A stretch of DNA of 64,000 nt from Escherichia coli. Lineage in GTDB: Bacteria; Pseudomonadota; Gammaproteobacteria; Enterobacterales; Enterobacteriaceae. The stretch is from assembly GCF_036507355.1 (NCBI RefSeq), contig NZ_AP027877.1; one strand, written 5' to 3'. Below the pieces are notes generated by a model. The model was not told the origin of the DNA. It saw only the letters and a list, made by a program, of their open reading frames with translations, and made no database searches. Below are positions 1 to 64,000 of this stretch, piece after piece. Numbering within the stretch: the first letter of the stretch is position 1; every line of letters begins with the position of its first letter. The translations under genes were made by a program, and so were the position numbers.

Positions 1-186
1 GCAATAATAGCTCCAGCAAGATTTTTACTGAGGTTTTTGCGATATTTAGCTTTTGTCGTTGGAAAATTCGCTATTTTTTTGACTTAAGTTAAACAACATA
101 CCTTATTGCTGGCAGGTTATTAAACTGTTGAGCGAGGGTAAAGGATAGTGTCAAATAGCCATCATACTTCAATGAGAGGCAATGAC

Positions 187-1227
187 ATGAGCGACAACAT
201 CCGTGTTGGGTTGATTGGGTATGGTTATGCGAGCAAAACCTTCCATGCGCCCCTGATTGCGGGCACGCCCGGGCTGGAACTGGCGGTAATCTCCAGCAGT
301 GATGAAACAAAAGTAAAAGCCGACTGGCCAACGGTTACGGTTGTCTCTGAGCCGAAGCATCTGTTTAACGATCCCAACATAGACCTGATTGTTATTCCTA
401 CACCCAACGATACCCATTTCCCGTTAGCCAAAGCAGCGCTTGAGGCGGGTAAACATGTGGTCGTTGATAAACCCTTTACCGTGACACTGTCACAAGCGCG
501 AGAGCTGGATGCGCTGGCAAAAAGCCTGGGGCGTGTGCTGTCTGTATTCCATAACCGTCGTTGGGATAGCGATTTCTTGACGCTAAAAGGTTTGCTCGCG
601 GAAGGCGTGCTGGGTGAAGTTGCTTACTTTGAGTCTCATTTTGACCGTTTCCGTCCGCAGGTGCGCGATCGTTGGCGTGAACAGGGCGGCCCAGGCAGCG
701 GTATCTGGTACGATTTAGCACCACATCTTCTTGATCAGGCCATTACGCTATTTGGTTTACCGGTCAGCATGACGGTAGATTTGGCACAGTTACGGCCCGG
801 AGCGCAGTCGACCGATTATTTCCACGCCATCTTGTCCTATCCGCAGCGGCGAGTCATTTTACACGGTACCATGCTGGCAGCCGCTGAGTCAGCACGGTAT
901 ATCGTGCATGGATCCCGAGGCAGTTATGTGAAATATGGCCTCGATCCACAGGAAGAACGTCTGAAAAATGGCGAGCGTCTGCCGCAGGAAGACTGGGGCT
1001 ACGATATGCGTGATGGCGTACTTACCCGCGTGGAAGGTGAGGAACGTGTCGAAGAAACGCTGTTGACGGTGCCTGGGAATTATCCGGCTTACTATGCGGC
1101 GATTCGTGATGCGTTAAATGGCGATGGTGAAAATCCAGTTCCGGCAAGCCAGGCAATCCAGGTAATGGAGTTGATTGAGCTGGGCATCGAATCCGCCAAA
1201 CATCGCGCGACTTTGTGCCTTGCGTGA
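187..1227 (+). CDS. ydgJ: Gfo/Idh/MocA-family NAD(P)-dependent oxidoreductase YdgJ
   Basis: ORF 148..1227; Rossmann motif GLIGYGYASK near the N-terminus; 346 aa if started at internal Met (MSDNIRVG); position next to add matches the known gene order. Confidence 0.85.
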   Translation: MSDNIRVGLIGYGYASKTFHAPLIAGTPGLELAVISSSDETKVKADWPTVTVVSEPKHLFNDPNIDLIVIPTPNDTHFPLAKAALEAGKHVVVDKPFTVTLSQARELDALAKSLGRVLSVFHNRRWDSDFLTLKGLLAEGVLGEVAYFESHFDRFRPQVRDRWREQGGPGSGIWYDLAPHLLDQAITLFGLPVSMTVDLAQLRPGAQSTDYFHAILSYPQRRVILHGTMLAAAESARYIVHGSRGSYVKYGLDPQEERLKNGERLPQEDWGYDMRDGVLTRVEGEERVEETLLTVPGNYPAYYAAIRDALNGDGENPVPASQAIQVMELIELGIESAKHRATLCLA

Positions 1228-1262
1228 AAAATGGATGGTGCAATTTGCACCATCCATTTTTG

Positions 1263-2264
1263 TTACTTCGCAGCGACTTTTTCTCGCAGTGCGCGTTTTT
1301 CCTCTGCGCTGAGGAAAGCCATTTCAAGACCATTAATCTGTGCCTGGCGGATTTGCTCGCGGGATAACCCAGCAGCTGGCGCGGCAACGGTATATTCGTG
1401 AATGATATCCACTCCCTGTACGCCGGGATCGTCAGTGTTAATGCTGGCACGAATGCCATGCTCAAGGAACGTTTTCAGCGGATGTGCAGCCAGCTCAGCC
1501 ACGGTGCTGGTCTGAATATTGGAGGTCAGACAGGATTCAATACCAATTTGTTGCTCGGTGAGAAAATCCATCAGCGCCCGATCTTCAATGGCTTTTACGC
1601 CATGTCCAATACGCTCCGCACCCAGTTCACGAATCGCCTGCCAGATGCTTTCCGGCCCGGCAGCTTCGCCTGCATGGACGGTAATATGCCAGCCCGCATC
1701 ACGCGCGCGGTTGAAGTGAGAAAGGAACAGACTTCCCGGGAAACCAAGTTCATCACCGGCTAAATCAAGTGCGGTAATCTGGTCACGGTGGGCTAAAAAG
1801 GCCTCCAGCTCTTGCTGACAGGCGGCTTCGCCGAAGGTCCGGCTCATAATGCCGATAAGCTTCGCCTGCACACCAAAGGTGCGGCAACCTTCACGTACGC
1901 CATCGATCACCGCTTCGACAACACCCGCTACAGGCAGCTGATGTGCCATTGCCATGTAGCCCGGTGAAAAACGCAGCTCGACATAGTGCAGGCCGTTACG
2001 GGCTGCATCTTCAATGTTTTCAAATGCCACGCGGCGGCAAGCATCAAGAGAGGCGAGAACTTTAACGCCCCAGTCAAGTTTGGTCAGAAAGCTCACCAGA
2101 TCGGGTTCGTTGGCAATGACCTGAACGTGGGGAATCAGTGTTTCCAGGGATTGTGCAGGAAGCGAGATATTATACTGGCGGCCAAGTTCAAGAATGGTCT
2201 GGGGACGAATGTTACCATCAAGGTGGCGATGGATATCAGTTAATGGCAGGGTGGTATCAATCAT
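1263..2264 (-). CDS. add: adenosine deaminase
   Basis: 333-aa ORF with the N-terminal metal-binding HxH motif (DIHRHLDG) and overall adenosine deaminase family similarity. Confidence 0.93.
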
Positions 2265-2367
2265 GGTCGCACTCTTTTTCTGGATATAAAAGTGCGCACC
2301 ATTATAAAAACAAAGCAGGGTAAAAATCCACGATTGCGCAACGATTTTTTACGTTGCGCAATTGGGG

Positions 2368-3540
2368 TTAGCGAACAGCGCGGATGGCGTTAATTAATCC
2401 AGCCACACCTTTTTCCAGTTTCGAACGTGGGCAGCCGGCATTGAGACGGACAAAACCACGACCTTCTTCACCGTAGGTATACCCCGGCATGATCGCGACC
2501 TTTTCTTGCTCGATAAGCGCTTTTTGCAACGCGTTGTCGTCAATATTCAATGGACGTAGATCAAGCCAGGCCAGATAAGTGGATTGCGGGATCTGCCAGT
2601 TGAGTTCAGGAAACGCGGCGTTCATTTTATCTGCGATATACGTCAGGTTATCTTTCAGATAGACGCGTAAGGCATCCAGCCACGGCGCGCCTTGCTGATA
2701 GGCGGCGATATGAGCAGTTAACGCCAGTACCGAAGGGGAAGAAAGCCCATCACGTCCTTTCAGTGCCGATAAATAGGCATCGCGACAACTGCTATTTTCT
2801 ATAATCCCGTAAGCACCGGTCAGGGCGGGAATATTGAAACTTTTCGATCCCGACGTCAGCAACGCCCAGTCTCCGCGAGCCACATTACTCCAGGGAATAT
2901 GCGGCTGTTCGCCCCAAACCATATCCATATGGATTTCATCGGAAATAACCCGCACACCATGACGCTCGCACAGGTCAGCCATGATCTCCAGTTCATCGCA
3001 CGTCCACACTTTCCCGGTAGGATTCTGTGGGCTACACAGGAGCATAATTTTACATTCTGGTTTCGCCAACACGGCTTCCAGCTTGCCCATATCGCAAAAC
3101 CAGCCGTCAGCCTGCTTCTCTAAAGCAACGGGCATTACTGTGCGATGATTACCTTCAATGGCCTTGTAAAATGCGTCATAGGCGGGTGTGTGGATCACCA
3201 CGCCTTCACCTGTTTCAGACCACTGACGAATCAGTTCTGAGACCATATAGATAACAGAAGGGCCATACACCACCGATTGAGGATCGATGGCGGTGTAATG
3301 CTGGGTGGAAAACCAGTGGGCAATAGCCGCGAGAAACTCATCGTTCTTCCAGCGGCTGTAGCCAAACACGCCGTGCATCAGGCGCTGATTCAGCGCCTCG
3401 ATAATGCAGGGGGCAGTGGCAAAATCCATGTCTGAAATCGTGAAAGGTAACAGGTCAGCAGTGCCGAAACGGTCAGCGACATAATCCCACTGCGTACACC
3501 ATGTGCCATGACGATCCACGACCTTTGAAAAATCGAACAT
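2368..3540 (-). CDS. malY: PLP-dependent cystathionine beta-lyase / maltose regulon modulator MalY
   Basis: 390-aa ORF recognised as MalY (aminotransferase class I/II fold); directly downstream of malX as in the malXY operon. Confidence 0.92.
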   Translation of the reverse strand: MFDFSKVVDRHGTWCTQWDYVADRFGTADLLPFTISDMDFATAPCIIEALNQRLMHGVFGYSRWKNDEFLAAIAHWFSTQHYTAIDPQSVVYGPSVIYMVSELIRQWSETGEGVVIHTPAYDAFYKAIEGNHRTVMPVALEKQADGWFCDMGKLEAVLAKPECKIMLLCSPQNPTGKVWTCDELEIMADLCERHGVRVISDEIHMDMVWGEQPHIPWSNVARGDWALLTSGSKSFNIPALTGAYGIIENSSCRDAYLSALKGRDGLSSPSVLALTAHIAAYQQGAPWLDALRVYLKDNLTYIADKMNAAFPELNWQIPQSTYLAWLDLRPLNIDDNALQKALIEQEKVAIMPGYTYGEEGRGFVRLNAGCPRSKLEKGVAGLINAIRAVR

Positions 3541-3549
3541 ATCTTATCC

Positions 3550-5285
<1,736 letters not shown>

Positions 5286-5297
5286 AGTCACATAATC

Positions 5298-6344
<1,047 letters not shown>

Positions 6345-6455
6345 TCCTCTCTTTATCTGCTATACCTGGTAGTGTCCTTTCCTCAAGGTTAATGATAAAA
6401 AATGTGGCACACAGGCGGTGCCTTTTATTTTTACTGAAGTTCACAGGAGGTTTAT

Positions 6456-7223
6456 GTGTTTAATTCTGACAACCTGAGACTCGACGGAAAATGCGCCATC
6501 ATCACAGGTGCGGGTGCAGGTATTGGTAAAGAAATCGCCATTACATTCGCGACAGCTGGCGCATCTGTGGTGGTCAGTGATATTAACGCCGACGCAGCTA
6601 ACCATGTTGTAGACGAAATTCAACAACTGGGTGGTCAGGCATTTGCCTGCCGTTGTGATATTACTTCCGAACAGGAACTCTCTGCACTGGCAGACTTTGC
6701 TATCAGTAAGCTGGGTAAAGTTGATATTCTGGTTAACAACGCCGGTGGCGGTGGACCTAAACCGTTTGATATGCCAATGGCGGATTTTCGCCGTGCTTAT
6801 GAACTGAATGTGTTTTCTTTTTTCCATCTGTCACAACTTGTTGCGCCAGAAATGGAAAAAAATGGCGGTGGCGTTATTCTGACCATCACTTCTATGGCGG
6901 CAGAAAATAAAAATATAAACATGACTTCCTATGCATCATCTAAAGCTGCGGCCAGTCATCTGGTCAGAAATATGGCGTTTGACCTGGGTGAAAAAAATAT
7001 TCGGGTAAATGGCATTGCGCCGGGGGCAATATTAACCGATGCCCTGAAATCCGTTATTACACCAGAAATTGAACAAAAAATGTTACAGCACACGCCGATC
7101 AGACGTCTGGGCCAACCGCAAGATATTGCTAACGCAGCTCTGTTCCTTTGCTCGCCTGCAGCCAGCTGGGTAAGCGGACAAATTCTCACCGTCTCCGGTG
7201 GTGGGGTACAGGAGCTCAATTAA
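6456..7223 (+). CDS. hdhA: 7-alpha-hydroxysteroid dehydrogenase (short-chain dehydrogenase/reductase family)
   Basis: 255-aa ORF with SDR glycine motif TGAGAGIG and catalytic YxxxK (YASSK). Confidence 0.9.
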   Translation: MFNSDNLRLDGKCAIITGAGAGIGKEIAITFATAGASVVVSDINADAANHVVDEIQQLGGQAFACRCDITSEQELSALADFAISKLGKVDILVNNAGGGGPKPFDMPMADFRRAYELNVFSFFHLSQLVAPEMEKNGGGVILTITSMAAENKNINMTSYASSKAAASHLVRNMAFDLGEKNIRVNGIAPGAILTDALKSVITPEIEQKMLQHTPIRRLGQPQDIANAALFLCSPAASWVSGQILTVSGGGVQELN

Positions 7224-7233
7224 TACACTAACG

Positions 7234-7266
7234 AACCGGTAAACAGCCGTATGTGTTGTTTACCGG
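7234..7266 (+). terminator. hairpin downstream of hdhA (candidate intrinsic terminator)
   Basis: Inverted repeat ccggtaaaca ... tgtttaccgg immediately after the hdhA stop. Confidence 0.5.
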
Positions 7267-7451
7267 GATAGCGTGTGCAATTCATCAACGTCTCTGCTAA
7301 ACAACTGGCAGCCAAATCACGGCTATTGGTTAACCAATAGCTGGATGAAAAGCATACGAATAGAGTGTGCCTTCGCACTATTCAACAGCAATGATAGGCG
7401 CTCACCTGACAACGCGGTAAACTAGTTATTCACGCTAACTATAATGGTTTA

Positions 7452-8042
7452 ATGATGGATAACATGCAGACTGAAGCACAACCGACACGGACCCGGATCC
7501 TCAATGCTGCCAGAGAGATTTTTTCAGAAAATGGATTTCACAGTGCCTCGATGAAAGCCATCTGTAAATCCTGCGCCATTAGTCCCGGGACGCTCTATCA
7601 CCATTTCATCTCCAAAGAAGCCTTGATTCAGGCGATTATCTTACAGGACCAGGAGAGGGCGCTGGCCCGTTTCCGGGAACCGATTGAAGGGATTCATTTT
7701 GTTGACTATATGGTCGAGTCTATTGTCTCTCTCACCCATGAAGCCTTTGGGCAACGGGCGCTGGTGGTCGAAATTATGGCGGAAGGGATGCGTAACCCAC
7801 AGGTCGCCGCCATGCTTAAAAATAAGCATATGACGATCACTGAATTTGTTGCTCAGCGGATGCGTGATGCCCAGCAAAAAGGCGAGATAAGCCCAGACAT
7901 CAACACGGCAATGACTTCACGTTTACTGCTGGATCTGACCTACGGTGTACTGGCCGATATCGAAGCGGAAGACCTGGCGCGTGAAGCGTCGTTTGCTCAG
8001 GGATTACGCGCGATGATTGGCGGTATCTTAACCGCATCCTGA
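7452..8042 (+). CDS. uidR: TetR-family repressor of the uid operon
   Basis: 196-aa ORF with N-terminal TetR HTH; located directly upstream of uidA. Confidence 0.9.
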   Translation: MMDNMQTEAQPTRTRILNAAREIFSENGFHSASMKAICKSCAISPGTLYHHFISKEALIQAIILQDQERALARFREPIEGIHFVDYMVESIVSLTHEAFGQRALVVEIMAEGMRNPQVAAMLKNKHMTITEFVAQRMRDAQQKGEISPDINTAMTSRLLLDLTYGVLADIEAEDLAREASFAQGLRAMIGGILTAS

Positions 8043-8430
8043 TCTTCTCATTTCGCGGGCTGGTGATAACTGTGCCCGCGTTTCATACTTTAATTTCCCT
8101 GTACAAAATACAATCTCCCCGGGATCGGAGAATTCCCCCCCCAAAATATTCACCGTAGCCATATGTCATGAGAGTTTATCGTTCTCAAGATGCTCGAACG
8201 AACGTTCGATTGCTTATTTTATGGCTTCTGTCAACGCTGTTTTAAAGATTAATGCGATCTATATCACGCTGTGGGTATTGCAGTTTTTGGTTTTTTGATC
8301 GCGGCGTCAGTTCTTTTTATTTCCATTTCTCTTCCATGGGTTTCTCACAGATAACTGTGTGCAACACAGAATTGGTTAACTAATCAGATTAAAGGTTGAC
8401 CAGTATTTTTATCTTAATGAGGAGTCCCTT

Positions 8431-11612
<3,182 letters not shown>

Positions 11613-11650
11613 TATTCAATAAAAATAATCAGAACATCAAAGGTGCAACT

Positions 11651-12915
11651 ATGAGAAAAATAGTGGCCATGGCCGTTATTTGCCTGACGGCTGCCTCTGG
11701 CCTTACCTCTGCTTACGCGGCGCAACTGGCTGACGATGAAGCGGGACTACGCATCAGACTGAAAAACGAATTGCGCAGGGCTGATAAGCCCAGTGCTGGC
11801 GCGGGAAGAGATATTTACGCATGGGTACAGGGAGGATTGCTCGATTTAACAGTGGTTATTATTCCAATATTATTGGCGTTGAAGGCGGAGCGTATTATGT
11901 TTATAAATTAGGTGCTCGTGCTGATATGAGTACCCGGTGGTATCTTGATGGTGGTAAAAGTTTTGGCTTTGCCCTGGGGGCAGTAAAAATAAAACCCAGT
12001 GAAAATAGCCTGCTTAAATTAGGTCGCTTCGGGACGGATTATAGTTATGGTAGCTTACCTTATCGTATTCCGTTAATGGCTGGCAGTTCGCAACGTACAT
12101 TGCCGACAGTTTCTGAAGGAGCATTAGGTTATTGGGCTTTAACGCCAAATATTGATCTGTGGGGAATGTGGCGTTCGCGAGTATTTTTATGGACTGATTC
12201 AACAACCGGTATTCGTGATGAAGGGGTGTATAACAGCCAGACGGGAAAATACGATAAACATCGCGCACGTTCTTTTTTAGCCGCCAGTTGGCATGATGAT
12301 ACCAGTCGCTATTCTCTGGGGGCATCGGTACAGAAAGATGTTTCCAATCAGATACAAAGTATTCTCGAGAAAAGCATACCGCTCGACCCGAATTATACGT
12401 TGAAAGGGGAGTTGCTCGGCTTTTACGCGCAGCTCGAAGGTTTAAGTCGTAATACCAGCCAGCCCAATGAAACGGCGTTGGTTAGTGGACAATTGACCTG
12501 GAATGCGCCGTGGGGAAGCGTATTTGGCAGTGGTGGTTATTTGCGCCATGCAATGAATGGTGCCGTGGTGGATACCGACATTGGCTATCCCTTTTCATTA
12601 AGTCTTGATCGTAACCGTGAAGGAATGCAGTCCTGGCAATTGGGCGTCAACTATCGTTTAACCCCGCAATTTACGCTGACATTTGCACCGATTGTGACTC
12701 GCGGCTATGAATCCAGTAAACGAGATGTGCGGATTGAAGGCGCGGGTATCTTAGGTGGTATGAACTATCGGGTCAGCGAAGGGCCGTTACAAGGGATGAA
12801 TTTCTTTCTTGCTGCCGATAAAGGGCGGGAAAAGCGCGATGGCAGTACGCTGGGCGATCGCCTGAATTACTGGGATGTGAAAATGAGTATTCAGTATGAC
12901 TTTATGCTGAAGTAA
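11651..12915 (+). pseudogene. uidC: outer-membrane glucuronide porin UidC, disrupted by a 1-nt deletion in a T-run near 11845
   Basis: Signal-peptide ORF 11651..11911 and ORF 11821..12915 are in different frames; total span is 1265 bp, one short of 1266 (421 aa plus stop). Frame switch localises to gat tta aca, where an intact gene would read gat ttt aac (..GGLLDFNSGYY..). Confidence 0.75.
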
Positions 12916-12922
12916 AAAATAA

Positions 12923-12950
12923 CGCCGGAGAGAAAAATCTCCGGCGTTTT
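12923..12950 (+). terminator. intrinsic terminator after uidC
   Basis: GC hairpin cgccggaga-gaaaaa-tctccggcg followed by TTTT. Confidence 0.7.
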
Positions 12951-12959
12951 GGCTGTGAA

Positions 12960-14468
12960 TTACTGCTGCGGAATAGCGGGTACGACCGGAACATTTAATG
13001 CCGGCATTGCAAACATACCAACGAAATCTTCCAGTGGCATTTTCTGCCCGTTTAACGTTATCTGACCGTTAGTATATTGCAGGCTGGTGGTGATGGTATT
13101 GTCCTGCAAGGTGGTCAGACGGAACATCTGCCCCATTGCTGATGCACCTTCAACTTGCTGTTTCGCCAGTTTTTTCGCTTGATCTTCCTGATAACCTTCC
13201 AGCTTCGCTACCTGAGTCATCAACTCAGTTGCCATATCCACCGGAATGGTCAGTTTCGCATCCAGAGATTTAACCGAACGATCTACTTCCTGCGCCAGCG
13301 TTTGCGGCGCTTCTTTAGTCGTTGCCGGATCTTTCAGGAACAGCGACAGATTCAGCGCACTTTCACCCTGACTGTTTTTCCAGCTTAGCGGCGCGATAGT
13401 AATCACCGGATCGCCTTTCAACATCAGCGGCAGGGCGCTAAAGAAGGCTTCCGTCACTTTCTCCTGATAAAGTTCGGGATTGTTGGCAATTTCTGGCTGT
13501 GCCAGCAGCGCCTGAGTTTGCGCGTTATATTGCTGGCTAAACTGATGCCAGGCTTCACCATCAATCTGGCCGACTTTTAAAGTCAGCTTGCCGCTGCCCA
13601 GATCCTGATTCTGTACCTTCAGGCTGTTTAGCGAGTAATCCAGTTGGCTATTGATCGTTTTACCGTCATTGACCAGATCCGATTTACCGCTGATCTCCAT
13701 GCCTTCCAGCAGTGCCAGTTCTTTGCCTTCCACTGAAATGGTCATTTTTTCCAGTGACAGTTTTTGGTTTCCTACGCGCTCACCAAAACTTGCCAGCGTG
13801 CTGGAACCGTCGGTTTTCAGATTATTAAAGGTCAACTGTACTTTCTGGTTGTATTCGTTAACTGCGTCTATCCGACCACTTTGCGCCTCCCCGGAAAGGG
13901 AGATAGCTTTGCCGTCTCTGTCCGCATTTAACTGGAACTCGCCGCCGCTAAAGGCGACTTTTTCATCCTTTTGCTCGTAATTCAGCGGATTGAGCGAAAT
14001 ATCGGAACTGGAATCACCGCTGTAACCAATGCGCGAGTTAATCTCAAAAGGCGTTTCACCTTTTGCCATATCAAACAGTGGGTTGCTTACTTCGTTATTG
14101 ACCAGCGTGGTTTGAATTGATGCCATCGATGGGATCAGGTTCAGTTTTTTAAGCTGGGCAAGGGGGAAGGGACCATGATCAACCGATTCGTTGAAGATGA
14201 CGCTCTGACCGCTTTTAATCCACGGATTTTCTTTCCCGGCAATGGGTTTCACCAACAGTTGCAACTGGCTGCTGAATACGCCGCGATGATAGTTTTGATA
14301 ACTCACTTCCAGGTTGGATTCAGGAGCTGTCAGTTTGAGTTGCGCGTTCGCCTGCGCGACCATCTCTTCGAGATGGGTTTCAATCTTCTTGCCTGTATAC
14401 CATGCGCCGCCTGTCCAGACTACGCCTAGCGCAACAATGACGCCTACCGCTACCAGCGATTTATTCAT
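12960..14468 (-). CDS. ydgA: DUF945-family periplasmic protein YdgA
   Basis: 502-aa ORF with N-terminal signal/anchor; recognised as YdgA. Confidence 0.85.
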   Translation of the reverse strand: MNKSLVAVGVIVALGVVWTGGAWYTGKKIETHLEEMVAQANAQLKLTAPESNLEVSYQNYHRGVFSSQLQLLVKPIAGKENPWIKSGQSVIFNESVDHGPFPLAQLKKLNLIPSMASIQTTLVNNEVSNPLFDMAKGETPFEINSRIGYSGDSSSDISLNPLNYEQKDEKVAFSGGEFQLNADRDGKAISLSGEAQSGRIDAVNEYNQKVQLTFNNLKTDGSSTLASFGERVGNQKLSLEKMTISVEGKELALLEGMEISGKSDLVNDGKTINSQLDYSLNSLKVQNQDLGSGKLTLKVGQIDGEAWHQFSQQYNAQTQALLAQPEIANNPELYQEKVTEAFFSALPLMLKGDPVITIAPLSWKNSQGESALNLSLFLKDPATTKEAPQTLAQEVDRSVKSLDAKLTIPVDMATELMTQVAKLEGYQEDQAKKLAKQQVEGASAMGQMFRLTTLQDNTITTSLQYTNGQITLNGQKMPLEDFVGMFAMPALNVPVVPAIPQQ

Positions 14469-14568
14469 AATGATTATCCATAAAATGAAATCAGGCGGAC
14501 TGGCCGCCTGAAGGTGTTATAAGCCTTTAATAAGCTTAGCAAGAGATGTTAATTTTTTCAGTAAGCTC

Positions 14569-15744
14569 TTACAGCTTGTTGTAAACACGCGCTAAACGGC
14601 CGTGGCCTTTAACAGTCACCGGTGATTCGTTGGCGGCAATAAACGCTGATTCACCCGGTTTAAGCTGTAACTGCTGAGAACCTTTACACAGCGTTGCATC
14701 GCCTTCGACACAGAACAAAATGGCGGCACTCTGCTGGCTAATGGTGGTTTCTTTATCACTAAGGTCATGCAGCGAGAAGGCAAAATCATCAACAGGAATC
14801 GGGAAGTCCAGTTCTGCACCTTGTTTCACCGGCTGGGTCAACAACTGGTTAGCCGGTTTGGCTTCGAACTTCACATTGGCAACCAGTTCCGGAATATCAA
14901 TGTATTTAGGCGTCAGACCCGCACGCAGCACGTTATCGGAGTTTGCCATCACTTCCAGCGCCACGCCTTGCAGGTAAGCGTGCGGTGTTTCAGCGAACAG
15001 GAACATCGCTTCGCCAGGATTCAATTTCACCACATTCAGCAACAGCGGAGAGAACAGGCCGCTGTCATCCGGGTAAAATTCAGAAATTAAACGAATCGTT
15101 TGCCACGGTTCACCCTGCTGACTGTCGAGCGCCGATTTTAAAATCGCCAGCGCGCGGGATTTTTCTTCACCCTGCATATTCAACAGGCTGGCGAACAGTT
15201 CGCTTAAACGTTCGGCATCAGGCTGTTGTAAAAAGTGAGCAATCGCCGGATGTGCACCTGCGACCGGCTGGAGTAGGGAGACAATCTCGGAAAATTCACG
15301 AAACGCGTTCATCGCAAGGAAAGGCGTCAGCGCAAAAACCAGCTCAGGCTTGTGGTTAGGATCTTTATAGTTACGCTCGGCGGCATCCATCGGGATACCT
15401 GCGGCATTTTCTTTGGCAAAACCGATTTCAGAATTGTGTTTGTTTGGATGAACCTGAATGGAGAGCGGCTGTGCTGCGCATAATACTTTGAACAGGAAAG
15501 GCAGTTCGCCAAAGCGTTTGGCAACGGCCTCTCCGAGCAGAGTCGATTTATCACTCTCAATCACATCACGCAGTGAAACGATATCTCCGGCGGCATTCTG
15601 CACTCGTGAACTGCTTTTCGGATGTGCGCCCATCCACAGCTCGGCCATCGGCTGGCTGGACGGATTTTCCATACCATAAAGTTCAGTCAACGCCGTTTTG
15701 CTGCCCCAGGCATAGTTTTGCACTGAGTTAATGAGTTTTTGCAT
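14569..15744 (-). CDS. manA: mannose-6-phosphate isomerase
   Basis: 391 aa from MQKLINSVQNYAWGS (type I PMI N-terminus); the ORF track extends upstream to an earlier Met. Confidence 0.92.
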   Translation of the reverse strand: MQKLINSVQNYAWGSKTALTELYGMENPSSQPMAELWMGAHPKSSSRVQNAAGDIVSLRDVIESDKSTLLGEAVAKRFGELPFLFKVLCAAQPLSIQVHPNKHNSEIGFAKENAAGIPMDAAERNYKDPNHKPELVFALTPFLAMNAFREFSEIVSLLQPVAGAHPAIAHFLQQPDAERLSELFASLLNMQGEEKSRALAILKSALDSQQGEPWQTIRLISEFYPDDSGLFSPLLLNVVKLNPGEAMFLFAETPHAYLQGVALEVMANSDNVLRAGLTPKYIDIPELVANVKFEAKPANQLLTQPVKQGAELDFPIPVDDFAFSLHDLSDKETTISQQSAAILFCVEGDATLCKGSQQLQLKPGESAFIAANESPVTVKGHGRLARVYNKL

Positions 15745-15942
15745 GATCAATCCCTGTTTTAATGTGGAAATTAATCCCGCTATTAAAGCAAGAATCCTAC
15801 GGGAAGTAACCTGGAGCCGCAAAAAGTCGTACTAGTCTCAGTTTTTGTTAAAAAAGTGTGTAGGATATTGTTACTCGCTTTTAACAGGGCAACGGAACAC
15901 CCGCCCAGAGCATAACCAAACCAGGCAGTAAGTGAGAGAACA

Positions 15943-17589
15943 ATGTCAAACAAACCCTTTCATTATCAGGCTCCTTTTCCACTCAAAAAAGATGATACTG
16001 AGTATTACCTGCTAACCAGCGAACACGTTAGCGTATCTGAATTTGAAGGGCAGGAGATTTTGAAAGTCGCACCCGAAGCGTTAACTCTGTTGGCGCGTCA
16101 GGCGTTTCATGATGCGTCGTTTATGCTGCGTCCGGCGCACCAACAACAGGTGGCCGACATTCTGCGTGACCCGGAGGCCAGCGAAAATGATAAATATGTG
16201 GCGCTGCAATTCCTGCGTAACTCCGACATCGCGGCGAAAGGCGTTCTGCCAACCTGTCAGGATACCGGCACCGCGATTATTGTTGGTAAAAAAGGGCAGC
16301 GTGTATGGACCGGTGGTGGTGATGAAGCGGCGCTGGCACGCGGTGTCTATAACACTTATATCGAAGATAATCTGCGCTACTCGCAAAACGCGCCGCTGGA
16401 TATGTATAAAGAGGTGAATACCGGCACCAATCTACCAGCGCAGATCGATCTTTATGCCGTTGATGGCGACGAGTACAAATTCCTCTGTATCGCCAAAGGT
16501 GGCGGTTCGGCAAACAAGACGTATCTCTATCAGGAAACCAAAGCGTTACTGACGCCGGGGAAACTGAAAAATTACCTGGTTGAGAAGATGCGCACGCTGG
16601 GTACGGCGGCCTGTCCTCCGTATCATATTGCGTTCGTTATTGGTGGAACTTCTGCAGAAACGAACCTTAAAACGGTGAAACTGGCTTCCGCGAAATACTA
16701 TGATGAACTGCCAACGGAAGGGAATGAGCACGGTCAGGCGTTCCGCGATGTGGAACTGGAAAAAGAATTGCTGATCGAAGCGCAAAATCTTGGTCTGGGT
16801 GCGCAGTTTGGCGGTAAATACTTCGCTCACGACATCCGCGTGATTCGCCTGCCACGTCACGGCGCATCCTGCCCGGTCGGTATGGGCGTCTCCTGCTCTG
16901 CTGACCGTAATATCAAAGCGAAGATCAACCGTCAGGGGATCTGGATCGAAAAACTGGAACATAATCCAGGCAAATATATCCCGGAAGAGCTGCGCAAAGC
17001 GGGAGAAGGCGAAGCGGTGCGCGTTGACCTTAACCGTCCGATGAAAGAGATCCTCGCACAGTTGTCGCAGTATCCCGTTTCTACACGCTTATCGCTTAAC
17101 GGCACGATTATCGTTGGTCGTGATATTGCTCACGCCAAACTGAAAGAGCGGATGGATAACGGTGAAGGGCTGCCGCAGTACATTAAAGATCATCCGATTT
17201 ACTACGCGGGTCCGGCCAAAACGCCGGAAGGTTATGCCTCCGGTTCTCTTGGCCCAACGACCGCCGGACGGATGGATTCTTATGTCGATCAACTGCAAGC
17301 GCAGGGCGGAAGTATGATCATGCTGGCGAAAGGCAACCGCAGCCAGCAGGTGACGGATGCCTGTAAAAAACACGGCGGCTTCTACCTTGGCAGTATCGGT
17401 GGTCCGGCCGCTGTATTGGCGCAGGGAAGTATTAAGAGCCTGGAATGTGTTGAATATCCGGAACTGGGAATGGAAGCCATCTGGAAAATTGAAGTGGAAG
17501 ATTTCCCGGCGTTTATCCTTGTGGATGATAAAGGAAATGACTTCTTCCAGCAGATACAACTCACACAATGCACCCGCTGTGTGAAATAA
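15943..17589 (+). CDS. fumA: class I (Fe-S) fumarate hydratase
   Basis: 548-aa ORF with class I fumarase sequence; cysteines consistent with a 4Fe-4S cluster. Confidence 0.93.
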
Positions 17590-17593
17590 ACAG

Positions 17594-17618
17594 AGCCGCC
17601 CTTCGTGGCGGTTTTTTT
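17594..17618 (+). terminator. intrinsic terminator after fumA
   Basis: Hairpin ccgcc-cttcgt-ggcgg followed by T7. Confidence 0.7.
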
Positions 17619-17731
17619 ACATGGCACGAAAGACCAAACATTTGTTATCAAATGGTAAATAATGAGTGAGCTAAAAGTTGCTTAACGAAAGCAAAACAGA
17701 AAGAAAAAATTAATCAGGTGAGGAGCAGGCC

Positions 17732-20094
<2,363 letters not shown>

Positions 20095-20136
20095 TTATAG
20101 CACAGTGGTGGTGACTTGACCACCGTGCGCGTAGTG

Positions 20137-21438
20137 TCAAGCAGAGGTAAATTGCGGGATGTTATGCCATAACGGCCAGCTAAACGAGAAGCGGGCACCA
20201 CCCAGTTCGCTGGTGTCACAATTAACCGTACCGCCCATTGCCAGTGCTATAGAGTGGACAATTGCCAGCCCCAGCCCGCAGCCGCCGGTTGAGCGATCCC
20301 GGCTGGGATCGAGGCGAACAAAAGGTTCAAAGATATGTTCGCGGTTTTCTGGGGCAATCCCTGGGCCATCATCCTCAACAATTAATGTCGCTCTATTCCC
20401 CGACAGTAGCAGGCTGGTTTCAACCGTTGAATGGCAGTAGCGCAGGGCGTTATTGAGCAAATTATCCAGCACGCGCTCCATTAAGCGCATATCCAACGCC
20501 GCATAATGGCCTTGCATGAGTGTTTTTATCCGTACCGTTTTATCGGGCGTTACTGCCTGAATATCTGCCAGATGCGTTGACAGCCACAACGGCAGGTCTG
20601 GTTCGCTAAGATGAAGCTCGTTTTGTGGGCGATCGAGTCGGGCATAAGTCAGCAGCTCTTCAATTAAAGCTTCAAGTTGACTGATATCACGATTCAACGC
20701 CTGGGATTCGGCGGCGCTCAGGTTATCGCTCATCTCCAGTCGATAACGCAGGCGCACTAACGGTGTTCGCAGTTCGTGAGCGATACCGTCAATAAGCTGT
20801 TTTTTGCTGGCAATCAAGGCGTTGATATTGTCCGCCATCTGGTTAAATGCGATACCAAGTCGTTCAAAGCTCGAACCCTCATCAAAGTGGATACGTTCAT
20901 TGAGATGCCCATCGCCAAATCGTTGCGCCGCTGCTTCCAGTTTTAACATATCCTGCCAGTGCGGACGCATCCAGATAAACACCGGAAAGGCGAGGGAAAT
21001 AGCAATAAAAGCGATCAGGGCGATATCCAGCAATCGCATCTGATGGAGGTAATAAAGATAAGGAACAGGACCAACTGCCAGCACGTAGTGGCTGCGCGGG
21101 ATACGTTGCAAAAACGTGTACTGATCGTCCAGGGCGACAATTTCGCCGCCACGCAGCCGGTGCATGGAAATATCATCAAGATGGTATTTACTCAGTGGCT
21201 CGACACGCAGATCGAAAGAGAGATTTAAATCCATCTCTTTCAGCGTCTTACCCCAGTCGTGTGGGGGGATCTCACGCAATTCGCTGCGCATCAGATACAG
21301 CGAACTGTTCATCAAATCATCCAGCGACTGTTTGCCCGCGCGTTCGGCGGTAAATTTGTACACCAGCCCAACCAGCAGAGACATCACAAGGAAGCAGACA
21401 AACAATAACAGGTAAAACTGGATAAACAGTTTTTTCAT
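20137..21438 (-). CDS. rstB: sensor histidine kinase RstB
   Basis: 433-aa ORF with N-terminal transmembrane segments, H-box (IAHELRTPL) and ATPase domain; follows rstA. Confidence 0.9.
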   Translation of the reverse strand: MKKLFIQFYLLLFVCFLVMSLLVGLVYKFTAERAGKQSLDDLMNSSLYLMRSELREIPPHDWGKTLKEMDLNLSFDLRVEPLSKYHLDDISMHRLRGGEIVALDDQYTFLQRIPRSHYVLAVGPVPYLYYLHQMRLLDIALIAFIAISLAFPVFIWMRPHWQDMLKLEAAAQRFGDGHLNERIHFDEGSSFERLGIAFNQMADNINALIASKKQLIDGIAHELRTPLVRLRYRLEMSDNLSAAESQALNRDISQLEALIEELLTYARLDRPQNELHLSEPDLPLWLSTHLADIQAVTPDKTVRIKTLMQGHYAALDMRLMERVLDNLLNNALRYCHSTVETSLLLSGNRATLIVEDDGPGIAPENREHIFEPFVRLDPSRDRSTGGCGLGLAIVHSIALAMGGTVNCDTSELGGARFSFSWPLWHNIPQFTSA

Positions 21439-21441
21439 CGC

Positions 21442-22161
21442 TTATTCCCATGCATGAGGCGCAAAAAGATAGCCTTTGTTACGCACCGTTTTAATGCGAT
21501 AAGGTTCTGCGGCGTTATCGAGCAGTTTTTTTCTTAACCGCGAAATAGCCACGTCCACGCTACGATCCAGTCCGTCATAACTGACGCCGCGTAAATTTTT
21601 CAGCAATGCATCGCGGTCCATGATTTGCCCGGCATGGGTAGCTAATTCCCACAATAATTCGAAATCAGCTGTCGAGAGCGAGATTTCAGTGTTAGCCAGG
21701 GTGACTACGCGGTTGATGGGATCGATGGTCAACGTGCCGAAATGCAGGGCTTTGTAGGGAGTCAGAGACGTTTCCTGAAGACCTTTGGTCAGTGTGGCTT
21801 GCTCATTCTGACGCAAATGCAAACGTAAACGCGCTAGCAAAACAGCAGGGGGCGTCGTTTTGAGAATATAGTCGCAGGCACCCATTTCCAGTGCCAGGAT
21901 GTGGTTCATATCGCTATCGAGAGAGGTTAGAAGAACAATCGGTCCAGACCACTTTGCGCGTAAATCACGACAAATGGTCATGCCGTCCTTGCCTGGTAGC
22001 ATGATGTCGAGTAACACCAAATCCGGATTTTCTCGCAAAATGGTTTCTTCGGCATGGTCGCCGCGCGGCTCTACGGTAACCTGCATATCATGTTTTGCCA
22101 GGTACGCGGCAATCAGTGAACCGACTTCCGCATCATCTTCCACAAATACGATAGTGTTCAT
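21442..22161 (-). CDS. rstA: OmpR-family response regulator RstA
   Basis: 239 aa from MNTIVFVEDD; receiver domain plus winged-helix output domain. Confidence 0.9.
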   Translation of the reverse strand: MNTIVFVEDDAEVGSLIAAYLAKHDMQVTVEPRGDHAEETILRENPDLVLLDIMLPGKDGMTICRDLRAKWSGPIVLLTSLDSDMNHILALEMGACDYILKTTPPAVLLARLRLHLRQNEQATLTKGLQETSLTPYKALHFGTLTIDPINRVVTLANTEISLSTADFELLWELATHAGQIMDRDALLKNLRGVSYDGLDRSVDVAISRLRKKLLDNAAEPYRIKTVRNKGYLFAPHAWE

Positions 22162-22289
22162 AACATTCACGGTAGATATAAAAACGTCACAATACACCGC
22201 GCTGTTTTTACTTACTATCAATCGTTTCTAAACAAGTTTTCATCAGGTATTCTACTGATGACTTGTTATGGAAGTGTTAAGGTAAAAAG

Positions 22290-22625
22290 ATGGGGCTGGT
22301 AATCAAAGCCGCGCTCGGTGCGCTGGTAGTGCTGTTGATTGGTGTTTTAGCAAAAACGAAAAATTATTATATCGCCGGGCTGATTCCACTTTTCCCGACC
22401 TTTGCGCTTATCGCGCATTATATTGTTGCCAGCGAACGCGGCATTGAAGCCTTACGCGCAACCATCATTTTTAGTATGTGGTCGATTATTCCCTATTTTG
22501 TTTACCTGGTGTCGCTGTGGTATTTCACCGGAATGATGCGCTTACCCGCTGCTTTTGTTGGTTCTGTTGCGTGTTGGGGGATAAGCGCATGGGTGTTGAT
22601 TATATGCTGGATAAAGCTGCATTAA
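22290..22625 (+). CDS. ydgC: GlpM-family inner membrane protein
   Basis: 111-aa hydrophobic ORF recognised as YdgC. Confidence 0.8.
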   Translation: MGLVIKAALGALVVLLIGVLAKTKNYYIAGLIPLFPTFALIAHYIVASERGIEALRATIIFSMWSIIPYFVYLVSLWYFTGMMRLPAAFVGSVACWGISAWVLIICWIKLH

Positions 22626-23344
22626 CGCAGATGACGACCGCCATCAAGTGGGAAACTGCGTCCGGTGACAAAGCAACTGGTAAGTAAGTAATCGACCAGG
22701 TCGATCACTTCTTTCTCGCCAGGCGCGGTTTTCATCAGTGATTTATTCAGCGCCTGTTGTCGATATTCGGCATCATCATGTTCATTAAACAGGATCAGCG
22801 ATGGCGCAATAGAATTCACTTTCACTTCCGGTGCCAGCTTGCGGGCAAACGAGCGGGTCATATTATCCAGTGCCGCTTTGCTTGCAGCATACGCAATATG
22901 TTTGTCGCTACCGCGCTCCACCACATAATCGGTAAAGTGAATGATATCGCTGGCGGCGTGTCCGTGCCCACGAAGTAATCTTTCCAGCGCATGGTTGAGC
23001 AGGTATGGGGTATTAACGTGGATCTGCATCATGCAAGCCAGTACGTCGGCCAGTGGCGCACCCGGTTTTTCCGCCATCCACGCACTGGCGTTATGCAAAA
23101 TAGCACGCAGACCATGGGTGCTTTTTAGTACTTCATCGGCAAACGCCATCACACCGTCGTTGGTCGAAAAATCAGCCTGAATACACTGCGCACCTGCATT
23201 AATCAGTCCATCAATGGCTGGATAGTGTGTCCGATAGCTGACAATCACCGGTTGCTTTTGATTAATGAAATGCCATGCGAGGGCGAGGCCGATGCGACGA
23301 CCTCCGCCAGTAATTAATATTGGCAAGGGCTGGGTTTTACCCAT
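22622..23344 (-). CDS. folM: dihydromonapterin reductase / alternative dihydrofolate reductase (SDR family)
   Basis: 240-aa ORF with N-terminal TGGGRRIG NAD(P)-binding motif. Confidence 0.88.
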   Translation of the reverse strand: MGKTQPLPILITGGGRRIGLALAWHFINQKQPVIVSYRTHYPAIDGLINAGAQCIQADFSTNDGVMAFADEVLKSTHGLRAILHNASAWMAEKPGAPLADVLACMMQIHVNTPYLLNHALERLLRGHGHAASDIIHFTDYVVERGSDKHIAYAASKAALDNMTRSFARKLAPEVKVNSIAPSLILFNEHDDAEYRQQALNKSLMKTAPGEKEVIDLVDYLLTSCFVTGRSFPLDGGRHLR

Positions 23345-23380
23345 CGTTATCTCCTTTGCTATCCAACGATGGGATGAACG

Positions 23381-24763
23381 TTATCCCACCAGCATCCAGG
23401 TCGCCGGAACTGAGGCAATTAACAGCATGCCAATCAGCACCATTTCCTGACGGTTCAGTACATTATCATGTGTATGAGTTTTGCGCGCATACAGGAAAAC
23501 CAGCAGCCCCGGTGCATACAGAACAACGGATAACAGCAAGTGCATTGGACCAGAGGCGTACAATAACCATAAGCCATAAATGCAGGCACCGACACCTACC
23601 GCTTTATGCAGTGGACGGGTTGCGATTTTCAGCAAGAACGCGCCGACCAGGAAATAGGGCACCAGAATCATTTCTGAGGCGATGGTCAGCAACGTGTTGT
23701 AATCGGAACCGGTCAGCCAGATGAGTACCAGACAAATTTGCACGCAGATGTTTGTCAACCACAGTGAGGCGGATGGCGCAGCTTGTGCGTTCTGGCGCGC
23801 AAAAATGCGTGGGAATGCTTTATGAGTGGCAGCCAGGAACGGAACTTCTGCCGCCATGATGGTCCAGCTTAAGTACGCGCCGCAAACGGAAACGATCAAA
23901 CCGGCAGCGATGATGATTTCGCCCCATGGTCCCATCATTTCCACCATCAGACCGGCCATTGACGGGTTACGAATTTCAGCCAGTTCAGGACGTGCCACCA
24001 CACCCAGCGAAAGCAGCGTTACCAGCAAGTAAACGCCCAGAGCGGAGAGAACCGCCAGCAGTGTCGCTTTGCCAACATCACGTTTATTACGCGCACGCGC
24101 AGAAACAACCACGGCACCTTCCACACCAATGAAAACCCACAGGGTGATCAGCATGGTGTTTTTCACCTGTTCCCAAACAGGTACGCCAAGTGCAAGTCCG
24201 GTGAAGTCGAGCTTGAAGGTATCCAGTTTGAACATCATCATCGCCAGCACAACAAACAGACCCAGCGGCAACAATTTTGCCAGTGTCGCCACCAGGTTAA
24301 TGCTGGCAGCGGTTTGCACCCCGCGCAGGATCAAAAAGTGAACAATCCACAATAAAGCCGATGCACCGACTATCGATTGCCAGGTATTACCATCGCCAAA
24401 CAGGCGCAATTCCGGCGTGTCCGTAAAAAAGCTTAACGCGGAAAAAACGATCACCAGATAGGAGACGTTGGCGATGACTGCGCACAGCCAGTATCCCCAT
24501 GCGGAACAAAAGCCGATTAGCTCGCCAAACCCTTCGCGGGCATAGGTAAAGATACCGCCGTCAAGTTCGGGACGAATGCGCGTGAGGATCAGCATGGCAA
24601 AGGCCAGCAATAAAATGCCAGCGCCAGTAATACCCCAGCCGATAAGCAGTGCTGCCGGGCTGGCAACTGCCGCCATATTTTGCGGCAGACTGAAAACACC
24701 CGCGCCCAGCATTGAGCTTAATACCAGCGCGGTGAGTGCGCTCAGTCCCAGTTTCTTTTCCAT
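23381..24763 (-). CDS. ydgI: APC-superfamily basic amino acid antiporter (ArcD-like)
   Basis: 460-aa polytopic membrane ORF recognised as YdgI. Confidence 0.85.
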   Translation of the reverse strand: MEKKLGLSALTALVLSSMLGAGVFSLPQNMAAVASPAALLIGWGITGAGILLLAFAMLILTRIRPELDGGIFTYAREGFGELIGFCSAWGYWLCAVIANVSYLVIVFSALSFFTDTPELRLFGDGNTWQSIVGASALLWIVHFLILRGVQTAASINLVATLAKLLPLGLFVVLAMMMFKLDTFKLDFTGLALGVPVWEQVKNTMLITLWVFIGVEGAVVVSARARNKRDVGKATLLAVLSALGVYLLVTLLSLGVVARPELAEIRNPSMAGLMVEMMGPWGEIIIAAGLIVSVCGAYLSWTIMAAEVPFLAATHKAFPRIFARQNAQAAPSASLWLTNICVQICLVLIWLTGSDYNTLLTIASEMILVPYFLVGAFLLKIATRPLHKAVGVGACIYGLWLLYASGPMHLLLSVVLYAPGLLVFLYARKTHTHDNVLNRQEMVLIGMLLIASVPATWMLVG

Positions 24764-24908
24764 CGATATCCAGTGATTAAAACGTGATAAGAAGAATAAA
24801 TATTAGGGCAAAACGCATAAAAATGGAGTTTGCCACTGAAGCGCGGGATTTTACGAAGAGATGTGTCTGCATGCAATGGTCGCAGGGAAATTTGTGACTA
24901 AAAATGCG

Positions 24909-24930
24909 AAAGGCGGCATCAAGCCGCCTT
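24909..24930 (-). terminator. intrinsic terminator downstream of ydgH
   Basis: Hairpin aaggcggc-atca-gccgcctt immediately 3' of ydgH on the minus strand. Confidence 0.6.
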
Positions 24931-24948
24931 ATAGGAGTAACTGAATAG

Positions 24949-25893
24949 TTATTTATACAGATCTGCGCTGACGGTCAGGTTATTACCACGTTCCTGCCAC
25001 TGGCGGGTGATGTGGTAATACTTAGCACCTTTCTTCGCGGCACGTTTCGCAACCTGATAGGAGACTTCGGTCATGTTGCCGTAGTTGCCAGAGAATTTGA
25101 TGCTGTCGAACGGGACCATCATCGCTGCGGTCGCTTTGTTCAGTTCTTCGACTTTAGTGCCATCCGGGAGCGTGACGGTGTAACGCCCGCCTTTTGATGA
25201 CTGGGTTTCAAAGAAGCGACCGACTTCAGAACTTGGTGATGCGGTAGTCGCAACACCCGGGATCTCAACTTTCTTCGCGGCTTCGCCACCGGCAGCCAGA
25301 GCTGCACGTCCTGCTTCGGAATCTGCCGGGATCACATCCGGGCTCTGGACGATACGTTTCTTAGCATCTTTTTTATAGATGAATGCAGTAATACGCTGGT
25401 TGCCGCCCTGGTTGGCATCGATTTGACGAACGATGTAGAAAGAGTAGGCACCTTTCGCTTTTGCCGCTTTGGTGATGGCATCATTGACTTCTGGCTGGCT
25501 ACGATAGAAGCCCTGGACGGTGACCGTGTCAAACGGTTCAATCAGAACAGCCTGATCTTTCGGCAGTTCGACAACACCGTTAATTACGCGATTACTTGTT
25601 TCTTCTGCTTTTTCAGCATCGGCTTTATAGAGGTCAGCGACCACACGCCAGTTACCGCTGTTACCAAAATCAGAAGTGTCGACAACATAAAAAGAGGCGG
25701 CACCTTCTTTATCTGCGCGACGAGAAACGGCTTTCACCGCTTCGCCAATAGCATTAAAACGACCGGTAACCACTACACGGTCAAAAGGTTTAACCGCTGC
25801 CGCTTGCTCCGGTGTCAGTTCTGTTGCTGCGTTAACGGAGAATGCCGTAGCAGAAAGCAGTGCCGACGCCAGGAGGGTGTTCTTAAGCTTCAT
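24949..25893 (-). CDS. ydgH: DUF1471 periplasmic protein YdgH
   Basis: 314-aa ORF with signal peptide and internally repeated domains. Confidence 0.85.
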   Translation of the reverse strand: MKLKNTLLASALLSATAFSVNAATELTPEQAAAVKPFDRVVVTGRFNAIGEAVKAVSRRADKEGAASFYVVDTSDFGNSGNWRVVADLYKADAEKAEETSNRVINGVVELPKDQAVLIEPFDTVTVQGFYRSQPEVNDAITKAAKAKGAYSFYIVRQIDANQGGNQRITAFIYKKDAKKRIVQSPDVIPADSEAGRAALAAGGEAAKKVEIPGVATTASPSSEVGRFFETQSSKGGRYTVTLPDGTKVEELNKATAAMMVPFDSIKFSGNYGNMTEVSYQVAKRAAKKGAKYYHITRQWQERGNNLTVSADLYK

Positions 25894-26353
25894 AAAAATA
25901 ATCCTTCGCCTTGCGCAAACCAGGTACTGGTATTGTTATTAACGAGAAACGTGGCTGATTATTGCATTTAAACGGTGTAACTGTCTGCGTCATTTTTCAT
26001 ATCACATTCCTTAAGCCATTTTTAATCCTGCTCAAATGACCGTCTATGCTTAAAAAACAGCCGTATCAGCATCATTACTACTGAAGCAACTGAATTGTAT
26101 AAGTTAATTTAATGTTAAGTAGTGATTCGTGCCGGGGCGATGTCTCGTTTTACCCGACCGTCGAAGACAATTATCAGTCTTTATCCGGCGTTCTAAGGTG
26201 TTTATCCCACTATCACGGCTGAATCGTTAATATTTTGCGAGTTCACGCCGAAATACTGATTTTTGGCGCTAGATCACAGGCATAATTTTCAGTACGTTAT
26301 AGGGCGTTTGTTACTAATTTATTTTAACGGAGTAACATTTAGCTCGTACATGA

Positions 26354-27949
<1,596 letters not shown>

Positions 27950-27956
27950 GGGGTAA

Positions 27957-29348
<1,392 letters not shown>

Positions 29349-29352
29349 CCCT

Positions 29353-29374
29353 GACGGCCTCTGCGGAGGCCGTC
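29353..29374. terminator. bidirectional hairpin between pntB and tqsA
   Basis: gacggcctc-tgcg-gaggccgtc with T-rich flank; lies between convergent genes. Confidence 0.65.
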
Positions 29375-30407
29375 ACTCTTTATTGAGATCGCTTAACAGA
29401 ACGGCGATGCTTTGACCTCCCGCTGTTTGTTCAAGCGCAATTTTGACAATAATTGTCAACGGCACGGAAAGCAGCATACCCACCGGTCCTAACAACCATC
29501 CCCAAAAAATCAACGACAAAAATACCACCAATGTCGAAAGCCCCAGCCCACGTCCCATGATGCGCGGCTCCAGAATATTGCCGAAGACCAGATTAATCAG
29601 CAGATATCCCGCCAGCACCAGCAACGCTTCGTAGAAGCCATTAAACACCAGTACCTGAGCGATAGGGGGGATTGCCGCGAGAACTGAACCAATATTAGGG
29701 ATGTAATTAAGCGCAAAGGCCAGCAATCCCCAGACAAAAGCGAAGCGAACATCGAGTGCGGCGAGCATCGCCCAGGCGACCAGGCCGGTGATGATGCTGA
29801 TGGCTGTTTTCAGCACCAGATAATGAGACACACTGTCAATCGCACGCTGAATCGCCGCCATCCCTTCAACCGGACGCGCCATCATTTGCTGAAATTTTCC
29901 GGGCAATTGTGGCACTTCGAGCAGCATAAACAGCACCGTCAGCAGCAATAAAAATATTGATGACATGGCATTAGATAACTGCGTCAATAAGTTGGTGAGC
30001 AACGTCATCGCCGCGTTCGGATCAATGTAATGCGCCAGTTGGTCAACTGAGACGTCAATCCCTACGCGTTGCAACAACGGCTCAAGAGCTTGCAGCGGCG
30101 TCATAATAGAGTTGCGATATTGCGGTAACGTCCGCGTCAACTCGTTGAGCGCGGAACCCAGATAAGCTAACAGCAACACCATAGCCATCACGATGATGGT
30201 CATCAAAATTGACACCGCCAGTACACGCGGCACTCGCCAGCGGACCATGTGTTGCACCAGCGGGTTAAGAATAACAGCAATAAATAATGCGAGAATAAAC
30301 GGCACGATGATCTCGGCGGCAAAACGGATACCGCAGAGAATAATGACCAGCATTCCCAACATAATGACGATTTTTAGGCCATTGAGCGTGATGATCGGCT
30401 TTGCCAT
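29373..30407 (-). CDS. tqsA: AI-2 exporter family membrane protein TqsA (YdgG)
   Basis: 344-aa polytopic membrane ORF recognised as TqsA. Confidence 0.88.
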
Positions 30408-30818
30408 GCTTGTCCCCGTTTTTTCTTCCTTTGCTAATAATAATGTCTTTTTCGCTCCGTCATCATAACGAAAATCAAACCGCTCAGGTAAAGAAGTGAA
30501 AATATTTTGAGTTAATTCTTAAGCTATGATACAAATCAGGCGTGTTCAACTACCGAGGACAATTATCATCCGCGATGACGAGAAGCAACACTGCGGATAA
30601 TTGTAATATTATGGACAATTTGTTCAGGACGTTATTTTCTACATTTACCCATCTTCGTACCTCATCCACTATCTTGCTCGTAGGTGAGCAGCACTGGCGC
30701 AACGCGCTTTAGTCCTTTCTTCTGCCAAAGCTTGCGCTAAGCGCGGGGCTTGACCACTTTACTTTGGTTTCGCTGAATTAAGCGAAAATTAAAATAATTC
30801 TCTTGCAGGAGAAGGACA

Positions 30819-31184
30819 ATGTATATTTATTGGATTTTATTAGGTCTGGCTATTGCTACAGAAATTACCGGTACGCTGTCCATGAAATGGGCGAGCGTCA
30901 GTGAGGGAAATGGCGGCTTTATTTTAATGCTGGTGATGATTTCTCTGTCGTATATATTTCTCTCTTTCGCCGTTAAAAAAATCGCCTTAGGCGTAGCTTA
31001 TGCGCTGTGGGAAGGTATCGGTATTTTATTTATTACCTTGTTTAGCGTTTTGTTATTCGACGAAAGTTTATCGCTGATGAAAATTGCCGGGTTAACCACC
31101 CTGGTGGCCGGGATTGTGTTGATCAAATCAGGTACCCGTAAAGCGCATAAACCTGAACTGGAGGTGAACCATGGCGCAGTTTGA
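30819..31184 (+). CDS. mdtJ: SMR-family spermidine exporter subunit MdtJ
   Basis: 121-aa four-helix SMR protein; overlaps mdtI. Confidence 0.9.
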
Positions 31185-31500
31185 ATGGGTTCACGCCGCC
31201 TGGCTGGCATTGGCAATCGTGCTGGAAATCGTTGCTAACGTCTTTTTGAAATTTTCTGACGGCTTTCGTCGCAAAATATTTGGCTTGCTCTCCCTGGCGG
31301 CGGTGCTGGCTGCCTTTAGTGCGCTTTCTCAGGCCGTTAAAGGGATCGACTTGTCTGTCGCTTATGCATTGTGGGGCGGGTTTGGTATTGCCGCCACGTT
31401 AGCCGCAGGTTGGATCTTGTTTGGTCAACGGTTAAATCGTAAAGGCTGGATTGGCCTGGTCTTGCTGTTGGCTGGAATGATCATGGTGAAACTTGCCTGA
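31171..31500 (+). CDS. mdtI: SMR-family spermidine exporter subunit MdtI
   Basis: 109-aa SMR protein paired with mdtJ. Confidence 0.9.
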
Positions 31501-31505
31501 TGAAC

Positions 31506-31535
31506 ACGCTGCCCGCACAGTCGGGCAGCGTTTGA
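31506..31535. terminator. bidirectional hairpin between mdtI and ydgD
   Basis: acgctgcccg-cacagt-cgggcagcgt followed by a T-run. Confidence 0.65.
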
Positions 31536-31538
31536 ACA

Positions 31539-32360
31539 TTATTTTTGCGACAGTTGATCCAGCTTGTCGCGAAAACCGGTAACAGAAATGGCCCGGTTAT
31601 CGGCGCGCCAGCGATCTTTCGCGGCAGGAGCCGAACTTTGCACCCCAATTAATTGCCAGCCGTCATTGGTATGCAACATCAGAGGCGAACCGCTGTCACC
31701 CGGCAAGGTATCGCACTGATGTGACATCACCGACGTTTGCGCCCAGCCAGTCACTTCACAGTTTTGATGACTGTATAACGTATCGAGATGATCTTCAGGG
31801 TATCCCGCCTGAGTCACTTTACGACCAGCCGATTTTAATGCGGCAGTAAGCGCGGCTTTATCTCCCTCAAATAACGGCAACGGTGTAATGCCAGAAGGGG
31901 GATTACGTAGCACAATCAAACCGAAGTCCCACGGCGCAGCTGCGGGAGGAACAATCCAACCATCCCCATCTGCTTTTAACCGCTTTCCCAGTGTCGGATC
32001 AACGCGGCCTTCTATGTCGTGGATCTCATAGCGCCAAAGACCTTTATTTGACACAAAACGCAGCGCCACCGCTTTATCGGCTTTACCCTTTGGTGGCGTC
32101 AATAAACAGTGCCCTGCCGTTAATGCCAGATTGGGGGCAATCAGCGTCGCCGTACATAAATTGCCGCTGGCCGTTTCCAGTTGCCCAACCGCATCCCACG
32201 GTGATTGGGTCGTGTCATTCACTGGCACACGATCATCATGACCAAAAAACAGGGTGCTGACCTCATCGTTTGCCGATTTGGCAACGTCTGGTTTATCTGC
32301 AAACACAAAAGCAGACGTCAAACTAATTGCACCCAACACTACAGCAATGGTTGTACGCAT
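31539..32360 (-). CDS. ydgD: secreted trypsin-like serine protease family protein YdgD
   Basis: 273-aa ORF with signal peptide, catalytic His context TAGHC and Ser context GDSGSPL. Confidence 0.85.
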
Positions 32361-32635
32361 ATCACACTCTGGTGGGTAATTATGATTATTAAAAGCAAAC
32401 CCTCATAAATACTATAGACGGGACGGGATGAAAGTGGGAGTAAAATCAGATAACTACAGTCAGGAAAGATAAAAACGGGCGGCAATCAGTGCGCATAAAA
32501 TAAGGATGATCAGAATGAACTCAAAGCGATAACGGCCCACCATACTACCCTCCGCTAAAGGCGGTGCTAAACGTTACCCGCTTAGCACCGTAATTTTCAG
32601 GCGCGAGGGGGCGCGCCAGCATTACTGTTGAAAAC

Positions 32636-32944
32636 TTACGCTGCGGGTTGTGCAGCAGGTTTTGCCGGTTGCTGATGGCTGTGTTTCTTGGCGTGTTTCT
32701 TCGCTGCCTGCGCTTTTTGTTCAGGGGCTTTCTGTTCAGCTTTCGCATTTTTATGATGCTTTTTAGCCGCCTGCGCTTTCTGGGCAGGTGCTGCTTTATG
32801 CTGTTTTTTATGATGTGTAGTTTTCGCCGGCGCTGCTTTGGTGGTCGTCGCAGTCGGAGCAGGTGTGGTCGCAGTCTCTGCAGCAAAGGCGGCAGAAGAC
32901 AGACCCATAGCAGCGGCAACAACCAGAGCTAATACTTTTTTCAT
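32636..32944 (-). CDS. asr: acid shock protein Asr
   Basis: 102 aa from [11 protein letters not shown]; signal peptide then Lys/His/Ala/Gln-rich repeats. Confidence 0.9.
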
Positions 32945-33214
32945 TGTCATACCCTCAATTTGTTTTTTCATTTAACCCCACTGCGGGGCCGTTGAAATAA
33001 CTATATCCCTGGGAATGGCAGACTTCCGTGAGTGGTTGGTTTCAGCGTGTAACGATATGTACAAACGCTGAATAAATTACAGCGTTGATAATAACGTATT
33101 GTGACTTAAGGGAAATTTAGCTACCAATAATAGTAGTCTTGATCGGGTTAACTATTTTACTACTTACAAAGCGGTAGAATAACTGCGCATCAGTAATAAA
33201 TGACACACAGCAAA

Positions 33215-33319
33215 ATGAATCCGTTTATTTGGGTACTTATAATCCTGATGACGCTAGACGCGCTGCGGGAATTGGCTGGCGCTTCGTCTATTTTAGGATG
33301 GCTATTAACGTTGGTTTGA
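33215..33319 (+). CDS. small hydrophobic ORF (34 aa, MNPFIWVLIILMTLDALRELAGASSILGWLLTLV); possibly YdgU-like
   Basis: Short ORF with a clear transmembrane stretch in the asr-ynfM intergenic region; identity is tentative. Confidence 0.35.
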   Translation: MNPFIWVLIILMTLDALRELAGASSILGWLLTLV

Positions 33320-33328
33320 GCAGGCAAT

Positions 33329-33362
33329 AAGTCCGGACGGGTATTTACCGCAATCCGGACTT
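33329..33362. terminator. hairpin at the ynfM 3' end
   Basis: aagtccgga ... tccggactt inverted repeat followed by ATTTTT. Confidence 0.55.
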
Positions 33363-33367
33363 ATTTT

Positions 33368-34621
33368 TCAGGCGTGCAGACGACGATGCAAACGCGTCCC
33401 GACCAGCAGAGCAATGACCAGCATCAGAGCAATAAATGCGCCGACGCCGTTCCAGCCATAGTTATGCCAGAAAACACCACCCAGCGTCCCGGCAATACTC
33501 GACCCCAGATAGTAACTGAACAGATACAGCGAGGAGGCCTGGCCTTTAGCGCGTTTTGCGCGGGGGCCGATCCAGCTGCTGGCAACTGAGTGGGCTGCGA
33601 AGAATCCTGCTGAGAAGAGTAACATTCCGGCAAAGATCAGCCACAGCGAGCTGAATAAGGTCATCAGTAAACCAAACAGCATAACCCCCGTCGAAAACAA
33701 CATCACTGGACCACGCCCATAGCGGGTGGTCATGGTTCCGGCTTTGGGTGAGCTCCATGTACCGGTCAAATAAGCCAGCGATAATAAGCCAACCACGGCC
33801 TGACTGACATGCCAGGGGGAGAGCATCAACCGATAGCCGATGTAATTAAACAGCGTGACGAACGACCCCATCAGCAAAAAGCCTTCTGCGAACAATAACG
33901 GTAATCCCCGGTCACGCCAGTGCAGACGAAAGTTGATAAACAACGACTTAGGTCGCAGCGAAGTCGGGCGAAAATGGCGTGATTCCGGGAGGATTTTCCA
34001 GAACATCAACGCCGAGGCTAGCGCGAAACAACCGATTGCCGCCAGCGCAATTCGCCAGTTGAAAAAGTCCGTGAAGACACCGCTAATTAAGCGTCCGCTC
34101 ATGCCGCCAATTGAGTTGCCGCTGATATACAACCCCATCGAAAAGGCCACGAAACTGGGGTGGATTTCCTCGCTAAGATAAGTCATGCCAACAGCTGCCA
34201 CGCCACTTAACGAAAGCCCAATCAAGGCGCGCATAATCAAAATGCCGTGCCAGCTGGTCATCATTGTCGAAAGTAACGTACAAATGGAGGCCAACAGTAG
34301 CGCCGTGACCATCACTGGTTTGCGACCAATGGCATCGGATAGCGGACCAGTAAACAGCAAACCGATAGCCAACATCGCCGTGGAAATGGACAGTGAAATA
34401 CTACTGTTCGCGGGCGTTAAGCCAAACTCCTGCGAAAGCACCGGAAGGATAGGCTGCACACAATAGAGAAGTGCAAATGTTGCCAGTCCGGCAGAGAACA
34501 GCGCCAGGGTGACGCGCATAAATTGCGGCGTACCGCGTTTAATAAATTGATTTGGCTGAGAAATGCTTTGCTTGTCAGTGTCGCTTGCCGGAGCGCCATC
34601 AACAGTTGTAGTACGGCTCAC
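33368..34621 (-). CDS. ynfM: MFS transporter YnfM
   Basis: 417-aa, 12-TM MFS-type ORF. Confidence 0.88.
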   Translation of the reverse strand: MSRTTTVDGAPASDTDKQSISQPNQFIKRGTPQFMRVTLALFSAGLATFALLYCVQPILPVLSQEFGLTPANSSISLSISTAMLAIGLLFTGPLSDAIGRKPVMVTALLLASICTLLSTMMTSWHGILIMRALIGLSLSGVAAVGMTYLSEEIHPSFVAFSMGLYISGNSIGGMSGRLISGVFTDFFNWRIALAAIGCFALASALMFWKILPESRHFRPTSLRPKSLFINFRLHWRDRGLPLLFAEGFLLMGSFVTLFNYIGYRLMLSPWHVSQAVVGLLSLAYLTGTWSSPKAGTMTTRYGRGPVMLFSTGVMLFGLLMTLFSSLWLIFAGMLLFSAGFFAAHSVASSWIGPRAKRAKGQASSLYLFSYYLGSSIAGTLGGVFWHNYGWNGVGAFIALMLVIALLVGTRLHRRLHA

Positions 34622-34727
34622 TTGAAATCCTTGCTAAATATGCCTGTGGATCAGGCTTATACATAGGTTAGGAAAATCGAATTGTTCTGTCTAATATATT
34701 AATAATCTCAAATAAGATGTTTTAAAT

Positions 34728-35621
34728 ATGAATATTGAACTTCGTCATCTGCGCTACTTTGTTGCGGTTGCGGAAGAACTGCATTTCGGGCGCGCCGCTG
34801 CCCGCCTGAATATTTCGCAACCGCCGCTAAGTCAGCAGATTCAGGCGCTGGAGCAACAAATTGGTGCCCGACTGCTGGCACGAACCAATCGCAGTGTATT
34901 GCTGACGGCAGCAGGAAAACAGTTTCTTGCAGATAGTCGGCAAATCCTGTCTATGGTGGATGACGCTGCCGCTCGCGCTGAAAGACTGCATCAGGGTGAA
35001 GCGGGGGAGTTGCGCATTGGTTTTACTTCGTCGGCTCCTTTTATTCGGGCGGTGTCCGATACGTTATCGCTGTTTCGCCGAGATTATCCCGATGTCCATT
35101 TACAAACCCGCGAAATGAACACTCGCGAGCAAATCGCTCCGCTCATTGAAGGAACGCTGGATATGGGATTGCTGCGTAACACAGCGTTACCGGAGACGCT
35201 TGAACACGTAGTCATCGTCCATGAACCGCTTATGGCGATGATCCCGCACGATCATCCCCTGGCAAATAACCCGAATGTAACGCTGGCTGAACTGGCGAAA
35301 GAACCCTTTGTCTTTTTTGATCCGCACGTCGGGACAGGGCTGTATGACGATATTCTCGGGCTGATGCGACGTTACCATTTGACGCCCGTCATCACTCAGG
35401 AGGTGGGCGAGGCAATGACCATCATCGGTCTGGTTTCCGCCGGTCTGGGTGTTTCAATTTTGCCTGCGTCATTTAAACGTGTTCAGCTCAACGAAATGCG
35501 CTGGGTGCCGATTGCTGAAGAGGATGCGGTTTCTGAAATGTGGTTGGTCTGGCCGAAACATCATGAACAAAGTCCGGCTGCGCGTAACTTTCGTATTCAT
35601 CTGCTGAATGCTCTCAGGTGA
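34728..35621 (+). CDS. ynfL: LysR-family transcriptional regulator YnfL
   Basis: 297-aa ORF with N-terminal LysR HTH (LRYFVAVAEELHFGRAA); divergent from ynfM. Confidence 0.88.
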   Translation: MNIELRHLRYFVAVAEELHFGRAAARLNISQPPLSQQIQALEQQIGARLLARTNRSVLLTAAGKQFLADSRQILSMVDDAAARAERLHQGEAGELRIGFTSSAPFIRAVSDTLSLFRRDYPDVHLQTREMNTREQIAPLIEGTLDMGLLRNTALPETLEHVVIVHEPLMAMIPHDHPLANNPNVTLAELAKEPFVFFDPHVGTGLYDDILGLMRRYHLTPVITQEVGEAMTIIGLVSAGLGVSILPASFKRVQLNEMRWVPIAEEDAVSEMWLVWPKHHEQSPAARNFRIHLLNALR

Positions 35622-35755
35622 GGGAAATTTCAGCGAAAAAGCCCGAAAAATGTGCTGTTAATCACATGCCTAAGTAAAAATTTGACGACACGTATTGAAG
35701 TGCTTCACCATAGCCTACAGATTATTTCGGAGCGCGAAAATATAGGGAGTATGCG

Positions 35756-36976
35756 GTGGTTGCTGAAAACCAGCCTGGGCACATTGATCAAATAAAGCAG
35801 ACCAACGCGGGCGCGGTTTATCGCCTGATTGATCAGCTTGGTCCAGTCTCGCGTATCGATCTTTCCCGTCTGGCGCAGCTGGCTCCTGCCAGTATCACTA
35901 AAATTGTCCGTGAGATGCTCGAAGCACACCTGGTGCAAGAGCTGGAAATCAAAGAAGCGGGGAACCGTGGCCGTCCGGCGGTGGGGCTGGTGGTTGAAAC
36001 TGAAGCCTGGCACTATCTTTCTCTGCGCATTAGTCGCGGGGAGATTTTCCTTGCTCTGCGCGATCTGAGCAGCAAACTGGTGGTGGAAGAGTCGCAGGAA
36101 CTGGCGTTAAAAGATGACTCGCCATTGCTGGATCGTATCATTTCCCATATCGATCAGTTTTTTATTCGCCACCAGAAAAAACTTGAGCGTCTAACTTCGA
36201 TTGCCATAACCCTGCCGGGAATTATTGATACGGAAAATGGCATTGTACATCGCATGCCGTTCTACGAGGATGTAAAAGAGATGCCGCTCGGCGAGGCTCT
36301 GGAGCAGCATACCGGCGTTCCGGTTTATATTCAGCATGATATCAGCGCATGGACGATGGCAGAGGCCTTGTTTGGTGCCTCACGCGGGGCGCGCGATGTG
36401 ATTCAGGTGGTTATCGATCACAACGTGGGGGCGGGCGTCATTACCGATGGTCATCTGCTACACGCAGGCAGCAGTAGCCTCGTGGAAATAGGTCACACAC
36501 AGGTAGACCCATATGGTAAACGCTGTTATTGCGGGAACCACGGCTGCCTCGAAACCATCGCCAGTGTGGACAGTATTCTTGAGCTGGCACAGCTGCGTCT
36601 CAATCAATCCATGAGCTCGATGTTACATGGGCAACCGTTAACCGTGGACTCATTGTGTCAGGCGGCATTGCGCGGCGATCTGCTGGCAAAAGACATCATT
36701 ACCGGGGTGGGCGCGCATGTAGGGCGCATTCTTGCCATCATGGTGAATTTATTTAACCCACAAAAAATACTGATTGGCTCACCGTTAAGTAAAGCGGCAG
36801 ATATCCTCTTCCCGGTCATCTCAGATAGCATCCGTCAGCAGGCCCTTCCTGCGTATAGTCAGCACATTAGCGTTGAGAGTACTCAGTTTTCTAACCAGGG
36901 CACGATGGCAGGGGCTGCGCTGGTAAAAGACGCGATGTATAACGGTTCTTTGTTGATTCGTCTGTTGCAGGGTTAA
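35756..36976 (+). CDS. mlc: ROK-family global regulator Mlc (DgsA)
   Basis: 406-aa ORF with ROK zinc motif CYCGNHGCLE; recognised as Mlc. Confidence 0.92.
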   Translation: MVAENQPGHIDQIKQTNAGAVYRLIDQLGPVSRIDLSRLAQLAPASITKIVREMLEAHLVQELEIKEAGNRGRPAVGLVVETEAWHYLSLRISRGEIFLALRDLSSKLVVEESQELALKDDSPLLDRIISHIDQFFIRHQKKLERLTSIAITLPGIIDTENGIVHRMPFYEDVKEMPLGEALEQHTGVPVYIQHDISAWTMAEALFGASRGARDVIQVVIDHNVGAGVITDGHLLHAGSSSLVEIGHTQVDPYGKRCYCGNHGCLETIASVDSILELAQLRLNQSMSSMLHGQPLTVDSLCQAALRGDLLAKDIITGVGAHVGRILAIMVNLFNPQKILIGSPLSKAADILFPVISDSIRQQALPAYSQHISVESTQFSNQGTMAGAALVKDAMYNGSLLIRLLQG

Positions 36977-37100
36977 CATTTTTTAACTGTTCTACCAAAA
37001 TTTGCGCTATCTCAATTTGGGCCAGGAAAGCATAACTTAGACTTTCAAGGTTAATTATTTTCCTGGTTTATATTTGTGAAGCATAACGGTGGAGTTAGTG

Positions 37101-37796
37101 ATGCTGAAGCGTTTCTTTATTACCGGTACAGACACTTCTGTAGGGAAAACGGTGGTTTCCCGCGCATTGCTACAAGCGTTAGCCTCCCAGGGAAAAACGG
37201 TTGCGGGATATAAACCCGTAGCGAAGGGGAGCAAAGAGACACCCGAAGGGCTGCGTAATAAAGATGCCCTGGTGTTGCAGAGTGTTTCAACCATCGAACT
37301 GCCTTATGAAGCAGTTAATCCTATCGCGTTAAGCGAAGAAGAAAGTAGCGTGGCGCACAGTTGCCCAATCAATTACACCCTCATTTCAAACGGCCTGGCA
37401 AACCTGACCGAAAAAGTCGATCATGTCGTGGTAGAAGGGACTGGCGGCTGGCGCAGTCTGATGAATGATTTGCGTCCACTCTCTGAATGGGTGGTGCAGG
37501 AACAACTGCCGGTGTTGATGGTTGTCGGTATTCAGGAAGGTTGCATTAACCATGCACTGCTAACAGCTCAGGCGATTGCCAACGACGGGCTGCCGCTCAT
37601 TGGCTGGGTGGCTAACCGAATCAACCCAGGACTGGCGCATTATGCGGAAATCATTGATGTGCTCGGTAAAAAACTTCCGGCACCGCTCATTGGTGAACTG
37701 CCTTATCTGCCGCGCGCCGAACAGCGTGAACTGGGGCAATACATCCGCTTAGCTATGCTGCGCAGTGTGCTGGCGGTAGATAGAGTCACGGTGTAA
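37101..37796 (+). CDS. ynfK: dethiobiotin synthetase paralogue (BioD2)
   Basis: 231 aa from [17 protein letters not shown] (P-loop). Confidence 0.88.
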
Positions 37797-39005
37797 CGTC
37801 CGCGAGATTACCGACGCAATTACGCAGGCAATCAATAAACCGGGGAGTAGCTGATACTCCCCGGTCATTTCACATATCATCAACGTCGACATAATCGGCG
37901 CGTGCGTGGTTGCCGCCAACAGTGTCGCCATCCCGGTCAATCCGAGTAAAAGCGTAATTTCTTCGCCATCAGGGAACCATAATCCCAGGCTACGACCATA
38001 CAACATGCCAATGGCAAGACCGATAAATAGCGTCGGTGTAAAGACACCACCGGGTGCGCCGGAACCGCTACTCGCCAGCACGGCACACAGTTTACAAAGG
38101 AAGATCCCGGCAATGATCATTAACAGTGGCGGGGCGGTTAAAAAGGATTGTACGGTGCTATAGCCGTTGCCCCACACTGCAGGTGTGAACAGGGAAAGCA
38201 GACCCACGATCAACCCGCCTAGTGCCAGTTGCCAGGGCGGCGCAAGTTTGAGACTCACAAATCCACGATGACAGGCGTTCATTAACGTTAACAACAGTGG
38301 TCCGCACAGACCTGCCAGCACACCTGTACTGATAATCAGCGCATAGTCACGAGCCTGAACCGTCACTGAGAGTTGTACGCTGTAGAGTAACGCGTCGCTA
38401 TGATTAATCAGATTGCTAACCAGCAATGCCACGACGGCGGAAATAATCACCGGGCCGAGAGAGGCCAACATCATAGTGCCAAACAGCACTTCGGCTATAA
38501 ATAAACTGCCAGCAAGCGGGGCGCGATAGGCCGCAGCCATTCCCGCTGCGGCCCCACAGGCGATCCATAATTTCCACTCCTGGCGTGGTGTAAAACGTTG
38601 GGCAAAACAGGAGGCGGCAAGGGCAGCTAAAAGAATCATCGCACCTTCGCGACCAATTGCACTGCCGCTGGTTACTACCAGCAGAGAGGCAAGCGATTTA
38701 ACCAGGCTTGCTGCGTAATCAAACTGACCCTCGGTTTGCAACGCTTCCATATAATCGGTCGGCGCATGAGGGCGTTGCTGGGTAAATTTCTGCCAGCCCA
38801 TCAGCAACAAACCCGCCGCCAGTCCGCCGAGCGCCGGAGTTAGCAGCCGTCGCCAGGGGGAAAGGTTTGTCGCTGCATTGACCAGACTGCCGGAGTCATT
38901 ATTGAGGAACAACCACTCCAGTAGCAGCATCGCATGACGAAACCCGGCAACGGCAAAGGCCGCGAGAATACCGACGACTGTTGCGATAAGCAGACGGCGG
39001 AACAT
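37749..39005 (-). CDS. clcB: ClC-family voltage-gated chloride channel ClcB
   Basis: 418 aa from [12 protein letters not shown]; ClC selectivity motifs GSAIGREG and GxFxP. Confidence 0.9.
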
Positions 39006-39199
39006 AGTGCGCAGATCCGGATAGATGTGTAGATGATGCATGAGCAGAAATGGGCAATGAAACACGGGCGACTATTTTGCGGCAAAAGAGGCCAGCCGCA
39101 AAAGCAGTGCGTGCTTTAAGAGATAAAAAAACGTGACACTGTAACGTATTATTGCCGAATTGCGCGTAATCGTCACCATCCGGCAATATTACGGTAATC

Positions 39200-39814
39200 C
39201 TATCGAAACAGCGATTTAACCGCGACAGGAATTAACAGTTGTGATTGCCATTGCGCCAGCGTTAAGCGAGCCAGTTCACCCAGTGCACGGTAGAAAGGGT
39301 GTTCTGCTTTTTCGATAAAAACGTCAAGAAAACGTGTTGACCACGGAAAAAGGTGCCATGCCAGCAATTCTTCGCATTCTGTCTGGCGACCATTCTCCGC
39401 CAACCACGCAGCCATCAACAGCAGTGAACCAAAATGATCTTCCGGTTCGTTTTGCTTCATTTCAAACTGAATGCCTTTCTCGCGCATCCACTGACGAAGT
39501 GCCAATGTTGAATCGCCAAACAGCACAGATTCGCGATCCAGCCAGACCGACCCCCACGGCGGAGACGGCAGTGCCCACGGGCCGACAAACAAACGCTGCC
39601 AGGCCTGGGCGTGAGTCTCTTCACACTGTGTCTGAAAAGCCGTCACCAGCGGCGCTAATGACGCTTCTGGTAGAGGCCACTGAGTTTCCCAGCCGTCACT
39701 GGTGAGTACCGCAACCAGAGGTGCGGCTTCAGCACTCTCTGGAGCGTAATAAAACAGCGCGCCCAACACGCGCGCCGCGACAGAAAAATTATCTTGCTGT
39801 GAAAAATGGGTCAT
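39200..39814 (-). CDS. dmsD: Tat proofreading chaperone DmsD
   Basis: 204 aa from MTHFSQQDNFS; TorD/DmsD family; downstream of ynfH. Confidence 0.9.
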   Translation of the reverse strand: MTHFSQQDNFSVAARVLGALFYYAPESAEAAPLVAVLTSDGWETQWPLPEASLAPLVTAFQTQCEETHAQAWQRLFVGPWALPSPPWGSVWLDRESVLFGDSTLALRQWMREKGIQFEMKQNEPEDHFGSLLLMAAWLAENGRQTECEELLAWHLFPWSTRFLDVFIEKAEHPFYRALGELARLTLAQWQSQLLIPVAVKSLFR

Positions 39815-39856
39815 TCCTAACATCCTGAAATGTGCGGGTTGCCCCGCACCAATTTG

Positions 39857-40711
39857 TTAACCTGCAATAGCCATTCCTACCGTCATGTGCAGGCCATAAA
39901 AGAGCACACGCCCGATCATCTCACCGCCAAGAATGAGGATTAACCCCAGAATAAGTCCGGCAACGTGAGGTTCACGGCGACGTATGAGCGGACAAAGCCA
40001 GCATCCTAGACCTGCGCATAACAATACCACACGCCAGACCTGTAAGGAGGCGTAATCTGGTACCAGTGCGCTGGCTTGTTGCACGGATGAGTGAATAGAC
40101 GACAGAGACAAACCTTGCAGCACAATCACCTCGGCACAAGCGATCAGCGCCAGAACGCTAATGATGGCAAATGGTGTGGTATTAAATGTAACGCGGGCTG
40201 CCCGCAGAATTGCGGCAGCAAGTATTGGACCACTCAACAATACCGTCAGGAAGAAAGCCAGCGTAGTGTAACCGTTATGCCAGGTTGGCACAGTGTCGAT
40301 TTGATACACGCAGGTCATCATCCAGACGAAAATGACGCCGAGCGCCATGCTGACAAGTAACCAGAGTTTCCCCAACGCTTGCGGCATTTTACCGATGACC
40401 GCCACCAGCCACCATAGTCCGCCAACGGCAAAAAATATGGAACCGGCAGCAATCTCGTTACTCAGACCAGAAGCTCCGATTCGATTCAGCGAGTTAAACG
40501 CCCGCAGTGGCGATCCCAGGTGCATGACAGAGGCAATAAACCCGATGCCCATCAACAGCCAGAGGAAAAACATGCCACGAACAATGTGCTGACGGTCTGC
40601 GTCATTTTTGGCGGCGAACCAGCCAATTCCGCTAACAATCAGCGCGCCTACTACGCATTGACCCAATACGGTAAAGATAACCAGTGGCCATTCATGCCAT
40701 CCATTTCCCAT
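39857..40711 (-). CDS. ynfH: DmsC-like membrane anchor subunit of the putative selenate/DMSO-type reductase
   Basis: 284 aa from MGNGWHEW; the ORF track over-extends upstream into ynfG. Confidence 0.88.
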   Translation of the reverse strand: MGNGWHEWPLVIFTVLGQCVVGALIVSGIGWFAAKNDADRQHIVRGMFFLWLLMGIGFIASVMHLGSPLRAFNSLNRIGASGLSNEIAAGSIFFAVGGLWWLVAVIGKMPQALGKLWLLVSMALGVIFVWMMTCVYQIDTVPTWHNGYTTLAFFLTVLLSGPILAAAILRAARVTFNTTPFAIISVLALIACAEVIVLQGLSLSSIHSSVQQASALVPDYASLQVWRVVLLCAGLGCWLCPLIRRREPHVAGLILGLILILGGEMIGRVLFYGLHMTVGMAIAG

Positions 40712-40712
40712 T

Positions 40713-41330
40713 TTACACTTCCTCCGGATTAGCCAGATAACCAGTGGTATCGCCGGTCGGGCGGCTGTTGGCGTTAGGTTTGATAACGATATTGGGTTTT
40801 GTGAAATGCGCGCGCGGCAGTGGCGCGACGGCAGCAAGAGTGCCGTGCTTCTGGCGCAGCTCTTCAATTGGACCGAACTCAAGTGCACGCAGCGGGCAGG
40901 ATTCGACACATATGGGTTGTTTCCCCTCGGCGACGCGCGAATAACAACCATCGCACTTCGTCATGTGCCCTTTTTCAGCATTGTACTGTGGTGCGCCGTA
41001 CGGACAAGCCATGTGGCAGTAGCGGCAGCCGATACAAACATCTTCATCAACCACCACAAAGCCATCTTCACGCTTATGCATTGCGCCGCTGGGGCAGACT
41101 TTTGTACATGCGGGGTCATCGCAATGGTTACAGGAGATGGAGAGATAATAAGAGAACACGTTCTGGTGCCAGACGCCATTATCTTCCTGCCAGTCGCCGC
41201 CAGCATATTCATAAATACGGCGGAAACTGACTTCCGGGCCAAGATCTTTAAAATCTTTGCACGCCAGTTCGCAGGTTTTACAGCCAGTACAGCGGCTGGA
41301 ATCGATAAAAAATCCATATTGTGTGGTCAT
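40713..41330 (-). CDS. ynfG: DmsB-like 4Fe-4S ferredoxin subunit
   Basis: 205-aa ORF with four CxxCxxCxxxCP ferredoxin motifs. Confidence 0.92.
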   Translation of the reverse strand: MTTQYGFFIDSSRCTGCKTCELACKDFKDLGPEVSFRRIYEYAGGDWQEDNGVWHQNVFSYYLSISCNHCDDPACTKVCPSGAMHKREDGFVVVDEDVCIGCRYCHMACPYGAPQYNAEKGHMTKCDGCYSRVAEGKQPICVESCPLRALEFGPIEELRQKHGTLAAVAPLPRAHFTKPNIVIKPNANSRPTGDTTGYLANPEEV

Positions 41331-41340
41331 GGGCTACTCC

Positions 41341-43767
41341 TTAAACCTTTTCGATCTGGACAAGATTGCTGTGCGACGGGTTTCCCTTTGCCAGCGGTGA
41401 AGGGCGGTGAGAGGTCAGAATATTGATACTGCCGCCGTGATCGACCCGGTCACCAAACATATCCGCTTTAAGCCACGCACCTTGCCCGATGGCGGTAACG
41501 CCAGGCAGAATACGCGGAGTCACTTTTGCGGCAATCAGCATTTCTCCATTATTGTTAAATACCCGCACGGTATCGCCATGACGGATACCGCGTGCCTGAG
41601 CATCAATGGGGTTGATCCACACCTCTTGTGGGCAGGCCTGCTGTAACACATCAATATTGCCGTAGCTGGAGTGGGTACGCGCTTTGTAGTGGAAGCCCGT
41701 TAACTGCAGTGGATAGGTTTTCCGCAGGGGATCGTCCCAGCCATCAAAACCTGGCGTATAAGCTGGAAGGGGATGAATAACTTCATCTTTTTTCAATTCC
41801 CAGGTATCTGCAATCTTCGCCAGTCGTTCAGAATAAATTTCGATTTTCCCCGAAGGTGTTTTCAACGGGTTTGCCTGTGGATCTTCACGGAATGCGCGGA
41901 AAGCGACGTAGTGTTCTTCCGGGCATTTTTTCTTAAAGATCCCGGTCGTTTTCATCTCCTCGTAGTCGGGCATCTCAGGGTTACGTTCCTTCGTTTTCGC
42001 ATGGAGATATTTGATCCATTCATGCTGACTGCGACCTTCAGTAAAGGTTTGATAAACGTCCGGTCCTAAGCGTTTGGCGACTTCACTCAGCATCCAGTAG
42101 ATGGGTTTGCGTTCAAATTTTGCTGAGGTTGCGGGTTGGGCGAGGATCACATAGCCCATATTCCCTGCAGATTCATGAGAGATAAGGTCTTCTTGCTCTG
42201 TTGGCATCAGGTCGGGCAACAGGATATCGCAATACTTAGCCGAGGCAGTCATGAAGTGGTCAATGCCAACAATCATCTCGCACTTGCTGTCATCCTGAAG
42301 CACCTCATGGGTGTGATTGATGTCGCCATGTTGATTGATCAATGTGTTACTGGCGTAGCACCATAAAAACTTGATGGGGACATCCAGTTTTTCTTTTCCA
42401 CGAACACCATCACGGGTCGCGGTCATTTCCGTACCATGGTCGATGGCATCTGTCCATGTAAAGACGGAAATCTGCGTTTTAACAGGATTCTCGAGCATCG
42501 GGAACCATTCTACCCCCAGATCCCAGCTACCTTCGCGTACGCCTGAGTTGCCGCCGTTTATGCCGACGTTACCGGTGAGAACGGAAAGCATGGCAATAGC
42601 GCGGGATGTTTGTTCGCCGTTGGAGTGTCGTTGTGGCCCCCAACCCTGACAAATATAAGCAGGTTTTGCTGAACCGATCTCTCGTGCCAACTGGATAATT
42701 TTTTCTGCCGGGATGCTGGTGATTTTTGCTGCCCATTCCGGCGTTTTAGCTATGCCGTCAGGCCCTTCGCCCAGAATATAGGCTTTATAATGCGCGTTAC
42801 GTGGTGCGTTGGCGGGCAGCGTTTTTTCATCGTAACCAACACAATATTTGTCGAGAAATGGTTGATCGACCATGTTTTCAGTAATCAGTACCCAGGCAAT
42901 CGCACAGGCCAGTGCGCCATCGGTGCCAGGGCGAATGGGCAGCCATTCATCTTCACGCCCGGCAGCTGTGTCGTTATAACGTGGATCGATGACGATCATG
43001 CGTGCGTTTGAACGTTCGCGGGCTTGCTCGACGTAGTAAGTGACACCACCGCCGCTCATCCGCGTTTCTGCCGGGTTATTTCCGAACATAACGACCAGTT
43101 TCGTATTGGCGATATCATCCGGGCTGTTGCCATCATTGGCACCGAACATATAACTCATTGCGGCACTGATCTGTGCGGTACTGTAGCTGCCATAGCGACT
43201 GAGAAAACCACCGCAAGAGTTCATCAGACGGTACGGGACGTTTGAGTTGGTGATGTTTCCGCCATCTACGCCTGTTCCATAGAGGACATGTACAGCCTCA
43301 TTGCCGTAATCTTTCAGGATCCGCCGAAGATTATCACTGATGGTATCCAGGGCTTCGTCCCAACTTATCCGTTCAAATTTACCTTCACCGCGCTTGCCGA
43401 CGCGCTTCATGGGATATTTCAACCTATCAGGATGATTCATCCGTCGGCGGATAGAGCGCCCGCGTAAACACGCGCGGACCTGATGATTACCGTAGACGTC
43501 GTCACCTGTCGTATCAGACTCCACCCAGTACACGGTGTCATCTTTCACATGCAAACGTAACAGACAGCGGCTCCCGCAGTTAACGGTGCAGGAACTCCAC
43601 ACCGCTTTCTCTTCTACCGGAGCCTCTGCCGCTCGGACCATTTGGGAAAACGGCAAAGTGAAAGCACTGCTTGCCAGCGCGAGACTGCCAAGTGCGGAGG
43701 TTTTCATCAGACTTCTACGGCTGATTTCAGCCTTCATGAGCGCCTCTGTGGTATGGATTTTCATCAT
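41341..43767 (-). CDS. ynfF: DmsA-like molybdopterin oxidoreductase catalytic subunit, Tat-exported (paralogue 2)
   Basis: About 807-aa ORF with twin-arginine motif SRRSLMK and molybdopterin-oxidoreductase domains. Confidence 0.92.
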   Translation of the reverse strand: MMKIHTTEALMKAEISRRSLMKTSALGSLALASSAFTLPFSQMVRAAEAPVEEKAVWSSCTVNCGSRCLLRLHVKDDTVYWVESDTTGDDVYGNHQVRACLRGRSIRRRMNHPDRLKYPMKRVGKRGEGKFERISWDEALDTISDNLRRILKDYGNEAVHVLYGTGVDGGNITNSNVPYRLMNSCGGFLSRYGSYSTAQISAAMSYMFGANDGNSPDDIANTKLVVMFGNNPAETRMSGGGVTYYVEQARERSNARMIVIDPRYNDTAAGREDEWLPIRPGTDGALACAIAWVLITENMVDQPFLDKYCVGYDEKTLPANAPRNAHYKAYILGEGPDGIAKTPEWAAKITSIPAEKIIQLAREIGSAKPAYICQGWGPQRHSNGEQTSRAIAMLSVLTGNVGINGGNSGVREGSWDLGVEWFPMLENPVKTQISVFTWTDAIDHGTEMTATRDGVRGKEKLDVPIKFLWCYASNTLINQHGDINHTHEVLQDDSKCEMIVGIDHFMTASAKYCDILLPDLMPTEQEDLISHESAGNMGYVILAQPATSAKFERKPIYWMLSEVAKRLGPDVYQTFTEGRSQHEWIKYLHAKTKERNPEMPDYEEMKTTGIFKKKCPEEHYVAFRAFREDPQANPLKTPSGKIEIYSERLAKIADTWELKKDEVIHPLPAYTPGFDGWDDPLRKTYPLQLTGFHYKARTHSSYGNIDVLQQACPQEVWINPIDAQARGIRHGDTVRVFNNNGEMLIAAKVTPRILPGVTAIGQGAWLKADMFGDRVDHGGSINILTSHRPSPLAKGNPSHSNLVQIEKV

Positions 43768-43824
43768 TACTCACTTATTGCTTTTCAAACAAAATGTCAT
43801 GCCAGAATTTATGGTTGTAGTGGG

Positions 43825-46251
43825 TTATATTTTTTCGATCTCGACCAGATTCGTATGCTGCGGGTTTCCCTTCGCCAGTGGTGAAGGGCGCAGAGTGGTT
43901 AGCGTATTCACACAGCCTCCATGGTCGATTTTATCGCCAGACATATTGGCCTCGTGCCAGGCTCCCTGGCCCATAGCGCTAACTCCAGGGAGAATACGTG
44001 GTGTCACTTTGGCTGGTAGCCGAACTTCGCCACGATGGTTATACACCCGCACCATATCGCCGTTGGCAATCCCACGTTTCTGTGCGTCTATAGGGTTGAT
44101 CCACACCTCCTGACGGCAGGCAGCCTTCAGGACATCAATGTTGCCGTAGGTCGAGTGAGTACGGGATTTGTAATGGAAACCAAACAGTTGCAGTGGAAAG
44201 GTACTACGTTCAGGGGAGTCCCAGCCTTCAAAGGTTGAGGCATAAACTGGCAGTGGGCTTATCACTTCATCTTTTTCCAGTTCCCAGGTACGGGCAATTT
44301 CCGCCAGCTTGCTGGAATAAATTTCAATCTTACCGGAAGGTGTTTTAAGTGGATTTGCCTCGGGGTCGTCACGAAATGCTTTGTAGGCGACAAAATGACC
44401 ATTGGGATCTTTACGCTTATAGATACCCATTTTTTTCAGTTCGTCGTAAGACGGTAACGCCGGATCTTTGGCAAGCATTTTGGCGTACAGATGTTGTAAC
44501 CATTGTTCCTGCGTGCGACCTTCAGTGAACTTTTGATAGACGTCAGGTCCAAGACGTTTCGCGACCTCACTCAGGATCCAGTAAATCGGTTTACGTTCGA
44601 ATTTTTCGCTGGTGACTGGCTGGAGGAAAATGAGATATCCCATGTTACCGGCGTAGTCGTTAGGAATAATATCTTCCTGCTCAACGGTCATCAGGTCTGG
44701 CAGCAGAATGTCGGCATATTTTGCCGATGAGGTCATAAAGTTTTCGATGACCACAATCATTTCGCATTTCGATTCGTCCTGCAGAATTTCATGCGTTTTG
44801 TTGATGTCAGAATGCTGATTAACGAGGGTATTTCCCGCGTAATTCCAGATGAACTTAATGGGCACATCCAGTTTATCTTTGCCCCGGACACCGTCGCGGA
44901 TTGCCGTCATTTGTGGGCCATGATCGATAGCATCTGTCCAGCTGAAGCAGGAAATTGACGTTTTGACCGGATTATCCAGCACCGGCAGGCGCTCTATGGT
45001 AATGGTATAGGTCGATTCACGCGCGCCACTATTTCCGCCGCTGATGCCGACATTGCCCGTCAGAATAGGCAACATAGCAATAGCGCGTGCGGTCAGCTCG
45101 CCGTTTGCCTGGCGTTGTGGCCCCCAGCCCTGGCAGATATAAGCGGGTTTTGCTGTGCCAATTTCACGCGCCAGTTTGATGATACGGTCCACCGGGATAC
45201 CGGTAATTTGCGAAGCCCACTGCGGCGTTTTCGCTGTTTTATCGTCACCTTCACCAAGAATATAGGCTTTATAGTGACCATTTTTGGGTGCATCTGCGGG
45301 TAAGGTTTTTTCGTCATAGCCGACGCAGTATTTATCGAGAAAAGGTTGATCAACGAGATTTTCGTTAATCAATACCCAGGCAATACCCGCAACCAGCGCG
45401 GCATCGGTGCCCGGGCGAATAGGAAGCCATTCGTCTTCACGACCGGCAGCCGTATCGGTATATCGCGGATCGATAACAATCATTTTTGCGTTCGATTTTT
45501 CGCGGGCTTTTTCAAGAAGATAAGTGATGCCACCGCCGCTCATGCGGGTTTCTGCCGGGTTGTTACCAAACATCACGACCAGCTTGCTGTTTTCAATATC
45601 CGTGGTGCTGTTGCCATCATTACTGCCGTAGGTGTAGGGCATGGCACAGGAAATTTGCGCAGTGCTGTAGGAGCCATACTGATTGAGTGAACCGCCGTAG
45701 CAGTTCATCAGGCGTTTGACCGCCGAGGCTGATGGCGAAGAGCGGGTCATATTGCCGCCAACAATCCCCGAAGAGTACTGAATATATACAGCCTCATTGC
45801 CATATTGTTCGACGGTTTTTTTCAGGCTACTGGCGATAGTATCCAGGGCTTCATCCCAGCTAATCCGTTCGAATTTGCCTTCACCGCGTTTACCCACGCG
45901 TTTCATTGGGTAATTCAAGCGATCGGGATGATTAATACGCCGGCGGATGGAGCGACCGCGCAAACAGGCGCGTACTTGATGATTGCCATACTCATCGCTG
46001 CCGGTGTTGTCAGTTTCCACCCAGGCCACTTCATTATCTTTAACATGTAGACGAAGTGCACAGCGGCTACCACAGTTGACGGAACAGGCACCCCAGACCA
46101 CTTTTTCGCTGGCCTGTTGTACTGCTGCCGCTGCACTGCGCAGGGTGAACGGCAAAGAAAAACCGCCTGCAGCCAGCGCCAGAGAACCTATCGCGGTAGA
46201 TTTAACGAGTGTTCTGCGGCTGATGCCCACCATTCGTTCATTTTTGGACAT
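43825..46251 (-). CDS. ynfE: DmsA-like molybdopterin oxidoreductase catalytic subunit, Tat-exported (paralogue 1)
   Basis: 808-aa ORF with twin-arginine motif SRRTLVK; tandem paralogue of ynfF. Confidence 0.92.
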   Translation of the reverse strand: MSKNERMVGISRRTLVKSTAIGSLALAAGGFSLPFTLRSAAAAVQQASEKVVWGACSVNCGSRCALRLHVKDNEVAWVETDNTGSDEYGNHQVRACLRGRSIRRRINHPDRLNYPMKRVGKRGEGKFERISWDEALDTIASSLKKTVEQYGNEAVYIQYSSGIVGGNMTRSSPSASAVKRLMNCYGGSLNQYGSYSTAQISCAMPYTYGSNDGNSTTDIENSKLVVMFGNNPAETRMSGGGITYLLEKAREKSNAKMIVIDPRYTDTAAGREDEWLPIRPGTDAALVAGIAWVLINENLVDQPFLDKYCVGYDEKTLPADAPKNGHYKAYILGEGDDKTAKTPQWASQITGIPVDRIIKLAREIGTAKPAYICQGWGPQRQANGELTARAIAMLPILTGNVGISGGNSGARESTYTITIERLPVLDNPVKTSISCFSWTDAIDHGPQMTAIRDGVRGKDKLDVPIKFIWNYAGNTLVNQHSDINKTHEILQDESKCEMIVVIENFMTSSAKYADILLPDLMTVEQEDIIPNDYAGNMGYLIFLQPVTSEKFERKPIYWILSEVAKRLGPDVYQKFTEGRTQEQWLQHLYAKMLAKDPALPSYDELKKMGIYKRKDPNGHFVAYKAFRDDPEANPLKTPSGKIEIYSSKLAEIARTWELEKDEVISPLPVYASTFEGWDSPERSTFPLQLFGFHYKSRTHSTYGNIDVLKAACRQEVWINPIDAQKRGIANGDMVRVYNHRGEVRLPAKVTPRILPGVSAMGQGAWHEANMSGDKIDHGGCVNTLTTLRPSPLAKGNPQHTNLVEIEKI

Positions 46252-46449
46252 AACTCACTCCCTGTTCTTTATCGTTATATAAAAGTTTATATATTGAATA
46301 TTTAGCGCGCTAACAATAGAGGGAGTCTACCCATTTTGGGTTAATAATTATTAATCCATATCAATAGAAGGGTATGAGTAATAAGGTGGGATTATGTTGT
46401 ATGTCCAAATCGCCGGATGTGTCGTATCCGGCGTGTAGTCGATAATGTA

Positions 46450-46755
46450 TTACTGCGGTTCGGCAGGCGCGCCATCCTGGGTAGACTGCGCGGGAGCAGA
46501 GACGTTACCGCTGGTGGTGCGGGTGTAGAGAATTTTATGCGTATCATTAGCGCAATGCCCGACGACCTGGGAATCAGGCTGATCAACCTGGTCATTGGGT
46601 ACAATACTTAACGTGAAGCTGCTTTCGGGTACGCCATTATTGATAATGCGCTGTGATATATCGCTTTGTATGCGCTCACAGGATCCCGGCGCGGCGAGTA
46701 CCGCGGGTGAGGCGAGGGCGAGCAGAAGCGCGGCACAGCAGGTTGAGAGTTTCAT
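46450..46755 (-). CDS. ynfD: DUF1161 small secreted protein YnfD
   Basis: 101 aa from MKLSTCCAALLLALASPAVLAA (signal peptide). Confidence 0.8.
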   Translation of the reverse strand: MKLSTCCAALLLALASPAVLAAPGSCERIQSDISQRIINNGVPESSFTLSIVPNDQVDQPDSQVVGHCANDTHKILYTRTTSGNVSAPAQSTQDGAPAEPQ

Positions 46756-46862
46756 CATAAGCTCCTTACGCGAAGATAACTTCTTTAAGCATAGCATTTA
46801 ACGTGTAAAGTACTGTATTTGCTACTATGATTGAGAATCATCTCTACTCTCTGGTGACTGAT

Positions 46863-47573
46863 GTGAAATACAAATTACTGCCATGCTTACTCGCGATATT
46901 ACTCACAGGATGTGACCGCACAGAGGTAACACTTTCATTTACTCCTGAGATGGCCAGTTTCTCTAATGAATTCGATTTTGATCCGCTGCGTGGTCCGGTA
47001 AAAGATTTCACTCAGACATTAATGGATGAGCAAGGTGAAGTGACGAAACGTGTTTCGGGGACTTTGTCGGAAGAAGGCTGTTTTGATTCACTCGAATTAC
47101 TGGATCTGGAAAATAATACCGTGGTCGCTCTGGTACTGGACGCCAATTATTACCGTGATGCCGAGACGCTGGAGAAGAGAGTACGTTTACAGGGAAAATG
47201 CCAGCTAGCGGAATTACCTTCCGCCGGGGTGAGTTGGGAAACCGATGATAATGGCTTCGTGATTAAAGCCAGCAGCAAACAAATGCAGATGGAATATCGC
47301 TATGATGATCAGGGTTATCCACTGGGTAAAACCACGAAAAGTAACGACAAAACATTATCTGTCAGCGCCACGCCATCAACGGACCCGATCAAAAAATTAG
47401 ATTACACAGCGGTTACTTTACTGAATAATCAACGAGTTGGTAATGTAAAACAGAGCTGTGAATATGACAGTCACGCCAATCCGGTGGACTGTCAGCTGAT
47501 CATTGTTGATGAAGGAGTAAAACCCGCCGTCGAACGGGTTTACACCATCAAAAATACGATCGATTATTATTAA
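46863..47573 (+). CDS. ynfC: UPF0257 lipoprotein YnfC (GTG start)
   Basis: 236 aa beginning (M)KYKLLPCLLAILLTGC with lipobox LTGC; start codon inferred as GTG at 46863. Confidence 0.8.
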   Translation: MKYKLLPCLLAILLTGCDRTEVTLSFTPEMASFSNEFDFDPLRGPVKDFTQTLMDEQGEVTKRVSGTLSEEGCFDSLELLDLENNTVVALVLDANYYRDAETLEKRVRLQGKCQLAELPSAGVSWETDDNGFVIKASSKQMQMEYRYDDQGYPLGKTTKSNDKTLSVSATPSTDPIKKLDYTAVTLLNNQRVGNVKQSCEYDSHANPVDCQLIIVDEGVKPAVERVYTIKNTIDYY

Positions 47574-47575
47574 TG

Positions 47576-48136
47576 CTATTGTGCGGTCGGCTTCAGGAGA
47601 GTCTGACCCGGTGTTTTGTGCTCTGCCAGATACTGATGCTGGAATATACACATGCGAATGGCATTACGATATTGACCATTAATAAAGAACTCGTGCATCA
47701 ATTCACCTTCAACCGAAAAGCCAAGCTTGCGGTAAATGTGAATCGCTTTTTCATTCTCTTTATCAACGATCAGATACAGCTTATAGAGATTGAGAACGGT
47801 GAAGCCATAGTCCATTGCTAATTTGGCGGCACGGGTTGCCAGACCTTTCCCCTGATACTCCGGGGAGATAATTATCTGAAATTCTGCGCGGCGATGAACA
47901 TGGTTAATTTCCACCAGCTCCACCAGACCGGCTTTTTCGCCGTCACATTCCACCACAAAGCGCCGTTCGCTCTGATCGTGAATATGCTTATCATACAGAT
48001 CAGAGAGTTCAACAAAGGCTTCGTAGGGTTCCTCAAACCAGTAACGCATCACACTGGCGTTATTGTCGAGTTGATGTACATAGCGTAAATCTTCACGCTC
48101 CAGCGGGCGTAGCTTAACACTGTGGGCGCTTGGCAT
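47576..48136 (-). CDS. speG: spermidine N1-acetyltransferase (GNAT family), apparently intact
   Basis: 186-aa uninterrupted ORF recognised as SpeG. Confidence 0.92.
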
Positions 48137-48170
48137 AACGTGTCCTTACATTCCTTAAATCAATAACAGG

Positions 48171-48512
48171 TTAGGGGGTAATAACGCGGCCAGTTCGACG
48201 GTCCAGGCAGCGCAAAGTATTGGGCTCCCAGTAGGCATTGATGTTGGCGCTTTGCTCACATTTATCGCGGTTATCAAAAGCGGCGTCGGCTTTATCCCAC
48301 TCTTTTTCAGTGCGTTTATTCACTTTCTGACGCAGATTGCGCGTGTCATTCCATTGCTCTTTTTCCATAGCGGCGTGCTGGCGGCTTTGTGCACTGTCGC
48401 CAGACTCAATCACCAGTTTGTTAGTTTCGGCATGAACAGTTGTGCTCAATGCCAGTGCGCAAGGCAGCAGAAAAGCGAGCAGGCCGATTCGTTTGCTGAG
48501 AGTGATTTTCAT
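48171..48512 (-). CDS. ynfB: UPF0482 secreted protein YnfB
   Basis: 113-aa ORF with signal peptide. Confidence 0.85.
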
Positions 48513-48646
48513 AATTCATTCCCTGTATGAATGATTAAAGGTGATTCTACACCATCCACTGCGAACGCAAAACGTACCAGGAGGGTGTTTATATTGATGA
48601 TATTATGTGGCCCTATAACTATACATGATGTCAATAAGTGACAAAG

Positions 48647-48973
48647 ATGATTAAAACAACGTTACTATTTTTTGCTACTGCGCTGTGTGAAATTATTGGA
48701 TGCTTTCTGCCCTGGTTGTGGTTAAAACGAAACGCCAGTATCTGGCTGTTGCTTCCGGCGGGGATTTCACTGGCGCTGTTTGTCTGGTTGTTAACGTTGC
48801 ATCCTGCGGCGAGTGGGCGTGTTTAGGCGGCTTATGGTGGCGTTTATGTCTGCACGGCGTTGATGTGGCTGCGCGTTGTGGATGGCGTGAAACTGACTCT
48901 TTATGACTGGACGGGTGCGTTGATTGCACTTTGCGGCATGTTGATCATTGTTGCGGGCTGGGGGCGCACGTAG
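48647..48973 (+). pseudogene. ynfA: UPF0060 membrane protein YnfA interrupted by an in-frame amber codon at 48824..48826
   Basis: ORF stops after ...HPAASGRV at TAG (gtt TAG gcg); the same frame then reads [48 protein letters not shown] to a TAG at 48971..48973, giving the expected 108 aa if the internal TAG were a sense codon. Confidence 0.8.
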
Positions 48974-49178
48974 GAACATAAATCCATTTTATCAATAAGA
49001 TACGAGGAAGTGTCAGCTGACAAAAGGTATTCTATTTCATCTTTTGTCAACCATTCACAGCGCAAATATACGCCTTTTTTTGTGATCACTCCGGCTTTTT
49101 TCGATCTTCATACTTGTATGGTAGTAGCTCAGTTGCGTAGATTTCATGCATCACGACAAGCGATGCAAGGAATCGAAT

Positions 49179-50393
49179 ATGAAGATCGTAAAGGCTGAAG
49201 TTTTTGTTACCTGTCCGGGGCGTAATTTCGTCACATTAAAAATCACCACTGAGGACGGTATTACGGGCCTTGGGGATGCCACCCTCAATGGACGTGAGCT
49301 TTCCGTGGCCTCTTATTTGCAGGATCACCTTTGTCCGCAGCTTATTGGTCGCGATGCGCACCGTATCGAAGATATCTGGCAGTTTTTCTATAAAGGTGCT
49401 TACTGGCGTCGCGGTCCGGTTACGATGTCGGCCATTTCAGCGGTTGATATGGCGCTGTGGGATATTAAAGCCAAAGCTGCCAACATGCCGCTTTACCAGT
49501 TACTCGGCGGCGCGTCTCGTGAAGGGGTGATGGTTTATTGCCATACCACCGGTCACAGTATTGATGAAGCTCTGGATGATTATGCCCGTCATCAGGAGCT
49601 GGGATTCAAAGCCATCCGCGTGCAGTGCGGAATCCCTGGTATGAAAACCACCTACGGCATGTCGAAAGGTAAAGGTCTGGCTTATGAACCCGCAACCAAA
49701 GGACAGTGGCCGGAAGAGCAGCTGTGGTCGACGGAGAAATACCTCGATTTCATGCCGAAATTGTTTGACGCGGTACGTAACAAGTTTGGTTTTAATGAAC
49801 ATTTGCTGCATGACATGCACCATCGCTTAACGCCTATTGAAGCGGCGCGCTTTGGTAAAAGCATTGAAGATTATCGCATGTTCTGGATGGAAGACCCGAC
49901 GCCTGCGGAAAACCAGGAATGCTTCCGTCTCATTCGCCAACATACCGTCACACCCATCGCAGTGGGTGAAGTCTTCAACAGCATCTGGGACTGCAAACAA
50001 CTGATTGAAGAGCAACTCATCGATTATATCCGCACCACGCTGACCCATGCAGGCGGAATTACCGGTATGCGCCGGATTGCCGATTTTGCTTCGCTGTATC
50101 AGGTACGTACTGGCTCGCACGGTCCTTCCGATTTGTCACCAGTCTGCATGGCTGCGGCGCTGCACTTTGATCTGTGGGTCCCCAATTTCGGTGTCCAGGA
50201 ATACATGGGTTATTCCGAACAAATGCTCGAAGTCTTCCCGCACAACTGGACTTTCGATAACGGCTATATGCATCCGGGAGACAAACCGGGTCTTGGTATC
50301 GAATTCGATGAAAAGCTGGCGGCGAAATATCCCTATGAACCTGCTTATCTACCAGTCGCACGTCTGGAAGATGGCACGCTGTGGAACTGGTAA
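49179..50393 (+). CDS. rspA: starvation-sensing protein RspA (enolase-superfamily mannonate dehydratase-like)
   Basis: 404 aa from [10 protein letters not shown]; enolase-superfamily fold. Confidence 0.92.
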
Positions 50394-50404
50394 GGAGTAA
50401 GATA

Positions 50405-51424
50405 ATGAAAAGCATATTAATTGAAAAACCGAATCAACTGGCGATTGTCGAACGTGAAATACCCACCCCGTCAGCGGGTGAAGTACGAGTAAAAGTGAAA
50501 CTTGCCGGAATTTGTGGTTCAGATAGCCATATTTATCGTGGGCATAATCCTTTTGCGAAATATCCGCGCGTCATTGGACATGAATTCTTTGGCGTCATTG
50601 ATGCGGTGGGTGAAGGTGTGGAAAGCGCCAGAGTCGGTGAACGTGTTGCTGTCGATCCGGTGGTCAGCTGTGGTCATTGCTATCCGTGCTCTATAGGTAA
50701 GCCGAACGTTTGTACGACACTCGCTGTATTAGGTGTGCACGTTGACGGTGGTTTCAGTGAATATGCTGTGGTTCCGGCAAAAAATGCGTGGAAAATTCCT
50801 GAAGCAGTGGCCGATCAATATGCGGTAATGATCGAACCTTTTACCATTGCGGCTAACGTAACCGGTCATGGTCAACCGACTGAAAATGATACCGTTCTGG
50901 TTTACGGTGCCGGTCCAATCGGCCTGACGATCGTTCAGGTATTAAAAGGCGTCTATAACGTTAAAAATGTGATTGTTGCCGATCGCATTGATGAACGACT
51001 GGAAAAAGCGAAAGAGAGCGGGGCTGACTGGGTGATTAATAACAGCCAGACACCGCTTGGCGAGATTTTCGCTGAAAAAGGCATCAAGCCGACATTAATT
51101 ATTGATGCGGCTTGTCATCCTTCTATCCTGAAAGAGGCCGTAACGCTGGCTTCTCCAGCGGCACGTATTGTATTGATGGGGTTCTCCAGTGAACCGTCTG
51201 AAGTGATTCAGCAAGGGATTACCGGAAAAGAACTCTCTATTTTCTCTTCACGCTTAAATGCAAATAAATTTCCGGTCGTTATCGACTGGTTAAGTAAAGG
51301 GTTAATTAAACCAGAAAAATTAATTAGCCATACGTTTGATGTCCAGCATGTTGCTGATGCCATTAGTTTATTTGAACAGGATCAAAAACATTGCTGCAAA
51401 GTCTTACTCACTTTTTCTGAATAA
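50405..51424 (+). CDS. rspB: zinc-dependent alcohol-dehydrogenase-family protein RspB
   Basis: 339 aa from MKSILIEKPN; zinc-binding GHEFFG and Rossmann GAGPIG motifs. Confidence 0.92.
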   Translation: MKSILIEKPNQLAIVEREIPTPSAGEVRVKVKLAGICGSDSHIYRGHNPFAKYPRVIGHEFFGVIDAVGEGVESARVGERVAVDPVVSCGHCYPCSIGKPNVCTTLAVLGVHVDGGFSEYAVVPAKNAWKIPEAVADQYAVMIEPFTIAANVTGHGQPTENDTVLVYGAGPIGLTIVQVLKGVYNVKNVIVADRIDERLEKAKESGADWVINNSQTPLGEIFAEKGIKPTLIIDAACHPSILKEAVTLASPAARIVLMGFSSEPSEVIQQGITGKELSIFSSRLNANKFPVVIDWLSKGLIKPEKLISHTFDVQHVADAISLFEQDQKHCCKVLLTFSE

Positions 51425-51470
51425 TACTGAGGTGTACTGGCAATAGCGGACACTACCATTTGTTCTTTTT

Positions 51471-52289
51471 TTAAGCAGCCATCTGATGATATTTTTCCCT
51501 GAAGGCTGCCGGGGAGATATTCCCCAGACGAGAGTGACGACGCTGACGATTGTAGAAAATCTCAATGTATTCCCGTATTACTGAGATGGCTTCATCCCGG
51601 TTATTAAAACGATAGTGGCTCAGGCTCTCATTTTTCAGCGTTCCCCAGAAGCTTTCCATCGGAGCGTTGTCGTAACAGTTACCTTTACGCGACATTGATG
51701 TTTTCAGACCAAACTGCTCCTGTATGACCCGGTAATCGTATGCGCAGTACTGTGAACCTCGATCAGAGTGGTGGATTAGCCCGGCAGGTGGGCGCTGTCT
51801 CCTGAGCGCCATAAACAGGGCTTTACCTGTCAGCTCTTTTGTCATGCGCTCTCCCATGGCGTAGCCGACAATTTCGCACGTATAAACATCTTTGATGCCA
51901 GCGAGGTACAACCATCCCTCCTGTGTGGCAACATACGTCAGGTCCGCCACCCAGACCTGATTTGGTGCTGTAGGAGCGAACGTCTGGTTCAGCAGATTTG
52001 GCGCAACTGGCAGATTGTGGTTCGAGTTCGTAGTCGCTCTGAACTTGCGTTTCTGCTTACAGCGTAGCCTTAGCTCCTTACGAAGACGTGCCAGTCGGTC
52101 ACGACCAACGATGATGCCATTCTCTGCCAGCTCCGTCTGGAGCCGCCGGGTTCCATATGTTTCGCGAGTGCGGATATGTGCCACCTTAATCTCCAGTTTT
52201 AGCCGCTCATCACTTTGTTTTCTGTCTGAGGGTTCATGCTGTACCCAGTTGTAATAACCGCTCCTGGATACACCAAATACCTGACACAT
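51471..52289 (-). CDS. IS600 transposase OrfB (DDE integrase domain)
   Basis: 272-aa ORF recognised as IS600 OrfB; DDE-type catalytic core. Confidence 0.88.
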   Translation of the reverse strand: MCQVFGVSRSGYYNWVQHEPSDRKQSDERLKLEIKVAHIRTRETYGTRRLQTELAENGIIVGRDRLARLRKELRLRCKQKRKFRATTNSNHNLPVAPNLLNQTFAPTAPNQVWVADLTYVATQEGWLYLAGIKDVYTCEIVGYAMGERMTKELTGKALFMALRRQRPPAGLIHHSDRGSQYCAYDYRVIQEQFGLKTSMSRKGNCYDNAPMESFWGTLKNESLSHYRFNNRDEAISVIREYIEIFYNRQRRHSRLGNISPAAFREKYHQMAA

Positions 52290-52324
52290 CGCTTCAATGG
52301 GAAATTGTTGTCGCCATTGTTCGA

Positions 52325-52627
52325 TTAACGCGTATTTTTCAGCGACTCCTGTGCAAAATACGCTGTTGCTTTTTTTAATATATCTCGCTCAAGGCGAGCT
52401 TCATTTAACGCCTTACGCAGTTGCAGAATTTCAGATTCCAGTTCAGCCACCGTGCGGGAACCAGGAGTACCGAGCCCTTTTCTGGCGGCGGTAACCCATT
52501 GTCCTAAAGTGCCTTCAGGAAGAGATAATCGGGAAGCGCCTTCACTGATCGAAAGTTGATTTTCAAGAACCGTTCTGACAGCTTCGGCTTTGAACTCTTT
52601 AGAGTAACGTTGGGTTTTTCTGCTCAT
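52325..52627 (-). CDS. IS600 transposase OrfA (HTH)
   Basis: 100-aa ORF MSRKTQRYSKEFKAEAVRTV... recognised as IS600 OrfA; ends at the slippery heptamer. Confidence 0.88.
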   Translation of the reverse strand: MSRKTQRYSKEFKAEAVRTVLENQLSISEGASRLSLPEGTLGQWVTAARKGLGTPGSRTVAELESEILQLRKALNEARLERDILKKATAYFAQESLKNTR

Positions 52628-54386
52628 TATTAGCTCCTTCTGATGCCATTCTATTTCAGGAAGGAGTGTCCGTTAAACTCAGGCTACCTCATACCAATAA
52701 CGGCGAGTAAGTAGTACGCATCTTACCTCTTTTTTAGAGATAACCATTATGTCAATAGAAAAACACGAAAGAAGCACTAAGGATTTGGTGAAAGCAGCAG
52801 TATCGGGATGGCTGGGCACTGCGCTTGAATTTATGGATTTCAAGAGTCATGCGTGTTAACTATTTGATAAATATTAAATTAATTTTTCATTGCTTCGTTA
52901 TGGGGCATGGTTGGGGCAAACTCGCTTAACTGTGTATTTAACAAAGCTACCTGTGCATTATTGTTTTCAGACATCCATTTTCCGTATAGACCCTCCGCAT
53001 CTTGAGAGTGTTGGTGATAACGCCTGGATGGGAAAGAAATATGGACGGCTGAATAAAGATGCCTGGCGTGATGATTCGCGACAGAGATTTAAAGAAGCCT
53101 TTCGGGTGTTGAGGCCGCACGGCGTTCTGATTTTTTAATGGAATGAAACGCAAATACCGGTAAGCCAGATTCTGGCACTGACAGACAGAAAACCTGTTAT
53201 CTGTCAACGAACAGGGAAAAAACGATAAAACCCACTGGATTATTTTTATGAAAGAGGCATCCAGTGAGTAGATTCGTAAGGCTACAGATACGTATATCTG
53301 AATAATTAAATTCAGTTCTGTAAATAAAATTTAATCCTTAACCGGATGGATTTCTGCACCCTCAGAACATCAGGAGGCCGCCCGAAAGGGCGGTAGTGAA
53401 ATGCGAAAGTTCAAAATTATTATTGAAACGGGAATAGCTGGTGGAGATTTTGAGGATGTATTCGAAGTGGACGATGACGCAACACCTGAGGAAATTCATG
53501 ACGGAGCATAAGAAATTTTCTTTAACTACTGCAATTACTCATACCACGAAATAAAAGACGATGAGGAAGAACAAAGTGGCTGATTTTTGTTCAGCTAAAT
53601 ATAACATCAGTTTTGAAGAGCGGGATGAACTATTAATGGACTATGGTGAGTTACGCGGTGGAAGTGCTGCTGATGTCGAATCCTAGCGTGATGACTATGA
53701 AGCGGGAAAAACTCCGGTCGAAGCATATTGTGATGAGTGGGGCGATGAATGAGCGAGATTAATTATCAGGAAGGGCATGAAACGGCGGGGCAAGCAAAAC
53801 CAGTGGCATGGCGATATCGCTACGTGAAAAAAGGCGTTACGGACTTTCAGGGGAAGTAGTGGTCTGGTGACTGGAAATATGTACCGAAAAAAGAGGATTG
53901 TAACGACAGGCCGAACTATCAAATTCAGGCCTTATTCACTGCCTCACCAGTCCCAGTTACATCAGAAGAACTGGTTAAAGCTGTGCACTTTTATGAACAA
54001 CTAAAACGCGAAAATCCACCAACATCCGGCAACTAGATTAATGGATTAACTATGTCGGTTAAACGACCAGCCAACTGAAAAAGCGGAAACCTGATTACAG
54101 GTTGCCAGATAAGGCAATGAGCTACCTGGCGCGGAACGGACTGATAAGTATGGGGAATGTTTTACGATGAACCTTTAGACTAAAGAGTTTGTAACGCTAT
54201 GTAAGTGATTTTTTCTGGTTTAGATATTTATATGTCCGGCCAAATTGAGGTGTGTTTAAATGTAATTGCACATTGATTGTAGGAGGAATAATGAAAAACG
54301 CATTGCAGTTTTTGTTTGTTGCGTTCTGGTTGTTCGCATCATGTATGCCCATCATCTTCACAGCAAGGTGAATCGCCACGGATAAT

Positions 54387-55199
54387 CTAGACACTTCCGA
54401 GCCGTTGATAATACTGGTTTTCATATTCTGTCGGTGACATCTGATCGCTGGAACCATGCCGACGCTTACTGTTATAAAACATTTCGATGTAATCAAAAAT
54501 ATCGCTGCGGGCTTCTTCCCGCGTTCCGTAGATCTTTTTCTTTATCCGTTCGCGTTTCAACAACTGGAAAAAGCTTTCTGCAACCGCATTATCATGGCAG
54601 TTACCGCGACGGCTCATGCTGCCATCCAGGCCGTGTGATTTCAGGAACGACTGCCACTCATGGCTTGTGTACTGACTGCCCTGATCCGAATGAACCAGCA
54701 CCTGTTTTTGGGGATTACGGCGCCATACAGCCATCAGCAGTGCGTTCAGGACAATGTCCTTTGTCATCCGGGATTGCATGGACCAGCCGATAATTTTGCG
54801 TGAGAACAGATCAACAACCACGGCAAGATACAGCCAGCCTTCGTGGGTCCTGATGTAGGTTATGTCCGTTACCCAACGCTTATCCGGAGCATCCGGATTG
54901 AACTGTCGCTGGAGCCTGTTGGGCGACACGATACTGGCCTCGCCTTTACGTGCCCGCGGGCTCCGGTATCCGACCTGAGCCTTTATCCCGACACGTTTCA
55001 TCAGTCGCCAGACTCTGTTCACTCCGCACTGTTGCCCGCTGTCCCGCAGATCCAGATGGATTTTGCGATAACCATAGACGCATCCCGATTCCAGCCAGAA
55101 CTGTTTAATCTGCCCTGTCAGCCTCAGGTCTGCCTGATGGCGTTGTGAATGCGGCTGCTGAAGCCAGGCGTAAAAACCACTGGGATGAACATCCAGCAC
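54387..55199 (-). CDS. IS3-family transposase OrfB
   Basis: 270-aa ORF with DDE integrase core (…HSDQGSQYTS…, …GNCHDNAVAESFF…). Confidence 0.85.
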   Translation of the reverse strand: MLDVHPSGFYAWLQQPHSQRHQADLRLTGQIKQFWLESGCVYGYRKIHLDLRDSGQQCGVNRVWRLMKRVGIKAQVGYRSPRARKGEASIVSPNRLQRQFNPDAPDKRWVTDITYIRTHEGWLYLAVVVDLFSRKIIGWSMQSRMTKDIVLNALLMAVWRRNPQKQVLVHSDQGSQYTSHEWQSFLKSHGLDGSMSRRGNCHDNAVAESFFQLLKRERIKKKIYGTREEARSDIFDYIEMFYNSKRRHGSSDQMSPTEYENQYYQRLGSV

Positions 55200-55255
55200 C
55201 CGACAGAGCAGGCGAACAGGCCAGCAACAGGTGTTGTCACGGATAAAGGCGTACC

Positions 55256-55540
55256 TCAGTCGGACAGCTTTGCGAAGTACGCCGCGGCTTTTTTTAATAT
55301 GTCCCGTTCGTCGGTAACCCGCTTCAGCTCTTTCTGGAGACGGCGGATCTCGGCCTGAGCATCTGACTGTTCTTTATTAGCGGAAGAATCCGGACCGTAC
55401 TTCTTTATCCAGGCGTAAAGGCTGTGGGTGGTGATATCGAGACGTGTTGCAACGCTGGCAACAGAATAACCGCGATCAACAACCTGTTTGACTGCTTCAA
55501 TTTTAAACTCTTCGGGATAACGCTTACCGCTCATGGGCAC
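55256..55540 (-). CDS. IS3-family transposase OrfA
   Basis: 94-aa HTH ORF ending at the slippery heptamer. Confidence 0.85.
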   Translation of the reverse strand: MPMSGKRYPEEFKIEAVKQVVDRGYSVASVATRLDITTHSLYAWIKKYGPDSSANKEQSDAQAEIRRLQKELKRVTDERDILKKAAAYFAKLSD

Positions 55541-55760
55541 CTCTCTTTAAGCCATCTTAAATGACTCTGAGGTGTCTGTTAAACCCGTGGCGATTCATAA
55601 TTGATCATGGGTTGTCAGTTAAACTCGTGGCGATTTAAATAGACTAATTGGGAGTGCGTCCATTACTTATATCTTGTAATGTTAACTATCAGAAATTCTT
55701 GTAATGTTAACTATCAGAAATGATACAAAGATAATATGTCTTTAAAGAAAAGGCTGATGG

Positions 55761-55785
55761 CGAAAAGTGGCCCGATGAGGGCCAC
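55761..55785 (-). terminator. intrinsic terminator of flxA
   Basis: On the minus strand: hairpin GTGGCCC-TCATC-GGGCCAC followed by TTTTC. Confidence 0.7.
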
Positions 55786-55799
55786 AATACGGCTGTCAC

Positions 55800-56132
55800 T
55801 TAGACGTAAATATCAATGGTGCCAGCGGTATTTGTATCGTCTTTTTTCTCTTCTTTTTTATCAGGCTGAACTGTCGCGTCTTCATTCTTTTTCTCTGCCT
55901 GCTGCCTTAACAACTGCTCCAGTTGAGCCCAGAGGCTTTCAATTTGCTTCTGTACCAATGCAGCCATTTCTTTTTTCTGCTGTGTCGTCATCCCCTCTTC
56001 CGATGAGATTTTCCCAAGCTTTTCAGTCAGCACCTGAATTTGTCTTGTGATTTTGGCTATTTCTGATGTTCCTTCCGGGGCGGAGTTGTTTGAAATAACG
56101 GTTGAGGTATTTCCCTGAATTGTGACAGACAT
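55800..56132 (-). CDS. flxA: FliA-regulated prophage protein FlxA
   Basis: 110-aa ORF recognised as FlxA; preceded by a sigma28-type promoter and a GGAG ribosome-binding site. Confidence 0.8.
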   Translation of the reverse strand: MSVTIQGNTSTVISNNSAPEGTSEIAKITRQIQVLTEKLGKISSEEGMTTQQKKEMAALVQKQIESLWAQLEQLLRQQAEKKNEDATVQPDKKEEKKDDTNTAGTIDIYV

Positions 56133-56155
56133 AGATTTCTCCTTTTAAAAAAGCA

Positions 56156-56182
56156 CTATCGGCATGCACAAAAAAATCTTTA
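56156..56182 (-). promoter_or_regulatory. sigma28 (FliA) promoter of flxA
   Basis: Minus strand reads TAAAGATT-N11-GCCGATAG, matching consensus TAAAGTTT-N11-GCCGATAA, about 25 nt upstream of the flxA start. Confidence 0.75.
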
Positions 56183-56334
56183 ATCGTATTTCTTGTGTCA
56201 TTAATTGTTTGATGTTCAGATTGTTTTCCTCGCGGGCTGGCGCGCCTCAGAAAGTAAAGCTTGTTGACAGGGGTAAACGTTCGGCAATAATTTTCTGCCG
56301 CATGCGGGTGTTGCATAAAACGTGTTACGTTCCT

Positions 56335-56640
56335 TTATCGACAGGTCAGGTCACCGCTCACCCGCCGACGAGAAAGCAACACTGACATGCTAAAGCAAAA
56401 AATAGATGAATAAGTTGAGTTGTGCATATGTAGCCTGACCGTCACAAAGTATATGGTGTCTGTACCAGTAAGATGATGGCCGGACTCTTTAAAAACGAGC
56501 TGACCTGCACAATACAGGATGGACTTAGCAATGGCTGCTCCTGGCACAAAGCGGACAGTGATCACCGTTCTTACGACTACTTTCTGACTTCCTTCGTGAC
56601 TTGCCCTAAGCATGTTGTAGTGCGATACTTGTAATGACAT
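56335..56640 (-). CDS. ydfV: prophage protein of unknown function (YdfV-like)
   Basis: 101-aa ORF between flxA and relB; identity rests on size and position only. Confidence 0.4.
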   Translation of the reverse strand: MSLQVSHYNMLRASHEGSQKVVVRTVITVRFVPGAAIAKSILYCAGQLVFKESGHHLTGTDTIYFVTVRLHMHNSTYSSIFCFSMSVLLSRRRVSGDLTCR

Positions 56641-56653
56641 TTGTAATTACAAG
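56628..56653. promoter_or_regulatory. relBE operator (inverted TTGTAAT repeats)
   Basis: cttgtaatgacatttgtaattacaag about 12 bp upstream of the relB ATG. Confidence 0.7.
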
Positions 56654-56664
56654 AGGTGTAAGAC

Positions 56665-56904
56665 ATGGGTAGCATTAACCTGCGTATTGACGATGAACTT
56701 AAAGCGCGTTCTTACGCCGCGCTTGAAAAAATGGGTGTAACTCCTTCTGAAGCGCTTCGTCTCATGCTCGAGTATATCGCTGACAATGAACGCTTGCCGT
56801 TCAAACAGACACTCCTGAGTGATGAAGATGCTGAACTTGTGGAGATAGTGAAAGAACGGCTTCGTAATCCTAAGCCAGTACGTGTGACGCTGGATGAACT
56901 CTGA
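56665..56904 (+). CDS. relB: RelB antitoxin
   Basis: 79-aa ORF recognised as RelB; stop overlaps the relE start. Confidence 0.92.
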   Translation: MGSINLRIDDELKARSYAALEKMGVTPSEALRLMLEYIADNERLPFKQTLLSDEDAELVEIVKERLRNPKPVRVTLDEL

Positions 56905-57191
56905 TGGCGTATTTTCTGGATTTTGACGAGCGGGCACTAAAGGAATGGCGAAAGCTGGGCTCGACGGTACGTGAACAGTTGAAAAAGAAGCTGGTTGAAG
57001 TACTTGAGTCACCCCGGATTGAAGCAAACAAGCTCCGTGGTATGCCTGATTGTTACAAGATTAAGCTCCGGTCTTCAGGCTATCGCCTTGTATACCAGGT
57101 TATAGACGAGAAAGTTGTCGTTTTCGTGATTTCTGTTGGGAAAAGAGAACGCTCGGAAGTATATAGCGAGGCGGTCAAACGCATTCTCTGA
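56904..57191 (+). CDS. relE: RelE mRNA interferase toxin
   Basis: 95-aa ORF recognised as RelE. Confidence 0.92.
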   Translation: MAYFLDFDERALKEWRKLGSTVREQLKKKLVEVLESPRIEANKLRGMPDCYKIKLRSSGYRLVYQVIDEKVVVFVISVGKRERSEVYSEAVKRIL

Positions 57192-57250
57192 ACCAAAGCT
57201 TCGCACCGAAGGTGACACTTCTGCTTTGCGTTGACAGGAGAAGCAGGCTA

Positions 57251-57406
57251 TGAAGCAGCAAAAGGCGATGTTAATCGCCCTGATCGTCATCTGTTTAACC
57301 GTCATAGTGACGGCACTGGTAACGAGGAAAGACCTCTGCGAGGTACGAATCCGAACCGGCCAGACGGAGGTCGCTGTCTTCACAGCTTACGAACCTGAGG
57401 AGTAAG
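57251..57406 (+). CDS. hokD: Hok-family type I toxin (HokD/RelF)
   Basis: 51-aa ORF MKQQKAMLIALIVICLTVIVTALVTRKDLCEVRIRTGQTEVAVFTAYEPEE translated by hand from the sequence (below the ORF-track size cutoff). Confidence 0.85.
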
Positions 57407-57471
57407 AGACCCGGCGGGGGAGAAATCCCTCGCCACCTCTGATGTGGCAGGCATCCTCAACGCACCCGCAC

Positions 57472-57500
57472 TTAACCCGCTTCGGCGGGTTTTTGTTTTT
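57472..57500 (+). terminator. intrinsic terminator after hokD
   Basis: aacccgc-ttcg-gcgggtt followed by TTTTGTTTTT. Confidence 0.7.
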
Positions 57501-57621
57501 ATTTTCAACGCGTTTGAAGTTCTGGACGGTGCCGGAATAGAATCAAAAATACTTAAGTAGCGCGCAGGGATAAGAGGGATGGTCCCTTAAAGGGGAGAGC
57601 TAATTATCCGGAAGGATTCTG

Positions 57622-57873
57622 ATGATGAACATCGAAGAACTGCGTAAAATTTTTTGTGAAGATGGCCTCTATGCTGTGTGCGTTGAAAATGGAAATCTTG
57701 TTAGTCATTACCGCATTATGTGTTTGCGAAAGAATGGGGCTGCGTTAATTAATTTTGTGGATGCTCGGGTCACGGACGGATTTATCTTGCGCGAAGGTGA
57801 GTTTGTCACTTCATTACAGGCATTGAAAGAGATCGGAATAAAAGCTGGCTTTTCTGCTTTTTCAGGAGAATAA
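57622..57873 (+). CDS. rem: prophage protein Rem
   Basis: 83-aa ORF at the position of rem in Qin-type prophages. Confidence 0.6.
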   Translation: MMNIEELRKIFCEDGLYAVCVENGNLVSHYRIMCLRKNGAALINFVDARVTDGFILREGEFVTSLQALKEIGIKAGFSAFSGE

Positions 57874-58180
57874 ACTCATCTACAATCTTGCGCGGGGCTG
57901 AACTCCCGCTGAGTAACACCGTGCCACCGGAGAAAACCGATGGCACGCAACGCAAAATATTACAATTCTGATAATTCGCCCGTTCTTGCCTGCACGCACG
58001 GGCGGTATTCTCACGCATTCAAGTCTGAATGGTTCCAGCACCCTCCATGCACTGCAGAACAGGCCGAATGGCTGATTCATTCTTACCGCAGGCGCGGGTT
58101 CGAGGTTAAGAAAGCTCTCAGTCTCGACTATCGGCACTGGATAATCTCTGTCAGGCTGCCTTATTCCGAACGCCCACCAC

Positions 58181-59269
58181 GTGCGTCCCGCACTTTCCAG
58201 CAACGGATCTGGAGGTAACGTGCGGGTATTACTTAGACCTGTTCTGGTGCCTGAGCTTGGGCTGGTGGTCCTTAAGCCGGGCCGTGAATCCATACAGATA
58301 TTTCATAATCCTCGAGTGCTGGTGGAACCGGAACCAAAAAGCATGCGTAATCTGCCATCCGGAGTCGTTCCTGCCGTTCGCCAGCCGCTGGCGGAAGACA
58401 AAACATTGCTGCCGTTTTTTAGTAACGAACGGGTGATTCGTGCTGCTGGCGGCGTTGGCGCATTGTCCGACTGGCTATTACGTCATGTTACATCCTGCCA
58501 GTGGCCTAATGGCGATTACCATCACACTGAAACAGTCATTCACCGTTATGGTACCGGCGCAATGGTGTTGTGCTGGCACTGCGACAACCAACTGCGTGAC
58601 CAGACATCGGAATCACTGGAGCTGCTTGCTCAACAAAATCTGACAGCATGGGTGATTGACGTCATCCGTCACGCAATAAGCGGTACGCAGGAGCGGGAAT
58701 TATCTTTGGCTGAATTATCCTGGTGGGCGGTCTGCAATCAGGTGGTGGATGCACTACCTGAGGCTGTATCGCGTCGTTCGCTGGGATTACCAGCGGAAAA
58801 AATCTGCTCGGTGTACCGCGAAAGCGACATCGTACCGGGAGAGCAGACCGCCACCAGCATATTGAAACAACGCACAAAAAATCTTGCACCGTTGCCTTAC
58901 GCCCACCAGCAACAAAAATCACCACAGGAAAAGACGGTGGTAAGCATCACCGTTGATCCAGAGTCTCCGGAATCTTTCATGAAGCTGCCTAAACGTCGCC
59001 GCTGGGTTAAGGAGAAATACACACGTTGGGTTAAGACACAGCCGTGTGCTTGCTGCGGTATGCCAGCCGACGATCCGCATCATCTGATTGGTCACGGGCA
59101 GGGCGGAATGGGAACAAAAGCACATGATCTCTTTGTGTTGCCTTTGTGCAGAAAGCATCACAACGAGCTGCATACGGATACAGTGGCATTTGAAGATAAG
59201 TATGGCTCCCAACTGGAGCTGATATTTCGTTTTATCGATCGCGCGCTGGCAATTGGCGTACTGGCGTAA
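58181..59269 (+). CDS. ydfU: DUF968-family prophage protein YdfU
   Basis: 362-aa ORF upstream of and overlapping the Q antiterminator gene; true start may be internal. Confidence 0.65.
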   Translation: MRPALSSNGSGGNVRVLLRPVLVPELGLVVLKPGRESIQIFHNPRVLVEPEPKSMRNLPSGVVPAVRQPLAEDKTLLPFFSNERVIRAAGGVGALSDWLLRHVTSCQWPNGDYHHTETVIHRYGTGAMVLCWHCDNQLRDQTSESLELLAQQNLTAWVIDVIRHAISGTQERELSLAELSWWAVCNQVVDALPEAVSRRSLGLPAEKICSVYRESDIVPGEQTATSILKQRTKNLAPLPYAHQQQKSPQEKTVVSITVDPESPESFMKLPKRRRWVKEKYTRWVKTQPCACCGMPADDPHHLIGHGQGGMGTKAHDLFVLPLCRKHHNELHTDTVAFEDKYGSQLELIFRFIDRALAIGVLA

Positions 59270-59282
59270 GTGGAGAACGAGC

Positions 59283-60035
59283 ATGAACCTTGAAGCCTTA
59301 CCAAAATATTACTCCCCAAAATCTCCAAAATTGAGCGATGACGCTCCAGCGACAGGCACCGGTTGTTTAACAATTACGGATGTAATGGCAGCGCAGGGGA
59401 TGGTGCAGTCGAAAGCACCACTTGGGTTGGCCTTATTTCTGGCAAAAGTTGGTGTTCAGGACCCTCAGTTTGCGATTGAAGGCCTGCTAAATTACGCGAT
59501 GGCACTGGATAACCCGACATTGAACAAATTGAGTGAAGAAATCCGGTTACAGATTATTCCTTACCTCGTGAGTTTTGCCTTTGCTGATTACTCCAGGTCT
59601 GCGGCAAGTAAGGCTCGCTGTGAGCATTGTTCAGGTACGGGATTTTATAATGTATTGCGCGAAGTGGTGAAACACTACAGACGCGGGGAATCTGTAATCA
59701 AGGAAGAATGGGTGAAGGAACTATGTCAGCATTGCCATGGTAAGGGCGAAGCCAGCACAGCGTGCAGAGGGTGTAAGGGTAAAGGGATTGTTCTGGATGA
59801 AAAAAGAACCCGGTTTCATGGCGTACCGGTATATAAGATTTGTGGGCGTTGTAATGGAAACCGGTTTAGTCGTTTACCGACCACGCTGGCACGACATCAT
59901 GTCCAGAAGCTGGTACCAGACCTGACCGATTATCAGTGGTATAAGGGGTATGCGGACGTCATTGGTAAACTGGTAACAAAGTGCTGGCAGGAAGAAGCAT
60001 ACGCGGAAGCGCAATTGAGGAAGGTGACGAGATAA
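59283..60035 (+). CDS. quuQ: lambdoid late-gene antiterminator Q
   Basis: 250 aa from MNLEALPKYY; zinc-finger cysteines (CxxC...CxxC) typical of Q proteins. Confidence 0.8.
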   Translation: MNLEALPKYYSPKSPKLSDDAPATGTGCLTITDVMAAQGMVQSKAPLGLALFLAKVGVQDPQFAIEGLLNYAMALDNPTLNKLSEEIRLQIIPYLVSFAFADYSRSAASKARCEHCSGTGFYNVLREVVKHYRRGESVIKEEWVKELCQHCHGKGEASTACRGCKGKGIVLDEKRTRFHGVPVYKICGRCNGNRFSRLPTTLARHHVQKLVPDLTDYQWYKGYADVIGKLVTKCWQEEAYAEAQLRKVTR

Positions 60036-60141
60036 ATGATTTTTGCTGAAGATGGCGACATGATGTTTGCATTTTTCAAAAAATATGGATAAAATTTTTT
60101 CAACGATGGGCTTTGTATACCCGACGTTAAGAAAAAGTAGA

Positions 60142-60164
60142 AAACCCGCTGATGAGCGGGTTTT
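60142..60164. terminator. hairpin downstream of the Q gene (tR'-like or bidirectional)
   Basis: aaacccgct-gatg-agcgggttt flanked by an A-run and a T-run. Confidence 0.55.
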
Positions 60165-60456
60165 GTGCTTTAAATGGGGCAATGGTAATGTTGAATCTCA
60201 TCCCGGGACTCATGTCTGTTAACTTATTATTTAGCTGGTGACTTGGTTATTTGCCTGATGTTTAAAATGTTTTCTTCCAGTACAATGTCCCTAAACACAA
60301 TGAGTCTGCTTATTATATTATTAGCAGAGCTATTACGGCCAAAGTACAGCATAAGCTTTTAAAGCCAATCAACCAGTCATCAAGACAGACGGGGTTATTC
60401 ATAAAAACTCTCCATGTGTGATCCGATGGGGCCTGAAATTAAAGCTTTAATATAGC

Positions 60457-60669
60457 TCATGAAAGGTAAACATTGGCAGCTGAAGGGCCACGCAGACCAT
60501 TTATCCGGCAAAATTCCACGCGTAATCCGGTGGTAATTTCTTCTGCATCGCGGAGATTGAGCGGTGAAACATGAAGCTGGACATCGATACGACCATCGGA
60601 TGGGGTGATAAGACCCTTGCCGCTTTTGCCGTCAAAGGTTTTGACAATTCCTGTCATTTTACGGGACAA
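60457..60669 (-). CDS. cspF: cold-shock-domain protein CspF
   Basis: 70-aa CspA-family ORF. Confidence 0.88.
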
Positions 60670-60969
60670 AAAAATTCCTTAATACTGATAACTTGGCGCA
60701 CTATACACACGTTCCTGAAGAAAGCTATAGTTTTTTGATGGGGTTGAAGATGGCTGGATGTCTAAAATAAACATTGCTTCATATGTTCAACTATGCGTTA
60801 ATGATTGCGTCGGTTTGAAGAACAGACGATATACGAAGTAGTTTACTAAAGCAGTTCTCATTTCAGGTGTTATTCACTTATTCCTTCTTTGAGTCTCTCC
60901 AATTAAGTACGAAGTCGTTTCTGTTATGCAAACCATTTATGCCGAAAGGCTCAAGTTAAGGAATGTAGA

Positions 60970-61185
60970 ATGTCAAATAAAATGACTGGTTTAGTAAAAT
61001 GGTTTAACGCTGATAAAGGTTTCGGCTTTATTTCTCCTGTTGATGGTAGTAAAGATGTGTTTGTGCATTTTTCTGCGATTCAGAATGATAATTATCGAAC
61101 CTTATTTGAAGGTCAAAAGGTTACCTTCTCTATAGAGAGTGGTGCTAAAGGTCCTGCAGCAGCAAATGTCATCATTACTGATTAA
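60970..61185 (+). CDS. cspB: cold shock protein CspB
   Basis: 71-aa ORF with RNP1-like KGFGFI motif; long upstream leader. Confidence 0.92.
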
Positions 61186-61466
61186 AATTCATCGCTCGTC
61201 TGTATACGATAACGAAGAAGGCTGATGCCTGAGTAGAGATACGGACAGAGTAGTGAATATTGGATCTCTTTAATAAAAAGTAAGGAGGTCCAATACATGA
61301 AACAATGGCTAGCATATTTGGCAAAATCTTAATCAGGAAAAGTATGCTAACCATTGTGGTGAAGTGCAGGTTTGCTGCATGAATAGTTTTACAGCAGAAG
61401 CTAACTGCTGGCATGGCAAAACAAAGTGCGTAAGTGGATGACTCCCACAAAAAGCACCACAATCTC

Positions 61467-61490
61467 AAACCCGCTCAGGCGGGTTTTTTA
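61467..61490 (+). terminator. intrinsic terminator downstream of cspB
   Basis: aaacccgc-tcag-gcgggttt followed by a T-run. Confidence 0.6.
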
Positions 61491-61548
61491 TTATCTGCTT
61501 TAAATATATTATTAAAATATAAAAAATACTTGTTACTAATAAAATCAA

Positions 61549-61770
61549 TCAGGCTACAGCTTTAAGATTTGTCTGGAATACTTTGTTGCAATGAGGGCAG
61601 ATCAAAAGGGCACCTTTTTGTACTCTTGAAAAACTGTGTTCTGACTCTTGGGTGCAGTTTGGGCAGGAACATTTAACGAGATAATTACGGCGTGATTTTG
61701 AGTTTTTACGTTCTGACATAGGCTTTTCCTGTATAAATGGCCGTATACAGTACACTAAATATGAAAACAT
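61549..61770 (-). CDS. small zinc-ribbon-like prophage ORF
   Basis: 73-aa ORF with two CxxC pairs (CSCPNC ... CPHC); function unknown. Confidence 0.4.
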   Translation of the reverse strand: MFSYLVYCIRPFIQEKPMSERKNSKSRRNYLVKCSCPNCTQESEHSFSRVQKGALLICPHCNKVFQTNLKAVA

Positions 61771-61938
61771 TTCTCGTATTATTATTTTATATATGACTTT
61801 CTTTCAAAATAATTACCCACATTTTTAATGTGTATGTTTTTTTAGCGCCGTTGAGAACAACGTGTGCTGTCAAAACTACCCCGTAGACTCCGATCTTTTC
61901 AAACATATTGCACCATCCGTGTACATCGGGGTGAGGAT

Positions 61939-62154
61939 ATGAAATCAATGGATAAGTTAACAACAGGTGTTGCATATGGCACATCGGCGGGTAATGCTGG
62001 TTTCTGGGCATTGCAGTTACTCGATAAAGTAACTCCGTCACAGTGGGCTGCAATCGGTGTGCTGGGTAGCCTGGTTTTTGGCCTGCTGACGTATCTGACA
62101 AATCTTTATTTCAAGATTAAAGAAGACAGGCGTAAGGCTGCGAGAGGAGAGTAA
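61939..62154 (+). CDS. essQ: phage 21 S-type pinholin with dual-start motif
   Basis: 71 aa from [18 protein letters not shown]...; close to phage 21 S21 in sequence; two closely spaced Met codons (MKSMDK) typical of holin/antiholin. Confidence 0.85.
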
Positions 62155-62158
62155 TCCA

Positions 62159-62466
62159 ATGACTCAAGACTATGAACTGGTTGTGAAAGGAGTCCGTAAT
62201 TTTGAGAATAAAGTTACGGTAACTGTAGCCTTACAGGACAAAGAACGCTTTGACGGTGAAATTTTTGACCTGGATGTCGCCATGGACCGTGTTGAAGGAG
62301 CTGCGCTGGAGTTTTATGAGGCAGCAGCCAGAAGGAGCGTCCGGCAAGTCTTCCTGGAAGTAGCAGAAAAATTGTCAGAAAAAGTTGAGTCTTATCTGCA
62401 GCATCAGTACTCCTTTAAGATTGAAAATCCTGCCAATAAGCACGAGCGTCCTCATCATAAATATCT

Positions 62467-62470
<4 letters not shown>
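62159..62470 (+). CDS. ydfR: prophage protein YdfR
   Basis: 103-aa ORF between the holin and endolysin genes. Confidence 0.6.
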
Positions 62471-63494
<1,024 letters not shown>

Positions 63495-63856
63495 GGTAAT
63501 ATTAAATCGGAACATTTACATCGCGGAATGTAAAATTTAAATAAAAAGGACTCTTCCATGAGCCAAAATTCCTGAAATCTTAAGGGTAAGATAAAAGGTC
63601 TTAATCAGAATGACACGTTTTATTAATAAATAAAGCTATTCTTTCATTGCTGTGTTTTTCTTTACAAAAGTAATCCTTGCTATGGGTGGTTAATCATGCG
63701 TTAATGGTGTTCTGGTTTGTTACAAATTTATCTGAAGCAGTCATTGTTATAATTTTATTATTTGTACCTCTTGAGATTTCCTTGTTGGTTTTTCTCTCTG
63801 ATATTTTTTTTCGGACCATTCTGCCCAAGGGCTAATTTCTTCAAAAGGTAATAATT

Positions 63857-64000
63857 ATGTCTAACAAAATGACTGGTTTAGTGAAATGGTTTAACCCTGA
63901 AAAAGGTTTTGGTTTCATCACGCCGAAAGATGGCAGCAAAGATGTGTTTGTCCATTTCTCAGCAATTCAGAGCAACGATTTCAAAACATTAACTGAGAAT
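63857..64000 (+). CDS. cspI: cold shock protein CspI (5' part; truncated by the window end)
   Basis: [48 protein letters not shown]...; the window ends inside the gene. Confidence 0.85.

What the first reader, a model, noticed from the sequence alone, without database searches (positions are those of the whole stretch)
56156..56182. Near-consensus sigma28 promoter drives flxA inside the prophage
TAAAGATT-N11-GCCGATAG matches the flagellar class 3 promoter consensus, indicating a prophage gene under host flagellar-regulon control.
Basis: partly seen in the sequence, partly recalled or inferred. Interest (0 to 1): 0.3.

Follow-up and report, generated by a model that had tools for sequence, protein, structure and literature searches.

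The report
Known FliA promoter of prophage flxA
This is the already published flagellar-sigma-factor (FliA, sigma-28) promoter of flxA, a gene of the cryptic Qin prophage of E. coli. It is base-for-base identical to the K-12 promoter tested by experiment, so the finding is correct but ordinary.

Summary
On the minus strand at 56182..56156 the sequence reads TAAAGATT-N11-GCCGATAG. It has 2 mismatches to the class 3 consensus TAAAGTTT-N11-GCCGATAA and is the only match of that quality in the 64 kb window (0.02 expected by chance).

Its -10 block ends 23 nt upstream of the ATG of a 110-aa ORF (55800..56132, minus strand). That ORF is FlxA (Pfam PF14282). It lies in a Qin-type prophage remnant alongside relBE, hokD, rem and ydfU.

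The 841 bp from ydfV to the flxA stop are identical to E. coli K-12 MG1655. Published work on that identical sequence shows:
- a FliA ChIP-seq peak listed with this very 28-mer;
- flxA RNA falling from 280 to 2 in a fliA deletion (Fitzgerald 2014);
- a 28-fold drop in a fliA deletion and an 8-fold rise on induction (Zhao 2007);
- binding by the purified sigma-28 holoenzyme (Shimada 2017);
- the original description (Ide and Kutsukake 1997).

FlxA-like genes in about 25 genera of Enterobacterales are mostly chromosomal and lie next to a yfeR-like gene. Of 63 such loci, 56 carry a sigma-28 motif at the same upstream position, against about 0.8 expected. FliA control therefore looks like a family trait rather than something that arose within Qin. 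FlxA's function remains unknown.

The parts
56175..56182 (-). -35 block of the sigma-28 promoter, TAAAGATT
   Evidence: Sequence. One mismatch to TAAAGTTT. The flgMN class 3 promoter listed in Fitzgerald 2014 Table 2 has the same octamer.
56164..56174 (-). 11-nt spacer, tttttgtgcat
   Evidence: The canonical sigma-28 spacing is 11 nt. Among the FlxA-family promoters, 42 of 56 also have a spacer of 11.
56156..56163 (-). -10 block of the sigma-28 promoter, GCCGATAG
   Evidence: One mismatch to GCCGATAA, at the last position. The core CCGATA is invariant in all 56 family promoters, and the last position varies.
56133..56155 (-). Short leader between the -10 block and the ATG, with Shine-Dalgarno AAGGAG at 56144..56139. 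The transcription start is inferred at about 56149..56147.
   Evidence: Sequence. The start site is an inference from the usual 7-8 nt distance downstream of a sigma-28 -10 block. It was not mapped here.
55800..56132 (-). flxA coding sequence: 110 aa plus stop, FlxA family PF14282
   Evidence: ORF. Pfam match. 100% identical to the annotated flxA of ATCC 8739 and MG1655. The AlphaFold model is a helical hairpin with disordered ends.
55763..55785 (-). Terminator-like hairpin GUGGCCC-ucauc-GGGCCAC followed by UUUU, 15 nt after the flxA stop
   Evidence: RNA fold gives -18.1 kcal/mol with z = -3.2 against shuffles. The consensus scan did not call it because only 4 U follow the stem. Its function is inferred.

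Best explanation
This is flxAp, the FliA (sigma-28, RpoF) dependent promoter of flxA in a Qin-type cryptic prophage of E. coli. RNA polymerase carrying FliA recognises TAAAGATT and GCCGATAG, which are 11 nt apart. It starts transcription a few bases downstream of the -10 block. The product is a short-leader, probably monocistronic flxA mRNA with a strong ribosome-binding site, ending at a hairpin just after the stop codon. FliA is itself made under FlhDC control and is held inactive by FlgM until the hook-basal body is complete. flxA is therefore expressed with the late (class 3) flagellar genes, although published work says it is dispensable for motility. Shown: the sequence, its position, its identity to the experimentally characterised K-12 promoter, and conservation of the motif across the FlxA family. 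Inferred: the exact start site, termination at the hairpin, and activity in this particular strain.
For: Motif and statistics. Gene identity. Exact 841-bp identity to MG1655, with the promoter at NC_000913.3 1646355-1646381 inside the annotated Qin prophage. The 241-bp promoter region is at least 99% identical in 1203 of 1205 E. coli records that hold it. Literature on the identical sequence: a FliA ChIP-seq peak (FAT score 16) with this 28-mer, and RNA of 280 against 2 in the fliA deletion; -28.4-fold and +8.2-fold in Zhao 2007; a sigma-28 holoenzyme SELEX peak upstream of flxA; Ide and Kutsukake 1997 cited as the original demonstration. Comparative evidence: 10 of 11 distinct distant homologues (26-66% identity) have a sigma-28 motif ending 23-32 nt before the ATG (combined p = 2e-19). 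In one genome per species, 56 of 63 loci carry the motif. Controls gave 0.77 expected from shuffles, 1 on the opposite strand, and 0 of 51 and 0 of 63 in flanking regions.
Against: Nothing in the data contradicts it. Four limits remain. No experiment was done on this strain, and fliA and flhDC lie outside the window, so activity here is assumed. The Ide and Kutsukake paper could not be read, so its primer-extension start site is not cited. The terminator has only a 4-U tail. A strong sigma-70-like site (11 of 12) lies nearby, but on the opposite strand, so it does not compete for flxA.
Confidence: 0.95

Rival explanations
1. The motif is a chance match, and flxA is transcribed by sigma-70 or by read-through from ydfV upstream on the same strand.
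For: At 3 or fewer mismatches a window of this size yields 0.49 matches by chance. ydfV lies upstream on the same strand.
Against: At the observed 2 mismatches only 0.02 matches are expected. No sigma-70-like site on the flxA strand was found between ydfV and flxA. On the identical K-12 sequence flxA RNA falls from 280 to 2 without FliA, and FliA binds there in vivo and in vitro. The motif is conserved upstream of distant homologues that lack ydfV.
Confidence: 0.02
2. The promoter arose within the Qin prophage, which recruited host flagellar control for a phage purpose. On this view it was not inherited with the gene.
For: In E. coli the gene is known only from Qin-type prophages and a related phage, PhiR42_1. 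The Qin-clade -35 block (TAAAGATT) differs from the TCAAG typical of the chromosomal clade.
Against: FlxA-like genes at a syntenic chromosomal site carry the same promoter type at the same distance in 56 of 63 species. At that site a convergent yfeR-like gene lies downstream in 53 of 64 loci, and gltX lies upstream in 30 of 64. So do homologues of 45-66% identity in plasmid-like and other contexts. Only 1 of 50,697 phage records encodes FlxA. The simplest reading is that gene and promoter moved together.
Confidence: 0.1
3. The main product of the promoter is not FlxA protein but an RNA with another role. Candidates are a regulatory RNA, or FliA-driven read-through into the IS3-family transposase gene that lies downstream in the same orientation in this window.
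For: The IS orfA (55540..55256) is on the same strand, about 260 nt beyond the flxA stop. The hairpin has a weak U-tail. UTR-derived sRNAs dependent on sigma-28 exist elsewhere in E. coli (the title and abstract of PMC10578931, listed).
Against: The coding sequence and its Shine-Dalgarno are conserved as a protein family across genera, with 6 columns conserved in at least 90% of 46 aligned sequences. The IS junction is absent from K-12 and ATCC 8739, so any read-through is strain-specific and secondary. No read-through data exist.
Confidence: 0.05

Closest known systems
flxAp, the FliA-dependent promoter of flxA (b1566) in the Qin cryptic prophage of E. coli K-12 (Ide and Kutsukake 1997; Fitzgerald et al. 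2014)
   Same: Identical sequence. The 27-mer, the 241-bp promoter region and the whole 841-bp ydfV-flxA stretch match MG1655 exactly. The flanking genes are the same: ydfV, relB, relE, hokD, rem and ydfU.
   Different: Only the surroundings differ. In this window an IS3-family element (54370..55586) replaces the region downstream of flxA, where ATCC 8739 has ydfW and a truncated ISNCY-family transposase gene. IS600 and host rspAB lie where the left arm of the prophage would be. A 25-nt stretch downstream of flxA is tandemly duplicated, and the ungapped comparison with K-12 breaks down there.
Canonical class 3 flagellar promoters of E. coli and Salmonella (consensus TAAAGTTT-N11-GCCGATAA), for example flgMN, tar and fliC
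   Same: Two-block architecture, 11-nt spacer and CCGATA core. The -35 octamer TAAAGATT is the one listed for flgMN. Expression depends on FliA.
   Different: The last base of the -10 block is G instead of A. The gene it drives is not needed for motility, according to the title of Ide and Kutsukake 1997, and has no known flagellar role.
Promoters of the chromosomal FlxA-like genes (PF14282) beside a yfeR-like gene in Enterobacter, Citrobacter, Pantoea, Erwinia, Yersinia and other genera
   Same: Homologous gene (22-39% identity). The sigma-28 motif is typically 26-35 nt from the ATG. GCCGATA is nearly invariant, and the spacer is 11 or 12 nt.
   Different: The -35 block is usually TCAAG rather than TAAAG. 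The location is chromosomal and syntenic rather than in a prophage. None of these promoters has been tested by experiment, as far as the searched literature shows.

Membership tests
Sigma-28 (FliA) dependent promoter | -35 block resembling TAAAGTTT | tested here: met
   TAAAGATT, 7 of 8.
Sigma-28 (FliA) dependent promoter | -10 block resembling GCCGATAA with an intact CGA core | tested here: met
   GCCGATAG, 7 of 8. The mismatch is at the last position, which is also variable in the family.
Sigma-28 (FliA) dependent promoter | Spacer of 11 nt (plus or minus 1) between the blocks | tested here: met
   Exactly 11 nt.
Sigma-28 (FliA) dependent promoter | Correct orientation and a plausible distance upstream of a gene | tested here: met
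   Same strand as flxA. The -10 block ends 23 nt before the ATG, with a Shine-Dalgarno in between.
Sigma-28 (FliA) dependent promoter | FliA holoenzyme binds the site | not testable with these tools
   Not tested on this strain. Published for the identical K-12 sequence: ChIP-seq and genomic SELEX. Sequence identity shown.
Sigma-28 (FliA) dependent promoter | Transcription is lost without FliA | not testable with these tools
   Published for the identical K-12 sequence: 280 against 2 and -28.4-fold.
Class 3 flagellar operon (functional part of the flagellum or chemotaxis system) | The gene product is needed for flagellar assembly, rotation or chemotaxis | not testable with these tools
   The title of Ide and Kutsukake 1997 says flxA is 'dispensable for motility development'. 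I therefore file it as a FliA-regulon member, not as a flagellar gene.
Qin-type lambdoid cryptic prophage | Collinear with the annotated Qin genes (ydfV, relBE, hokD, rem, ydfU, antiterminator, csp genes, lysis genes) | tested here: met
   Window 55587..57000 is 99.9% identical to the ATCC 8739 prophage region. That region continues with these genes. The exact match to MG1655 lies inside the feature 'cryptic prophage Qin'. The left arm (integrase, dicA, dicB) is missing here.
FlxA protein family (Pfam PF14282) | Score above the Pfam gathering threshold | tested here: met
   53.8 bits against a cut-off of 26.3, covering residues 7-101.

The most novel reading that the evidence does not exclude
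FlxA-like proteins are an old, nearly universal but unstudied member of the sigma-28 regulon across Enterobacterales. They are normally encoded at a fixed chromosomal site beside a yfeR-like gene. On this reading the Qin prophage copy in E. coli is a mobilised offshoot that kept its ancestral class 3 promoter. The protein is a small helical hairpin with disordered ends. It is made only once the hook-basal body is complete, and it would then have a real, still unknown role tied to late flagellar assembly or the motile state, possibly as an export substrate or a regulator.
Probability: 0.5. Interest if true: 0.4.

Novelty: already known. Interest (0 to 1): 0.15.

Why it matters
The finding itself adds nothing new. 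flxAp is a standard example of a FliA promoter in front of a non-flagellar gene, and the sequence here is identical to K-12. It serves as a positive control showing that the first-stage reader can recognise sigma-28 promoters by eye.

The modest value added here is comparative. The same promoter type precedes FlxA-like genes in about 25 genera. This argues that the link between FliA and FlxA is under selection, and that FlxA deserves a functional study. It also shifts the reading from 'a prophage gene under host control' to 'a regulon member carried by a prophage'.

Tried and rejected
1. Shigella host. IS600 and IS-mediated deletions suggested a Shigella host, where the flagellar regulon is usually dead. 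This was rejected because exact look-ups of YnfE, YnfF and YdfU return only E. coli names.
2. Exact IS-flxA junction. No complete E. coli genome covers 80% or more of window 53800..56300, so the strain was not identified.
3. Family-wide locus search. A 7-sequence alignment, A2, worked.
4. Function of FlxA.
   - NCBIfam gave no match.
   - A profile search of PDB sequences gave only coiled-coil noise.
   - The AlphaFold model has pLDDT 65.
   - Foldseek against PDB gave no match at E of 0.001 or better, only generic helical hairpins.
   No function can be assigned.
5. Prior description of the family-wide promoter. No paper in the library holds 'FlxA-like'. The two follow-up FliA preprints do not mention flxA, yfeR or gltX. 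Subscription journals are not covered.
6. Terminator. The consensus terminator scan found nothing after flxA. Folding did find a hairpin.

Full report
**Observation.** The reverse complement of window 56156..56182 reads TAAAGATT-tttttgtgcat-GCCGATAG. Against TAAAGTTT-N11-GCCGATAA it has two mismatches. It is the only match in the 64-kb window at 2 or fewer mismatches, where shuffles expect 0.02. At 3 or fewer mismatches it is still the only match, but 0.49 are expected, so the sequence alone is suggestive rather than decisive. Position strengthens it. The -10 block ends 23 nt upstream of the ATG (56132) of a 110-aa ORF on the same strand (55800..56132), and AAGGAG lies 6 nt before the ATG. With the position constraint, none of 2000 shuffles of the upstream 200 nt reached the observed score.

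**What the gene and locus are.**
- The ORF matches Pfam FlxA (PF14282, 53.8 bits against a cut-off of 26.3).
- Its neighbours are ydfV, relB, relE and hokD.
- A 1.1-kb stretch around it is 100% identical to E. coli ATCC 8739 and many other strains, where the genes are annotated flxA, ydfV and relB. The wider ATCC 8739 region is a lambdoid prophage with dicA/dicB, rem, ydfU, an antiterminator, csp genes, lysis genes and terminase.
- In MG1655 the same genes lie inside the feature 'cryptic prophage Qin'.
- Window 55800..56640 (minus strand) matches MG1655 exactly over 841 bp. This places the promoter at NC_000913.3 1646355-1646381.
- The 241-bp promoter region occurs in 1202 of 5426 complete E. 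coli genomes and is at least 99% identical in 1203 of 1205 records.
- The host of the window is E. coli, judged by exact protein look-ups.

**How this prophage copy differs.**
- An IS3-family element (54370..55586) replaces the region downstream of flxA. In ATCC 8739 that region holds ydfW and a truncated ISNCY-family transposase gene.
- A short piece of the prophage's early region survives at 52984..54369.
- IS600 (51471..52627) then abuts host rspB and rspA.
- The integrase and dicA/dicB arm is therefore gone.

**What is already known.**
- Fitzgerald et al. 2014 (PMC4183435) list in Table 2 a FliA ChIP-seq site with the motif TAAAGATTTTTTTGTGCATGCCGATAGT assigned to flxA. The fold-above-threshold score is 16. 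Normalised expression is 280 in motile MG1655 and 2 (significant) in the fliA deletion. They call flxA one of the 'well-characterized FliA-dependent promoters'.
- Their reference 31 is Ide and Kutsukake 1997, Gene 199:19-23. Its title says expression depends on FliA and that the gene is dispensable for motility development.
- Zhao et al. 2007 (PMC1935009) report -28.4-fold in a fliA deletion and +8.2-fold five minutes after sigma-F induction.
- Shimada et al. 2017 (PMC5493296) find a sigma-28 holoenzyme SELEX peak between ydfV and flxA.

Because the DNA here is identical, these results carry over directly.

**Mechanism.**
- Shown: the two-block promoter with 11-nt spacing, and FliA binding and FliA dependence on the identical sequence.
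- From established knowledge of the enterobacterial flagellar hierarchy: FlhDC activates fliA, and FlgM holds FliA inactive until the hook-basal body exports FlgM. A promoter of this kind therefore fires with the late flagellar genes.
- Inferred: transcription starts about 7-8 nt after the -10 block (around 56149..56147), giving a leader of about 16 nt.
- Inferred: the mRNA ends at a hairpin GUGGCCC-ucauc-GGGCCAC-UUUU (55785..55763), which folds at -18.1 kcal/mol with z = -3.2. The hairpin has only four U, and the consensus scan did not call it.
- No sigma-70-like site on the flxA strand was found between ydfV and flxA.

A full-library phmmer search found distant FlxA relatives down to about 30% identity. 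They share a conserved coiled-coil core and a C-terminal (I/V)D(I/V)Y(I/V) motif.

I fetched the DNA around ten of them. Most lie in a chromosomal block ordered gltX, FlxA-like, yfeR-like LysR gene, SBF-family (yfeH-like) gene, a small PF12843 gene, ligA. The source names include Enterobacter roggenkampii, Pantoea and [Erwinia] mediterraneensis. One lies next to a TraI relaxase.

Ten of eleven distinct homologues have a sigma-28 motif ending 23-32 nt before the ATG. Per-locus shuffle p values run from 0.0005 to 0.0115, and the Fisher combined p is 2e-19.

A scan of one genome per species returned 64 loci from about 25 genera: Enterobacter, Citrobacter, Lelliottia, Leclercia, Buttiauxella, Kluyvera, Kosakonia, Cedecea, Hafnia, Pantoea, Erwinia, Mixta, Winslowiella, Yersinia (including Y. 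pestis), Serratia and others.
- Of the 63 loci with enough upstream sequence, 56 have a motif with at most 4 mismatches in total and at most 1 in the -10 block.
- Controls gave 0.77 expected from shuffles, 1 on the reverse complement, 0 of 51 further upstream and 0 of 63 downstream.
- CCGATA is invariant in all 56. The -35 block is mostly TCAAG. The spacer is 11 nt in 42 loci and 12 nt in 12.
- The -10 block typically ends 26-35 nt before the conserved MTTI-type start.
- A yfeR-like gene lies downstream and convergent in 53 of 64 loci, and gltX lies within 1.5 kb upstream in 30 of 64.
- Only one of 50,697 phage records encodes FlxA, and it is a Qin-like phage from ECOR13.

FliA control is therefore a trait of the gene family. 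The Qin copy most probably carried its promoter with it rather than evolving one inside the prophage. I found no description of this in the searchable literature, but subscription journals are not covered, so I do not claim priority.

**Function of FlxA.** It stays unknown.
- The AlphaFold model built from 46 sequences is a two-helix hairpin (residues 20-44 and 50-87) with disordered ends. Mean pLDDT is 65.
- Foldseek against PDB gives no match at E of 0.001 or better.
- A profile search of PDB sequences gives only coiled-coil noise.
- NCBIfam has no model.

**Verdict.** The novelty class is already known, and interest is low (0.15). The only part that goes beyond the literature I could read is the family-wide conservation of the sigma-28 promoter. 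That is a modest lead toward the function of a small, uncharacterised regulon member.

Noticed in passing
window 54370..55586: An IS3-family insertion sequence (orfA 55540..55256, orfB 55199..54387, both minus strand) lies about 210 nt downstream of the flxA stop, in the same orientation. It replaces the stretch that in ATCC 8739 holds a truncated ISNCY-family transposase gene and ydfW. FliA-driven read-through into the transposase gene is conceivable but was not tested. No complete E. coli genome in the collection covers 80% or more of window 53800..56300, the stretch that contains this element and flxA.
   Followed up: partly
window 51471..52627 and 46300..51424: IS600 (orfA of 100 aa and orfB of 272 aa) sits between host rspB/rspA and a surviving fragment of the prophage early region (52984..54369). 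The integrase, exonuclease, dicB and dicA arm of the Qin-type prophage is missing. This looks like an IS-mediated deletion.
   Followed up: partly
window 55672..55720 (minus strand): The 24-nt sequence TTTCTGATAGTTAACATTACAAGA occurs twice in tandem (period 25) downstream of flxA. The ungapped comparison with MG1655 breaks down at 55696, so the copy number probably differs from K-12.
   Followed up: no
window 56264..56291 (plus strand): A strong sigma-70-like site, TTGACA-16 nt-AATAAT (11 of 12), lies between the flxA promoter and ydfV. It points away from flxA, antisense to ydfV and toward relB. It is a consensus match only, and no function was checked.
   Followed up: no
window 55573..55595 and 55613..55635 (minus strand): Two near-identical 23-nt stretches, AATCGCCACG(A/G)GTTTAAC(T/A)GACA, lie 40 nt apart at the boundary of the IS3-family element. 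They may be the inverted-repeat end of the IS plus a remnant of an earlier, related IS end.
   Followed up: no
L003 2501..2821 (metagenome contig Ga0496122_0006212): A FlxA homologue with 66% identity sits just downstream of a TraI relaxase gene and an ScsC-like gene. This is a plasmid-like context. It still has a sigma-28-like motif (TTAAGTTT-N12-ACCGATAT) 24 nt before the ATG. The gene-plus-promoter unit therefore appears in prophage, plasmid and chromosome.
   Followed up: partly
L020 488..862 and L055: A few family members lack a convincing motif. One is P0153 (about 30% identity), on a 970-bp contig. Another is in Enterobacter wuhouensis, where the best motif is 158 nt from an unlikely start codon. 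These may be real losses or mis-set start codons.
   Followed up: no

Follow-up and report, generated by a model that had tools for sequence, protein, structure and literature searches.

The relB–relE–hokD cluster of the window, by which we mean the whole 64,000-nucleotide stretch of Escherichia coli DNA analysed here, raises the question of whether a type II toxin–antitoxin pair is followed by a second, type I system complete with its antisense antitoxin, or by a Hok toxin gene that has passed under the control of relBE. The initial annotation had described a complete and fully functional module with operator and terminator at 56628–57500. The features so described, relO/PrelB, relB, relE, hokD and the terminator, were all found there from ORFs, Pfam matches, repeats and the terminal hairpin (Table 1), and the hok gene, said to have slipped below a 60-aa ORF filter, does encode a product of only 51 aa. 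Completeness held in part: the relBE coding sequences are intact, whereas the type I portion lacks Sok, mok and the tac/ucb elements. The reading we prefer, and consider very likely on the comparisons described below, is that this is relBEF of Qin, in which hokD would have been cut from sok/mok/tac/ucb by a transposon insertion and would be driven by PrelB, with a 13-bp spacer deletion that is private and predicted to be neutral.

Table 1. Features of the relBE–hokD region, in coordinates of the window
Feature	Position	Strand	Description
Transposon right-hand remnant	55587–57236		About 1.65 kb of a 3.3-kb IS1202-family (ISEsa1-like) element; carries flxA, ydfV, relB and relE
flxA	55800–56132	−	Divergent, upstream of relB
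ydfV	56335–56640	−	Divergent, upstream of relB
PrelB	56601–56629	+	−35 TTGCCC (56601–06), 17-nt spacer, −10 GATACT (56624–29); read from sequence, same in K-12
relO operator	56628–56653		TTGTAAT repeats 12 nt apart; inverted repeat CTTGTAATGACA/TGTAATTACAAG; palindrome TTGTAATTACAA; same in K-12
relB	56665–56904	+	79 aa; antitoxin and autorepressor (ORF listing, K-12 alignment, profile searches)
relE	56904–57191	+	95 aa; ribosome-dependent mRNA interferase (ORF listing, K-12 alignment, profile searches)
relE–hokD spacer	57192–57249	+	58 nt, against 71 in K-12
IRR (right terminal inverted repeat)	57211–57236		GGTGACACTTCTGCTTTGCGTTGACA; same boundary in every context examined
15-bp target duplication, right copy	57237–57251	+	GGAGAAGCAGGCTAT; hokD Shine–Dalgarno (SD) through 'AT' of the start codon
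hokD (relF)	57250–57405	+	51-aa Hok-family membrane toxin ORF
TACG at Tyr47	57388–57391	+	Motif at which hok mRNAs are reported to undergo TadA A-to-I editing (Tyr to Cys)
fbi (fold-back inhibition) element	57455–57467	+	CCTCAACGCACCC; kept without tac partner
Intrinsic terminator	57474–57505	+	Stem 57474–57491 (7 bp, 5 GC), then T-run; 3′ end of relBEF/hok mRNA
rem	57622–57873	+	ORF listing

The type II part presents no difficulty. The antitoxin gene precedes the toxin gene and overlaps it translationally, relB stop and relE start sharing 1 nt (TGATG at 56902–56906). Profile searches assigned RelB to PF04221 (RelB, 112 bits) and to the NCBIfam equivalog NF008412 (133 bits), and RelE to PF05016 (ParE_toxin, 51 bits) and the RelE/StbE subfamily, while full-length matches to solved E. 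coli chains were obtained for both RelE (PDB 4V7J, 4V7K, 4FXE and 2KC8) and RelB (PDB 4FXE chain A and 2K29); together these matches identify a ribbon-helix-helix antitoxin and a RelE/ParE-fold toxin, identical to the proteins in the solved RelB2E2 and RelE–ribosome structures. Given their 100% identity to the experimentally studied K-12 proteins, RelE would be expected to cleave ribosome-bound mRNA and a labile RelB to neutralise it. HokD matches PF01848 (HOK_GEF, 83 bits), placing it in the Hok family, and its sequence is that of K-12 HokD and of 31 of 33 other copies; all three proteins are the same as in the window in 27 of those 33 full copies, among which nonsense codons occur once in hokD (locus L013) and once in relE.

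The same identity extends to the regulatory sequences and to the surrounding prophage. A three-way alignment of the window with K-12 MG1655 (NC_000913.3) and ATCC BAA-196 showed that 56560–57560 is identical to MG1655 base for base except for a single 13-bp gap, with zero differences in RelB, RelE, HokD, relO and the terminator; a search of this alignment for inactivating changes in RelE or Hok thus returned none, and the operator repeats and terminator are as intact as had been proposed. The operator comprises 12-nt direct repeats (56624–56647), a 12-nt inverted repeat (56628–56639/56642–56653) and a perfect palindrome at 56641–56652, so that the repeats (56624–56653) overlap the promoter in the manner of an autoregulatory operator. 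PrelB agrees with the consensus at 8/12 positions, under the 9/12 threshold of the promoter scan, and its putative assignment follows the published relBEF work (PMC3598666). With K-12 relBEF the window shares genes, gene order, promoter/operator, terminator, the flanking ydfV, flxA, rem and ydfU, and three proteins that are 100% identical. Judged by sequence, the locus is the already known tricistronic relBEF operon of the cryptic prophage Qin, and the view that it has an established Qin arrangement is borne out by identity to the K-12 locus on which the experiments were done.

The flanking core genome is 98.4–98.9% identical to MG1655, and over the Qin segment (55593–64000) the window differs from K-12 only by the 13-bp spacer deletion, a 25-bp insertion downstream of flxA (55697–55721) and four SNPs. 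The left arm of Qin, from intQ to ydfW, is missing; its place is taken by an IS600 (51428–52690), some 1.3 kb of further prophage remnants and an element of the IS3 family (ORFs 54387–55540), the last lying where K-12 has ydfW/ydfX/dicC. The prophage is indeed decaying, as had been noted, and more so than in K-12.

Whether hokD retains an antisense antitoxin was addressed mainly by homology to intact loci. The Rfam sok model RF01794 spans the hok leader from the 5′ end of tac to the hok AUG, as seen in E. coli B T7Express (locus L003) and O157:H7 (L004), and it matched directly upstream of the hokD homologue in both (115 and 104 bits, respectively), as well as in the related loci L026 (104 bits), L024 (102.5), L061 (133.5) and L023 (94.7). 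In the window no match was found at E ≤ 10 across 55000–59000, nor any at the gathering score over the full 64 kb. Homology to intact hok loci begins only 14 nt 5′ of the hokD ATG, at AGGAGAAGCAGGCT-ATG, and many E. coli genomes match the window from 57236 onward only, carrying hokD and rem without relBE. The leader of L003 contains its own promoter, tac (GGGTGCTTGAGG), an in-frame upstream extension of 19 codons, which gives the '70-codon ancestral ORF' mentioned in PMC6379469, and a minus-strand sok promoter. The latter would consist of a −35 TTGCCT (2497–2502) abutting the hok GGAG and a −10 TAACCT (2474–2479), a placement that fits the primers used to clone, probe and mutate the promoter of sokW (PMC8621323). 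The window contains neither a gene for Sok antisense RNA under a promoter of its own, nor a mok/leader reading frame, nor tac/ucb 5′ elements, the tac sequence itself being absent, and the positions of the sok −35 and −10 in intact loci are occupied by the transposon IRR.

These observations bear directly on the possibility of a complete dual module, in which a Sok-like antisense antitoxin would be encoded on the complementary strand around 57200–57260, where its promoter had been suggested to lie. Any antisense transcript of the spacer would be complementary by definition, and a weak terminator-like hairpin does exist on the minus strand (57211–57199); such hairpins are at chance level, however (1.2 expected), no minus-strand promoter near 57200–57260 reached 9/12, the best manual candidate scoring 6/12, and the sok model found nothing in a region where homology to intact loci starts only at 57236 and the sok promoter positions have been replaced by the IRR. 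In the positive controls L003 and L004, too, the consensus promoter scan fails to pick up the sok promoter, and homology together with the Rfam model was decisive instead. We regard a Sok-like antitoxin at this locus as exceedingly improbable.

The 3′ end of the gene is that of a native hok, with fbi element and terminal hairpin (57455–57467 and 57474–57491) conserved with the intact loci and a terminator that is the same in the K-12, E. coli B and O157 loci; hokD also keeps its own SD (GGAG, 9 nt 5′ of the ATG). When L003 was folded, the fbi-homologous bases paired with the 5′ tac at p ~1.0, the classical tac–fbi lock, whereas in the fold of the full relBEF mRNA of the window no fbi partner exceeded p 0.47. 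A minimum-free-energy pairing of GCGUUGA, within the IRR, with fbi was seen in a 3′ fragment and vanished in the full-length mRNA, and Rfam matches of isrK, rsmX and P9 to the hokD 3′ UTR fell far under their gathering scores and reflect a terminator-like resemblance only. Because the sok/mok/tac leader is absent by homology and by the Rfam model, hokD is not a complete type I module: it is an orphan Hok toxin cistron behind PrelB. In PMC7232551, which cites Pedersen and Gerdes 1999, the K-12 hok loci are described as non-functional or disrupted, hokD by rearrangement, and the orphan reading agrees with that view. To annotate hokD here as a 'type I toxin–antitoxin system' misleads, in that the antitoxin RNA is absent; therefore, any role of HokD would run through RelB-controlled transcription.

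The rearrangement becomes intelligible by comparison with E. coli NCTC9066 (L026), where two copies of GGAGAAGCAGGCTAT enclose a 3.3-kb block, 97.8% identical to that of the Enterobacter plasmid described below, with an intact hokD-type leader (that of the 104-bit match) on its left and the hokD ORF on its right. Uninterrupted loci such as L003 contain a single copy of this 15-mer. The complete element corresponds to L026 5605–8903, and positions 55587–57533 of the window align to L026 7241–9200, so that the left inverted repeat, the transposase and the split-off hok/sok leader are all absent from the remnant in the window. The transposase gene, annotated as IS1202-like ISEsa1 family, is present in complete copies and missing from the window, where homology starts at L026 7241. 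When the IRR is set against the reverse complement of the left repeat (IRL), 19 of 26 positions agree; 3.4 kb contain no better match, and none of 300 shuffles reached this value; this pair is found in L026 and L024, and the IRR alone in the window. Likewise, the window holds one copy of the duplication, while both copies flank the element in L026, in L024 (with its own 15-mer) and in 27 IMG/VR loci.

Very probably, then, a 3.3-kb IS1202-family transposon (IRL, transposase, flxA, ydfV, relB, relE, IRR) inserted precisely at the translation-initiation region of hok and duplicated 15 bp, which regenerated the SD and AT(G) for the hok ORF and left the sok/mok leader on the far side; leader and sok were lost from this strain by later deletions. 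Everything left of L026 7241 has been lost in the window, whereas the endpoint is 6808 in K-12, and these different endpoints imply that the leader was lost independently in two lineages while relBE–hokD was kept. No description of a transposon origin of relBE–hokD was found in the searchable literature, and the comparison supplies an exact mechanism for what has long been cited as the 'major rearrangement' of hokD.

The same junction appears in other replicons and phages. A gapped-pattern scan showed that this 3′ flank also follows relBE in Klebsiella, Citrobacter, Enterobacter and Kluyvera. In K. michiganensis, on a plasmid contig, the flank leads at the identical nucleotide into a different hok gene, and in C. 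portucalensis it borders on a hok leader in inverted orientation (94.7 bits with the sok model, opposite strand). A plasmid collection yielded 680 records in which relBE and the flank continue through the hok SD/ATG, with a different hok gene on those examined; the 878 matching plasmid records in all came from Klebsiella (348), Enterobacter (249), Citrobacter (72) and others, and 706 were conjugative. The Enterobacter plasmid pRHBSTW-00975_2 shows the whole arrangement, with a hok leader (sok model 102.5 bits), GGAGAAGAAGGCCAT, TGTTAACACC and the IS1202-like ISEsa1 family transposase on the left, followed by flxA, ydfV, relB, relE, a right end terminating in GCGTTGACA, GGAGAAGAAGGCCAT again and the hok ORF. 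Scanning IMG/VR for the left end of the element gave 41 loci, 39 with the hokD-type 15-mer on the left and 27 with the same 15-bp repeat at both ends; one (L061) has a third type of hok leader on its left, and another (L027) has the same ends at a non-hok site with a flanking repeat of only 6 bp.

More tentatively, the 3.3-kb ISEsa1-like transposon that carries relBE of Qin may prefer hok SD/start-codon regions, its 15-bp duplications keeping the ribosome-binding site and Hok being moved from Sok/mok control to a RelB-repressed promoter. Within that reading, and with equal caution, the diverged hok types hit would number at least two, probably three, in prophages and on some 680 plasmids. The transposition chemistry is not settled, given 15-bp repeats in most places, a 6-bp repeat in L027 and a survey of the IS1202 family in which ISEsa1, of 1,609 bp, is listed without detectable target duplication (PMC10132070). 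No convincing inverted-repeat match to the right end of the 1,609-bp ISfinder ISEsa1 was found inside the element near the expected position. If the preference were true, the 'no target duplication' of ISEsa1 would be explained, in that the mobile unit may be larger than its recorded ends.

The only change within the locus itself, which the initial annotation does not mention, is the deletion of ATGACATCTCTGT, present in K-12 and absent from the window between 57199 and 57200, inside the relE–hokD spacer, which measures 71 nt in K-12 (PMC5120126). The junction creates AAGCTT, a HindIII site, at 57196–57201, and flanking microhomology is absent. Among about 1,900 other copies the allele did not turn up once: the best alignment in all 1,172 complete E. 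coli genomes with a relE–hokD junction is 92.1%, equivalent to the 13-nt gap; the ten contigs with the window's YdfU allele, the 680 plasmid copies and 28 IMG/VR copies all retain the 13 nt; and neither GTDB species representatives nor JGI metagenomes contain the exact junction, the gapped-pattern control having recovered K-12-type junctions in six species-representative genomes, all with the 13 nt. Such uniqueness, the lack of microhomology and the new HindIII site could point to an assembly or sequencing error, or to an edit of the sequence. Yet the rest of the window looks like a coherent natural genome, with a core 98.4–98.9% identical to K-12 and natural IS insertions, and a clean loss of 13 bp in non-repetitive sequence is atypical of assembly errors, so that we hold an artefactual origin to be unlikely.

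A regulatory effect on HokD output seems less probable still. The lost bases include the AUG opening a 15-codon upstream ORF in K-12, an anti-SD-like UCUCUG able to pair with the hokD SD in a short K-12 fragment, and a MazF ACA site; the distance from relE to the SD is shortened, and the 13 nt are invariant in all other copies, across at least six genera. Nevertheless, ensemble folding predicted an essentially unchanged accessibility of the SD in three contexts, namely the full-length mRNA (0.22 for both alleles), the mRNA with a ribosome held at the relE stop (0.37 in the window, 0.42 in K-12) and the 3′ fragment (0.43 and 0.41, respectively); no small protein is annotated at the 13 nt in K-12, and invariance can reflect recent spread, the copies being 97–99% identical overall. 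The deletion is taken to be a private allele and, on these predictions, probably neutral.

In K-12, RelB–RelE represses PrelB at relO. One PrelB transcript covers relB, relE and hokD, and excess toxin, other toxins or stress de-repress the promoter, after which the mRNA is cleaved (PMC3598666; PMC5120126) and its 3′ relE/hokD portion accumulates (PMC3598666). Since the mRNA of the window offers no Sok target, antisense RNA would have no part in setting HokD output, which could depend only on RelB repression, on mRNA folding and perhaps on TadA editing. With regard to folding, the last relE codons (UUCUCU, p 0.55–0.74) are the predicted partner of the SD in either allele, a pairing that would couple hokD initiation to relE translation. 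As for editing, hokC, hokD and hokE are reported to be edited like hokB at a position numbered cysteine 46 (preprint 10.1101/2025.08.07.668861), which would correspond to Tyr47 of the window HokD. On a more cautious note, translation of HokD from the chromosomal operon is putative, and the K-12 hok loci count as non-functional in PMC7232551.

It could well be, at somewhat less than even chances in our estimation, that relBE alone is functional and that hokD is a silent relic, co-transcribed and never translated to toxic levels. The SD would be sequestered, with a mean unpaired probability of only 0.22 in the full-length mRNA, mok coupling is absent, Tyr47-to-Cys editing would be needed, and natural nonsense alleles of hokD exist (L013), a picture in line with the non-functional K-12 loci of PMC7232551. 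Maintenance of the gene argues the other way: the hokD ORF is the same in 31/33 other copies, and the junction of relBE to hok persists on 680 plasmids, the same fusion to a different hok gene being found on conjugative ones. Furthermore, expression of the HokD coding sequence is toxic (10.1101/2025.08.07.668861), and after induction no other fragment of the mRNA is as abundant as the hokD part (PMC3598666).

The locus itself was known, and what is added here is the private 13-bp deletion together with a transposon origin that seems not to have been described before and that recurs at hok initiation regions. The data suggest a transposon that repeatedly rewires Hok from antisense-RNA to protein-antitoxin control, on prophages as well as on conjugative plasmids, which bears on how toxin–antitoxin modules spread and combine.

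Known systems close to this locus include, besides K-12 relBEF, hokW–sokW of prophage Sp5 in Sakai and the hokD-type loci that stand uninterrupted in prophages of E. coli B and O157, which are 87–98% identical to the window from 57236 onward (Hok ORF, SD, fbi and terminator) and share its lambdoid map position upstream of rem/DUF968/Q. They retain a promoter of their own, a leader of 170 nt that includes tac, the 19-codon in-frame extension (70 codons in total) and a sok gene (PMC8621323), whereas the window has relBE where they have promoter, leader and sok. With hok/sok of plasmid R1, a type I system of post-segregational killing, the window shares the Hok-family toxin (PF01848) and the 3′ architecture of fbi and terminator, but not Sok, mok or the tac–fbi lock; therefore, antisense-controlled killing of the R1 type cannot operate at this hokD. 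The element resembles the ISEsa1 subgroup of the IS1202 family, which includes transporter ISs with passenger genes, in its transposase, its imperfect terminal repeats of about 26 bp and its flanking direct repeats (PMC10132070), and differs from the 1,609-bp ISEsa1 in being a 3.3-kb unit with four passenger genes and 15-bp duplications in hok initiation regions, of which the window holds the transposase-less right half. Finally, conjugative plasmids of IncF type in Klebsiella, Enterobacter and Citrobacter carry relBE–hok fusions with the same relBE and IRR (97–98% identical) and the same junction before GGAG, but have a plasmid-type hok (52 aa, MKLPRNTLL...) and their own duplicated 15-mer, GGAGAAGAAGGCCAT.

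The relBE genes, together with flxA and ydfV, are the cargo of a 3.3-kb ISEsa1-like transposon of the IS1202 family, which is bounded by imperfect terminal inverted repeats of 26 bp and flanked on both sides by a 15-bp duplication running from the hok SD through AT. This transposon is present in hokD-type prophage loci, and a different hok gene, carried by plasmids, also houses it, there with a locus-specific 15-mer. The relBE-to-hok junction was found in 680 plasmids. The window carries a 25-bp insertion relative to K-12 downstream of flxA (55697-55721), probably corresponding to the size polymorphism of the transposon seen among IMG/VR copies, 3,274 bp versus 3,301 bp.

Coordinates of mobile elements and RNA family matches
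Feature	Location	ORFs	Score
IS600	window 51428-52690	52325-52627 and 51471-52289, minus strand	
IS3-family element	within window 52988-55593	55256-55540 and 54387-55199	
relBE transposon with flanks	E. coli NCTC9066 locus 5590-8918; Enterobacter plasmid pRHBSTW-00975_2 locus 335-3665; right end in window 57211-57251		
cspA-thermoregulator 5' UTR match	window 60809-61201		159 bits
cspA-thermoregulator 5' UTR match, cut by window end	window 63711-64000		91 bits

One IMG/VR locus (2912051188_000002) contains the same 3,301-bp element at a site other than hok, from position 1345 onward and close to two tRNA genes. The repeat that flanks it there is no longer than 6 bp (CGCCTT), which does not fit the 15-bp repeats of the hok sites; ISEsa1 itself has been listed with no detectable target duplication (PMC10132070). 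In Citrobacter portucalensis (L023, 8764-8929) the right transposon end adjoins an inverted 15-mer and an opposite-strand sok leader, while a second IMG/VR locus (L061, 13716-13899) combines a left junction with a third hok-leader type (flank GGAGGGGCTATGATG) and a right junction of the hokD type. Both arrangements suggest either insertion in the opposite orientation or recombination between copies. As a separate observation, the Klebsiella pneumoniae plasmid pRHBSTW-00433_2 harbours an insertion of ~1.1 kb, probably an IS, that interrupts the transposon's right inverted repeat (locus positions 3140-4230). Lying between relE and the hok gene of the plasmid, it cuts this hok off from PrelB.

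The last bases of the right transposon end form a perfect outward-facing −35 hexamer, TTGACA (window 57231-57236). Since no usable −10 was found in hokD 16-18 nt after this hexamer, no hybrid promoter is predicted here; at other insertion sites the right end might act as such a promoter.

On its left side, the transposon in the window is truncated by the IS3-family element, at position 7241 of the NCTC9066 locus. The Qin left arm, comprising intQ, dicB, dicF, dicA, dicC, ydfX and ydfW, is missing and has been replaced (52988-55593) by this element and by some other prophage remnants, which together span ~1.3 kb and are, like those in NCTC9066, methyltransferase and DUF7167-like. The IS600 copy sits directly after the rspB stop with 3-4 bp of K-12 sequence duplicated. 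GCA_905398585.1 was the one public draft contig found with the RspB allele of the window, and its sequence stops at this IS600.

RelB was invariant in all 33 copies examined. Natural inactivating alleles of its neighbours occur in two contigs that share the YdfU allele of the window, a RelE allele with a stop at codon 65 in one (L012) and a hokD allele with codon 2 changed from AAG to TAG in the other (L013).

Comparison with known RNA families placed both cspA-thermoregulator matches upstream of Qin cold-shock genes, in the cspB and cspI region. The hokD 3' UTR (57414-57495) gave a sub-threshold Rfam match to IsrK, a Salmonella prophage sRNA, reaching 25 bits against a gathering score of 50, with an equal score in the uninterrupted hokD-type loci of E. 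coli B T7Express and O157:H7, and this likeness probably reflects merely a common hairpin-plus-terminator architecture.

What the first reader, a model, noticed from the sequence alone, without database searches (positions are those of the whole stretch)
61549..61770. Small zinc-ribbon ORF antisense to the late region, between cspB and the holin
A 73-aa ORF with CxxC...CxxC sits on the opposite strand from the surrounding late genes and follows a terminator hairpin. It could be a prophage cargo gene or a small nucleic-acid-binding regulator.
Basis: seen in the sequence. Interest (0 to 1): 0.25.

Follow-up and report, generated by a model that had tools for sequence, protein, structure and literature searches.

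The report
ynfU: known small zinc-ribbon gene
The flagged ORF is ynfU, an already annotated and experimentally detected 56-amino-acid zinc-ribbon protein gene of the E. coli Qin prophage. It is an ordinary finding, although its function is still unknown and it travels with cold-shock genes in many enterobacteria.

Summary
The 73-codon ORF is present at 61549..61770 (-), with its CxxC...CxxC motif. It is ynfU (b4776) of the E. coli Qin prophage.

- **Identity:** the DNA matches K-12 MG1655. RefSeq annotates 'putative zinc-binding protein YnfU'. Pfam PF23499 scores 6e-31 and NCBIfam NF038384 scores 2e-22.
- **Real boundaries:** the gene is 56 aa (61549..61719). The 17 extra N-terminal codons are promoter/leader DNA.
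- **Real gene:** dN/dS is about 0.05-0.2 across genera. Published Ribo-RET, tagged-protein blots and PIRT-seq detected the protein.
partly right. It is a prophage cargo gene (moron) in the Q-holin slot, antisense to the late genes. It is not related to YdfK/YnaE, and nucleic-acid binding is unproven.

New context found here:
- The family is confined to Enterobacteriaceae and is mostly chromosomal, not prophage-borne.
- In 45 of 61 species loci a cold-shock-domain gene lies within 700 nt, often with ynfN-like and ymcF-like small genes.
- A fixed-spacing upstream leader of about 65 nt is conserved in nearly every locus, including a 42%-identical paralogue.

Function remains unknown. My best guess is a basic zinc-ribbon protein that binds RNA, the ribosome or a partner protein within a stress/cold-shock gene island.

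Side finding: an unannotated, covariation-supported structured RNA lies in the cspB 3' region (61305..61466, +).

The parts
61549..61719 (-). ynfU coding sequence (56 aa plus TGA stop): MSERKNSKSRRNYLVKCSCPNCTQESEHSFSRVQKGALLICPHCNKVFQTNLKAVA
   Evidence: RefSeq annotation of the identical MG1655 sequence. Pfam PF23499 at 106.4 bits against a cutoff of 27, and NCBIfam NF038384 at 78.3 bits against 36, both starting at this Met. Family alignment conserved only from this Met. dN/dS 0.05-0.2.
61720..61770 (-). This is non-coding 5' leader/promoter DNA, not protein.
   Evidence: Extension not conserved as protein. Indels of 1-2 nt among species in this stretch. The upstream ATG (61770..61768) is absent in some E. 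coli prophage variants. It has no usable SD. It lies at or upstream of both candidate transcription starts.
61727..61730 (-). Shine-Dalgarno core AGGA, 7 nt upstream of the ATG at 61719..61717. Part of the conserved TCAGGA block.
   Evidence: Read directly from the sequence. CAGG is invariant or nearly invariant in 47 leaders.
61747..61755 (-). Conserved GTGTAnnGT block (here GTGTACTGT). TAnnGT at 61752..61747 is the candidate -10 hexamer (P2).
   Evidence: T, A and the final GT are invariant in 47 diverse leaders, with fixed spacing to an upstream CAAGCTAT block and an A-rich tract. It is the only match in the 64-kb window. No consensus RNA fold, which argues for a DNA-level signal. The promoter assignment is an inference.
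61778..61807 (-). Alternative sigma-70-like promoter P1: TTGAAA, 18 nt, AATAAT.
   Evidence: Consensus scan, 10 of 12 matches. This is only a consensus match, and the -35 is not conserved in other genera.
61467..61496 (.). Intrinsic terminator hairpin plus T-run between the convergent cspB and ynfU transcripts. Probably bidirectional.
   Evidence: + strand: -12.8 kcal/mol, z -4.7, followed by UUUUUUAUUAU. - strand: the same stem inside a -20.1 kcal/mol structure, with a weaker U-tract.
61305..61466 (+). Conserved structured RNA element in the cspB 3' region. Neighbour of ynfU, belongs to the csp transcript, not in Rfam 15.
   Evidence: Alignment A5. 88-90% of cells paired against 27-56% for slid controls, and 30-31 compensatory cells against 10.9 +/- 3.3 in shuffles. 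Covariance model R1 scores 156.7 bits here. Always 80-131 nt downstream of a csp gene on the same strand in 30 of 30 further viral loci. No Rfam match.
60809..61201 (+). cspB mRNA (cspA-type thermoregulator 5' UTR plus CDS 60970..61185), the convergent partner gene of ynfU.
   Evidence: Rfam RF01766 at 158.8 bits. RefSeq cspB.
61939..62154 (+). Holin gene essQ (annotated essD by PGAP), divergent from ynfU across a 219-nt spacer. First gene of the lysis cassette.

Best explanation
The feature is ynfU (b4776), a real, autonomously expressed gene for a 56-aa, strongly basic, four-cysteine zinc-ribbon protein.

Shown:
- Identity with K-12 ynfU and membership of the YnfU family.
- Purifying selection on the 56-aa frame.
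- A good Shine-Dalgarno sequence.
- A conserved upstream leader of about 65 nt that moves with the gene.
- A terminator hairpin shared with the convergent cspB.
- Published detection of the protein from the chromosome at 37 C.

In the Qin prophage it is a moron. It is a self-contained cassette (cspF, cspB, 3' RNA element, terminator, ynfU) inserted between the Q antiterminator and the holin. It is transcribed from its own promoter against the late-operon direction, so it is made in the lysogen independently of phage late transcription.

Across Enterobacteriaceae the gene is mostly chromosomal and sits in small-gene islands with cold-shock-domain genes, ynfN-like and ymcF-like genes.

Inferred mechanism: YnfU folds around one Zn ion held by C19, C22, C41 and C44. 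It would use its invariant SEHSF strand and basic N-terminal tail to bind RNA, the ribosome or a partner protein, as an accessory factor of the Csp-centred stress (cold or long-term stationary phase) response.

Confidence by part: identity and gene model about 0.97, moron status about 0.8, stress-island linkage about 0.8, RNA/ribosome-binding mechanism about 0.3.
For: Identity:
- 701 nt identical to MG1655 except one base in essQ. RefSeq product name. Pfam and NCBIfam hits far above cutoff.

Translation:
- Weaver et al. (bioRxiv 10.1101/511675) found it by Ribo-RET. YnfU-SPA was the most abundant of their new proteins.
- PIRT-seq re-detected it (PMC12350097).

Selection:
- dN/dS 0.05-0.2; synonymous sites are saturated between genera while the proteins stay 60-75% identical.

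Start site:
- Alignment A2 and both HMMs start at MSERK. Leader indels are not multiples of 3.

Fold:
- AlphaFold gives a small beta-ribbon plus short helix, mean pLDDT 71.6.
- pI 9.6.

Moron status:
- The same Q-cspF-cspB-ynfU-holin order occurs in 80 IMG/VR loci and in viable phages.
- Klebsiella phage ST13-OXA48phi12.4 has a 59%-identical copy antisense just upstream of an unrelated holin.

Stress-island linkage:
- A csp gene lies within 700 nt in 45 of 61 species-level loci, in four different orientations.
- A YnfN-like gene is that close in 15 loci and a YmcF-like gene in 11.
- Only 5 of 61 loci have Qin-type Q, holin or lysozyme genes within 5 kb.
- The neighbours cspB, cspF, cspI, ynfN, ydfK and ynaE are co-upregulated in published data (PMC7406224). 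YnfR, next to cspI, is cold-induced (PMC6001520).
Against: - No experiment links YnfU to cold shock, RNA or ribosomes.
- It is well expressed at 37 C, so it is not a strictly cold-induced protein.
- It lacks a cspA-type 5' UTR.
- In 16 of 61 species loci no csp gene is nearby (Enterobacter, Franconibacter and Kosakonia sites).
- The csp linkage may largely reflect one ancestral cassette rather than repeated selection.
- Structure and profile searches give only generic, non-significant zinc-ribbon matches.
- A few family members lack one Cys ligand.
- The promoter is not mapped, and two candidates disagree.
Confidence: 0.7

Rival explanations
1. The gene product is the 73-aa protein as delimited by the first reader, starting at the ATG at 61770.
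For: The ORF is open from 61770. The phage HannyBb record annotates the 222-nt form (CDS 3450..3671 of L002). Several database entries carry N-terminal extensions that look vaguely similar (VYG..RP..I).
Against: - RefSeq and both curated HMMs start at MSERK.
- Ribo-RET initiation mapping gave 56 aa.
- There is no SD before 61770.
- The ATG is missing in some E. coli variants that keep an intact 56-aa CDS.
- 1-2 nt indels in this stretch between species destroy the frame.
- The apparent similarity of the extensions is explained by a conserved non-coding leader.
Confidence: 0.03
2. ynfU, or its transcription, is a control element of the phage lysis cassette. Either antisense transcription from the ynfU promoter collides with read-through or late transcription heading into the holin, or YnfU protein modulates holin/lysis or Q function.
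For: It is divergent from the holin across about 220 nt in Qin-like prophages. It is also adjacent and antisense to an unrelated holin in a Klebsiella phage, and next to an EssQ-like holin without csp in Enterobacter sp. EA-1. It lies on the path of Q-modified RNA polymerase.
Against: Only 5 of 61 species loci have Qin-type Q, holin or lysozyme genes within 5 kb, and only 3 have a holin within 700 nt. The protein is under strong purifying selection in purely chromosomal, phage-free sites. The Q-holin gap is the generic moron slot of lambdoid phages (established knowledge; stx genes sit there).
Confidence: 0.08
3. YnfU is a lysogenic-conversion cargo protein acting against other phages (superinfection exclusion or defence).
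For: It is a small moron expressed from a repressed prophage. Many such genes are defence factors (general knowledge).
Against: No PADLOC model matches. There are no defence-type neighbours. Most copies sit in chromosomal stress-gene islands rather than prophages or defence islands.
Confidence: 0.07
4. YnfU is a DNA-binding transcription regulator or nucleoid-associated zinc-finger protein, rather than an RNA, ribosome or protein binder.
For: Basic composition and a zinc ribbon. There are weak sub-threshold similarities to transcription-factor zinc ribbons such as Elf1, TFIIE-like and SprT.
Against: There is no helix-turn-helix or other DNA-reading element in 56 aa. No conserved operator-like repeats were seen. 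The neighbours are RNA chaperones. All similarities are non-significant.
Confidence: 0.12
5. The ORF is a chance or decaying open frame with no function.
For: ORF length is not unusual for this AT-rich spacer. The Qin prophage is defective. A few homologues have lost a Cys ligand.
Against: Curated family hits, dN/dS well below 1 over saturated synonymous divergence, a conserved leader, and protein detected by three methods in the literature.
Confidence: 0.01

Closest known systems
YnfU of E. coli K-12 (b4776; Pfam PF23499; NCBIfam NF038384 'YnfU family zinc-binding protein')
   Same: Identical protein and DNA, same locus between cspB and essQ in the Qin prophage. Two CPxC knuckles, as described by Weaver et al..
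   Different: Function is unknown in the literature too.
Lambdoid-phage morons in the Q-to-holin slot (for example stx genes of Stx phages; lambda bor and lom as the general moron concept)
   Same: An extra gene cassette between the late-gene activator and the lysis genes, with promoter-like and terminator elements of its own, expressed in the lysogen.
   Different: ynfU points against the late transcription direction, and the family is mainly chromosomal outside phages. Moron status is a description of context, not a protein family.
YdfK/YnaE (PF27475), YnfN, and YmcF-like/'YnfQ' (PF23641) small proteins of the Qin, Rac and cspG-type cold-shock clusters
   Same: Small proteins of unknown function found in the same gene islands next to csp genes. 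YnaE is directly upstream of ynfU in Lelliottia. YnfN-like and YmcF-like genes are upstream in many genera. YmcF-like proteins also carry CxxC pairs.
   Different: No detectable sequence homology to YnfU. Cold or stress induction is documented for several of them but not for YnfU.
PhnA/YjdM N-terminal zinc ribbon (PF08274; PA0128, PDB 2akl)
   Same: Rubredoxin-knuckle zinc ribbon of similar size. It is the best non-self Pfam hit (21.6 bits) and a weak PDB profile hit. Weaver et al. noted the same resemblance.
   Different: Below the Pfam gathering score (30.8). YnfU has no PhnA C-terminal domain.
zf-DNL proteins Tim15/Zim17/Hep1 (PF05180; PDB 2e2z), Hsp70 escort factors
   Same: Best solved-structure profile hit (E = 0.011), with a shared C-x2-C ... 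S-x-H ... KG ... CPxC pattern.
   Different: Not significant. Pfam score is 12.6 against a cutoff of 27. The defining D-N-L motif after the second knuckle is absent and the C-terminus is not conserved.
Small ribosome-bound zinc-ribbon proteins (archaeal HVO_2753-like factors, eL42/L44e, eS27)

Membership tests
YnfU family (PF23499 / NF038384) | Profile-HMM score above the curated cutoff | tested here: met
   Pfam 106.4 bits against 27 (E 6.4e-31). NCBIfam 78.3 bits against 36 (E 2.4e-22)..
YnfU family (PF23499 / NF038384) | Two CPxC zinc knuckles about 18 residues apart, with the conserved core RRNYLVKCxCPxC...SEHSFSRVQKG...CPxC | tested here: met
   Alignment A2: invariant P20, C22, S26-F30, K35, P42, C44; nearly invariant C17, C19, C41.
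YnfU family (PF23499 / NF038384) | Translated product of about 56 aa starting at MSERK | not testable with these tools
   Supported by the literature (Ribo-RET and SPA blot; PIRT-seq) and by conservation and SD position.
YnfU family (PF23499 / NF038384) | Binds zinc | not testable with these tools
   Only inferred from four Cys ligands and the predicted ribbon fold.
YdfK/YnaE cold-shock-induced prophage proteins (PF27475) | Sequence homology to YnaE/YdfK | tested here: not met
   hhalign of the YnfU profile against Lelliottia YnaE gives probability 0.1%. No PF27475 hit for YnfU.
PhnA/YjdM zinc ribbon (PF08274) | Score at or above the gathering cutoff of 30.8 bits | tested here: not met
   21.6 bits, E 2.2e-4. 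PDB 2akl has profile E 0.55.
zf-DNL (Tim15/Zim17/Hep1, PF05180) | Score at or above 27 bits, and a D-N-L motif after the second CxxC | tested here: not met
   12.6 bits. The C-terminal region is variable and has no DNL motif.
Lambdoid-phage moron | Extra gene between conserved phage modules (the Q-to-holin slot), present in some relatives and absent in others | tested here: met
   Only 8 of 50,697 phage records carry it.
Lambdoid-phage moron | Own promoter and terminator, expressed from the repressed prophage | tested here: inconclusive
   Promoter-like sites and a conserved leader and a shared terminator are present. The TSS is not mapped. Expression in the K-12 lysogen is known from the literature.
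Cold-shock regulon / csp gene island | Physical linkage to cold-shock-domain genes | tested here: met
   A csp gene lies within 700 nt in 45 of 61 species loci. This is far above the roughly 0.3% expected for about 9 csp genes per genome (my estimate; the figure of nine csp genes is).
Cold-shock regulon / csp gene island | cspA-type long 5' UTR thermoregulator | tested here: not met
   RF01766 matches only cspB and cspI in the window. The ynfU leader has no consensus structure.
Cold-shock regulon / csp gene island | Induction on temperature downshift | not testable with these tools
   No published data were found for ynfU.
Known anti-phage defence systems (PADLOC-DB 2.0) | Match to any defence-protein model | tested here: not met
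   0 families at E <= 1.

The most novel reading that the evidence does not exclude
YnfU is a dedicated partner of the Csp RNA-chaperone system. It would be a basic zinc-ribbon protein that binds RNA or the ribosome under cold or long-term-stationary stress. It would form a three-part mobile stress module together with a cspB-type gene and the hitherto undescribed structured RNA in that gene's 3' region. The module would be chromosomal in most Enterobacteriaceae and captured as a moron by Qin-like phages. The convergent layout might couple the two transcripts through shared or overlapping 3' ends.
Probability: 0.2. Interest if true: 0.55.

Novelty: already known. Interest (0 to 1): 0.2.

Why it matters
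The finding adds nothing to the catalogue. ynfU has been named, annotated and shown to be translated since 2019.

It matters modestly for three reasons:
- YnfU is among the best-expressed E. coli small proteins that still has no function.
- The comparative context found here gives a concrete and cheap hypothesis to test: a role in the cold or stationary-phase stress response alongside Csp proteins. That context is mostly chromosomal copies, tight linkage to csp, ynfN-like and ymcF-like genes, and a conserved promoter/leader.
- The neighbouring csp 3' structured RNA, absent from Rfam, may be the more original lead from this locus.

Tried and rejected
- **Remote homology for function.** I tried Pfam, NCBIfam, PHROGs, PADLOC, a PDB profile search and a profile search of 1.84 billion representatives. 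These returned only the YnfU family itself (43 representatives, all small or mis-called proteins) plus sub-threshold generic zinc ribbons.
- **Conserved RNA structure in the ynfU leader.** RNAalifold found none, and the E. coli leader folds no better than shuffles. A riboswitch- or thermometer-like leader is rejected for now.
- **Experimental TSS or expression tables.** The Thomason 2015 paper, the mBio version and the supplements are not held. The promoter choice stays open. Low-resolution genomic-SELEX peaks for sigma-H and sigma-E holoenzymes in the 'essQ/cspB' spacer were noted but not relied on.
- **The 73-aa form.** Rejected (see rivals).
- **A 20-codon ORF (61381..) inside the RNA element.** Its start codon is absent in Superficieibacter and Yokenella, so it is treated as non-coding.
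- **Weak Rfam Trp_leader hit at 61408..61492.** E = 0.64. It is attributed to the terminator hairpin and dismissed.

Full report
**1. Observation**

The window holds an ATG-started 73-codon ORF at 61549..61770 on the - strand. It carries CPNC and CPHC motifs 18 residues apart.

It lies between cspB (60970..61185, +) and the holin gene (61939..62154, +). It is followed, in + strand reading order, by a strong hairpin. The hairpin spans 61467..61486, has an 8-bp stem of -12.8 kcal/mol (z = -4.7) and a T-run.

So the description is accurate. ORF length alone is not remarkable. In 17.5% of shuffles of the 753-nt AT-rich spacer an ORF of at least 73 codons appears.

**2. Identity**

A 701-nt stretch around the ORF matches 1,660 of 5,426 complete E. 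coli genomes. It is identical to K-12 MG1655 except for one synonymous base in the holin, at 61974.

RefSeq annotates 'ynfU: putative zinc-binding protein YnfU' here as a 171-nt CDS, which is window 61549..61719. Pfam PF23499 (YnfU, 106.4 bits, cutoff 27) and NCBIfam NF038384 (78.3 bits, cutoff 36) both match, starting at residue 18 of the 73-aa ORF.

The literature supports translation:
- Weaver et al. found ynfU by ribosome profiling of stalled initiation complexes and confirmed it by chromosomal SPA tagging. They found it the most abundant of their new small proteins and noted two CPxC zinc knuckles and a moderate match to PA0128 (bioRxiv 10.1101/511675).
- PIRT-seq re-detected it (PMC12350097).
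- Later papers still list the function as unknown.

**3. Gene model**

The 56-aa start is the right one, for these reasons:
- AGGA lies 7 nt upstream of the ATG at 61719. The ATG at 61770 has no usable SD.
- Homologues are conserved only from MSERK onward.
- The upstream 51 nt show 1-2-nt indels between species.
- The upstream ATG is missing in some E. coli prophage variants.

**4. A real, constrained gene**

Across 12 diverged representatives (E. coli, Klebsiella, Kosakonia, Salmonella, Franconibacter, Enterobacter, Kluyvera, Lelliottia and two phages), dN/dS is 0.05-0.2 wherever dS is measurable. Synonymous sites are otherwise saturated, while the proteins remain 60-75% identical.

**5. The protein**

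YnfU is 6.4 kDa with pI 9.6, 10 K+R against 3 D+E, and five Cys.

Invariant or nearly invariant residues are R4, K5, R11, N12, L14, V15, K16, C17, C19, P20, C22, S26-E27-H28-S29-F30, R32, Q34, K35, G36, L39, C41, P42, C44 and F48.

The AlphaFold model (mean pLDDT 71.6) is a small ribbon of four short strands and one short helix, with a disordered basic N-terminus.

Nothing specific emerges from structure or profile comparison:
- Foldseek PDB best E is 0.27, to small archaeal ribosome-bound zinc-finger proteins.
- BFVD has no hit at E <= 0.001.
- The PDB profile search is best for Tim15 (zf-DNL, E 0.011), then eL42 and PhnA-like PA0128.
- An exhaustive profile search of 1.84 billion representatives finds only 43 proteins, so the family is small.
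- There is no PADLOC hit and no significant PHROG hit.

**6. Context in the window and in phages**

The order is quuQ (Q antiterminator), cspF (-), cspB (+), ynfU (-), holin, ydfR, lysozyme, Rz-like gene, cspI.

The same block occurs in all 80 IMG/VR loci retrieved. It also occurs in viable phages HannyBb, 2H10, Tritos, PhiR42_1 and PhiR63_1, so it is not a decay artefact of the defective Qin prophage.

A 59%-identical copy lies antisense just upstream of an unrelated holin in Klebsiella phage ST13-OXA48phi12.4. A 63%-identical copy lies next to cspB- and cspF-like genes near the integrase of phage PHB10.

From established knowledge of lambdoid phages, the Q-to-holin gap is the classic moron slot. 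ynfU fits this as a cargo gene made in the lysogen and oriented against late transcription.

**7. The family is mostly not prophage-borne**

Exact-protein look-ups and a one-genome-per-species scan (62 loci; all named taxa are Enterobacteriaceae, apart from a few MAG bins with other labels) place ynfU mainly between housekeeping genes.

A tblastn panel gives the following:
- A cold-shock-domain gene lies within 700 nt in 45 of 61 loci. It is convergent downstream in 30, divergent upstream in 11, co-directional downstream in 10, and co-directional upstream in 4.
- A YnfN homologue is that close in 15 loci (51% identical to K-12 ynfN).
- A YmcF-like gene (PF23641) is that close in 11 loci.
- GnsB and HSP20 genes appear occasionally in the flanks. 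YnaE is the upstream neighbour in Lelliottia.
- Qin-type Q, holin or lysozyme genes lie within 5 kb in only 5 loci.

With about nine csp genes per genome, chance adjacency would be well under 1% (my estimate).

These neighbours are known to be co-regulated under stress. cspB, cspF, cspI, ynfN, ydfK and ynaE rise together in long-term stationary phase (PMC7406224). YnfR, next to cspI, is cold-induced (PMC6001520). 'ynfQ' is listed as cold-shock induced (PMC11228462).

No comparable data exist for ynfU, and it is well expressed at 37 C.

**8. A conserved leader**

Upstream of the ATG, 47 diverse sequences share gap-free, fixed-spacing blocks. This set includes a 42%-identical paralogue found in some prophages (L079). 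The blocks, in order, are:
- an A-rich tract (AAATAAAA);
- CAAGCTAT;
- 14 variable nt;
- GTGTAnnGT, with T, A and GT invariant;
- CC;
- TCAGGA;
- 7-9 nt;
- ATG.

RNAalifold finds no structure. I read TAnnGT (window 61752..61747, -) as a likely -10 element with an UP-like A-tract. This is an inference. The consensus scan instead picks TTGAAA-18-AATAAT (61807..61778).

Either way, the 73-aa ATG is not in a translatable position.

**9. Mechanism**

Shown: this is a translated, selected, autonomously signalled small zinc-ribbon gene. It is a moron in Qin and is linked to csp islands.

Inferred: there is one structural Zn ion. The invariant SEHSF strand and basic tail would form a binding surface for RNA, the ribosome or a partner protein, within the Csp-centred stress response (about 0.3).

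The rivals are a lysis or late-operon control element, phage defence, a DNA-binding regulator, the 73-aa form, and a chance ORF. They are weighed in the rival list. None is favoured by the mostly chromosomal distribution.

**10. Side finding**

The spacer between cspB and the terminator (61305..61466, +) is a conserved structured RNA.

- **Discovery:** blastn and alignment across Kluyvera, Kosakonia, Enterobacter, Superficieibacter, Pluralibacter, Yokenella, Citrobacter and phages revealed five helices.
- **Pairing support:** 88-90% of cells pair, against 27-56% for slid controls.
- **Covariation support:** 30-31 cells show compensatory changes, against 10.9 +/- 3.3 in shuffles (0 of 500).
- **Strand:** abundant G-U pairs fix the strand as csp-sense.
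- **Possible switch:** two alternative pairings of the repeated GCAG/CUGC segments score similarly.
- **Novelty:** Rfam 15 has no matching family. Only the cspA thermoregulator matches, and it ends just before the element.
- **Distribution:** covariance model R1 finds it in 22 of 77 ynfU loci. It also finds it in 30 further viral loci, always 80-131 nt downstream of a csp gene on the same strand.
- **Independence from ynfU:** in phage Cyrano and locus L170 the element follows a csp gene with no ynfU present.

It therefore belongs to the csp transcript, not to ynfU.

**11. Verdict**

The finding is real but already known. Interest is low for the finding itself. The csp linkage, the conserved leader and the neighbouring RNA element have modest added value.

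Noticed in passing
window 61305..61466 (+); also L160 2470..2616, L147 5183..5333 (-), L004 3683..3833 (-): A conserved RNA element of about 160 nt with five covariation-supported helices, directly downstream of cspB-type cold-shock genes and upstream of their terminator. It has no Rfam 15 family. Two alternative pairings of repeated GCAG/CUGC segments suggest a possible switch. It is found after csp genes even where ynfU is absent (phage Cyrano, L170).
   Followed up: yes
window 61289..61333 (+): An 11-codon mini-ORF (MKQWLAYLAKS) with a perfect Shine-Dalgarno sequence (TAAGGAGGT, 6 nt, ATG at 61298) in the cspB 3' region. It overlaps the 5' arm of the first helix of the RNA element. The peptide varies among E. 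coli prophages (MKQWPAYLAKS, ...AIT), and other genera lack it, so the SD-like sequence may serve the RNA rather than a peptide.
   Followed up: partly
window 61974: A single A (GCA) where MG1655 has C (GCC, Ala, synonymous) in the holin gene. MG1655 and the other 24 best-matching E. coli records listed are all at 99.9% identity over 61300..62000.
   Followed up: no
L079 1020..1193 and L076 (IMG/VR prophage contigs): A distant YnfU paralogue (57 aa, 42% identity, PF23499 E 8e-15) about 3 kb from the regular ynfU, beyond the lysozyme gene. It keeps the same conserved upstream leader blocks.
   Followed up: partly
L160 2131..2345 (Escherichia phage Cyrano OV696614, record about 50565..50781): An unannotated cspB-like cold-shock gene with a cspA-like leader, the 3' RNA element and a terminator. 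It sits in the gap between hicB and dnaE of a 108-kb phage encoding a T4 gp32-like SSB, UvsY and a DnaE polymerase.
   Followed up: partly
L002 3450..3671 and 4085..6846 (phage HannyBb PP925841): The deposited annotation calls ynfU as the 73-aa form. It also covers the cspB/cspF region with about 20 tiny 'hypothetical protein' ORFs, whereas tblastn finds intact cspB and cspF there.
   Followed up: no
P0006, P0016, P0041, L073 (family members): Some YnfU homologues have lost one predicted zinc ligand: C41Y in a cluster of 190 sequences, plus C41R and C19R. These may be decaying alleles or tolerated variants.
   Followed up: no
E. coli records H1-H5 (for example NZ_CM176584, NZ_CP063515), region homologous to window 61300..62000: In several strains an IS1A or IS200C element is inserted within this cspB-ynfU-holin stretch.
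   Followed up: no
window about 61476 and about 61618 (converted from U00096.2 positions 1639072 and 1638930): Published genomic SELEX reported sigma-H and sigma-E RNA polymerase holoenzyme binding peaks in the 'essQ/cspB' spacer, before ynfU was annotated (PMC5493296). The resolution is low and the coordinate conversion is mine.
   Followed up: no
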